The position numbers and the translations under genes were made by a program. Positions 1 to 64,000 of a DNA stretch of 64,000 nt are shown here, piece by piece (position 1 is the first letter of the stretch; the number at the start of each line of letters is the position of its first letter). The DNA lies in NCBI RefSeq assembly GCF_009914755.1, contig NC_060936.1; one strand, given 5' to 3'. Source of the stretch: the human T2T-CHM13v2.0 reference genome, Homo sapiens. The notes below the pieces were generated by a model. The model saw nothing but the letters and a program-made list of their open reading frames with translations. It did not search any database and was not told the DNA's origin.

Positions 1-1760
1 ATTCTAGTTAACAGACTTGATTTCTTTTTCAGTACAGATGATCCCCAACTTGCAATGGTTCAACTTACAAATTTTCAGCTTTACAATGGTGCAAAAGCAG
101 TAGGCATTCAATACAGTCCTCAGCTTACGATGATGTTATATCTGGACTTAGACACTTTTGACTTATGAAATTTTCAATTTATGATGGGTTTATCCAACCA
201 TAACCCCATTGTTAGTCAAACAGCACCTATACTTTAAAGATGTTGCTTCACTGTCTCCTAATTTACTTTGTTTCTAATGAGAAATCTGTACTCATCCTTA
301 TCTTTGTTCCTCTTATGTAATACGTCTATCATTCTCTGGCTGTTTTAATATTTTCTTTATATCACTAGTTTTGTGCAATTTGACTGTAACATAATTTGGT
401 ATTATTTCTTCATGCTTTTTGAGCTTGGGTTTGTTGGGCTTCTTTGGATTGTGTTTACAATTGTCATTAAATTTGAAAAATTTTTAGATATTATTTCTTT
501 GGGTATATTTTTTGTCCCACCTCCCAACCACCTTTAGGGCCTCCAATTACACAGATATTAGGCCACTTGAAATTTTCCCACAACTGACACTCTTTCAATT
601 TTTAAAAATTTATCTTTGCTCCTTGTGTTTCATTTTGGGTAGTTTCTATCACTATGTCTTCAAGTTCACTAATCTTTTCATCTGCAGTGTCTATCTGCCA
701 CTAATCCCATCCAGTATATTTTTCATTTTATACACTGCAGTTTTCATCTTTAGAATTGTGACTTTGATTTTTGGTAAATCTTCTACATCTCTCCTTAATT
801 TCTGGAATGTATGGAATACAATCATAGTAAGTGTCTGAATGTCCTTGTTATTAATTAGAATATCTATGTGAGTTCTGACTTAGTTTCAACTGATTATCTC
901 TTCACTATGGGTCATATTTTTCTGCATCTTTGCATTCCTGGTAATCTTTAATTAGATACTAGGCATTGTGAATTTTGTCAGGTGCTGAATATTTTTGTAT
1001 TCTATTTATAAGGACATAAATATAAGACATATCTTGAGGTTTCTTTTGGGATATAGTTAAGTTACCTGGAAATAATTTGATCCTTTGGGAGTTTGCTTTC
1101 AAGATATTTTAAGTAGGACTGGAACACTATTTAGTTGAGGGCTAATTCTTCCTCACTACTGAAGCAAAACCCTTCTGAATAGTCTACCAAATGCCTTCTA
1201 AATCACAAGGTTTTCCAGTCCAGCTGATTACGTCAGGCATTATCCCTGGGTGACCACGAGGTACTGTTTGTTTCCCCCTAATCTTTTCAGGTACTCTTCC
1301 CTGCAGCCTCTGGTAGTTTCATCGTATGGATTCCCTTAGCAAATCTCAGCTGAACACTCAAAAGGGATCCTCTATAAATCTTTGGAGTTCTTTAGGGATC
1401 CTCTGTAGATCTTTGAGTGCTTTTTCCATGCAGCTTTCACCTTTTCTATTGCCTGTCCTGTGAATTCTCACTGTTTTGGTCTCTGCAAACTCAGCTCTGA
1501 CCTCTCAACTCAGGGAGTCTGGTGGGCTCTGCCTGTATTCTCCCCCACTGCCATGGTCTATACCCCCTCAGGAAATAAGCTGCATCATCACAGGGCTCTC
1601 CTCATTTGTTTCCCATCCCTCAGAGATTATTGTCTTTTGTTGCCTGATATCCAGTGTCATAAAAAACATTGTTTTGCATATTTTGTATGTTTCTTAGTTG
1701 TTTCAGGAAATAGGGTATATTTGGCCCTTGTGGCTTTACCTTTACTAAAAGCAATGTCTC
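1..1760 (-). mobile_element. Old L1M fragment (ORF1/5' region, antisense), interrupted by a MER47-like element
   Basis: T-rich antisense L1 text (gatgttgcttcactgtctcc...gagaaatctg..., ttcaagttcactaatcttttc); continuous across the insertion at 35-229. Confidence 0.7.
35..229 (-). mobile_element. MER47-like TcMar-Tigger MITE
   Basis: Terminal inverted repeats cagatgatccccaacttg / tagtcaaacagcaccta, with TA at 33-34 and 230-231. Confidence 0.75.
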
Positions 1761-1774
1761 TCCAGGTGAACTTC

Positions 1775-1900
1775 TAAAAATTCCAAAGCCAACACCACAG
1801 TCCCATACCAATTAAATCACAATCTTTGGGAGTGGGAGACAGGCTTCAGTAATTGTTAACATTCCCCCCTGGTGATTCCAATGAGCAGGCAAGTTTAGAA
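1775..1900. mobile_element. MER5-type hAT-Charlie fragment
   Basis: ccaattaaatcacaatctttgggagtggg...ggtgattccaatgagcaggcaagtttagaa. Confidence 0.65.
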
Positions 1901-2244
1901 ATGGAAGATAGGTGTGAGGATGGATACTTTTCACCATATACTCCTGTATAACTTTTGAATTTTGGATGTGTGTATTATTTATTTAAAATTAATTTCACAT
2001 TACAAAATGAGACTATGATAACCCATCAATGAACAAAAACAAAAGAACTGCTGGTCTAACATTGGTACTTTGGGAACCCATTGTAGTGAGTTGGTTAAAA
2101 AATATAATTATGCGGATTTTTTTATCAATGTAATTTATGTATGGTAAGCAGTGCAATATATTGGAAATATCATGGGCTTTAATGTCATTTATCAAATGCA
2201 TGAATGAATAGATGAGTAGGTGATCATCTACAACCATTTTCACA

Positions 2245-2645
2245 TTCTGACTTTGTTACTTTCTTAACCTCTCTTTATCTATACACTGGGGAGCCTAATA
2301 TCTGCCTCACAGGGCCACTCATTCATTGAAAAAAAAGTATTGAGTCACTACTATGAACAAGGAATTGCAGAGATAGCAAACAAAACAAAACAAAACAAAA
2401 CAAAACAAAAAAAATTCCCTGTCTAATGAGTGATGAGGGTAAAGGGAAGACTGGGAGTTGGGGTGAAAAGTGGGGGAGAGAAGAAGAAAAACATGTAGTA
2501 TGTTAGATGTTGATAATAGTGCTATGGAAAATAAAAATAAAACAGAGAATAACAATAAGAAGTATTACTATAAGGATTAAATGAGAAAATGCATTTGAAT
2601 TACCTAAAATAGTGTCTGGCACATAGAAGATGGTAAATATAAGTG
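2245..2645. mobile_element. MIR interrupted by an antisense L2 3' end containing (CAAAA)n
   Basis: MIR core ttcttaacctctct...ggattaaatgagaaaatgca...gtctggcacatag; L2 tail cactcattcatt at ~2316. Confidence 0.6.
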
Positions 2646-4671
2646 CCTTTAAAAGTATATCTAAAACAGGCAAAAATATTTTATCCTCTTAGATTATATT
2701 TTTTCCAATTTATTCTGCCTGTCTGTATAATCCTAATTCAGAATAATGTGGTCCAAACAGGATTTTTCTCAGTGACTGAATGCTAAAGTTGGTGGAGAAA
2801 TTGACTAGAATATTACTTGCAGTTCTATTATAAAACTATATCTGACATCAAAGAGAAATGTTAAGCTTTAGTGAGTCCATTATCACTTATTTAAAAGTGT
2901 AACCTATTTTTAAATATCCCTTGAACAGACTTATTGAATCCCATGAGTTAGGCTTGTTGAAATGAAAACATTTTATCATTCACTGAGAGGTACTGGTGAA
3001 TATATTCAAAGCAAAAGTTAATGGGGAGAATAATCTGGCATAACACGGACCCTAAGTATTTTACCAGCTGCCATATATTTTAATCTTTATATACAAACAC
3101 CTGATAATGTTGAACCCCAGCAGCCTAAACAGCTGATGTTATTTACTCAAAGGCTTAATTTACTACAATATTAGAGAGTGACTGTCTTTTGAGGTCATTA
3201 AGAAGAAAGTCAAGTGAGCTGAGCAACCTCTAATAAAACGACAACTATAACATACATTCAAGCTGATGTCCTTTAAGTCTGACGCATAAGTCATATTAAC
3301 AAAATTTTATATGAACGTAGGAAAGAATTAGGTGGTTATTTTCACATGCAAAAGAACTTGTTTCAGTATCTTGGAAGATATTTTTTGTACATTTATAAAC
3401 GATTTGCTGTCCATGGGCCCAAATTCTGGATGGTGTTTTTCTAAGGTGTATTCCTTTTCCCACAAATTGCACATAACTGCTAAATTCATGCACTTAATTT
3501 GTTTTTTAAAAAAGAGTGTAATAGTTACGTCTCTAAAAAGCACACTTAATAAGATTTAAATATCTTTCACATAACACACACAAGACAAATAATTTCCCAA
3601 GTAACACAGTGAAACATTTTGCTTTTCTGAAAGAACATTATATTCATTTTGCCCTTGCTAGATCACTGGTATCATTACTTATGCTAGTCTCTAGGAGGGG
3701 AAAAGAGGGATTTTATTGAAGTCATTTACTTGTGTCAGGCCTGGAAGTGAACTGAAAGCAATGGCAGTTCTTATATAAAGGATGGCATAATTGAATTATT
3801 GCCTTTTAAGTGATTGAAAACAGTGGTGCATATCAGGGCCATCTCTTCGAAGATGTTACAAAGAGTAGTCAGGCCATGATGTTTACTTTATGTCTAATCC
3901 CTGTTTCCAGCAGAACGAGAAGTGCAAAGAATCTGTTTAGCCTGGAAGCCCACTGTGAGAATTTCTAAAATACTGTACCCTGAAAAATGAGAATGGCTCA
4001 CCGAACAGGTCAAGTGATTTAGGTATCACAAGCTATGACACTATCTTGTAATGCTAATTCTGTCACATCCCAATGCAACAGACTGTAGTTTTAGTAGACT
4101 TAACTTTGGATTTAATAAGGTAGATAAAGTGGGTACTGTTATTGAAGGTCAGTCTTTCTAACATCTAATGCTAAATATTTTTTCTAGGCAAAAAAAAAAA
4201 AAAAAAAAAAGGCCATCATTACCTTCTTTGATCTTTAAAACATCTCCTCTGACTACTTTGTAACCATCAATTTCAGAAATGGTACACACGTCAGAGACAC
4301 AATCATGGCCAGAAAATGGGCAAAACAGAGGATCACTACAATGATTATCCTGCTCTGCCAAAACATTCAGAACCATTTGAAGTCATTTGGACTATTTATT
4401 CAACCTCTAGACAAGCAAAACCTGCACTCTATCAGTACTGAAACTGGTTGCCCTTCCTCTATCTTTGAAACTAAAGTGCAAATTTCTCAATGCTCAAAAA
4501 GCAAAACTTTCCCTTCCCCTCACATTCTCCTTTGCAACACCATTGTTCCTAATACAATCCTCCTTTACTGCAATTACTAGATTGACGGCAATTATATGTT
4601 TTCAGGTCTGTCTCCACTACTACGCTGCTGGCCCTTGACTGAAAATAATACTACTACTTTCTTGATCTAGG

Positions 4672-4838
4672 CAGGGGTTCTCAGACTTTAGTGTTCACCA
4701 GAAGCACCTGGAGGGCTCATCAAAGGACAGATTGTCAAGCACCATCCTAGAGTTTCTGTCTCAGTAGGTCTGGGGTGTGGACTGAGAAGGTGCTGCTCAA
4801 TATGTTCCAGGTGCTGCTGATGCTGCTGAGAACCACTG
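4672..4838. mobile_element. MER5A
   Basis: caggggttctcagactt...tcagtaggtctggggtg...tgagaaccactg inverted termini. Confidence 0.8.
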
Positions 4839-4844
4839 CCCTAG

Positions 4845-5080
4845 TGAAGTGGTTAGGGGCATGTTTGCTGGAGCAAGTCTGCATATCTTGAACCCTGCCC
4901 AGCTACTTGTCAGCTGTGTGCTCATGGGCAAATTACTTCACTTTTTCATGCCTCCCTTTTCTCATCTGTAAAATAAGGATATCAATATGATAAAGCTCTT
5001 AGAGTTATTAAGATTAAGTGAATTAATACACAGAGAGCTTAATTGGTACCTGACACATAAGTGCTCAATAAATGTTTATA
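4845..5080 (+). mobile_element. MIR
   Basis: ctgtgtgctcatgggcaaattacttcac...ctcatctgtaaaata...acataagtgctcaataaatg. Confidence 0.8.
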
Positions 5081-6226
5081 GATAACAAAATTAAATTATA
5101 TTTATTGTTATTATTGAGCATTGAGATTATGTGTTCCAGAAGGTGCTTACATGATGATAATCATTTTAGATGAACCTGAGACTACCAGTCTCTATAACTT
5201 GCCATGCTTTGTTTAAACCTTCCTTCCTTATACATGCCAGAGACGAAATTAATATTAAATGTTATTTCAATTTACATTCTCATTTTCTCTCCTAAATATA
5301 GACCTGGCAAAACTGTGTTCAAAGAGAAAATGTCAAATCCATTAAAATCAAATATAATTTATAAAAAACAAAATACATAATGTTGTTTTTGCTCATTAAT
5401 TTGTTCATTTTTACATCACATCTTACTGAGTCTTTGTCAATAACTCCTTGTCACAACATTTTTCTAAAGATTGATACAGATATATTATAAATTACTGGAA
5501 GACAATGTATCAATATTCGTAACTTCCACAAAATACTTAATAAATGAAAACTTTAGATAATACAATTTAGGAGGTATTATAAATCATTAATTTTAATTTG
5601 AGAACTGAAATATACAATCCATTTTGGAAAAACAAAATGACTCTAACTTAATCTTTTAAAAAGCTTTTAGCCTTTAGTTTATTTTTAATTATTTGACTTA
5701 ATCTTGTGGATTTTTCTTTTCAGTAATATACATTTCTGGTTTTGTATTATCATTAGAAACTCAAATAAGTAAACTGTACCACTGAAAAAACCCAAAAACT
5801 ATTATGCTTAGTTTTCTAAGTTGTATGGCTGTGACAACCATATAAAAAATTCTGACAAAGTACAGATTACTCAGCTTAGAAATAAACATCAGTAAACTGT
5901 GAGGCAGGCAACAAATATTCTTCATACACAGATAGAAAGAAAGACACAGCAAGAAAAGAAGGATAATTTACAACCGTAAGTTAATTGTGAATAACTCTAC
6001 TCCATCAGACTCACTGGTCCGGCACTTCCAGTTCATACGGTTTTATAAAATAAATGCTTCCTCTAAAAAGCTGTGGATAAATGAGTAGCATTTTAAGTGC
6101 AGAAACACATCTTGCTAACTAAAAAATTTTGTGGTGACCCCTTCTATAATTTGAAAAAAAATCAGTTCTGTTAAACGCCATTCCTTCTTTCTTGCTGTTG
6201 TTGTCAATAGATTTTGATTTTATTAA

Positions 6227-6544
<318 letters not shown>

Positions 6545-7252
6545 CGAAAGCAGACTTTAATCTGTCTACCAAGCAAATCTGCTTCCATTTTATGCATGCA
6601 GACTTTTATACTAAGTCTATCTTTGCTAAAGATTTAAAGAAAATTATTTCTTTCCCAAGAAGCTGTGCATTCAGATTCTTTATCTATATCTGGGCTTTGG
6701 TATCTTCTATAAAGTAAGGAACTTCTATAAAATAAAGACGTGGTGGAATGGATTAGACAATCTTGAAGATTTACTATGGTCTTAATGATTTATAGATCTG
6801 TAAACATATAAACGAAAGTAAAAATTTTAAAACAACTGTTTTGAAAAATCCCAGTACTAGTTGCAAAAAACCCTGAGTTCTAGCCCCAGGTCTTCTACTA
6901 TTCGTGTGGCACTGGGCAAGTCACTTGAGCTCCTGGGGCCCTAACTGCTGTGTGATTATAATGACAAAGATAAACTAGGTAACTCCTAAATTTCACTCTA
7001 ACTTCAAAATACATACTTCCTAGAAAACCAATTAATTATATTCTGGAAGTTTAAAATCAAAATACCACTTTAGTATATAATATAATTTTAAAATATGTTT
7101 TTACTTTTTTATATGTGAGAAAGAATAAAGCACATACTAATAATTAGTTATTTCCATTTTTACAGAATTATAATATTATAATATGTTGCTCTATATTCCA
7201 GAAATAAAATTCAATTTACACTCCTTGATTTCTGTCTCTTTGTTCTGACATC

Positions 7253-7598
7253 TGCTATAGTCTGAACATTTATGTCCCCTAAAGATTCACGTGTTGAAAC
7301 CTAATCACCAATGTGACAATATTGAGAGGTCAGGCCTTTGGGAGATGACTAGGATGAGAGGGTGGAGCCCTCATGAATGACACTAGTGCCCTTATGAAAG
7401 AGCCTGAGGAAGCTTACTTGCCCTTTCCACCAAGAAGGCACCGTTTATGAAGCAGAGTGCATGTCCTCACCAGATGCTAAACCTGCCAGTACCTTGCTTT
7501 TGGACCTTTCCAGCCTCCAGAGTTGTAAGAAATAAATGTTGTTTATAAGCTACCTTGTTTATGGTCTTTTGTTATAACAGCCCAGATGAACTAAGATA
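7253..7598 (+). mobile_element. MLT1A-type MaLR solo LTR
   Basis: tgctatagtctgaac...gagccctcatgaat...aataaa...ctaagat; acatc on both flanks. Confidence 0.85.
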
Positions 7599-7743
7599 CA
7601 TCTAAGCACCACTGTATTCCTGGATCCTATCCCTCCAAGCAGAGGTGATGCAGCTGTCCTCCTCTATCTCAGAAGCCTAGTCTGCTCTGTGACTCCTCTT
7701 ACAGAATGTGGGTCTCAAGGGGAACACTGTGGGTCAGTGGGAG

Positions 7744-8065
7744 CAGGGGGCAGAAAACTTTTTTCTGTAAAGGGCCAGATAGTAAATACGTTAAGTTTTA
7801 CAGGTCATATGGTCTCTGTCACATATACTCAACACTGTCATTGTAACACAAAAACAGCCACATACAATACTTAAACAACAACAAAAAAACAGACCGTGTT
7901 CCAATAAAACTGTATTGGTAAGCAATAAAATTTACTTTCATATTATTTTCACATGTCAGGAAATATTACTTTAAAATTTTTTCCAACCATTTAAAGAGGT
8001 AAAAAACCATTCTTAGCTTTAGGCTGTACCCAGCAGGTGACAGGCTGCAGTTTGCCAACCCCTGC
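7744..8065 (+). mobile_element. MER58B (hAT-Charlie)
   Basis: cagggg...tttctgtaaagggccagatagtaaata...gtttgccaacccctg. Confidence 0.85.
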
Positions 8066-10619
8066 TTTAGGCTATTTACCTGATTAGATGTGTGCCCCAC
8101 TGACCCTGCACTGCTCCTAAGGAAACATGCTTTGAAAACTCTACAACCCAGCCCAGAGCTGTGTTAGAACCAAAAATGGTTTCTTTCCAGCACCATAAAT
8201 TATTATGAAAGACCCAGGAATTATTCACAACCATGAACTTCTTTAGCAACTCTGCCAAAATGTTTACTTCTTCATTATGTTGATGCAGATAAAACTTCCA
8301 CAAATTCCCAGAATATTAGATTTGCAACTTGCTTTCCTAAAGTCTCCTTCCTCACCTAAACTAATAGAGTACACCTGAGCTCTGAGCAAAAAGGGCCAAA
8401 TCCCACCGGGCTTACGTCCAAACTTCATGTGTGTGAAAGTTTTATTCAGTGCAAGTGGTTTTAAAGTCACTTTTATACAGACTCTTAGTATGAATTTTGG
8501 ACAATAGGGTGAAATAAGCCTTTATATTTAATTCCCTGACCTACTAATATGAACAAGAAAACAAGAGAAACTCAAGAAATGAGGGAGGGTGCCAACTATA
8601 TATTAAAATATTTCAGCCACAGACAGGTAAGGAGTAAGGGCAGCACCAGCCGGCATGCCATCCATCAGCACATCAGGAAGAAAGATACCCGGGGTGGAAA
8701 TAAACAAGGCTTCTGTTGGAACTTCATCAAAACCCCAACTTGGAGCAAATGGGGTTAAAGATGAAAGCAGATCTTTGAGCAGTTCTTTGGGGAACAGGTT
8801 GCCACGCAGCTGGAGTCTAGGAGGAAGGAATCCCACGGCAGCCCTCCCAGCCAGCACATGGTGTATTTGGCACACTGAACAGTGTGGGCCATCACGATGG
8901 CCAGCTCTGGAGGAGGGCATGAGGCTGCTGTGCTAGGTGAGGGAACCACCACTGCCCCAGCTGGTTTCTAGCTGCTGAGACAGAGAGGGTAGCCACATCA
9001 ATGCCAGGTCAACACTCCTTTTTCAGAAACTACTTCCTTATCTATCTGCGACAACTCTCTAACTTAAACAGAATTTCCACATTGGTAAAGTGACAATAAA
9101 TGTATTGTCCCTTCTTCAGTCTATACCTGGAAGATCTAACAAACAGCTTCAGGCTTTTACTCAGGATCGATTTCAGCTCCTAATATTAAAGAGACATTCT
9201 ATTCTACAGATGAGCTAAAGAAAAATAACTGGACATTACAAAATATTCAACAGTTCAAAAGAAAATTCATTAACAGAGCAGAACAAATGACTTCTTCTGA
9301 AGCAGACTTATTGCAAGAAACAGAAGGACACATTTTAAAATCTCTAATTTGTGCTTTTAAAATTTTAGTAAGATTTAAGAAGACCCTGTATTAATAAAAT
9401 AGGGACTAGTAGCCATGAAAAGGAAACAATCTGAGCATGTAAAATTACACTTACAAATAACACAACAGAAATTCTCACATTTTAAAGGAACTCAGTAAAG
9501 ACAGAAGACAGAATATTAGATGCTGCAGAAAACAGAATCAGCAAATTAGAAGATATAAGAAGTTCTCCCAAAATTCAGAGTTAAAATCTAAAGAGAGAAG
9601 ATAAATGGGGAATAGATTAAGGAGATGCAACATATGTTTACATTAACTTTAAGAAGATAATTTCTAAAAGACAATAAGAAAGACCAATGAATAAAATTCT
9701 AAGTCCAAGATTATTTAAGCAAAAATTATTCATTGAGGGAGAAGTACAAAAAAACCTCTATTTCCTATTGTATAGGACAACAAAATATACACTTTCAGTC
9801 TTGGCAAAAAAAAAAAAAACAACAAATATCAAAAGAAAAAGAAAAGAAGAAAATTTTCCTGAGCTCAATTAAGACTTAAATTTTCAATTGAAAAGGCTCA
9901 GTTATATTTAAATACTAATAAAAACACTACAACTGAACAGATGATACAATTTCTGAATTTCAAAGATTGAGAAAACTTTCTAGAAACATTTTGTCCAGAC
10001 AGAGAAGAAACAAGTAAGTTTCCAACAAAGAAAGACAATGGGTTTGGCATTAGCTTTTATTCCACAATACTTCAAAACTAGATGACAATACTTAAAAGGA
10101 AGGTTGAAAGAGTTCTAAGCAAAAGGACTGTGACTCTAGTCAGGTTCATACATAACGGCAATGGAGCCTCTCAGTTATGCAAGAACTCATAAAGAAGATG
10201 ACCCACTTATATCCTTCCTCAACCAATTACTGAATGTTTACCAATAACTGACAATAAAGTCAGAACACAATTCCAATAATTGAAGAGAGTACAGAAGAAA
10301 TGAGCAGTAAACAGTGAATATGCCTACAATTAAATTAAAAATAATTGTGGCTAATCTATCACAATCCTGATGTTCATTAAGAAAATAATTTAAGAAAGAT
10401 GATAAGAAAGACCAAGGGCTAAAAATCTGATTTTAAGTCCCAGATTATTGAAACAAAAATTACTGGCTGAGGGAGGAGTAGTATCCTATTTTATAGGATA
10501 ACAAAATATATACTTTAATTCTTGGCAAAAAATTGAGAAATATCAATTTTACAATAATGTCCTATTGGAATTTAAAGGCAATAATTATTAAAAAGAAATA
10601 TAATGAAGAGTAGAGAAAA

Positions 10620-10830
10620 GATTTTGGTTTCAGATGAACTAAACTGGGTTTAAGGTTCAGCTATCACAAATCATGGGAATTTGGATAAATTATTAGTCTC
10701 TCAAAGCTTTCGTGATCTCATCTACAAAATAAGAATAAGTTTCTTTGTTATATGATTATTTTGAAATAAAATATATATATATAGCCCATTGTCTGACACA
10801 TGGCACATGTGGAGTGTTGGCCATTATTGT
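10620..10830 (+). mobile_element. MIR
   Basis: ctgggtttaagg...ttggataaattatt...ctcatctacaaaata...gtctgacacatggca. Confidence 0.6.
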
Positions 10831-11064
10831 TAATAATAAAGGGAAAAAAATTTGATAAACATAACAAAAGACAGAAAAAGATTAAAAACTAAAGCCAATA
10901 GCTATATTAAACAGAAAGCAGAAATGGTTCAAAGAAGCACCACCAAACATGTCAGTTATCATAATGCTTGAAGCTGGGTTAAGTTTTTCTATTGAAAAAT
11001 AAAGACCCTTAGATAAGACTTTAAAAATACAGCTACTCTGTATGCTGTTTTTATAAAGACACAT

Positions 11065-12430
11065 CATTCACTCACTCAACAAATATTTGGGTGCTCACTG
11101 TGTGCCAGACACTATTCTGGGATCTGAGGATATGGTCAGGAAACAAAACGCAAAGGCTTTGACCATTGTGCAGGGCAGCACAATCCAGTAGGAAGGTTAA
11201 AGACCCTCAGGCTGGGACAGCCCTCGCCGTGTTCAAGAAATGTAATCAGGTCTGTGTGGTGAAGGCAGCAAGCAGAGGAGAGTAGAGTTCAGAGAAGCAA
11301 CTGGGTCAGGTGGGGTAGATTCTACAGAACCTTTGAGGCCTTATCTGGACTTTGGATTGTACCCTAAATTAGAAGGTGAGGAATTGGAGGGCTCTGAGTA
11401 TGAGCAATGGGATCAAACTTCCTTTCTTTGGAAAGATTATTCTGATTGCTGTATTGAATAAAAATAAGGCCAATATTGAATGAAGGCAGAGAGATCAGTT
11501 AGAAAATTAATGTAATAATCTAGGAAAGAAAGGACAGTGGCCTAGATAAGAGTGGTAGCAGTGAAGACCGTAAATAGTTGGACTCCTCTGGACTAGGATT
11601 AGTTGACAAGATGAGTTAATTGTTTGGATGTGTAAAATATGAGAAAAAGAAGAGTCAAAGATGACTACAAGTTTTTCGGCCAGAACACTGGGAAGGATGC
11701 AGTTATGAGCAGCTATGATGGGAACAGTAAGGGAAGAGTAGGTGTGGAGGAGTGTGGTTAGGCAGCCAGTTATAGGTGTGTGAAATCTGAGGTGCTCTTA
11801 GGGGGACAGGGAAAATTAAAAGCAATAGCCAGTCAGATATTTGAATCTGGAGAGGCCAGAACCAGAAATGTAGGTTCAATAGTCATCAGCATATAATGGT
11901 ACTTAAAGGCATAAAACCGAGACAGAGCACCCAGAGACCAGATGTAGACTGAGAAGAGAAGTGCAAGGACTAAGGTCTGGAACACATGGTGTTTACAGAT
12001 GAATGAGATGAGGAGGAGCCAATGAGGGACATACAGAAAGCATGGTAAATGAAGTGGAATAAAAAACAGAAGACTGAGTGGTCTGGGAAGCCTCTTTCCA
12101 GAAAGGAAAGAGGAGAGAACGAATGACTGTGCCAAGGGCTGCTGACAGGCCAAGGAAGATGAGGTCTGAGAACTGACCACTGGGTTTAGCAATGAGGAGA
12201 TCACTGGTGACTTTGATAAGGGTGGACTAGAGGGTAGTGGGGATGAATGTCTCAGAGGCAGAGGAGAAGACAGAAAGGGAGGAAAGAAATGGGAAAAGAG
12301 AACATATAAAACCTTTTCTGAGGAACTTTAAGAAGGAGCAGAGAACTGGGAAAGTCAGTAATTCAGAAGACAAATGGGGTCAAGAAAGGGTTGTTTTCTT
12401 CTTAATGAAAATGACAGGATATTGATGAGA
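11065..12430 (-). mobile_element. L2 3' portion
   Basis: cattcactcactcaacaaatatttgggtgctcactgtgtgccagacac tail, then purine-rich L2 body (agagtcaaagatgact, gaggtctgagaactgaccactgggtttagc). Confidence 0.85.
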
Positions 12431-12900
12431 GAGAGAATATTGCTGTAGTCCTATGGATTTTTAAAAATTAAAGGGTAAACAAAAGAAAGCAAAAATTTAA
12501 AAAGGGTAGCCATATAAGATTAAAGTAGAACTTGAGACAAAAACAGTTACGTGGGACAGACATTAACATATATTTGACCAATAAACAATGGAACAGACTA
12601 AGAAAGTTGTTAAAGTGGTATTCCCCAAAAGAATACTGCACCCAGGTGAATTTATGGACAAGATTTATAAAATCTTCAGGTAAATCATCATTTCTTTGCT
12701 TTTCAAACTGATTCTGACAATAAAAGGAAGGAAAAGATTTCAATTAATTTGAACAAATTAGCAGAAACCAATACCAACAACTGACAAGAGAAGGTACAAA
12801 ATCAACTAATTGTTTCAAGATTGATACAAAAGGTCTTAAATAAAATGTAAGTAGTTTAAATCCAGTAATTTAAGAAAAACAAATAAAATCCAGGCAGGAG

Positions 12901-13209
<309 letters not shown>

Positions 13210-13779
13210 TTCCAGGCAGGAATATAAGGATGGTTCAACAGAGACAATATGACTATATTATAATGTCATTTAAAATTTTAAAATTTTAAAAAAAGGAAAT
13301 AATCTCAATAGATGTTAAAAGAGCATTTACTATAAATTCAATTAATGTTAAGATAAAAATTATTAATTTAGGTATGAAAGTTATTGCTTTGGTATAATAA
13401 AGAATATTCTTCTGAAACCAACAGCCACCAAAAACCATATGCAATGAATCAAGAACAAGAGAAAAATACCAACTATTATTATCCTTCAATGGTGTCCCAG
13501 AAATTTCAATCAGTGTAATAAAACAAGAAAAAGATATTTTTAAAAGTATAACTACTAGAAAGGAAGAGATAAAATCATCATTTTTGCAAATGATATAGCA
13601 ATTTAACTAGAAAACACAAGAGACTGAAATGAAAATTTATTAAAACTGATTTTTTAAGTTCAGTAAAATGGCACAATGCCAAAGACACATAGGAATCAAC
13701 AGCTTTTTGCAGACTAAATTAGGCAGATTTCTAATTTAAAATTCTCTTTACAAAAGTAAGCACCTCCAAAAATCTCCCT

Positions 13780-14068
13780 AGTGTTTTCCAATAAAAATGT
13801 AATGTGAGTCACATATGTAATTTTAGATAAGCCCAGTTGCCACATTAAAAAAAATGAAAATATATACTTTATGTAACATAATAACCCAAATTATTATTTC
13901 AATATATCTAATTGATATTTTTTAAATGATTTTTTTCATACTGAGTCTTCAAATTCTAGTGGTTTTTGGTAGTTAGTTAACCTGCTTGTGTGTTTGCACA
14001 CTTAACAGTATTATTTCACATCTTCACTAACCACCTGTGGCCAGCAGCTATTGTATCAGACAGAGCAG
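13780..14068. mobile_element. MER33-like hAT-Charlie
   Basis: ccaataaaaatgtaatgtgagtcacatatgtaattt...ccacctgtggccagcagctattgtatcagacagagcag. Confidence 0.7.
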
Positions 14069-15138
14069 CTCTCATAGGCCTAGATGTGTGCCTAAGAACA
14101 TCTGTGCAGAACGTACAAACACGAAAACAGCAAAGTGCTACATAACACAGGAGATTTCAGAAAGAGGACAAACATATTACATATTCATAGATGAGAATAG
14201 GAATATGTGTCTTTGAATACTGATATCACTGTAAAGATATCAATTTTCCCTCCCAGGTTATTATATAAATTCAACACAAGCCTAAGCTAAATTCCTGTAA
14301 CATTTATGTAGAAGACCTGACAAAAAGATTTCAAAGACTGGAAGCATAAAGATAAAAGAATATCAAGAAACTTTTAAAATGACAAGTAAAAATGATTGGG
14401 ATTTGCCATATCAGATATTTAAATATCAAGTATTTACAATTTATGAAAATTACAACAATATGATACTGGCAGCTCAACAAAGAGACTGTAAGAACTAGTA
14501 TGCATAAGAATTTGGTACAGCATGTGACAAAGGGAGAATGAAAAATAAGTGGGAAATGAATACGTTAGTAAATACATATTAATAGTATTCAGGCCACTTG
14601 TAAAAAATATAAAGTTGTATGTCTATTTTATAATGTTTACCAAAATAAATACTACACAAGTCAAAGGTTTAAATGAAAAACTAAAAAGCAGTAAGATGAT
14701 TAAAAAACCTATAGTAAATGTTTGTATTATTTTGGAGTGAGAAAAGTTTTCTAGGATAGAAATCAAAGAACGAGAGCAACAGATTTGGTGATAAAACCAT
14801 CTATGTATCAAAAGCATAAATAAAAAGCTAATTTTCAAACTGGTAAAATGATTCCAACATATATGAACAATAAAATACTAATACTCTTGATACATAAGTA
14901 GCTTTTACAGCTCATTTAGAGAACAAGGTGAACAATCCAAAAAAAAAAAAAAAAAAAAAACCTAAGGACATAAACAGGCCAATTTCCAGGAGAAAATACA
15001 AATGTTCACCTATGAAACTGGCAAAGATGAAAAGACGATGATTATGTCGGACAAAGGTGTAAAGGAATGGTAACTGCTGTGAACAACCTTTCCTGAAGGA
15101 AACTTGGCAGTATGCATAAAATGCCTTAAAAACATATA

Positions 15139-16278
15139 CAGTCATGTGCCACATCACAATGTTTCAGCCCACAACGTTTCACATATATGAAAGCGGTCCC
15201 CTAACATCAGAACGGAGCTGAAAAATGTCTATCACCTAGTGACATCATAGCCATCATAATGCAGCAGCACAACATGTTACTCACATGTTTGTATAAAATA
15301 CATCATACTTGATTAATGATAATAAACAATGATGTTACTGGTTTGTATATGTACTATGCTATAATTTTTATAATTATTTCACAGTCTACTCCTTCTACTT
15401 ATCAAAAAAAAAAAGTTAACCATGAAACAGCTTCAGGCAGATCCTTCGGCAGGTATTCCAGAAGAAGGCATTATCATTACAGGAGATGTGTGTTATTGCC
15501 CCTGAAGACCTTCAGTGACAGAAGATGTGGAGGTGGAAGACAGTGATATTGATTATCCTGACCCAGGGTAGGCCTGATGTGTGTGATTATGTCTTAGGTT
15601 TTAACAAAAATGTTTAAAAAGTAAAAAAAAAAAAAAAAAAAAAAATTGAAAAAAAAATTGAAAAAACTTAACGGAATAAGGATATAAAGAAAAAATGTTT
15701 TTGTACAGTTGTACAATGTGTATGTTTTAATCTAAATGTTACAGGAGAGTCAAAAAGTTAAAAAAAATAAAAAGTTTAAAAAGTAAAACAGTTATAATAA
15801 GCTAAGGTTAATTTATTCTTAAAGAAAAATATTCTTTATAAATTTAGTGTAGCCTAAGTGTACAGTGTTTATAAAGTCTTCAGTAGTGTACAGTAATGTC
15901 CTAGGCCTTCATATTCACTGACCACTCACCCAGAGCAAATTCCAGACCTTAAGCTTATACAGGTGCCTTATACAGGTGCCTTATACAGGTGTACCATTTT
16001 TTATGTTTTACACTGTATTTTTACTGTGCCTTTTTAATGTTTAGGTACATAAATACCTGCCCTTGCATTACAATTGCTTACAGTATTCAGTACAGTAACA
16101 TGCAGCACAGTACGGTTTATAGGCTAGGATCAATAGGCCATACCAAATAGCCTATGTGTGTAGTAGGCTGTACCATCTGGGTTTGTGTAAATACACTCTA
16201 TGATGTTTTCACAATGACAAAATCTCCAAACAATGCATTTCTCAGAATGCAGCCCTTCTGTTAAGTGACTCATGACTA
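15139..16278. mobile_element. Tigger3b (Golem/MER7-type) non-autonomous TcMar element
   Basis: TIRs cagtcatgtgcc / gtgactcatgacta; TA at 15137-15138 and 16279-16280; about 1.1 kb. Confidence 0.85.
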
Positions 16279-18344
16279 TACATCTTTCCACTTACATGAG
16301 GTACCCAGACTAGATAAATTCACAGATGCAGAAAGTAGGATACAGATTACCAGGGTCTCGAAGGGAAAGTAAATTGGAAGTTATTTTAATGGATACAGAG
16401 TTTCTGTTTGGGATGATGAAAACATTCTGGAAACGGATAGCAGTGATGGTTATGTGACATCATAAATGTACTTAATGTCACTGAATTGTACACTTTAAAA
16501 TGGTTAAAATGGTCAATTTTATGTTATGTATATTTTACCACAATTTCTAAAACCTCCATTGCATGACTATGAATTTTATTAAACCATTCTCCTATTATTG
16601 AATATTTGGGTTCTTTTTTTAAATTTTTAAACAATTAAAAATAATACTATGATAAAAAAAAATACATCCTTTGACTCAGCATTTCAATTTGTGGATATTT
16701 ATCTCATGGTAATAATTAAGAAGATGTGTAAAGATGTGCATTTTCCTCCTGGCACTATTTGTATCAGCAAAAAATCAGAAACCTAAATAACTAATGCATA
16801 GGATTAGTCAAATAAATTACAGCACATAATGGAAAATTAGAAAGCCAATAAAAAGTGTGCTGCAGACATATATCTATTTATATTAAGGAGAAATAATTAA
16901 AAATAATATGGTTGACAAGATAAACTTTAAAGGAAGTAAATGTTCATACGTGCATAAGAAAGTACCTGAAAGAATATATAATGGGGTTTTGCCAGGGGTC
17001 ATCTCTAAGGAAATGGGTTTTAACTGCTTTTTTATGCTTTTTCTTACTTGTCCGTATTTTCTGATATTTTGGCAATGCACACAAACTCTTTCAGTAAAAA
17101 GAAAAAAATTTATTAAAAGAAACTTAATTTTGAATAAAACATAGATAACTCCTCCCAGTTATTTTTCTTTTCTCAGAAGTAACACTGTGCCTTTGTGTAC
17201 TGGACAAAGTGAACCACATCCCCCCAGAAAAGAAACATAAAATGCCAACTGAATGACTGTCTAAAGCTTGTTATTATATGGAACCAGCCAATAATTGTTT
17301 TCCCAATCTGAGAAACTAGACATTAGATTATACAAAGATATCCCTTTGGGCTTTTGGTTTGCCTCTTGGTTGACCATAGTAGGTATATTACAAAGCAGTA
17401 ATGAAAACACTTTCTATTTTTGCCAGTGAGGTGGGTTTTCTTTTAGAAATGAGGAAGACGATGTCCCTGAAGAGTAAGGCTACACACAAAGTGAGACATT
17501 CAAGTACCTCAATGGAACCTAGTAAAATTAGAGCAAGAAAACTAAAACACCTTTAAGAGTATCTCAAAAGCTTGTGTAGCTGTAGAAGGATTAAAATTGT
17601 GAATTTAGAGGTACAGGCAAACAGATCCAATCCTAAAGGCATTTTTGTTTGGGTGTCCCACACATTAAGCTGTAAATCTGAAACAGGAAACTTGAAATCA
17701 TTAAGGTCACATATTTATAACATCATATTCAATTAGGTTAGAAAAGTGCAATATCTGTCATCATGTCATAAAAAGATGTGTTTTTCTCTCAGATCTCTTA
17801 TAAAGAAAAGCTCCCTATATTGTTAAGGATAGGGCTGTTTTCAATCAGTTACAAGGAGCAATTCAATTACTAGATGGTTTAGTGCAGTAACTGACTCAGA
17901 CTAATTTAATTTCTTTAGGTCTCTAAAGATCAATTGATCTGATTTGTCCCATCCCCAAAGGCTGTTTATGAAAAATTCAGACTTAAATATCTGGAAATGA
18001 AATCCAAAACCTCGGCCAATTTCACACTACTTAGGTCATCTTGCAAACTTTCAGCTAGTCATATAAGAGTGCTGTCTTTGCCCTCAGACCATTGAAAGCT
18101 ACTTAGCTTCATGTACATGTGAGTGCTCCCACATCAGGATGCTTATCCAATAAGTGGAAAATGTGGCCACATGCATTATCAAATCTGCCACTCTAAAGAG
18201 CAGTCAAACTGAGTACCTCCTATCTTGTAAACCAATGTGCAACTACAAGGCTATTTTTACTCTAGGAGTAGTTTATTAAGACTATGAAACATAGAGTTAC
18301 ATGGGATAAAAGTTGTTAGATGAAATGCTCATATAACAAGATGA

Positions 18345-18545
18345 AGAACTTGTAATTATTTTACATTTTTAGATTTATAAAATGCTGTCATAAATGCCAG
18401 CTTATTTGATTCTCAGAATAAACCTCTGAGGTGAGCAGGGTTATTTTTTCCATTTTCTAGATGAGTGTACAGACTCAGAAGTCTGGTGACTTCTCCAGGA
18501 TCACTCACCCAGGAAGAGGCAGAGGTGAGACTCTAAGCCCTAACT
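18345..18545 (-). mobile_element. MIR
   Basis: atttgattctcagaataaacctctgaggtg...cattttctagatgag...gactcaga. Confidence 0.7.
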
Positions 18546-20050
18546 TTTTTTTTCTCCCAATATATCATGCGTACCCCCATGGTCTGAGACAGAAAATATG
18601 ACACACACTATAAAAACAGATCACTATCACCCCACTGCATCATTGTCTCCATTCTTATTTAATACCTGAATAAAACTGAGAAAAAGTTCACTTATAACAA
18701 TCCCAACTGCATAAACCTGGTCTGCAGCAGGGCTTCTGGCCCTCAGAAACAGGAAATAAAGTCATGCCTAAATGAAGTTGCCTTTTGCAAGTGGACTCCT
18801 TTGTTGCCCACACTGCTGGTACCTCATTCTCAGTGATTTGTATCCCACCTAACTTGAGAGTTACCACTTGCCTTCTCTCTGCCCTTTGCAATGGATTTTC
18901 AATCACAAGCTCAAGTTTCTTTTCCTGATCCCAACACTTCCAACCAACTTGTCCAGCTCTCCAACTATTTAATCTTTCTTTTCTGCTCAAATCCCATAGT
19001 TCCTGGCCAACATTCAGCCTCTCCTGCTTGCTCCTCTGCTTCCCCACTGAGCCTCTAAGTCTGTTCCCCTAAATCAAACCTCCGCCTCACATTCTGCCAT
19101 TTGGGAAGGCTTAGGAAGGCTGAGACAGAGGTTGTTAAAATATGTAATTATCTTTTAATTTGAGTTGCCAAGATAGATTAGACAGAAGTGCTGAGGTCAG
19201 CAGATGTGGCTATGTAGGTAACAAAGAGTGCAGCAGAAATGTGCAGAAGTTAGTAGGGAAATTACACAGATGTAGAGATAAGAAAATCAGTGGTTCTGGT
19301 GGCTAGGGAACTTCCCTGGTCAATCAAGACATTGGGCCACATAAAAGAATTAGTGTGTTTAAGAAGTAAAAATAATCAATTAGGTTTAAAAATCTTCTCT
19401 TTGAAAAACAATTTTTGACATTCATACTGGGCAAAATATGTATCTCCATATAGTCATTACTCATCACCTCAATGGTCTCAAACTGCATGAACCATTTTAA
19501 TTGAATAAAAAGTAGGGTACGTTACAGGCACATGATTTCACTTGTCTTCTTAGACGCCTGATGTCTCTCCTATTAAATAAAAGCAGTCTACTATATTGGT
19601 AAAATTATGTGACCTTGAATTAAATTACATCTCCTTGTTTTAAAATTCCCCAACTACCCTTACACTCTTTGTGTTAGCAAATATATCTACTTGGGAAGGT
19701 AAAAAGCTATCAAGGTTCTATTTCTCTACAGACTGCCACTCATTGAGACATGAAGCTTAAAAATGTAAAGAGGACTAAGTCTTTAATAACAACAAAGCCC
19801 TATTTTTTATAGTAGAATAAATGTCCTGACCAAAGAAACTATTTCACTCAGAAATTAAGCATATAATAGATCCAGTCACAGTAGCTGTCAGACTTAGGCA
19901 GTTGCATATGTACAAGGAATAGGGGCAGAGAATAGAAGACTATATATAGTAAGGTTATGATTCTCTGGTGTCGAAAGGAGTGTGTTGTTACAAACTCCCT
20001 CTTCTCTTGATCTTATCTGAACAAGAAAGTAAACAGAAAATTCTCATTAC

Positions 20051-20127
20051 CTCTCAAGGTCAGTGAGCCTGGAGGAATCCCAGAATCCTTTGGCAAAAGG
20101 ATTGCTATCTATTTTCAGCTTCGTTAT
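20051..20127 (-). pseudogene. TBX20: TBX20 exon-6-like pseudo-exon (77 nt)
   Basis: Translates ITKLKIDSNPFAKGFWDSSRLTDLE(R). Acceptor attctttctccAG and donor GTaatg are both intact. Confidence 0.96.
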
Positions 20128-21285
20128 CTGGAGAAAGAATGGGTACAAAACAGTATCATTTCTGAGGTCAAGGAAGTAAAATCATAAATAGTTTGTTCAT
20201 TCTCCATAGCACACCAAGAATATCTTAATGTTTCTCAGTGTCGTGAGAAGGGTGGAAAATGCTACACATGTTCACAAGAGGGACAAATCCCAGCCAGGTG
20301 GGATGGTAAGGGAAGATCTCAGAGAGGAGGTATTGAGGACAGGCTGGAGGTTGACAGATAGATACAATTAGGGAAGGGAGCCTTTGAGGCAAAAGTAGAT
20401 GTGAACTGGGGTGTGCAGTATTTAATATATTATATAATATGTCAAAGGCTAGGGCTGAACTGAGGAATGGGAGAACCACCTAAATGGGAGAATTATGCAG
20501 AATTCCAGCATTGATAGAGAATGAAAGAAAGAATGCATTTGACTTGGTGACATCTTTTTTAGTACTGTGAGTACATACACACACCATAATAGATAAAAGG
20601 TAAAATGGCCAATAATAGCCTCATGTTCAATATGATATTGATATACGTGACATAAATACATGACATAAAGCCTTCTGAATATAAATTTTCTATTTCCCTT
20701 TCCATTTGACTAAATCAGAATCAAATTAGTCCATCTTTTGTTATCCTTCCATGAAATGTTATTTATAAACTCTATGTTTTTATGGAAAAACACATTCTAA
20801 TAATAATCACAGTCTGAAATATTAAATGCTCATGCTGTGGTATTCAGAATTCCCATAGTACTAATATTAGTGTAGAAAGATCCATGAAATTATATGCCCC
20901 ATGCCTCTGAAGGAGAATACATTAAGTTGTAACGAAAAAATAAAGGAAACACTGATTAAAAGATACTCAACATGGAAAATACTGGAATTGTTAGAGCTGA
21001 AAGGAAGCTGAGAGACCATCTAGCCCATGGTCTTATCCGACAGATAATCACACACAGACTCAAAGAGCACAAGGGCCAAGATTCAGCTGGTCAGTAACTG
21101 AATTAGAACCAAGAAAACCTTTAAGGAATCATAGCTTCTCAGTATCAAAATTAGAACACATGTTCATCTCCAGAGAGAAATGCATGCTAAAGATTCTTAA
21201 CAGGGGAAAAAAGTTACAGGCATGTCTTCTTCTTTCAAAGTAAGGAGTACACAATCAAAACAGATAGTTTGAAATACTCTTGCCA

Positions 21286-21599
<314 letters not shown>

Positions 21600-24500
21600 G
21601 AAATACTCTTGCCAAAAAGCAACTTTCTCCCCAAAGTATATCTATAGAACACTTTAAACTGTTAACACATGAGGAATTTCTTTTTTCATTTCAAAAGAAA
21701 TGTGGTTTTTTCTTTTTCATGGTTTCTGAACACTTTCAGAACCAAGGCACAAGCTGCAAAGAAGCTATTTATGCCTCGCTTAAAATGAAACCCCCCATAC
21801 TAACCCAGCCAGAAAGACTCCTCTATCAATAACACTGGCAAATTATAAGATTAACTCTTTGATAATATTAATTTTTAAAAAATTTGACAGTGCCTCAGAA
21901 ATGCTCATTTTTAGTCCATGAACATTCACTGTTGAGCAGTTAGAAGAAAATAGCTATGCTATGAGCATTGGTAAACAGGGAAGCAAATAAGCTACATAAA
22001 TCAGAAACCTGTTCTCATGGACAGCAACAGCTAAGACATGTATATGAAGAGAGATACAGGAAAGAGTTTATAGCGAACCTTCTCACACACAGCTACCACT
22101 CTCTGAAGAATGAAGCCTTGTTTCATCCACTTATTCCAACTAGGACTTGTTTTTGAAAGTCAGTTTTGGGAGGGAAGGGGAAAATATTTTTTTTTTTTGA
22201 AATAAATTATAAACATCCTCTAAAGCCCAGGCAATCGATAGAGTCTACAATTACAAATATCAGCAAGATTTTAAAATCCTCCAGGACATGAGCTATGTCT
22301 CTTTGTAACGAACAACTATACTTAAAATACGTTCTACTTCTGAAGTACTTTATAGTTCATTAATATGCTTTCACAATAATTCATCAGCAAATAATGAGGA
22401 TAAATCACCATGCCCATGCACTGCGCTAGATGTCGGATGACATGCACAGCTAATCAGAGCTGGAACTGGCTCTAAATGATGCTAAAGAAGGTGACACCAC
22501 CTCCAACAGAGACATTAAGGGTAAATCAAACCCACATGAAAATTTCAAACTGAAACTGTGAGGTGGAGCAATAAAGGTAAGGCTGCCTTTAAATAGCACA
22601 TTTATAAAATTGAAAAGTAAACAGGCTTGCCAATGGATAAAATTTTCTACAGACAACAACAGATAATATATCTGATAAAAAATTCATTTTGAAAGAACTT
22701 TTTACAGCCATCTCTCTAAGATATGAATCATATCAAGCTTTTTCTGAGTCTTTACAAATGAAAAGGGTAGAAGGTATTACCTATCTGTTCTAATGATTAA
22801 AGATGGACTTTTGACATATTTTATCTCTGAAAAGAATTTTGAAAATCACATTTCTTGTTCTTCTTTCAAAAGATAAAGACTATTGGCTCAGAATATGATT
22901 GAGAAGTTATCTTAAATTCTCCAGTGCTCTAATACCACAGAAAATACATACTCTCAAAACACGTGTTGCTCAATTGATGTGTCACCATATCTAATAATAC
23001 TGCCATACTTTGAGCAAAGGAGTAACTTAAATTCAACATGAGTTTTCAGATGTCTTCGAATTTTCTCTCATTATGAGAATTATCTACTGCTAATATCATT
23101 TTAATCCAACTTTCATAATTCCTAGGAGTATCAGTGGAAATTTCTTTACATTTTGATATAATTTCAAACTTCAGGAAAGTTGCAAGAATAGTACAGGTGC
23201 TCTTATACACCCAGATTTACCAATTAGCTACAGCAATGATTTAATTTTAGTGCACTAATTAGAAAAAGAATTCAAAACAATTACTTTCTCTATTTCTATT
23301 TAATCTAATTCTAGGGAAAATAATTGCTTTTGCACGTGACAGCAAAAAAAAACTGAATGGATCTATTATCACTAAAATTGTATGGGAGCTCTGGGTTGAT
23401 GCTACACATTCCTGAACAGCTTTTATGGGGTATTAATAATTAGCAGCACAGAGATTGTGGATTAAACTTCTTTGTGAGCCCACCATGTTCCTTGTAGCCC
23501 ACTGTCACTAGACTCTGAATCTACTAGAGTGTCCACAATTAAGAACCCCACAAGTATTTGTTGAGCTTTACCTCAAGAACAAGCACAGTCAGAAATATGA
23601 TCTCACCTTTTCACCAATTATGAACTAAGTGAAACCATGAATTTACAGGAAAAGCATTTCACTTTTTAAATTTTAAGATAAAATAATTTTTAAATAGCAA
23701 AATTTTAACATTCTAGGTAATCATACGTTTTAAAAGGTCAGACATAGAGTTTATGCCACAATATCTAAATAAAGACCAGTAGCTATACAGAAATTCATTT
23801 TTAAGGTGTAGTTTTACATCTCTTTATGAAATTTGGGATAACTGAAAAAAAAAAAAACACTGAGAACTGATGAGAAAAAGAAGCTGAGTTACAGACAGTG
23901 ATTTCAGGTGGACACCATTTCATTCATGTCCGAATAGAGGATGCCTGCATCTTGTAATGTTGTTGAACAAATCACGTTTATCAAAAGTAATCCTAAAAGA
24001 AGTCTCAAAAATAAATCAGCTACCAAACATTGTATGTACAGAAACCAGAGATATGGCTTCTTTATAACTCACAAATTCTTAAAAGCAGCAATGTTTCTCA
24101 CTTCATCAAGAGAAAACACTAACAAGCAAGGTTAGTAGTATGTGCTTAAGAAATGCTACTGTTTAGTGTGGGTCTACATATATCCAAGTTACTAATTCAG
24201 TCCAAAACACAACCCTGCTTTTTCATGTATTTAAATAATATAGAACGTAATGCAATTCCTAACCAAAATGTTCACTCTTTTGGCATCTCTATTATCTTTA
24301 AGTAAATGTGTGGAGGGCAGATTTTGACACTACCTGCTGTGCAAAAGAGAAGGGGACCTTTTGCAGTGGTTGTTCTGTATAATATCACTGGACTCTGAAT
24401 CCAGCTAGGGTTCCCAGCCACAAGGTAAAATTGGCCCTCAGAGACCATTTCTCCAATTAGCAGGAAAATATCTGACCAAAGGCATCTAAAAATGAAACTT

Positions 24501-25644
24501 GACCTACACTTCAACTCTACAGCAATGGTCTGCCTGCTCAAAAACAATGCATGACCTTTCAATCTTAAATTATAAAATAGTTTGTTGAAAGTGTAATGTA
24601 TTTAGCTTTTATCCAATAATGTAAAGAAATGCAATCATTCCCTTGCAAAAACCAGAGAAAGAAATAGCAAATAAAAGGTCCCACTTTCATTACTTATAAA
24701 TGAAACTACAAGGCACAATAAATGAGGAAGTTTTTCACAAATTGTTTTGGAAACTCTGACTTGGATTTCAATAGACATAAAAATAGCAGTCATATCCAAA
24801 GCTTAAGATATATGAAAGTGGTCCTAAATGTGAATTTTTAAATCTTCCTCTCTTTTCTCCTCCCTCTTTGTTCTTTGTATGTGAAAAAATTCTAATACTA
24901 TACCTAGTATATATTTACTTTATTTCCTATATATTTATTATATGTTATAGGCTATTATATGCTGCAGGATACATTATTGTATGCTATAGGAAAATTACTA
25001 CACAAACTTGGTAGAGCAGTGAAGTCACAGTAGATGGTAGAAGGCCTAGAAAGAGTCAAGGATAACTTTAGAAAATGACATAGGACTAATGAAAATGCCA
25101 ACCCACAAGTTCATTTATTCACTGCACATATGTTTACTGAGCACCTACAAGAGGAATTTTGATTGGTCTTACGAGGTTTATAAACCATTTGCAAAACTGG
25201 CCTGTTAGGATACCAAATCAAATTGTTGACTATTAACTGGATTTCTATTTTAAAGGCATATGGCTTTGTGCAAGGGGCTATGGTTTTAAAGGTGGATATC
25301 GAAAAATAAACTCAGACATAGTAGAATCTATGAGAAAATTAATTCTGAATTTAGTCACTTCCATTGTGGTTACTCAGCAATGAAATGACATATTAATCTT
25401 ATTAATATTATACTTAACGCAAGAAAGAATAGCTGGGCACTGATGGCTGGATTTTGATCCCATTTATGATATTAATTAGAAATAAACCTTTGCCAAAGGA
25501 GCAACTTATGTTGAAATGTGCGTATTATTATCTTCAGCTATTTTCATTACCCATATTTTCAAAGTCAGTTTTCGATGACACTGTCAGTGGTCACCACTTC
25601 CTTGGCCTTGCAATCTATTATGATGCCACCAAAAAGGAGGAATT

Positions 25645-25830
25645 AAAACCCAGAAGATCAAAACCTTGTACTGGTTCTGTCACTTACCAGATTTGTGACC
25701 TTGGGTGAATGTCTTAACCACTCTGACCTCAGTTTCTAATTCTACAAAATGGGACTCGTGGGGCCTTCTTCAAGGCATACAGTGTCAGAATTAAATGAGG
25801 TGTTTAGAAAAAAATGTGGAAAGATTTTTC
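25645..25830 (+). mobile_element. MIR
   Basis: tgtgaccttgggtgaatgtcttaaccactctgacctcagtttc. Confidence 0.75.
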
Positions 25831-25839
25831 TAAATTAAA

Positions 25840-26265
25840 AGTAATAAATCCAAACCATGAATTTTAGCTGGATCCTAGTTCAGAGGGGGTTTAGGGGCAG
25901 TTGGTCTATCCTGAAAATTTTAATATAAACTGAATATTAGGTGATATAAAGAACAAATTCTTATAAATTTTCTTAGCTGTGATAAAGATGTTGGGATTAT
26001 AAAAATAATGTTCTAATTGTCAGAATAGGCTTACAGAGTGTTTAGAAGTCTCAGGAAGCATGCAACTTAGTTTCAAAAGGGGAGGGAAGAAAATGGGAAG
26101 GAAGAGGGGAAGTATGTTTGCATATAGAGAGGAAGAGGAAGGAAAGAGAAAATTTGGGGGAAAAGCAAATTTGGCATTGCTGAATCTGGGTGGAAGGCAT
26201 GTGAGGTTCATTTTACTATTTGTTTCATTTTTTGTATATCTGAAATTTGTTCTAAATAAAAAATC
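25840..26265 (+). mobile_element. L1ME-type 3' end
   Basis: ctggatcctagttcag...gctgaatctgggtggaaggcatgtgaggttcattttactatt...tgaaattt. Confidence 0.65.
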
Positions 26266-26529
26266 GAGTAGAAAAACAAGAATTAAATTAGAAAATGTCA
26301 TTAAAGATGTGGTTCCAGTTGGATACAGCGAGTACTAGCAGATATTCTGACCTCCTGTTTAGGATGATCATCATCGTGTTACACTTGCTGATGTGTGGTG
26401 TGAGCAGCACATTTGTTTAAAAAAAAATGAGCATAAAGAGTTGATGCTCTCTAAAATTGATGTCTCAGAGTCTATCAGGGCCAAGAGCTGAGAGAGGGTG
26501 AAGTTCTGCTTCTTTGGGAACAGCAGGCA

Positions 26530-26780
26530 CTCACAGCTTAGGGGTTAAGGGCACTCCCTCTTGAATCTTAACCACCTGAATTCAAATCTGCAATGGGAGG
26601 AGCAAGGTCACTTCAGATGACTTATTTAACTAGTGCCTCAATTACCCCAACTGTACGATGCTGAATAAAAATACAATTGTTCCTATCTCACGATATCATT
26701 GAGAAGATCAAGTGTGATTATGAATTCAAGTGGTGTCTTGCACATAGTAAGTACCCAAATGTTAGCTGTTATTCGTATTA
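26530..26780 (+). mobile_element. MIR
   Basis: cctgaattcaaatc...gatgacttatttaac...gcctcaatt...gcacatagtaagtacc. Confidence 0.65.
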
Positions 26781-28259
26781 TGTAAATAAGACCGTCCTAT
26801 GATGTGAGAGGTCCCGCCAACACTTACGCAGTCTTGCTCTCTCACCTATTAAACCAAATCTCAGGCATTATACTTTAAAGTTTACTAGAAACTTTAATTT
26901 TTGTTCATCTCTATAATTTTCACTAAAAAAAATAAAGAGGAAAACAATTTACCTCCTCCTGCTTTGGCCCTCTTTAAAAAGAATTATGATAAAAGCAATG
27001 AGGTTTCCACATGACAAGTGTCTATGTTATTCCCAAACATCAATAAGGTTTCTTAAGTGAGCATAAATTTAAATTGTTAGAATATATTAGCATGGTGTAT
27101 ATTATAAAAGCTATGAAATCAATTAGTATAAATGAATGGAATGTTTTCGGAATCTTTTTGGAGCCGATATTTGCATCCCACGTGCCCTCAAATAAATTAA
27201 AAACAGGATTGCTGGTTTCAGTGTTCCAGATTTGCAAAGAAACAGCATTAGCGCTTCAGGCCTTTGTAGGCTTCCATCTAAACCCCAACTTTTAGTTTGG
27301 GCATTCTCTGAATGTTTCCACTCCTGTGTTATGATCTTGGAGATAATTCAAAGGTTACAATACTTGCCTTTACTATAAGATCATCAGCATGATAGCAATT
27401 ATGCATTAATTTCTCTATCTCATTAACTAATACACCACTAAAATTTTAAAATACAAATGGTGACAAATTCTTTTTTTGACATTTCTGAGATAGCCCCATC
27501 ATAACCACGTCTTATTTACAGAGCACCTTACAGCTTCCAAAGGCTTAAACAAGCCTACACACACAACTACATTTGATCTTCACAGCAATCCCCTAAAATG
27601 GTCTGGTCAGTTCTTGGCCCTAATAGCTAGGTAAGGAAAACAGCAGCCACTGGTGAAATGAAATCTACTCAAAGTTGTATAGAAATCCTAGGAGAGTAAG
27701 CCTTACATACATCCACTCTGGCCATCTGCCCACATCCCTTTTCCAGGCTTCTACTACCTCATTTCTGTGAGGCTGGCTGTGATGTCAGCTTCATCTTGCC
27801 TGTCCCGAGGGTCTCCACACCACCTCGCTTCCAGGTGACCATCCTCCTCTGGACTCTGAGCCATCTACCAGGCAGCATCTAATAGCTACTCACTCAGAAC
27901 CCAAAACCTAACAACATCAAGACAAGAGGAGAGCAGTAGTCTTGGCTACCTATGACCAATGAAACAAACACAAGATACAAAGACACAGAGAGGTCATAAA
28001 CAACTGAATGTGTCAAGTAAACGGAGCATGTGACTTCCTTTTATATTGAAGTGTATGAAAAGGAATTCTATTTCTGGTCCTTTCTGATGGAGAGAAGTTA
28101 CTCACCCTCTCTTAGCTTCAGCTTCCTCACCTATGGAGTGTAGTACTGCCACAGCCCCTTAAGCTTACGCTGGGCACAAAAGAAGAAAATGTATGGGAAG
28201 TGTCTATCAGTACATGGCCCTTAGTATGGCCTTGATAAATATTTACTAAGTTGGAATAA

Positions 28260-28604
<345 letters not shown>

Positions 28605-28642
28605 TAATTTTAAATGTGATGTACAACAGAGAGTAAAAAATG

Positions 28643-28875
28643 TAGGTTGAGTATCCCTTATCTGAAATGCTTGGAACCAAAAGTATTTTGGATCTCAGAT
28701 TTTCTCAGATTTGGGAATTTGCATTATACTTACAGGTTAAGCATCCTTAATCCACAAATCTAAAATCTGAAATGCTCCAGTGAGCATTTCCTTTGAGTGT
28801 CATGTCAATGCTCAAAAAGTTTCAGATTTTGGAGCATTCAGATTTTGGGTTTTTCGATTAGGGATACTCACCCTG
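28643..28875. mobile_element. Tigger4a (MER46A/Zombi) MITE
   Basis: TIRs aggttgagtatccctta / tagggatactcaccct; about 233 bp. Confidence 0.85.
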
Positions 28876-29422
28876 CATATAACTCAATAATATAAATTAG
28901 ATATCTTGATGTTACATACTATAGTTTACTATCTAAAAAGACATTTAAAATCATTTTACCAGAATTATCTCACCCTAAATTATAGCTGAATAAAACCTCA
29001 CAAAATATCTAAAGTATCAGCAGTTTGGGCAGTTGGATAGAATAGGTGTGTTTAATTCAGCAGAAAAACTGAACTTTTAAATTTTATGAAGCAACAAGAA
29101 CATGGTTATACATGTTACCAGGAGGAGGAAAAGGAGGCAAGTAACCTTCTGGAGAAGAAAATGTGAGAAGGCAGATTGGGGTAGGTGTGGGTGGGGAAGT
29201 GGGCAGTTAAAAACCTGACCCATAATGTAGAGATTCTAGAAAATACAGTGTAATACACAGTCACTCAACACACTCTTAGAGGTCCTAGCACTGAAACTCA
29301 ATAGCTCTCTGCAAAGTGAACATCCATTTTGAGTACTGGGATATCACTTCTCTCCAAGAAAATATAAGAACCTCCTAAATCCTTCTCTTATGCAGGAACT
29401 AAATTGTGAACTGTACACTCAT

Positions 29423-29581
29423 CAGTTGATTCTGGTAGGCAGTGACTGCCGTAAAAACTGTTTCTGGAAGGATGAAAGTTCTAAATTCTTCAGACTTCAG
29501 GTTGAGCAATGAGGCTGTGTGGTCTTTCTTCTTAATGATGTGCACCCTTGGCTGGTACTTATGCATTGAGTTCAAAATGAT
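29423..29581 (-). pseudogene. TBX20: TBX20 exon-5-like pseudo-exon (159 nt, phase 0-0)
   Basis: Reverse complement translates [53 protein letters not shown]. Acceptor ctttttgttgtAG is intact; donor position reads ATgagt. Confidence 0.96.
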
Positions 29582-30217
29582 CTACAACAAAAAGATGGAA
29601 AGTACTGAATTTTACATACTTATACTGCTCAACAGGCCAAATTACAATGAGGCAAGAAAGAACCAAATGGTCTACAATTTCAAAGTCAATTTTAAGATAT
29701 GGATCTACCCTTTCCAGCCTTAAGGCAAATCATTTTCACAAGATACTGCAGAGTCATTGTTGTGAATCACATTTTACCCAAACAACTGCAAACCACACAG
29801 GTTGTTTCAAGTGTCCTTTCTAAAATGGTAGGGGGAGAGGTCATCTGAAGGATAAGTTTTACCGATTTTTAAAAATCAAGTATTTTAAATACTTTTGTTT
29901 TGCTAGTCTAGTTAGACCAAAGGACGCATGTCTAAATTTTCTAAAATAAGAAATCACATATTCTAAGAGGCCAGATTATTATTTATGGAGAAAAAAATAA
30001 AAGAGTTTAGAAAAGCAGTGGGGTGTTAGACAGACTTGGGTAAAAATTTTGAATTTGTGAGTTTCTAGTCCTTTAATCCTTAGCCAAGTGATCTCATCTC
30101 CCCAATTCCTAGTTTATGCAAATGAATATGCAAAGCAAAAACAGAATGGCATTTATGGTACTAAATCATGTATAGCTTGGTCATAATGATAAAACTGAAA
30201 TGATTATTAAAAATTTC

Positions 30218-30541
30218 TTTTTTTTTTTTTTTTTTTTTTGAGATAGTGTCTCACTCTGTCACCCAGGCCGGAGTGCAGTAGTGCAATCACGGCTCACTGC
30301 GATCTTGACCGCCCAGGCTCAAGCGATTCTCCCATCTCAGCTTCCTGAGTAGCTGGGACTACAGACATGGATCACCACACCTGGCTAATTTTTGTTTTGT
30401 TTTGTTTTGTTTTTGTTTTTTTCGGAGAGATGGGGTCTTACCATGTTGCCAGGCTGGTTTCGAACTCCTAGACTCCAGCGATGCGACCGCTGGGCCTCCC
30501 AAAGTGCTGGGATTACAGGTATGGAGCCACTGCACCCAGGC
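30218..30541 (-). mobile_element. AluJ
   Basis: Antisense dimer with J-type text (ccaggctcaagcgat) and (TTTTG)n linker. Confidence 0.92.
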
Positions 30542-30976
30542 AAGAATTTTAATAATAACCTTTAGGTTAAAGTAAGCCTCAGGTTAATCTCAAGGAAATC
30601 AAATTTCCTGGGAAATCAAAAAAAAAATCTATTTAGATTTTTCTGTCTAACTGGTACTTTCCATGAAGATAGTACTTGCCAAATAAAATATGGTAGCAAT
30701 AAAGCTGTGGATAAAACATAAGCTATAGAATGGCTCACCTTTAAAATGTCCCAGGTTACTAAAAACAATTTATAAAGAAAATGGTACTGAGAACGTCAGC
30801 AGGGCCTTTAAAAAGTGCAAAACATGTTCTCAGAGATGAACTGTAAGACAGAAAGGCAAGAAAGTATTGAGAAGTAAAGCTAAGCTATAAATCAAGGGGA
30901 TGAGGTTTAAAAGAATCCACAGTATAATCAGAAATACATCATCTCTTAAATTAAAAAATAATAATAACAGTAATAA

Positions 30977-31278
30977 GCTGGGTGCAGGGGCTCATGCCTG
31001 TAATTCCAGCACTTTGGGAGGGCCAAGGCAGGCCGATCTCTTGAGGCCGGGAGTTTGAGATCAGGCTGGACACATGGTGAAACCCCATCTCTACTAAAAA
31101 TACAAAAATTAGCCAGGCATGGTGGTGCACACCTGTAATCCCAGCTACTACTCGGGAGACTGAGGCATAAGAATCGTTTTAACTGAGAGGCGGAGGTTGC
31201 AGTGAGCTGAGATTGCGCCACTACACTCCAGCCTGGGCAACAGAACGAGACACAGTCTCATTAAAAAAAAAAAGAAAA
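30977..31278 (+). mobile_element. AluS
   Basis: Full dimer with A tail. Confidence 0.92.
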
Positions 31279-31583
31279 GTAATAATAGTATAAGCTTCAG
31301 TTTCCAAAATTTGCATTCAGCTCTCCCATGTTGACCCTTCTTTTTTAACTGTCCCTACCACCTACCTCCAGGACTGTATTTATTTAGCAGTAGAGGGAAT
31401 GAAATATAATAGGAGTAGAAGAAATATTTTTCCACTGCCGTGGGACAACTGTCTACTCCTTCCTGATGTAAAATTATCAAAACTAGAATAATTAGCACTG
31501 CCTCAGAGACTAGACACCATATTTATTAGATGGTCAAAATCATTTCCTCATGCCTGATTATGTCCTATATTTGCATATTGTCA

Positions 31584-31946
<363 letters not shown>

Positions 31947-32285
31947 TTAGTAGAAAGAGAAAAGAATACCACCCCTTTTAGAGCAGCCAATATTACCTAA
32001 AGTCAGATTTTTGATTGCATATTAAGCTTGCCCAAGTCAAGTGGTGCTCAGAGGTTAATGAACCCACTCTGGAAATAAATGGGTAGTGGGTATCCTCTTT
32101 ACTTTTCTCTGGGGCCAGTGGAAAACACATAGGGAGGAGTGTTCAAATGTTATTATACTTTTTTCAGGTGAGTTTCCAGCAGGCAATGTCTACTACTTAG
32201 CAATTTCCTTTTGTAGGATTCATGTTTTGGTACCAGCAATTCTCCTGCAGTACAACAGGCCTATATCCCTAAAATTGAGCAAGCA

Positions 32286-32600
32286 GGCTACGTGCAGTGG
32301 CTGATGTCTGTAATCCTAACACTTTGGGAAGCCAAGGTGGGAGGACTGCTTGAGGCCAGGAGTTCAAGACCAGCCTGTGAACATAGTAAGACCCTGTCTC
32401 TACCAAACAAAAAAAAATTAATGTTTTTAATTAGCAGGCCGTGGTGGTGCACACCTGCAGTCCCAGCTACTTCAGAGCCAGAGGCAGGAAGATCACTTGA
32501 GCCCAGGAGTTTGACGCTGCAGTGAGCTCTGGCTGCTCCACCCCACTACAGCCTCGGTGACAGCAAGACCCTCTCAAAATAAAATAATAATAAAATAAAT
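32286..32600 (+). mobile_element. AluJ
   Basis: J-type gaggactgcttgaggccagg and ttgagcccaggagtttga. Confidence 0.9.
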
Positions 32601-32854
32601 AGAGCATGCAAAACTTATGGTGCCTATTCAAAACACGGCTTCATTTTTTCCACAGCCTTTCAGTGAGACTAGGTATTTCTCTGACCTTGAAAATGTTTAG
32701 AGCAACTTCTACAACTTTGATCGTCATTTTTAGGCAATAAAAAGTTTTCCATCACTTAGCCAAAAACATAAACTCAGTTTAGTAACTGATATGTCCAATC
32801 CACTGAAACAGTCAAAAACTGTTCAAGGTTAATCTTCAAGTCTCCCTGAGTTTG

Positions 32855-33034
32855 CTCCGAAGTAGCTGGGGTTACAGGCACCTGCCACCATGCGGGGTTA
32901 ATTTTTGTATTTTTAGTAGAGATGGGGTTTCACCATGTTGGCCAGGTTGGTCTTGAACACCTGACCTCAGGTGATCCACCCACCTCAGCTTCCCAAAGTG
33001 CTAGGATTACAGGCCTGAGCTATTGCACCTGGCC
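32855..33034 (-). mobile_element. AluS lacking its 3' end and poly(A) tail
   Basis: Left arm and linker are intact; the sequence stops abruptly at ctccgaagtagctggg with no tail or TSD. Confidence 0.9.
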
Positions 33035-33884
33035 AGTCAATATGTTTTGAAAGTTGTTTGGCTTTTTTATTGTTTTGTAATGAAATTTAACCTTCAGATT
33101 AAACTGTTCTATATTTTAAATTCTTTTGTGCTCATAAAGTTACAATAACTGTTGGGCAGTTAATTTAATCTCCCTTGATTAAATAAATTGTTGCTTATAG
33201 GTGTTGCCATAGGTGCCATTCTTCACTCTGTTTAGTAGCTAGCGTCAACAGGGCTTTTGACATTATGGCAAACTATTTGGTAACCTATTTATTTGGAAAT
33301 AATATAGAATATGGGATAAATTATAAAATATAGCAAGGCATTTTGGGTCAGTAGATTTTATAATTTATTTTTGCTTTCAGTTGGTAAAGGGGGAAGGAAT
33401 ATAATATGGAAAATGCTTGAGTGTCTGAGTAGTGGAATTGCAGACCCATCATGAGTGGGTGTTAATGTCAGAGCTTCTGGACATTTGAGGCAGAGGAGGT
33501 GGTTAGCAAGCCAGGGAGGGCCACCTCCTGAGGATGGATGGCCCCAGTTCTGGCACTCATCTCCATGAGCCCCATCCACTCTTGTAACTCTTTCCCTGGG
33601 TACCATGAGTGCACCAACTCATTCCCCTGAGTACCACACAGTGGCTAGAAATCTGGAGAATTTGCAACCTCTTATCTCTTGAATTCTTTGGAAATACTGG
33701 CTGCCTCGCAGTACTCACCATTCCTTCGCTGATTGTGAACATTTGAAAAAACAAGCAAACAGAATTAAACAAAGGCAAGGATCATTCATCTTAAACTTTC
33801 TAATATTCACTAAATTTATCTTGATTACCTTTAGGCTTCAGCCCACAGGAAAATGTTTTTCTTCCATGATTGTTGGATGTGAGT

Positions 33885-34058
33885 CAGTGATTCTCAAAGT
33901 TTGCTACACATTAGAATCACTTGGGAGCTTTTAAAAATCCCAATGCCCAGAGCTCCTTGGGCCAATTAAAGCAGAAGCCCTAAGAATGAAACCCAGGCAT
34001 CAGTATTTTTTAAAACTCCCCAGACAATTCCAATATAGAGCCAAATTTGAGAATTAGG
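33885..34058. mobile_element. MER5B-like
   Basis: cagtgattctcaaagtttg...cattagaatcacttgggagcttttaaaaatcccaatgccc. Confidence 0.8.
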
Positions 34059-34220
34059 GCTGCAGTGTAAATGACTCTGGGCCATGGTGGAAATAAAGGA
34101 AGGATACATAGCGAAGTTCTTCCTTAGCTTTCACAGATGACAATCAGCTAACATTACAAGTATATGCTGCTTTCAAAAATTCAACAAAGGAAAAACAAAA
34201 TTTATAAAATAATGATTTAA

Positions 34221-34811
<591 letters not shown>

Positions 34812-34848
34812 GAGATAAAACAAAATTTACATTAAAATATCTTCTTTT

Positions 34849-35251
<403 letters not shown>

Positions 35252-35670
35252 TTAGGAAAGTGTGTATTAATATAGTCTACTATTGTCTCAACCAAATATG
35301 TATGTCTCAAATCTGAATTTGTAATCATCCCCAAATCGGATCCCCCCCTTCTGTCTTCAATAAATCTGTCAATAATGAAACCCCCATTATTCCCTGGTCT
35401 TGAACGCAGATGTGTTGACTTTATTTTTTAATTTTATTTATAATTCTTATTTAATAACGTCCTATAACTATCTCTTTAAAATGATTCTTGTTTTCTGTTT
35501 TTGGTAATACTTCCAGAAGGTCCACTTTCTTAAGAATAGGCCCAGTTCTATTCCAAGATTATTACTACAGCCTCCTAATGTGTCTCCCTGCTGTCTATAT
35601 GAATTTTTAAAAAAATACCACTGCTCTCATGCTCTACTTTTCTCAACAAGTTTCAAAATCTCCCATTACA

Positions 35671-35957
35671 TTTTTTGTTTTTGAGACCGGATCTCACTCT
35701 GTCACCCAGGCTGGAGTGCCGTGGTGCAATCATAGCACACTGCAGCCTCGACCTCCAGGGCTCAAACGTTCCTCTGCTTCAGCCTCCTAAGTAGCTGGGA
35801 CTATAGAGGTGCACAACACCATGCCTGACTAAGTAATTTTTGTAGAGACAGGGTCTCATATGTTTTCTAGGCTAGTCTTGAATTCCTACCCTCAAGCAAT
35901 TTCCTGTCTCTGCCTCCCAAACATTGGGATTACAGGTGTGAGCCACTGGGCCCGGCC
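35671..35957 (-). mobile_element. AluJ
   Basis: Antisense dimer; TSD tcc(c/a)attacattt. Confidence 0.92.
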
Positions 35958-36282
35958 TCCAATTACATTTAGAATAAAGCTTATACTCTTTAGCTTGGCC
36001 TACTAACCCTTCTGCAATTTTACCCTATAGTCCTGCCTTTCACTTCTCACTTGCCATGGATGCTAGATTTACTCTAGCCACATCTATTTTTGTAAATCCT
36101 TTCTCTGAAGAATATCCTCCTTGCTACATTCTTTCTATCCATATTTTACTCTCTTTTAGGCCCCAAATCAAATCCACTGTCCTCCAAGATGTCTGCTGGC
36201 TGGGCCACCGCTGTCTTTGAAGGTCTCTCTATCTCTTTCAACCTCTATTAATATTGCTCTCTTTTTCTCTCTTTCTCTCTCA

Positions 36283-36500
36283 TTATAAGCTGAATATTTA
36301 TATCCTCCCAAAATTTGTGCGTTAAAATCCTAATGCTCAAGGCACTGGTATTAGGAGGTGATACCTTCAGGAGGTAATTAGGTCATAAGGGAAGAGCCTT
36401 CATGAATGGAATTAGTGCCCTTAGAAAATAGGCCCAAGGCAACTCATTCTTCCTTCCCACCATGTGAGGATACAGAGAGAAGGCACTATCTATGAAAACA
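36283..36500 (+). mobile_element. MLT1A-type LTR, 5' part
   Basis: ggtattaggaggtg...gccttcatgaatggaattagtgccctta...ccaccatgtgaggatacag. Confidence 0.8.
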
Positions 36501-36516
36501 ATTCTAAATCTGAGAG

Positions 36517-36547
<31 letters not shown>

Positions 36548-36671
36548 GTAATTCTCCTCAGCATTATCTGTAAGAGAAAAAAAATTTAAATTTCTATAGA
36601 ATAATATTAATGATGGTATAGCCACCTTTCCAATACTATGTATTCACTAAAAATATTGTTTAAAAAAGACT

Positions 36672-37045
36672 AAGCCATACAATGGAATACTCCTAAGCCA
36701 AAAAAAATGAAGTACTGATTTATACTACAGAGTGGTGAACCTTGAAAACACTGTGCTAACTAAAAGAAGCCAGACATAAAAGGCTACATATCATATGATT
36801 CCACTTAACATGAAATGTCCAGAATAGACAAATCTATATAGAGAGAAAATAGATTGGTGGTTTCCAGGAGTTGGAGAAAGAGGGAAATGGGTAGTTACTG
36901 CCAGCAGGTATGAAGTTTATTTGGGGGGCTGAAACTTCTGGAATTAGTGTTAATGGTTATACAACCTCAATATACTGAAAAACACTGAATTACATTCCTT
37001 TAAAGGGTGAATTTTATAGTATGTGAATGATATCTGAATACATTT
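36672..37045 (+). mobile_element. L1MB/MC 3' end
   Basis: ccatacaatggaatac...gaaccttgaaaacactgtgct...gaaatgtccagaatagacaaatctata. Confidence 0.8.
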
Positions 37046-38907
37046 TTTTAACTATGCCAATATGGAAGATGTATATGACATAACATGGAGGAGAAAAGTA
37101 AGGAACAAAATTATATAAAGAGTAGCAAAAATTTCTCAAGTATAAAAGAAGTTTTTTAAAAGAACAGAATGTACTGATACACTAATAGGAAAAACACTGG
37201 TAGGAAAAAAACAGAAACACTGAAGGAAAAAAAAGTATTTTTTCAGGCAGTTTATACAAAGTTAGGTGAAATATCTTTATTAACGCACAACCATATTAAT
37301 GCAAAGCTGTGTTTTGGTAGGAGTTCTGGGAACCACCCCATAAGAGTCCCCGTGACTTAGTTCCCCGGAACAAATGCCAGTTTATACTTAGAATTTATTT
37401 CCCTGGGCATCACACACAAACACTCAGTTGATAAGCTGGCTGAAAACAACTTAATAATGTAGCTATTTTAACTTAGGCATCTATTCTATGAATTATAAGA
37501 ACATGATTGGCTTTCACTGTGTATTGTTAAAGAACTGGTGATGACTTGTGCCTGGGCAGACTAGTCCCCAAGTTGCTGGCTAGTCTGAATAAGAGTCAGG
37601 AAGGACAGTCCCTGACTGGCCCCATACCAGGGAATGCCTGGTGGCCACACTGCTGCTGACCCTGAGACAACACAGTCCACATCATGTCCACACCTCTACT
37701 GTCAGTCAATGCTTCTCCATCTCTGATGAAAGTGACTCCACCAAACCAACTAGGAAGTCTCAATTTCCTTCAGAGACCCACAGGCTGCCAAGAGGACCCA
37801 ACCCTCCTCTTCCACACCAGCATGAGCTAAATTCTCCCTGGAGTAAAAAAAAACTGTAGCCTCCATCTCTACTCCTTATTTATTTTTTGTGCAAAAAAAT
37901 GTTCATGGCATCTTTATAAAAACTAAAACTGGAAACAACCCAAGTGTCCATGAACAGAACATCCATGCTCCATTCGTCCTGGAGAATAAACTGTGGTACA
38001 TCTCTTCACTTTAGCTAGCACTTCCATCTCCATTCTCCACTGGACCTCAAAAAAGGAAAGCTGAGGCACTAATGACTCCTAACCTTATTTGTACCTTGTG
38101 GGTTGGTATTTCTGAGGAAAGGCATACTCATGCAAGGAGAGAAAAAGAATCTGATGCTAACTTCCATCTCTGTTACTAGAAAATGAATTCTTCATCAGAG
38201 TAATATGCCTAAACTTGCCTAAGCCATACAAGTATTGATAAAACCTAAAACTAAGAGTCACATGTTTGGAACTTGCTGTTTTATTTTAATCAATAAAGCT
38301 TCTTCATTTTAAAAGATGATTTCCATTAAGAGAGTCTCTCAGAAGCTTCCTGGATTTGTTATGAGTTGTAAGGGCCAATGAGAAAAACATTCGAGTCAGT
38401 ATTTCCAGGAATCACAAAACTGTTCACACAGTGATGTAAGGAATTTGACAAGTGAATGTACAGCATGTGCAGTGTTATTTTTATTTTTAGAGCATGTTGC
38501 GGAGTTGTTAAACCCTCAAATATGCATCAGACATATTCCCAAGCACTCATTTGCTGGGAATAAATTTCATAGATTTAACTCATCTGTGCTGTTTTAAGGA
38601 TCCAGGATATATTCTAAAGAACAAGAGAATGAATATTAAATACAAAATAGAAATTTCCCTAGGAATTATTTTTTTCATGTACTATTCCTCATGTATATTT
38701 CATCCACAATTTGCTAAGTAAACTGCTCATTGTTCAAGCCAGTAAAGATAATAGTCTTCATCAGAGGTCTCCTCTGGAGTCAGACACACCTAGATTCAAA
38801 TCCCAAGTCCATCTATTTCTATAAGTGTTCTTGGATAATGTTCTCAACTTTCCTGATCCATAAAATAGGAAGTTACTTTTTTCTCTAGGGGATACGCATG
38901 TACACAT

Positions 38908-38968
<61 letters not shown>
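38908..38968. repeat. (TA)5(TG)25 microsatellite
   Basis: Direct reading. Confidence 0.97.
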
Positions 38969-38971
<3 letters not shown>

Positions 38972-38983
38972 TTTGTTGGGTGT

Positions 38984-39560
38984 TGTATTAGTCAGAATTC
39001 TCCAGAGAAACAGAACCAACAGGGTGGATGGATGAAAGAATAAATAGATGGATGGACAGATGAATGGATCGATGGATGGACGAACTGACAGACAGACAGA
39101 TAATCGGTAATTTGCTCATGCAATTTCGGAGTCTAAGACCCAAGGTCTGCAGTCAGGAAGCTGGAGACCCAGCAAAGCCAATGTATAGTTCCAGCCTGAG
39201 TCCCAAGTCCTGAGCACCAGGAGAGCCAGGTTCTCTCCAGGAGAGCCAAGGTTCAGTGTGAAAGCAGCAGGCTTGAGACCCAAGAAGAGCCAATGTTTCA
39301 GTCTGAGTCTAAAGGCCAGAAAAGACCAATGTCCTAGCTCAAAGCAGTCAGGGAGTAGTTCCCTCATATTTGAGGAAGAGTCAGCCTTTTTGTTCTACTC
39401 AAGCCTTAACTGATTGGATGAGGCCTATCCACATTAAGAAGGGCAATCTGCTTTACTCAGTCTACCAAGCTAAATGTTAATTTCATCCAAAAACACAGAC
39501 ACCCAAAATGTTTGACCAAACATCCGGACACCCCATGGCCCAGTCAAGTTGACAACAAAC
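38984..39560 (-). mobile_element. MLT2 (ERVL) solo LTR
   Basis: tgtattagtcagaattctccagagaaacagaaccaa...(TGGA)n...actgattggatgaggcc...cccagtcaagttgaca. Confidence 0.85.
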
Positions 39561-39655
39561 ATACTTTCAAATATTAGCTATAATCTATAGCTATCAAAAA
39601 ATTATCTAAGAAGTATAAATGCCCAAAAGGTTTGTGTCAGTTTGCAAGACAATAG

Positions 39656-39970
<315 letters not shown>

Positions 39971-41248
39971 ATACTTATTTTTAAACACAGCATCCTTTCC
40001 CAGCCTTCCTTACCCATATGCAGTTTCAGTAGTATGTAACATATCCTCTATTTACTCAGCATTATTTCATCGTTCTGGATGAGAAGAGAATTAGGAAACT
40101 TCTGGAAAGTTAGCTGCTCTATTAATTGTTTACAGATTCCATAATGACAACTTATGGCACTTATGAGCACTGGCGCTCAGATAATCAGACATTTTAACAA
40201 CATTTTACTTTTCATGACTCCAGAAGATTTTGCATTAGTCTAGACTCTTCTGGGAAAGAAGAGAATAAAATTAATAGCCAATGCAACTTCAACAGCTTTT
40301 TTAAAAAACTAAGAGTGAAATATTCATCTCTGTTGTCACCAAATCCAAGAAAGTCACAGATCAGATATACTATCCAGCAGCCTGCTTCAATTTCTCTTTA
40401 TAATACTGAATATATTTCTTTCTTGAACAGAAATCAAAGTGGTAATATACCTTTCACTCTAGTGTAGTTGTGGATTCAAAGGAAACCCAATTTATAGACT
40501 ACAGACTGACTTTACATTTTAAAAGGCGGTAAAGGAATAATCTGTAATTTCTACTGCATTCTAAAGAAATGGAAATCAGAAATTCAAAACATTTAAACAT
40601 CAAACTAATGATTGTTTTAGAAAAATCACTCCAAGAAAATCTGACTTTCTCGCTTTTCTCCTGGCAGATCATATCGTAATGTTATTCATGGGAATATTCT
40701 TCATAATTCATGAAAGATAATTTTTCTATACATTTAACACTTCTGCTGCTTTTATTTTCCTGCTGTTGAAGGATCAATAATAAAGTCTGTGTAGGCCCAC
40801 TGGAGACATGAATAATAACCCAAAATCCTCTTAAAAATCTAGACACAGTCACAGCATCGTTACTTTCTATTGAATAGTAATTTATTCTTATGAAGGCTTC
40901 TGACAAGCATTTTCACCCTTTGTACCTAAGATTTTATTTGATCCATATGATTTAAGCAGATAAAATAGATGAGTAAAATGCCTACATTTTCTCTAAAGAC
41001 AGGGTCAACTGTTCAGAATTGCTTTTTTCCTCTTACAATTCTATCATACTCACTTTAGTGTCACCATGGAAAAGTCAATTCGAAAAATATGTTATTATAT
41101 CTTTCAGTACAGTTCTCTGTGTTTCAGAAAAGAATGGTGTACACACCATGGCACAAGTGAGAGGATGAGTTTCTTGCTATAGCTCCCCTCCTGTCCTCAC
41201 ATATATCTTCACAGGAATGGGGTGGGTGGGGGGGGAGGTTAAATTTTA

Positions 41249-41599
<351 letters not shown>

Positions 41600-41736
41600 T
41601 CAGGTAATTTTCTTCAAATCTGCTTAGAAATTAAGAAGAAAAGTCAGAAACATTGCATCTCTAAAAGATTGCTTTATTCCTTCATCTGCCTCTATTAACC
41701 AAGGAAAATTTGAAAGATAGGGAGAGGGAGAGAAAG

Positions 41737-42382
41737 TGATACAGGAGCTAGAAAGAAATTATTAAGGCAGATAGTGAGGGAAAGAGAGTCCTTGGCAAGG
41801 TTTCTCTTTTAATGCAAAAGCAACCCCCAAATCATTTCTTTTCTAACAAAGAGCAGCCTGAAAAATCAAGCTGCAAGCATAGAAAAGCAAGCTAGAAGCT
41901 CGCACGGGTGAATGCTGGCAGCTGTGCCAACAGGAAAAGGCTACAATGGGAGCCAGGCATGTTCAACATGGAGGCTGCATCTTCCCTTTTGTCAACCACG
42001 TGTACAGTAAAGAAGCAGGCAACATGGCATTAGCCAGGTAGGGAACCCATTTGTATAATAAAAGATTAGGGTGGGGCGGCCAGTTTCTTCATGTGCTATG
42101 CAAACAGCACACCTGGTCCGACCAATATCTCAGGCCCTATGTAAAGCAGACACCGCATCCTCAAGCTCGTCTATAAAACCCCGTGCATTTCACCACAAAA
42201 CTGGAAGACCCACTCGGAAGCCCATCTCTCTCTGCAGGAGACAGAGCTTTTCTCTTTTCTCTTTCTTTCACCTATTAAGCCTCTTCTCTTAAACTCACTC
42301 CTTGTGCTTGTCAGCGTCTTCGATTTCCTTGGCATTAGACAATGAACCTCAAGTTTTATCCCACACAAACGATGCCATTTCA
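41737..42382 (+). mobile_element. ERV1 solo LTR, LTR9-like
   Basis: TG...CA ends, 646 bp, 4-bp TSD aaag (41733-41736 / 42383-42386), CCAAT at ~42122, TATAAAA at ~42172. Confidence 0.85.
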
Positions 42383-42834
42383 AAAGGACAAAGGTTCTTT
42401 TCTTCAGGGTCATGGCACAAGAGATAGAGCCCCACTACCACCCCTCCTCACTCACACCCTAAGAGTCTCTCCCAGGTGCTCACAAGGCAGAGAACAGGTA
42501 GGAGCGGTGCCCACTCAGACCCCAAAGTGGAGAGGTCACAGAAGCTGCTCCACTTGGGGCAGTTCGCTGACTGCTTTCATCCCCGCTGTGGCTGCAGCTG
42601 GACTCCATTCCAGCCCCAAGGGAATGTTTTGCTTCAGAGACTTGTCATCTGCATTCCCTTGCCTGAAATACTCTTTCCTCAGATTCCTCAGCCTCCAAGT
42701 CTTTGCTTAAATATCACAATCTTGTTGATTTAGGCCTCCTCTCAGCCCCCTATTTCAAAATGTCAGTCCCTTACCGTATTTCCTCCTTGTCTCTCTTTCC
42801 TACTTTATTTTTCACCATAGCACTTACCGTCATC

Positions 42835-43071
42835 TGCCCCGGATGTCTTCCAGCCCCAGCCCCATATTCACTTGCCACCGTCTCAGCCCTGCCACGTGTA
42901 CCAGGAGGCTGACCGGATGCTCTCCATCAACAAGCTCTGCTGTCCTTCCGCTTCCTGTCGGGTTTGACCAATAAAAGGCAGCAGAACGAGATCCAAGGAG
43001 GGAAGAGAAAGAGGTTGGGAATTTATTCTCCCAGCTCCGCTCCTGCCAAGTCCCGGTGTGTTAGCTGCCTC

Positions 43072-43102
<31 letters not shown>

Positions 43103-43640
43103 GAGATGGAGCCTCGCTCTGTCGCCCAGGCTGGAGGCAGTGGCGTGATCTCGGCTCACTGCAACCTCTGCCTTCCGGGTTCAAGTGATTCTCCTACCTC
43201 AGCCTCCTGAGTAGCTGGGACTACAGGCGCGTGCCACCATGCCCAGCTAATTATTTTTGTGCCTTTTTTTTTTTTTTTTTTTAGCAGAGACGGGGTTTCA
43301 CCATGCTGGCCAGGCTGGTCTTGAACTCCTGACCTCAGGTGATCCATCTGCCTTGGACTCCCAAAGTTCTAGGATTACAGGTGTAAGCCACCATGGCCAG
43401 CTGGTTGCCTCCCTTTTGTGAGGACCACACTCCCTATCAAGCAGCTCTCTCCCTTCAGCTCCCTTCTCTGAGTAACTTCTCCCTCTCCTTACTTTCAGGT
43501 GTTAAGAGCTCCTCCCTGTTACTAGCTCCAGGGCATAGCATATCCCTTGTGCTTTAAGCACTGTTTTATTAATTACTAACCTTTATTAAGCTCTTTATTA
43601 ACTACATTAAGTTAATTAGACTCTTCTCACCATTTTGACA
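42835..43640 (-). mobile_element. LTR33-like ERVL LTR, interrupted by an Alu
   Basis: ccaggaggctgacc...gcttcctgtcgggtttgaccaat...atttattctcccagctcc. Confidence 0.6.
43077..43402 (-). mobile_element. AluS with expanded middle A-tract
   Basis: Antisense dimer; near-TSD g(c/t)tgcctccc. Confidence 0.93.
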
Positions 43641-43963
43641 ATGACCTTTACTTTCCAAACTGCTGCATCATCTGGCATCTTACGTATTTTACTTAATTAC
43701 TTGTTTTCTCCCTCCGCTAAAACATAGGCTTCATGAAGTCAAGATTTGTCCCTTTTGCATACTACTGTATTCCCAGCACCTACGAGAGAACAGGGAACAT
43801 AGTAGGAGATGCGAAAGAAGCACTGGATAAATGACTGAATCACGAGTGAACGTATGACTTAGGAAGGGACATAGAAAGTCTAACTCCCCATCTTCTCTGT
43901 ATGCTGGATCTCTGCCTTTTCAGATGGTGTCTTCTGTTTCTTTCCTTCCTCTGTTTTGTTACT

Positions 43964-44218
43964 CTTTTAATTTTTAATTTTTGTAGGTACATAGGTGTAC
44001 ATATTTATGGGGTACATGAGATATTTTGACACAGGCATGCAATGTGTAATAATCACATCAGGGAAATGGAGTACTCATCCCCTGAAGCATTTATCCTTTT
44101 TGTTACAATCCAGTTTTACTCTTTTATTTTTAAATGTACAATAAATTATTATTGACTATAGTCACCCTGTTGTGCTATCGAATGCTAGATCTTCTTCATT
44201 CTAATAATATTTTGTACG
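43964..44218 (-). mobile_element. L1MA/L1PB 3' end
   Basis: tatttatggggtacatgagatattttga...ttgactatagtcaccctgttgtgctatc. Confidence 0.85.
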
Positions 44219-44547
44219 CTTTTTCAAAATTTTGGTTAGTGTGGATAACAAATATTTCTCTGGGCATTATTTCAGCTCCCAATTTATACTTAACATTTTT
44301 ACATAACATCATCTGGCAACATTTTAGAGAATTCACATATATAAACCCATGTAATTATAATCTGGCATCACTTCCTACTTCAAAATGTTCATAAATAGCA
44401 TTGCTGAGGCAGAGGTAGAATCATTTTAAAACAAAACAAAAAAAAGAGCAGTCCAACAGCAAGTGAAAGATCACCACCAAACCTAACTTCATGGACAATA
44501 GCAAGCAAACCTGAAGTGTAGGTTCCAATATTCTATTTAGAAATATC

Positions 44548-44675
44548 AGCTAGAATATAAACCTCATGAGAGAAGGCTTTGTCTGTTTTGTCTGCTGATG
44601 TAGTCCAAGCACTAAGAGCAATATCCAGTATATATTTGGTACTCAATAAGTGTTGAATTCACGAATGAATGAACT
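44548..44675 (+). mobile_element. L2 3' end
   Basis: ctagaatataaacctcatgag...gtactcaataagtgttgaattcacgaatgaatgaa. Confidence 0.75.
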
Positions 44676-44764
44676 AATGTCACCCTGAAATAAGGAACTA
44701 TTTTGAAGTGACAATAGATTAGATAATTGTTTCCAACTCCTTGCTCCCTGTTTGATTTTGGGGT

Positions 44765-45640
<876 letters not shown>

Positions 45641-46984
45641 TGGTAAGGCTGTCAGGCTATTGCTGCCATTTTTATATGAGTGAGCCCTTCGTGATGTCAT
45701 TTTTAGGGCAACTTGATTTTCTGTCTCTGGAAGTACTATTTCATGAGTATATGCAAAATAGTGATACTATAGTATGTGATTTAGGAACTAGTCTCTCATT
45801 TGCATTGGAAGTAGAGATATGATAATCTTCCATCCCATGAAGGCATTTTTAATCCTCACAAAATTCATTGTTGTACCATATCCTAGAACCAATTCAGTGT
45901 AACAGGTATTTCCATGGATTTGAAGATACTGAATATATAATTGTCTCTTTAAATTCTCTTTCAGGGTATGTAGTGAATTTTGAGACATTTACTTTTGATT
46001 TCTGCCAGATGGTAATGTTTCAGAATATCGCACTGAGGAGCTTGTTAGAACAGTAATATTAGTAAATATAAGATCACAACGGCCTCATATGCCAGCTTTG
46101 TCGTGCAGTCTCTTATGGAATTTTCAACATTTTGTCTGCTTCCTTGATTTTCTATCTTCAGCATAAGCTTATTTGAAGATAGAGAAGCTAGCAAGTCACA
46201 GTTATTTTCCTCTGCATGTGATGGGATTTTCTTAATCTAATTTTGTCATGAAATATGATACTGTATGAAGGATTTGTTTCAGTCATTTTCCACAAGAAGT
46301 TTGTATTTCTGACTCATAACTTTGCTCTCTATGCTTTCTCAATCATCATCCTTGGTAATCTTGTGAGATTTTAGACACCTTGGATTTATATTTCCTAAAT
46401 CTTTTCAGAACTACTTCAGGTCTTCAAATAGTCACATCTTGGCCTGGAATAAAGATATAGATGTAGATACAGAGACAGGTACAAGTATAGACAGGTACAG
46501 GTATATAGATGTGTAAATATCTATATACACATCTATTTTTATTTATATAATTTCTATTTATTTCTTTTTTCCTCTTTTAGCCCCATCCCTATCCCCCTTA
46601 ACCTATCTCCCCATCCCCTACTCTCCTTTTATTCTCAAACTTTGTAAAGTTTACACAGGCTATTTTTGGGTTTTTTTCACCACTCCTCAATCTCACAACC
46701 TGGCTCTTATCCACATATCTGTCATGGAAATGGAGACTTATGAGTTCCTAATCACAAATCCAATGACCTTTGTTGTATGGAAGGGAGGCATGAAACATTT
46801 GATGATTTTGGCCACAGACACTGATACGGAGAATGAGGAATCTGGGGCAAACAAGCTTAAGGGACATGAGGTGGAGGAATGGAAACTCAATGTCAAGGCT
46901 TAATGACAAAAGGTGAATCCAAGTCAAATCCTACGGTAATAAAAGAAGCAAGAAATAAATGAAGATAAAGTCTAAGTCGAATAT

Positions 46985-47270
46985 TGTTTCAGCTAGCTAT
47001 TGCTGCATAATATCCAAAAATTTAGTGGCTTAAAACAATAATTTTATTACTTATGACTCTGTGGGTTAGAAATTCCAGCAGGGATCAGTTGAGGTGGTTC
47101 TTCTCCACTCCACATGGTGCTGTCTGAGACCCTCAACTAGGGCTGGAGGGTCCAAGATGGTCTTGCTCATCCATCTGGGGCTTTGGTGCTGGCTGTCAAC
47201 CTGGATCCATTGTTTCCACTCTGCATGGTCTCTCTCTTTACAAAGTCTCTTATTCTCTACAGAGAGCTAT
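46985..47270 (-). mobile_element. Old MLT1 LTR fragment
   Basis: cagctagctattgctgcataa...tttagtggcttaaaacaata...tgactctgtgggtt. Confidence 0.7.
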
Positions 47271-47404
47271 CAGGACTGGATGCAGACTGGAGTTTAAGTC
47301 TAATGGGTAACTAGATGAGGCTTTAGCAGGTAGAGAGAAGGAAAGGAGGTTGGGTATCTTTTGCCTATCGGAGAGACGTGAATTGTTGTGGCCAGAGGAC
47401 ACAT

Positions 47405-48395
47405 TGTAGAAAATTGTCTGTAAAGACGGCCACCAACATGCATGTTGCCTCTCCCATCAAGAGGTAGAACCTATCTTTCTTCCCTTTGAATCTGGGCTCA
47501 CTTGTGACTTGTTTTGGCCAAGAAAATGTAGCAGCAATACTCAGTGCCAGTTTGAGTCTGTCCTTTTAAAGACCTGGCAGCTTCCATTTTCATTGTGTTA
47601 GGATCCAGCCAGCATGGAAGCAAGAGTCATGCTGTTAAATAATGGATTTCCGGGAGACAGAGAGAAAGAGATCCAGCCAGTCCTCAGCCATTCCAGTCAC
47701 ACTTAGCCTAGGTGCCATGTGAGTGAAGCCGTCTTGAATGTCGCAGCCCCAGCTGAGCTCTCAGCTGAATGCAACAGCATGTGTGACCCCAGCTGATACC
47801 ACATGGAAGGGAGATGAGATATACCCAGTGAACCCCACCTAATTCCTAACCCACAGAATTATGAACAATAAAATTGTTGTTTTAAGCAGCTGTTTTTCGA
47901 TACTTTGTGACAAAGAATCAAAGTTAGATCAGTCTCTTCTTGGACTCCGGTGTCCTTCCTTATAGAATGCAATTTTAACAAGAATCCTGCCAAGTCCATT
48001 TAGCCAGAATTCCCCATCCTCAGTATCTGATCACCTTCGATACCTGATCATTTTCCTCCCCCTCCACCAGCACCCAGGTGATGTCTGATCAGCACTGCCT
48101 GCCTTTAGCAAGAATCCTGTTAGGTCAGTTCAGCCAGAATCTTCCCTTACCCCTGATGTTTCCAGTTAGTAATTTTCCACCCACTGAGCCCATCCTGCTT
48201 TTTCTAGATAGAAATGTCCACTTTTTTGTTGTTTGAGGTTGAGCACAATGTCTCTCCCCTACTGCAGGACCCCACTGTGCCATCCCTTCACCTACCAAGA
48301 TGTTCTGAAAAATGTCTGCCTTACTGTGCTTTACCGAGTGTCACGAATAATTTTTTTCTTTGACATTTGTTAGGCAACAACAGATAACTTAAACA
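47405..48395 (+). mobile_element. MLT1 (G/H-like) LTR interrupted by MER31
   Basis: ctcccatcaagaggtaga...ccctttgaatctgggct...aataaaattgttgttttaagc; terminus resumes as ttaggcaacaacagataacttaaaca. Confidence 0.75.
47908..48365 (+). mobile_element. MER31-like ERV1 solo LTR
   Basis: TGACAAAG...CTTTGACA termini; 4-bp TSD tttg (47904-47907 / 48366-48369); internal repeat caagaatcctg...agccagaat. Confidence 0.8.
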
Positions 48396-48687
48396 GATGT
48401 TCTCACTCTAGCCAAATGAACTGGAACTCCTGACAGGGCATCAGTTTGGTGAGAAAATAGAGTGCTAAGCAGAGAAAATGATGCAGAAGTTTACTCACAT
48501 GGGTTTGGAGGGAATTCAAGGAAGGCTGGTAGCAGTCTTAATTTCTTCCACACTGAGGAATTAACTCTCAGCTAGGATGAAGAAGGAAGATGTCTTTCTA
48601 GCAGTTTGAGTCTTTGGTGTGCCCCTGCTTGTGTGCTGTGCTAACTGTGCTGGAATAGTCACTTGTTACACAGTTCTTAGTAAGCAG

Positions 48688-49460
48688 CAGGCAGATTACC
48701 ATGAAGCTAATGAAGCTAACGTTCAGGTCCCCTCATTTCCACAGCCCCTTTCAAAACTTTGGAAGAGGTTTTAGCAATGTGTTCACCTAAACAAATACAT
48801 CCTAAAATTCTGCAAAATGTCATGCTGAGTGGCATGGAAGTTACCACAAGAATTTTGCAGATCCAGTTAAGGGGAAATTAAATTCATCATATATTTAGTT
48901 TCTGTTCTAGAGAATATTTGTGTTTGGCAGTCACTGTCTTGTAGAAGCTATTTTTAGTCATTCAGTGTTGGACTGACCTCCAGGAATGCTCCAACCACTC
49001 ATCATGAAAACTCACCAGCCATTGTAACATGAAGTTGCAGGCCAGAAATAATATCTTGATAGAGGCTTTCCCAAATTTGACAATAATCCTAAAAATGTGT
49101 ATGACACTACTGATGAGTTGTAAAGCAGAGATAAACGTTTCCAAATGATTAATAAAAAACAAACTTCAATCAGCTATGCTAACTATTAAAATCTTTGTGT
49201 TATCTCAATAGTAAACTTTTTGTATGAAAATGCAATCAAAGAACATATAGCCAAAAAAGAAGGAAAAATTATAGAGGTATATTAGGCTCTTAGTTTTCTT
49301 AAGATAGCTTGCTACATTCTGTGTTTTTTTTGTGTGTGTAACTTGTTCTTTCATCACTTTAAATATATCTATTTCCACACTAAATTTTGTTTTCTTTCTC
49401 TTAAGGAGTTCTACAAAATTGTTTAAACTTTAGGCCTATAAAACTTGAATTGACCCCAAT
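48688..49460 (+). mobile_element. Arthur1/MER69-like hAT-Tip100 element with transposase remnant
   Basis: 5' end gattaccatgaagctaatgaagct; 49062-49181 translates EAFPNLTIILKMCMTLLMSCKAEINVSK*LIKNKLQSAML (hAT dimerisation-domain-like). Confidence 0.75.
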
Positions 49461-50263
49461 GACATATATTCATTTCTTTAATCCCAACTAGAAAGATGCT
49501 TTTATTAATGTCTTCATTTTAAAACTGAGAAAACTATGGGAGGGAGATATTAAGATCACAGAGACGGCCAGTGGTGTAACCTGGATTTAAAGCCAGCAGG
49601 TTGGCTTTTGAGCCTGTGTCTTACTCATTCTCCACCCTGCTGCCCTTGAGAATAAATGAAGTCCAGCGCTTTTCCTTAAGGAATGTGCAGTACAATAGTG
49701 GACCCTAAAAATTACAGTATATCAAGATATGTGCCAGATTAGTTATACAAGGTACAGAATTAGAAAGGAGAAATTAAATTTCTAGGATAGTAGGGGAGAT
49801 TTCACAAAGAGATACCTTCTTGGTTACATTAAAGTTTAAATTTGAAATTATATTTAAACTCATGTACCTAAAATCACTGGCTCTGGTCACCAGGCAATGA
49901 TTTCTAGTATTGAACTACTGTATATATTACCTCATCCCAGATTAAGTTGATTGAACAATAGTTTTCAAAAGCACCACAGAGATTCAAAGAATAAACTAAG
50001 GCTTTTGACAATGCTTTAACCCTCCCACCATTCCCACAAACATAACAGGAATGATGATAGAAATGAAGAGACCACAATTCAGAGGTCCATGTGCTTATCC
50101 AGGATGATACAAATCTGATGCAAAATTAATATAGGACTAGGTTTTGTTAATCCTAATGTAGTTTTCCATTCAGTGTTCTATATGTCCTAACCAAAACTTG
50201 GTTTTGTAGATTAAAATGATGTTTTAACAAGTCTCTCTGGTGGTTTTAGAAGTAGAAACCATG

Positions 50264-50567
50264 GGCAGGGCATAGTGGCTCACGCCTATAATCCTAGCAC
50301 TTTGGGAGGCCAAGACTGACTGATCACTTGAGCCCAGGATTTCAAGACCAGCCCAGGAAACATGAAGAAACCCTGTCTCTACAAAAAAAAAAAAATTAGC
50401 CGGGCTTTGTGGCACGTGCCTGTAGTTCCACCTATTCAGGAGGCCGAGGTGAGAGGATCACCAGAGCCCAGGAGGTCAAGGCTGCAGTGAGCCGTGATCA
50501 CACCACTGCACTCCAGCCAGGGTGACAGAGCAAGACTCTGTCTCAAAAAAAAAAAAAAAAAAAAAAA
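50264..50567 (+). mobile_element. AluJ
   Basis: J-type dimer; near-TSD tagaaacc(a/t)tg. Confidence 0.93.
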
Positions 50568-51152
50568 GAGGAGGAAATAGAAACCTTGCTTTATAGGCTA
50601 AGGAATTCACCTTAGAATGAATCTCATGCTACAGAAAACAAATCTAGATGTTTTGCTTTAAAAAGGACAGAAAATAAGCTCCATTTTTCTATTAAAAAAA
50701 GTGACAAGTGAAGAGAGTTAATTTGATAAGTAACAGTATGATGGGAGAATAAATATAAATAGGATTCATTAGAAAAAAATTAAAATTTAATCAACTTTAA
50801 TGGGCTCCTGTATAGTCCAAGCAGCTTAAGGCACTAGATTATTTCCTATGAAAAGATCTGAGAATAGGCAGTTCAACAAGTTGGAAATTTAATTTTTGAA
50901 ACAACATTAAGCAAGGACCAAATATCCATGTTAATCAGTAGCATTTAGTTATAACTGGCTCAGTGATCAGACAATAAATTGCTTTGTAATACTAATTTGT
51001 TCGTGAGAAGATGGCATTAAATTTAAAGTAATTGATGGAAACAAACTGCTAAAAGAAAAATTATGAAAGACTCACAAAAAACAAAGGAGAGAGAGTTCTT
51101 CTCCAAAAGAACATTATTATGGTTTTCTCTCCTGGGGGTTGCCCTTACCTCA

Positions 51153-51508
51153 TGTATTAGTTTGTTCTCACACTGCTAAAAAAGATATACCCAAAACTGA
51201 GTAATTTATAAAGGAAAGACGTTTAATTGACTCACAGTCTCACCTGCCTGGGGAGGCCTCACAATCATGGCAGAAGGCAAAGGAGGAGCAAAAGCACGAC
51301 TCACGTGGCGGCAGGCAAAAGGACGTGTGCGGAGGAACTCCTGTTTATAAAACCACCAGATCTCGCGAGACTTATTCACTACCATGAGAACAGTATAGGG
51401 GAAACCACCCCCGTGATTCAATTATCTCCACCTGGCCCCAACCTTGACACGTGGGGATTATTACAATTCAAGGTGAGATTCAGGTGTGGACACAGCCAAA
51501 CCGTATCA
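51153..51508 (-). mobile_element. THE1 (C/D-like) MaLR solo LTR
   Basis: tgtattag...gaggcctcacaatcatggcagaaggc...cagccaaaccgtatca; 356 bp; TSD cctca/tctca. Confidence 0.9.
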
Positions 51509-52145
51509 TCTCAACTCCACCCAGCCAATCTTACTCATTCTTCAAGTTCCAGTTCCAAAGCTAAGACTAATAATCATTCCCTGATGTCATTCTTCTTTTC
51601 TGTGCTCCTTCAGTACTGTTGTCTTTTGTTCTGTTTAATTTTGTTTGTATTTATCGCCCTCGCAATACTATGTGCCTTTAGTATATAACCGTGTGATACA
51701 GAGCGGAAAGGAATCCTCAATATCCTTTGGTTTAATGTTTTAGTAGCAGGGTCTAGCTGAGTCCAGGCTGTAAAACAGGATTAGGGTAGGATTAAGGTAG
51801 GACTATTTGGCTGGTGGTGCTAGGAACAGAGTGAATTTTTAAAAATTGAACAATTTCAAAATTTTTATTTCTCAGTGATTAGCTTTAAATTTACATTCCT
51901 ATGCACATGGAGTTATGTCAGGAAACTCTTGTTTGTACCACCTCTTTCTGGCAGCCTGCAGGAAATGAAGTAGCATCATGGGCAGCATGTTAATCATTGA
52001 TGATGAATGTGGCCTGGGATGAATTTGATTACAGGATTGCTGTGTACCATGTGACATGAGGGGCTCATAATAGGCTTAAAGATGATAAAAATATTTTTTG
52101 TTCTCTTAAATATCATAGAAATAACTGGAAACATTAATAGAAATA

Positions 52146-52472
52146 CAGTTGGCTCTCCATATCCATAGGTTCCCCATCAGTAGATTCAACCAACCATGGA
52201 TCAAAAATATTTAGGGGGAAAAAACTTCACAAAGTTCCAAAAGGCAAAATTTGAATTTGCCACACACTGAGGACTATGTTGAATCCACATGAATGAGGAG
52301 ATGTGTACGCATTATATAAGTAATCTAGAGATTATTTAAAGTGTACAGGAGGATGTGTGTGGGTTATCTGCAAATACTATACCACTTTATATAAGAGGCT
52401 TGAGCATCTGTGGATTTTGTTATCTGCAGGTGGTGCTAGAGCCAGTCTCTCATGGATATAGAGGGACAGCTA
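52146..52472. mobile_element. MER2/MER2B TcMar-Tigger MITE
   Basis: TIRs cagttggctctccatatccat / atggatatagagggacagcta; TA on both flanks. Confidence 0.85.
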
Positions 52473-52518
52473 TAATTTCTTTATAAATTGGTATTGACCA
52501 CATAAAGAACCTCATTGA

Positions 52519-52815
<297 letters not shown>

Positions 52816-53840
52816 TACTCATTTTTTTTTTTAAGAAATCAATTCTTTTTGAATCATTCTATGTTTCCATGGGTTGCTAGGCAAGGATTTGGTTTTTGCT
52901 TTGGGTGGGAGGGTCAGGGAGGAAGATTAAAGTTCCGGGGTGGCGTAATAGCCAGACGGAGGAGGGAAATGAGATGGCAATCAACTGCCAATAGCTGAAA
53001 GAGCTGTTTTTGAGACTTTGTTGGGGGATAGATGCTGAAAGAACTAGTTTTGTGAATGACTTCATGAGTATCTGAGAGTAAGGAGAGCAAGTTTGGTGTT
53101 GGGTTAACAAATGTCGAGCAGAACTGGTGGAGATCATGCCTGATCCTCACTGTACCATGGGCTCAGTGCAGTTTGGGATACTCTGAGGACTCAAGATCAA
53201 CAATGAATGGCCTTGATGCCATCACTCTCTGGAAGGGCATTGGCAAAAGAAGTGGTACTAAGGTACCTTGGCAATAAGAGATTGTGGGAAACCAGATCAG
53301 ACTTGAAGAGAACATTTGAGATGCCTCCCCACTCCACTACCCAGGGATATCGGAAGTAATAGGCTGCAGGGACTGCAGGGTGAGAAACCTGGGTGGAGCA
53401 AGGGCTGATAAGAGCCATCAGAATTATGTGGCCTTGTTTGTGCTCTCAGGCCAGCAAGAGCATTTGAGTTATGTTCTCATTTAACAGGTAAGCAAACAGT
53501 GGTCAAGACCCCAAATGACCTGCTCAGGATTTCACAGAAAGCTAATGACAGAGCTAGGACCAACTCCTCTCCTGATCTCCTGGCTGGAAGAATGTAGTAT
53601 TAATATGGGGTTGCTGGATCAAATAGAATAATGATCTCCTCTAGTATTGTATATCATATAAATCAATAAGAATAAATGCCAACAAATGTTTTGTTTTTCT
53701 ACTATGAACAACAAGAAGCTATTGTTAAATTTGTTAAATTTGCTTGTTAAATTAACATAAAGCTTTATGTTTAAGAGTCAGAAAATTTTAATTAGGATGC
53801 CTGACTTTAATCATGACGCTGATATTTAAATAAATCAACT

Positions 53841-54130
53841 GGCCAGGCGCAGCAGCTCACACCTGTAATCCCAGCACTTTGGGAGGTCGAGGTGGGTAGA
53901 TCATTTGAGGTCAGGAGTTCAAGATTAGCTTGGCCAACATGGTGAAATCCCATCTCTACTAATACAAAAATTAGCCTAGCGTGGTGGCATGCACCTGTAG
54001 TCCCAGCTACTCAGGAGGCTGAGGCAGGAGAATTGCTTGAACCAGGGAAGTGGAGGTTGCAGTGAGCCGATATGGCAGCACTGTACTCCAGCCTGGGTGA
54101 CAGAGCAAGACTCTGTCTCAAAAAAAAAGA
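53841..54130 (+). mobile_element. AluS
   Basis: Full dimer; TSD aatcaact. Confidence 0.93.
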
Positions 54131-54309
54131 TTAATTAAGTTAAATTAATCAACTAGTATTTATCGACTCTAATGCCTCACCAACACAATATCATCAAGAA
54201 AAAAATAATTTCATTACATTAATTTTTCTAATGATACCTTTTATCGTTTTAAAATAATTTCTAATAAAACTTTTTTAAGAGAATTTTATATTACAACTAT
54301 TGATTTTAA

Positions 54310-54545
54310 TAGCGATAATTTACTGAGTGCTTATTATCCAGGCTCATTGCTAAGTGCTTCAAATGCATTACCGAATTTAATCTTTGCACAACCGCATGAG
54401 GTAGGTAATGTTACTTTTTAAATTCATAGGTAAGAATAAATATTAGAGACTTTAAGTACATGCCTAAGGTCAGTCTCAAATAAGTGACATTGCTCAGTAG
54501 ACTGGGATCCAGAGCCTAGGCTCTTTACCACTATACACTATAGCT
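54310..54545 (-). mobile_element. MIR
   Basis: atttactgagtgcttattatccaggc...gctaagtgctt...tttaatctttgcacaaccgcatgaggtagg. Confidence 0.75.
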
Positions 54546-54561
54546 TTACAGACTGCCCTTG

Positions 54562-54875
54562 GTTTGTTGTTGTTTTGTTTTTTGTTTTGTTTTTTGAGAC
54601 AGAGTATTTCTCTATCACCCAGGCTGGAGTGAGGGTTGCAATCATGGCTCACTGCAGCCTCAATGTCCCAGGCTCAAGCGATCGTCCCTCCTCGGCCTCC
54701 CAAGTAGCTGAGACTACAGGTTCACGCCACTGTGTCCAGCCAATTTTCAAAAGCTTTTTGTAGAGACAGAGTCTCACTATGTTGCCCAGGCTGCTCTCGA
54801 GCTCTTGGGCTCAAGCAATCTTCCCACCTCATCCTTCCAAAGTGCTGAGATTAAAACCATGAGCATCGCACCAGG
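54562..54875 (-). mobile_element. AluJ
   Basis: Antisense J-type dimer; TSD tgccctt. Confidence 0.9.
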
Positions 54876-55685
54876 AGTGCCCTTATTTTAAACAGAAAAA
54901 TATTAAACATTTTTTAAAATGTCAAAGTCATGGTTAAGAATATTTGTTGCTGTTCCAGGCTGTAATTCGATGACTGGGGAGACTGACTGTGTAAATCTCT
55001 ATGAAAGCACATCATATCGCTTAGAGTCTTGTGCCTTTGTGTTCTTCCATCTGAATTTATAATTTTTCCTTATCCTTTATCACTGTCAACCTGTCAGTTA
55101 CTCCTTTCACTTTCCACTGTGCCTCCATCTAATATCTTTCCTCAAATTGCCTTCCAGTTTCCCATCCCTTATTTTTTAAGAGTTGGGAAATCAGTTGAAA
55201 AACTGGATTAGTTACACGTAAGAGAAGAATAAATAGTCTCTGAAAAAGCACCAGTGCACTTTCTTGTAAGTTCAATACAGTGACTTTAGTGCTTGGATTG
55301 AACAGCATCATTTTTAGCTGCTTGAAAATTTTTATTGACAAATTCCTACCATTGGATTGCACTTCAGAAGATTAGGTGATTTTTACCTAAGAAAAGTACT
55401 GTCTTATGGACAGAATGCCCTGTACACAGAAGATGAGCCTGGCTGCTAAACACTATGAGAATTCTAGGTTAGAAAGCTGAACTATACAAATACACACTAT
55501 AGTGTAACTTTAGATTATTTAAATACCTAAAAATAAGGAGAGGTTAAATAAATTATGGCACATCCTCAAAATGGATATCCACATACCCATTTTTGGATAT
55601 CTATAGCATAAAACAATTTACAAAGCATTAGTTATAACATGAGAAACTATTTTTGTTACCAAATGAAGTTTAAAAACAGGATTTT

Positions 55686-56367
<682 letters not shown>

Positions 56368-56572
56368 TTATGGTTTGCAGTTATAAACTTCTAAGATGGC
56401 TTGTTCACCCTGACACCATGGGAGTCAAAGGCAGGTCCACTAGGTCTAAGGCCAAAGAGGTGAGGAAAGCTGTCACAGGGAAAAACATGGAATGAACAGG
56501 AGTAAGTTGTTCCCATAAATCTTCTGTCCTTGAATTAATTTTATTCCCTATCCTATCCCATGCCATTCTCTA

Positions 56573-56878
<306 letters not shown>

Positions 56879-56929
56879 CTAATGCCAACCAATACTACTA
56901 GGAAAAAGGCTGACTGGACAGTTATACTA

Positions 56930-57085
56930 GATGGACCAGGTTGATAATACCTGAACCCACTTGATCAACCTTAACAACACAAAAAGAGAAACAGCTGGCC
57001 ATTATATGCCTCCTGACCTGTTGCAATCAGAAGTACCACCTCTGAAGTGCTCTTGTCAAAAATCAAATCTGAATCTGATCTCCAC
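56930..57085 (+). mobile_element. L1MC-type 3' fragment
   Basis: cctgaacccacttgatcaaccttaaca...cattatatgcctcctga...aatctgaatctgatc. Confidence 0.55.
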
Positions 57086-57129
57086 TTTTGTGAATTTGAA
57101 ACTGTCTGAAAAAAAAAAACTTAAGGATA

Positions 57130-57620
57130 TTGGTCAGTTGATAGTAACTATGAGAGGACTCAAAGCAAACCTGCCAGCAACAATACCCGACCTTTGCAGA
57201 ACTGACAGCAGGAAACAGCTGCCCCCACCACAGAGCCAGGATGCAACACTTCCTACCACTGCCAGTGTCTGCACCAGGAGCTCATTTATACTTCATCCAC
57301 TGCCACAGTCATTTCACATCCATGTCTGCATTAGAAACTTGACCTTGAAACCCCCGGTACTGATCCTGCCAGATGAAAGAAAACTTCTGACCCTGCCTTC
57401 CTGGGGCACTAGTTTCTGAGACTAGGTCTGGGGTCATGTGGTACAGCCTAGGTCACATAGCTGACCCTTCACTGCAAGGAGACTGGGAAAGCAAATATTG
57501 AGTATTTATATGAGCTATAGGTCTTTACCCTTCACCAAGATTCATAAGGAGGAGAATTCCCCAAAGAGGAAAGGGTTCAAGTACTAGGCAGCCAAAATGA
57601 AAGACAAATGTCTACTATAA
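57130..57620 (-). mobile_element. Old MLT1 LTR fragment
   Basis: cctaggtcacatag...ctgcaaggagactgggaaagcaaatatt...aggcagcc. Confidence 0.55.
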
Positions 57621-58214
57621 TTTTCTTTAAAAATTACTTTCAAGATGAAGTACAAATTCCTCACTGTTATGATTCGAACTCCTCCAAAATGTGACCCAAT
57701 CAACTTTTCCAGCTTGATTCCACTGTTCCTCCACTCATATTCTATAATTCAACCAAACTAGATGACTCACAATTGGGCAAAAAAAATCCACTTTCTCTCA
57801 CTATTTGTGCTTATGCTGGCTCATCTTCCAAAACATCAGACCTCTATATGTGGCTCATTCTTGGAAGTCCATCACATTTATTACTTTCTCCACAAAAATT
57901 TTCATGATCCTAACTCTCGGATATGATGTTTTTTCCTGTTATGGCCCCATTTTACTTTGTTTGAACTTTCACCTAATGTTGTTCATTACATTCTGTCTTG
58001 TATGGTAGTTTTTTACATACTTAATTGAGGTCCTCCTCCATTACACTCTAAGCTTCTTAAGAATGTATTAGGTTTTATTATCTTTGTCTCTCTTGTAATG
58101 CTTTCAAGAGAATCTTGAACATAATTACTTTTAATGCTTAGGCATAAGAGATTATTACTATTATCATGGTTTCAAATATAGGATCTTGGTAGAATGGATT
58201 AAGAATTCCCAAAA

Positions 58215-58624
<410 letters not shown>

Positions 58625-60089
58625 TCAAGGATAGACCTGATTCTGCATCCATACCTAATTTCTTTTCCATCTGCTCCATATCCATCCCCATACCTCCTCC
58701 ATCTGGCCCTCTACTGGTGGCAGCCTTGTCTCCAGTACTGTTTCCTTAAACATTATCTCTGCTCTAAAACCCAAGAAGATAGGACAATTCTATAAAAGGA
58801 GTTAAGGAAGGTTTTCTCAAAAGAGATGATATTTTGACAATTTTTAGAGTTCAAGTAGGCATTCCCTAAATGGAGAATTGGCAGACAGAATTTTAAACTG
58901 AGAGACAGAGGACTAAAAGTATATGCCACAATCAAAATGCATATTATTTTTTGTGTAGCTGGATCACAGGCATATAAGGAAATGGAACCAGAGAAAGTAT
59001 TTTGGGATCTGAATATGAAGAGCTGATGTGCTTGCTTGGATTTTATGTTCTAGGCCAGTAGTTCTTATCCTTTTGGAGATTCATGGATACCTTTGAGAAC
59101 CTGAGAAATGTTATGAACCTTCTCCCTAAAAATTACACACATTGCCAGAGATCAAAAATTTCCAAAAAACTTCCAAGAGTTCCAAACATCCTGTGAAGTT
59201 CATTTGTGGACAAGAGTTTACAGATACCTGGAGTAATAACCTAAGTTTTAGGGAAAAGGAGTTATCAAATGCAAAAAAAAATTATTTTTTGTTTAAAATT
59301 CATATTACTTGTTATCTCTGTCTTAGTCATTGATTCATCTACACCTTACCATAAGGACTGCTGATCTTTGGGATCATTTTGTGGCAGGGACTGTTATCTA
59401 ATTAATATTTATTCTTTCTTCTGATTTTATTCAAAATGTGCCCAACTAAAACACTACATTTCGCAGCCTTCTTTGCAGCTAGGATAGGTTTTGTGACCAA
59501 GTTTGGCCAAAGACATGATGCTGCCTCACCAACACCATGAAGGAATGTCTGTTTCTGAACTTCCTTTACATGAAAGAACAAATGTTTCCATGTTTAAGCC
59601 ACTACAGTCAGTTCTCTATTATTATCAGCAGCTGAATGCCAATTCCATCTAGTTCGTGTAGTGGTCAACAAAACACCAGCTACACATGACCCTAACCCTA
59701 TTGTTTGGTAAAGGATGTGGGAGGAAAATTATCTTCTTTTAGAAAACACTGTAAGTGACAGACTTGGGATGGCTGCCCCAGACTAGTTAGTAAAGGTTAG
59801 TTCTCATTCAAGCAAAACAGAGTACAGAAAAAGATTCCCCAAGAATGTAAGAAACTAGTTCCTCATCCACTAAAAACTAATAACTCTGTTTAACTCTCAC
59901 AGTTCTTCAAAAGGATAATGAATATCTCCCTTCATCCACATGAAAAGGAGTGAAGTATGCCTCACAATGTTAACCTGATAACTTCCATTTAAGCCACAGA
60001 TGGCCTGAAGGAAGATTTATTTTCTTCCTGGGGTTGTCCAGAGCATGGGGTTTTACAGCCAGAATGTTTCTGGTTCTACTTTTCACTTC

Positions 60090-60705
60090 GAGTAGCTAGA
60101 GCCTAAAGTCTACCAACAATTTCCACTCGTATCCCCCAGATACTTCCGTTTCAGTATGTACAAAATGGAACCTACCTCCTCCCACTTCTATGGCCCAGTG
60201 AATGGTACTACTATCAGAAATCTAGAAATAATCCCACACTCCTCCCTCCACATCCGTTGGTTGCTATGTACCTGTGATCCTACCACCTAAATTTTTCTCA
60301 TGTCCTCTTATTTTTTCAGTCTCATCATTTCTCATCTGGACTACAGCAATTCCTAAATAAGTATTGCCATGCCTCCATCTAACTTATATTTCATAGTTTA
60401 ATAAAATGAATCTTTCAAAATGAAAATCTGATTAGTTTAATTCAAATGTCTTAGCTGGGAACCGAAGGCCTATTAGGATCTATTCCATGATTACCTCTCT
60501 AATGCCATCTCTTGGTACTTCATCTCATACCCTACACAGCAGCCGAATAAAACCAACAGCAATTTGCTGAATGAGTCCTGCTCCATCCCACCTTCATACC
60601 TTTCCCTAGAAAGTGCTTTTCTCTCTTTGCCTGGAAAACCACTATTCATGCTTTAACACTTAATTGATGCATTACCACCTTGAGGAATGCTACCTTGATT
60701 CTGCC
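60090..60705 (+). mobile_element. L2 fragment
   Basis: atgtacaaaatggaacct...ctcatcatttctcatctggactacagcaat...aatgaaaatctgat. Confidence 0.65.
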
Positions 60706-60709
60706 CCCA

Positions 60710-60925
60710 AGGAGCAGTATACCATGGTATTTAAGAACAGGGGTTCATGAGCTCAAGCTGCTAGCTCTATGACCTTTGTCAAATAATTTAACCTCTCTGT
60801 GCCTCAGTTTCCTCATTTGTAAGTTGGGGATAATTCCTCATAGGATTTTTGAGAAAATTGAACAAGACACTATATATAAAAGTGGTTTGAGCTGTTTCTG
60901 GAATATGGTAAGCACTCAATAATAT
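60710..60925 (+). mobile_element. MIR
   Basis: atttaacctctctgtgcctcagtttcctcatttgtaagttggggataat. Confidence 0.85.
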
Positions 60926-61979
60926 ATATGAGCTTTTTTCTTTCCAAGATTATGTTAAATTCCTTAGTTTTATGGTCCCAGACTTTCATGACCTACCCAA
61001 ATGTGATGGAAATTGTGGACTGATTCACAGAGTCTTATCAACTTGTCTTGTAGTTCGAGAAATTGAAAAGCTAAAAATGTTACACTCACTGCCTTCAGCT
61101 AACATTCTGCATGTATCCTATGCCTAACGGGTAAGATTTAAAGAGCAGAAACTAATCACAGGTCATCTTCCAGTCAGTTCTTTAGCAGTCTTTGCAAGCA
61201 AATATCATCTTGGAAATGACTATGTTTCAGCTGGTTCCCTGTTAGGAGTTTTGAATATTCATTCTTTGGTTTGCTGGGTGCCAGAAGCAAAAGCACAGTG
61301 GCAGCAGAGGTGTTGGTGGCAGTCTTGATTTTGGAACACCCTTTATGTGGCCTCACGGAAGCTCCCCTGTAGGTGAGATCTCTGTTGTTCTGAAGACATT
61401 GCTGGATCCATAAGACATAGTGAATCTTAACTAACAATCTAGGTCAACCCCAGTATAAACTTTCATTTCTTCCAGCATAAACTCTGCAATCCAGTCAGGG
61501 TGCTTCCCTACTTTCCAAATACTCCATGATTTCCTCATCTTCCCACTTTTCTTACGCCATTTCCACCTCACTCCCACCCCTCTAGAATCATTCTTGTAAT
61601 CCCAAATCTTCCATTTGACACTACCTTTTAGAAAACTCCTTCATTTATATGCAGTCATAGCTCCAATATAAACACTTTTTATTTGGCAATTTTTGGCAAA
61701 AGTAATCTGCAACAATAAAACAAGGATTAGGCAAGTTTACATACATATGATCACAACCTAGCCAAGAAAACTTCATTAATCATTTCCATAGAGGCCATAT
61801 TTAACTTAGAGATCTTTTTCTCAGGACTTTGTAGGCTTTTTCAAAGTCTATTTAATGCCTCTTACTTCTGGTAAAAGAAATTTCTGCAGCCCCAAGTTCA
61901 ACATATAAATAATTTTAAGCTAACTTATATCACCCTTGGGGAATACAACATTTTGAATCAAAAGAGCCAGTTTAAACCA

Positions 61980-62120
61980 GGCCTGGTGGCTCACTTCTGT
62001 AATCCTCGCACTTTTGGAGGCCAAGGCAGGAAAATTGCTTGAGCCCAGGAGTTCAAGACCAACCTAGGCAATATGGCAAGACCCTGCCTCAATTTTTTAA
62101 ATAAAATTTTAAAAAAATTA
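61980..62120 (+). mobile_element. FLAM_C / free left Alu monomer
   Basis: Single arm; long TSD aaaagagccagttta(a/g)acca. Confidence 0.88.
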
Positions 62121-62871
62121 AAAAGAGCCAGTTTAGACCAAATATGTGTTCCAAGATCTACCATTTTTAGGTAATGCTGAATTTCAGCACTCTTTTATTA
62201 GAATAGGGAATAGACCACAGTCTACAATCAGGTTATATATTTTAAAGCTGGAGATATAAGTTTTGATTCTACCTTGTTCAGTGATCTTAGGTAAGTAGTT
62301 TAAACTATCTGAGTAAATTATACAATTTAAGTAAAAGTCAGCAGCATAAAAACACTGCAATTCTAAAGCTACTGAGGTTGCTTTAGAAACACAGTCCTCT
62401 AAAACTGAGGGTCCTCTACCGTGTCTTCTCTGAAGTGGCTCTTTTACTGTCCAAGCCATTTTGAACATGTGGGTTCCAATATGCTTCAGTAGAAACCTTC
62501 CTGTGAGGAAAGTAACCTTAACTCAGTTTTTTGCTAAGCTCTGTTACATGCTATATATGTATATATATATAGCATCTGATAGTTTCAAAAGTCTTAAGTA
62601 CCTTTTTGTGTAACAGCTCAGGATTTTTAGATTCCCTCTTTATTGAAGATAAAGCCTTCAGCGTGAGTGAAAGGCACTGACCTGACTAGCAATTTGAGTA
62701 GATACACAAAGCTGGACACTCAAAATTGTCTCTGTCTTCTGATACTGCCACACTGTAAAGGAAAACCCTAAGTACCCCAGCTCTCTCTTCTCTTAAGCCC
62801 AGTGCGTCCCCAGGAAGCATCTTAGTCATGACACCCCTGGTGGTCCATCCTTCCAGCTTCCATACATGAAT

Positions 62872-63477
62872 AGTATATTCCTTCACTATTGCTGCTTTAA
62901 CGAATTACCACAAATGAAGTGGCTTACGGCAACACCCAAGCATTATCTCACAGTTCTACAGGTCAGAATTCCAGGGGAGGCTCAGCTGGGTCCTCTGGTC
63001 AGAGGTCATCAAAGTGCTGGCTGGTCTGGACTCTTATCTGGAGGCTCTGGGGGAGACCCTGCTTCCATGCTTATTCAGATTGCCAGTATGGTGGGTCCTG
63101 TTGCCTTGCTGGCTGTGGGCCAGGGCTCATTTTCAGCTTCTGGAAGTTGCCAATTGTCCTTGGGGTTATGCTCCGCTCCTTCAAAGCCAGCAACAGAGCT
63201 TCAATTCCTTCTTACATTTCAAATCAATCGGATGTCTTCTGTTACATCTCTCTAACTTCCTGCCTTCTTCTTCTGCCTTATTCTTCTGGTTTGAGGGTTC
63301 ATGTGAATACATTGGGTCTACCCAGAAAATCCAAGAATCTCCTTATTTTAAGATTAAATAATTAGTAACTCTATTTATATCTGCAAAGTTCCCTTTGCCA
63401 TGTAAGATAATATATTCATGCTGCCAGGGATTAGGGGCTACAGAGTGTTCTTGGGGGCTTTAATTCTGCCTACCACA
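62872..63477 (-). mobile_element. MLT1D/E-type LTR
   Basis: ctattgctgctttaacgaattaccaca...ttatctcacagttct...ctgcaaagttccctttgccatgtaa...ttctgcctaccaca. Confidence 0.85.
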
Positions 63478-63613
63478 ATCAGACATGTCTGAAACCAAGG
63501 CTTTCCAGCTGGGGCACCTGGTTCTTACAGCACTCAGTGAACCAGGGAGATGGTAGAAATCTTTATCTGCAAGTGTCCACCTAAAATCCATGAAGGATAC
63601 AACTTATTTGTTA

Positions 63614-63958
<345 letters not shown>

Positions 63959-64000
63959 TTACACTCTCCTATCCAATATCCTTTATCAAAAAATGTAGAA

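What the first reader, a model, noticed from the sequence alone, without database searches (positions are those of the whole stretch)
29399..29581. Hidden TBX20 exon-5 copy with a dead splice donor (GT->AT) and FPET->LPET
Seen: an open 53-codon minus-strand exon, missed by the ORF track, encoding [14 protein letters not shown]...[11 protein letters not shown]. The acceptor is intact, but 29421-29422 give ATgagt where GTgagt is required, and codon 29468-29470 is CTT (L). Established: this is the T-box core, FPET is conserved across T-box proteins, and [16 protein letters not shown] is TBX20-specific. Inference: a recent, nearly identical but disabled duplicate; read-through of the dead donor adds MSVQFTI* (stop 29399-29401).
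Basis: partly seen in the sequence, partly recalled or inferred. Interest (0 to 1): 0.8.

Follow-up and report, generated by a model that had tools for sequence, protein, structure and literature searches.

The report
Known truncated TBX20 pseudogene, exon 5
This is exon 5 of an already annotated, 5'-truncated copy of the heart gene TBX20, carried to chromosome 12 with the DPY19L2 duplication and now decaying, so it is real but ordinary.

Summary
Window 29423-29581 (minus strand) is an open 53-codon T-box exon (Pfam PF00907, E 1.5e-15). The human assembly holds exactly two copies: this one and chr7:35381904-35382144, the TBX20 gene, at 98% identity.

At the two flagged sites chr7 has GTGAGT and TTT (Phe), while chr12 has ATGAGT and CTT (Leu). 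Phe is present in 120 of 120 listed TBX20-type proteins.

The exon is not hidden. It is the first of four exons (5-8) of RefSeq's curated pseudogene LOC100418730. The copy keeps its introns and is collinear with chr7 at about 97.8% over 59.8 kb. It ends 534 bp upstream of exon 5, at window 30115, so exons 1-4 and the promoter were never copied.

That breakpoint is the edge of the ~168-kb 7p14 segment that relocated DPY19L2. The 27-kb direct repeat that mediates the globozoospermia deletion starts three bases later. This architecture is already in print.

A gorilla "TBX20-like" protein model shares three derived residues with the human copy but keeps Phe. The Leu change therefore arose after the human-gorilla split.

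Verdict: already known, low interest.

The parts
29423..29581 (-). Copy of TBX20 exon 5 (codons 219-271 of the 447-aa protein), 53 open codons. This is the first exon of pseudogene LOC100418730.
   Evidence: It has 2 differences from chr7 in 159 nt: ATA>ATC (silent) and TTT>CTT (F256L).
29582..29583 (-). Intact AG splice acceptor of exon 5.
   Evidence: identical to chr7.
29421..29422 (-). Mutated splice donor: AT where the chr7 gene has GT (G>A at the +1 position).
   Evidence: Alignment A2.
29468..29470 (-). CTT (Leu) where chr7 has TTT (Phe 256 of the F-x-E-T motif).
   Evidence: Phe is present in 120 of 120 listed homologues.
29399..29422 (-). Read-through tail MSVQFTI followed by a TAG stop (29399-29401), used if the exon is not spliced.
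29584..30115 (-). Last ~0.5 kb of TBX20 intron 4. Together with the acceptor at 29582-29583 this makes the 534 bp retained upstream of exon 5. Homology to chr7 ends at 30115 (= chr7:35382639).
   Evidence: (query 1-534, 98%).
30116..30118 (.). Junction of the chr7-derived segment with chr12 sequence. These 3 bases match neither parent in register.
20128..29420 (-). Copy of TBX20 intron 5, collinear with chr7 at about 98%.
20051..20127 (-). Copy of TBX20 exon 6. Both splice sites are intact. It carries two replacements, R287W and I295L, both shared with the gorilla TBX20-like model.
1..20050 (-). Copy of part of TBX20 intron 6. It continues beyond the window's left edge to exon 7 (about -7036..-6924) and exon 8 (-10802..-10462).
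30119..57230 (+). Distal 27-kb low-copy repeat (LCR2), a direct repeat of chr12:63508307-63536196. It is the NAHR substrate for the DPY19L2 deletion and abuts the pseudogene.
   Evidence: The two repeats differ at 2.34% of 26,867 aligned sites. Described in print in PMC3605140 and PMC9132208 (passages read).
43631..43678 (-). Human counterpart of the 16-codon first exon (MPDDAAVWKVKVIVKM) of the gorilla 'TBX20-like' protein model, followed by a GTGAGA donor. It lies inside LCR2.
   Evidence: A variant copy lies in LCR1.

Best explanation
The element is exon 5 of LOC100418730, an unprocessed, 5'-truncated pseudogene of TBX20.

**Origin.** A ~168-kb piece of 7p14 was copied into 12q14.2. On chr7 it spans 35220014-35382639; on chr12 it spans window -137800..30115. 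It carried the ancestral DPY19L2 gene and, at its edge, the 3' part of neighbouring TBX20.

**Why it is dead.** One breakpoint fell in TBX20 intron 4, 534 bp upstream of exon 5. Only exons 5-8 arrived, without a promoter, a start codon or the first half of the T-box. The fragment was non-functional from the start and has since drifted neutrally. It has 15 coding differences in 687 nt and 9 amino-acid replacements, all on the chr12 side. It has no stop or frameshift yet.

**The two flagged changes.** The G>A at the +1 donor position and Phe256>Leu are two of these neutral hits. F>L arose after the human-gorilla split. By inference from the gorilla gene model, the donor change probably did too.

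**Shown versus inferred.**
- Shown: two loci, the base states, collinearity including introns, the breakpoint, absence of exons 1-4, and intact other splice sites.
- Inferred: direction of the duplication (taken from Carson 2006), neutrality, and dating.
For: - **Two loci only.** The first look found 2 candidates and both were scored.
- **Base states.** GT and TTT on chr7, AT and CTT on chr12.
- **Collinear homology.** Four collinear megablast blocks run from window -31755 (the limit of the chr7 sequence I fetched) to 30115. They give 1,336 mismatches in 59,841 aligned sites, p = 0.0223.
- **Exon content.** tblastn with a 447-aa TBX20 (P0048) finds exons for residues 41-447 on chr7. Across chr12 window -40000..64000 it finds only residues 219-447.
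- **Other exons.** The acceptors and donors of exons 6-8 and the TGA stop are identical to chr7.
- **Coding comparison.** The chr7 exon 5-8 translation is identical to the green-monkey TBX20 tail (P0016), so all 9 replacements are derived on chr12. The counts are Nd 9 over 525 sites and Sd 6 over 162 sites, giving pairwise Ka/Ks 0.46. This is about 0.9 for the chr12 branch if the silent changes are split evenly between branches.
- **Gorilla model.** P0080 (NCBI name 'TBX20-like', 245 aa) covers exons 5-8. It shares R287W, I295L and R311P with the human copy, keeps F256, and reads exon 5 joined to exon 6.
- **Published context.** Carson et al. 2006 (PMC1475853, abstract and passages read) show that the chr7 locus is the ancestral DPY19L2 site and chr12 the descendant.
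- **Annotation.** The hub's RefSeq table gives the same exons under 'T-box 20 pseudogene'.
Against: - Nothing in the sequence contradicts this reading.
- The 229 copied codons are still fully open and three of four splice-site pairs are intact. Some residual or chimeric transcript therefore cannot be ruled out from sequence.
- Pairwise Ka/Ks of 0.46 is below 1. This is explained by constraint on the chr7 partner, but with only 15 changes it is not a strong test of neutrality.
- Only one human assembly was examined. Whether AT and Leu are fixed in humans is unknown.
- No expression data were available.
Confidence: 0.95

Rival explanations
1. The locus is or was a chimeric gene. A first exon supplied by the chr12 repeat (human counterpart at window 43631-43678) would splice to TBX20 exons 5-8. 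The product would be a short protein with the C-terminal third of the T-box and the TBX20 C-terminal region. In humans the donor mutation would have killed or altered it.
For: - NCBI's gorilla model P0080 has exactly this structure.
- Its 16-residue N-terminus is encoded 16 of 16 identically in the human window and is followed by a GTGAGA donor.
- The exon 5-8 frame is open in both species.
Against: - The gorilla entry is an automatic gene model. I saw no transcript evidence for it.
- Replacements in both species are scattered and numerous (9 human, 10 gorilla in 229 codons), as expected without constraint.
- The human copy has lost the exon 5 donor.
- RefSeq curators list the human locus as a pseudogene with no transcript.
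- The same small ORF also sits in LCR1 with an indel, so it looks incidental.
Confidence: 0.04
2. The exon is still spliced in humans, either through a non-canonical AT-AC (U12-type) intron or through a nearby cryptic GT.
For: - AT is the first dinucleotide of AT-AC introns (recalled).
- GT dinucleotides lie 4 and 6 bases downstream, at 29418-29417 and 29416-29415. The second would keep the frame by adding Met-Ser (sequence).
Against: - The site reads ATGAGT, a U2-type donor with +1 mutated. It does not resemble the U12 ATATCC consensus (recalled).
- The exon 6 acceptor is an ordinary polypyrimidine-AG site identical to chr7.
- The cryptic sites GTGTAC and GTACAG are poor matches to GTRAGT.
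- Even if spliced, the transcript would lack exons 1-4.
Confidence: 0.01
3. The two lesions are private or polymorphic variants of the sequenced haplotype, or assembly errors, and not features of the human pseudogene as such.
For: Only one assembly was available, and the locus is copy-number variable (PMC3605140, abstract).
Against: - The differences sit among a uniform ~2% divergence across 38 kb. Every 4-kb bin lies between 1.5% and 2.4%, which is typical of old fixed paralogous variants.
- RefSeq's exon ends at 29423, the same boundary.
Confidence: 0.05

Closest known systems
LOC100418730, 'T-box 20 pseudogene' (NCBI RefSeq, curated genomic)
   Same: It is the same object. The strand matches, the in-window exons match (29423-29581 and 20051-20127), and the 3' end matches (-10802, which is the TGA stop I found).
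   Different: Nothing differs. This report adds the base-level lesions, the breakpoint, the divergence figure and the gorilla comparison.
TBX20 (7p14), the parent gene
   Same: The copied region is 98% identical across exon 5 and its flanks. Exon-intron structure is the same for exons 5-8.
   Different: The chr12 copy lacks exons 1-4 and upstream sequence. It has a G>A at the exon 5 donor and 9 amino-acid replacements.
The DPY19L2 relocation duplicon (LCR7A to the 12q14.2 LCR; Carson, Cheung and Scherer 2006, PMC1475853)
   Same: The pseudogene is the distal end of that duplicon. Homology to chr7 runs without a break in order from the DPY19L2 side to window 30115.
   Different: The paper's main text never mentions TBX20 or T-box (0 occurrences of 'tbx' and of 't-box'). 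Its supplementary tables are old .doc files that I did not open, and they may list the coordinates.
Segmental duplications flanked by large direct repeats (Damert 2022, PMC9132208; Elinati 2012 as cited there)
   Same: The DPY19L2 insert is flanked by 27-kb direct repeats, and the junctions show a few extra bases. I reproduce this: LCR1 ends 3 nt before the insert and LCR2 starts 3 nt after it.
   Different: That paper states the chr12 integration predates mammalian divergence (passage read). The 2.2% insert divergence and 2.3% repeat divergence found here, together with Carson 2006, point to a recent ape-age event.

Membership tests
T-box domain (Pfam PF00907) | Profile match above the gathering score. 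| tested here: met
   58 bits against a cut-off of 26, E 1.5e-15.
T-box domain (Pfam PF00907) | A complete DNA-binding domain is encoded at the locus. | tested here: not met
   Exon 5 covers only profile positions 116-164 of 182. tblastn finds no copy of residues 1-218 in chr12 window -40000..64000.
Unprocessed (duplicated) pseudogene | Homology to the parent extends through introns and flanks. | tested here: met
   59,841 aligned sites at p = 0.0223, collinear, including introns 4 (part), 5, 6 and 7.
Unprocessed (duplicated) pseudogene | A lesion that prevents production of the parental protein. | tested here: met
   5' truncation at window 30115 and donor GT>AT. No stop or frameshift occurs in the 229 copied codons.
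Unprocessed (duplicated) pseudogene | Relaxed selective constraint. | tested here: inconclusive
   Pairwise Ka/Ks is 0.46 from 9 replacement and 6 silent changes. All replacements are on the chr12 side, which is consistent with neutrality on that branch. The count is too small for a test.
Processed (retrotransposed) pseudogene | Introns absent, exons contiguous, poly-A tail. | tested here: not met
   The exons lie 9 to 27 kb apart with parental introns between them.
Segmental duplication flanked by large direct repeats | The same host sequence is repeated in direct orientation immediately on both sides of the insert. | tested here: met
   LCR1 is chr12:63508307-63536196. The insert is 63536200 to window 30115. 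LCR2 is window 30119-57230, all on the plus strand.
U12-type AT-AC intron | 5' splice site consensus ATATCC (recalled from memory). | tested here: not met
   The site reads ATGAGT, one base away from the parental GTGAGT.

The most novel reading that the evidence does not exclude
In the African-ape ancestor, the junction of the chr7 insert with the chr12 repeat may have created a chimeric transcription unit. A repeat-derived first exon (human counterpart 43631-43678) would have spliced to TBX20 exons 5-8, as NCBI's gorilla 'TBX20-like' model suggests. The human lineage would then have lost it through the exon 5 donor mutation. That would make this a lineage-specific gene birth and death at a segmental-duplication edge.
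Probability: 0.04. Interest if true: 0.4.

Novelty: already known. Interest (0 to 1): 0.1.

Why it matters
**Biological value.** This is a textbook by-product of a segmental duplication: a gene fragment clipped at the duplicon edge and left to decay.

**Practical value.**
- The copy is 98% identical to TBX20 exons 5-8. Short reads from chr12 that mis-map to TBX20 could mimic a +1 G>A splice-donor variant after codon 271. They could also mimic missense calls such as F256L, R287W, I295L, Y309N, R311P, P419S, R437H, S440F and T444M in a congenital-heart-disease gene. This is inference; I did not test it.
- The pseudogene lies between DPY19L2 and the distal repeat. It is therefore removed or gained together with the common DPY19L2 deletion or duplication, so its copy number varies among people.

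Tried and rejected
- **Wrong-strand alignment.** My first alignment used the wrong strand of locus L002 and was meaningless. I repeated it correctly.
- **Swamped genome search.** The whole-genome DNA search with window 10000-29422 was swamped by interspersed repeats. Of 29,485 candidates only 38 were scored, and no chr7 row appeared. I fetched chr7 directly and aligned it by megablast instead.
- **Processed-pseudogene reading.** Rejected because the introns are present.
- **U12 AT-AC intron reading.** Rejected on the donor sequence.
- **Literature on the pseudogene itself.** One search over four names ('TBX20 pseudogene', 'LOC100418730', 'TBX20P', 'T-box 20 pseudogene') returned 1 paper. It holds only 'tbx20p' once, in a database paper that I did not open. 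I found no paper discussing this pseudogene. The absence holds only for the open-access library that was searched.
- **Novelty of the flanking 27-kb repeats.** I considered whether this architecture was a new observation. It is not (PMC9132208).
- **PRDM9 13-mer scan.** There are 6 matches against 0.7 expected. None falls inside the annotated NAHR stretch 40689-41401 of this repeat copy. I did not pursue this.
- **Second large protein search.** I ran no further search on chimpanzee or orangutan 'TBX20-like' models, because the answer would not change the verdict.

Full report
**1. The observation**

On the minus strand, window 29581-29423 is an open 53-codon stretch preceded by ...ttgttgtAG and followed by ATGAGT.

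- The stop-to-stop frame is 29399..29581 and reads [14 protein letters not shown]...[18 protein letters not shown], then MSVQFTI, then TAG.
- The Leu codon CTT is at 29470-29468 and the AT is at 29422-29421.
- The peptide matches Pfam T-box at 58 bits (cut-off 26, E 1.5e-15) over profile positions 116-164 of 182.
- It matches 14 distinct solved T-box chains at E <= 1e-3. In the printed TBX5 and TBX3 alignments the corresponding residue is Phe.

**2.

I searched the window's own assembly with 29380-29620. The first look gave two candidates and both were scored. One is the window itself. The other is chr7:35381904-35382144, minus strand, 98% identical, E 2e-114.

After one mis-oriented attempt, I aligned 381 bases of each locus, which gave 99% mean column identity.

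- Within exon 5 and its donor there are exactly three differences.
- Codon 1 is ATC on chr12 and ATA on chr7, which is silent.
- The Leu codon is CTT on chr12 and TTT on chr7.
- The donor is ATGAGT on chr12 and GTGAGT on chr7.

The chr7 exon translation is part of the human TBX20 isoform 2 protein that one search returned (P0010; checked). The prediction of two loci, with GT and TTT at 7p14, is met.

**3. What the copy comprises**

I fetched 70 kb of chr7 and 40 kb of chr12 to the left of the window. Megablast gives four collinear blocks from window -31755 (the edge of what I fetched on chr7) to window 30115. They contain 1,336 mismatches in 59,841 aligned sites, so p = 0.0223 +/- 0.0006. Every 4-kb bin of the TBX20 part lies between 1.5% and 2.4%. 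The copy is therefore genomic and includes introns.

I ran tblastn with a 447-aa TBX20 (P0048). It finds the following.

| Locus | TBX20 residues found |
|---|---|
| chr7 | 41-127, 128-181, 182-218, 219-271, 272-297, 297-335, 335-447 |
| chr12, window -40000..64000 | only the last four of these exons |

The four chr12 exons are:
- exon 5 at 29423-29581
- exon 6 at 20051-20127
- exon 7 at about -7036..-6924
- exon 8 at -10802..-10462

These coincide with RefSeq's LOC100418730 ('T-box 20 pseudogene', 4 exons, span -10802..29581) in the table added by the hub. The exon in question is the fifth coding exon, provided residues 1-40 lie in one exon. That exon is outside the chr7 stretch I fetched.

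**4. State of the copy**

- The acceptors and donors of exons 6, 7 and 8 and the TGA stop are identical to chr7. The only splice lesion is the exon 5 donor.
- I concatenated the four exons of each locus, 690 nt each. There is no stop, no indel and 15 nucleotide differences.
- There are 9 amino-acid replacements: F256L, R287W, I295L, Y309N, R311P, P419S, R437H, S440F and T444M.
- There are 6 silent steps.
- By the Nei-Gojobori method, pN = 0.0171, pS = 0.0370 and Ka/Ks = 0.46.
- The chr7 translation is identical to the tail of green-monkey TBX20 (P0016). All nine replacements therefore happened on the chr12 copy.
- If the silent changes are shared equally between the two branches, the chr12 branch has Ka/Ks near 0.9. 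That is consistent with neutral drift, but 15 changes do not make a test.
- Phe at position 256 is present in 120 of 120 proteins listed. Of these, 73 have F-P-E-T and 47 have F-[V/T/Q/S]-E-T. So Leu is unique to this copy, and the Pro of 'FPET' is not universally conserved.
- The string [16 protein letters not shown] is present exactly in 113 of those 120 proteins.

**5. Why the copy starts at exon 5**

Homology to chr7 continues only 534 bp upstream of exon 5, to window 30115 (= chr7:35382639). From 30119 onward the sequence matches chr12:63508307 onward instead, at 98%.

This second match is the 27-kb low-copy repeat.
- LCR2 is window 30119-57230.
- LCR1 is chr12:63508307-63536196, which is window -165693..-137804.
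- Both are in direct orientation. They have 630 mismatches in 26,867 aligned sites, p = 0.0234 +/- 0.0009.

At the other end, LCR1 stops at 63536196 and chr7 homology (chr7:35220014 onward, 96%) starts at 63536200. Both junctions are sharp, each with three bases that neither parent explains in register.

The layout is LCR1, then a ~168-kb chr7-derived insert, then LCR2. The TBX20 fragment is the last ~41 kb of the insert. The duplication breakpoint in TBX20 intron 4 explains the absence of exons 1-4 and of the promoter. The insert and the flanking repeats have statistically indistinguishable divergence (2.23% and 2.34%). This fits one event or two nearly simultaneous ones, which is my inference.

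**6. What is in print**

- **Carson, Cheung and Scherer 2006** (PMC1475853; abstract and passages read). They showed that human DPY19L2 on 12q14.2 is a recent segmental-duplication copy. The ancestral locus on 7p14, syntenic with mouse, became the pseudogene DPY19L2P1. Their main text has no occurrence of 'tbx' or 't-box'. I did not open their supplementary tables.
- **Coutton et al. 2013** (PMC3605140; abstract and passages). They describe the 200-kb deletion by NAHR between the two 28-kb repeats.
- **Damert 2022** (PMC9132208; passages). This paper lists DPY19L2 among segmental duplications flanked by large direct repeats. It reports 1-4-nt microhomologies or extra bases at such junctions and favours replication-based template switching. 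The architecture in section 5 is therefore known.
- **A dating conflict.** Damert 2022 states that DPY19L2 integrated on chromosome 12 before mammalian divergence. That does not fit the ~2.2% divergence measured here or Carson's synteny argument.
- **Search for the pseudogene by name.** A full-text search under four names returned one paper with a single incidental 'tbx20p', which I did not open.

**7. Age and order of events**

One search returned a gorilla protein that NCBI names 'TBX20-like' (P0080, 245 aa).

- It consists of a 16-residue N-terminus followed by exons 5-8.
- It shares R287W, I295L and R311P with the human chr12 copy.
- It has 7 replacements of its own and lacks the 6 human-specific ones, including F256L.
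- Its N-terminal 16 residues are encoded 16 of 16 identically at window 43678-43631, inside LCR2, followed by GTGAGA.

I infer that it is the gorilla orthologue of this pseudogene. The duplication then predates the human-gorilla split, and F256L arose afterwards. The gorilla model also joins exon 5 to exon 6, so its donor is presumably intact. That would place the G>A change after the split as well. This rests on a gene model, not on gorilla DNA that I saw.

Three replacements are shared and about 6.5 are lineage-specific. The paralogue divergence is 2.2%. My recalled figures for species divergence are about 1.6-1.75% for human-gorilla and about 3.1-3.4% for human-orangutan. Both lines of evidence put the duplication somewhat before the human-gorilla split, roughly in the great-ape or African-ape ancestor. 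These species figures are from memory, not from a call.

**8. Mechanism and rivals**

- **Best reading (0.95).** This is a dead-on-arrival gene fragment, carried along by a large duplicative insertion and decaying neutrally. The donor change and F>L are two of about 15 coding-region hits.
- **Chimeric transcription unit (0.04).** This would start in LCR2, as in the gorilla model. The only support is an automatic model and an open frame. The same small ORF exists with an indel in LCR1.
- **Continued splicing by an AT-AC intron or a cryptic GT (0.01).** ATGAGT is one base from the parental U2-type donor. The nearby sites GTGTAC and GTACAG are weak.
- **Private or polymorphic lesions (0.05, not exclusive of the best reading).** I could not test this with one assembly.

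**9. Verdict**

However, the object is a curated RefSeq pseudogene inside one of the better-studied human segmental duplications. It is already known and of low interest.

The useful residue is practical. There is now a list of nine paralogous amino-acid differences and one apparent donor variant. These could contaminate TBX20 variant calls. The pseudogene's copy number also changes with the common DPY19L2 deletion and duplication.

Noticed in passing
window 30116-30118 and 30119-57230; chr12:63508307-63536199 (window -165693..-137801): The chr7-derived insert is bracketed exactly by the two 27-kb direct repeats, with 3 unexplained bases at each junction. Insert divergence (2.23%) and repeat divergence (2.34%) are indistinguishable, which suggests one event. 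The architecture is already described in PMC9132208.
   Followed up: yes
[quoted passage not shown]: The paper dates the chr12 integration of DPY19L2 to before mammalian divergence. The ~2.2% divergence measured here and Carson 2006 indicate a recent primate event. This looks like a slip that confuses the old DPY19L1/L2 split with the recent relocation.
   Followed up: partly
window 43631-43678 (-), with a variant copy in LCR1 at about chr12:63522570-63522697: A 16-codon ORF with a good GT donor is identical to the N-terminus of NCBI's gorilla 'TBX20-like' model. The LCR1 copy has an indel but is also open. It is probably an incidental or ab initio exon.
   Followed up: partly
outside the window, window coordinates -9448..-7733 (chr12:63664552-63666267): A 1.7-kb block is present on chr12 but absent from chr7, in the pseudogene's intron 7. 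It starts with CCCTCT-type hexamer repeats and ends in an A-rich tail. By recall this looks like an SVA retrotransposon inserted after the duplication.
   Followed up: partly
window 52884-57230 compared with 30119-32854: Divergence between the two 27-kb repeats is uneven. It is 1.3% at the end next to the pseudogene, about 2.1% in the middle, and 3.9-4.3% at the far end. This may reflect gene conversion or local rate differences.
   Followed up: no
window 6490, 28540, 29125, 34891, 50025, 56628: The PRDM9-type 13-mer CCNCCNTNNCCNC occurs 6 times against 0.7 expected by shuffling. Three matches are the identical CCACCTTGGCCTC and a fourth differs from it by one base. None lies within the annotated NAHR stretch 40689-41401 of this repeat copy. 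One (50025) lies about 0.6 kb from the annotated meiotic recombination region 50656-51323.
   Followed up: no
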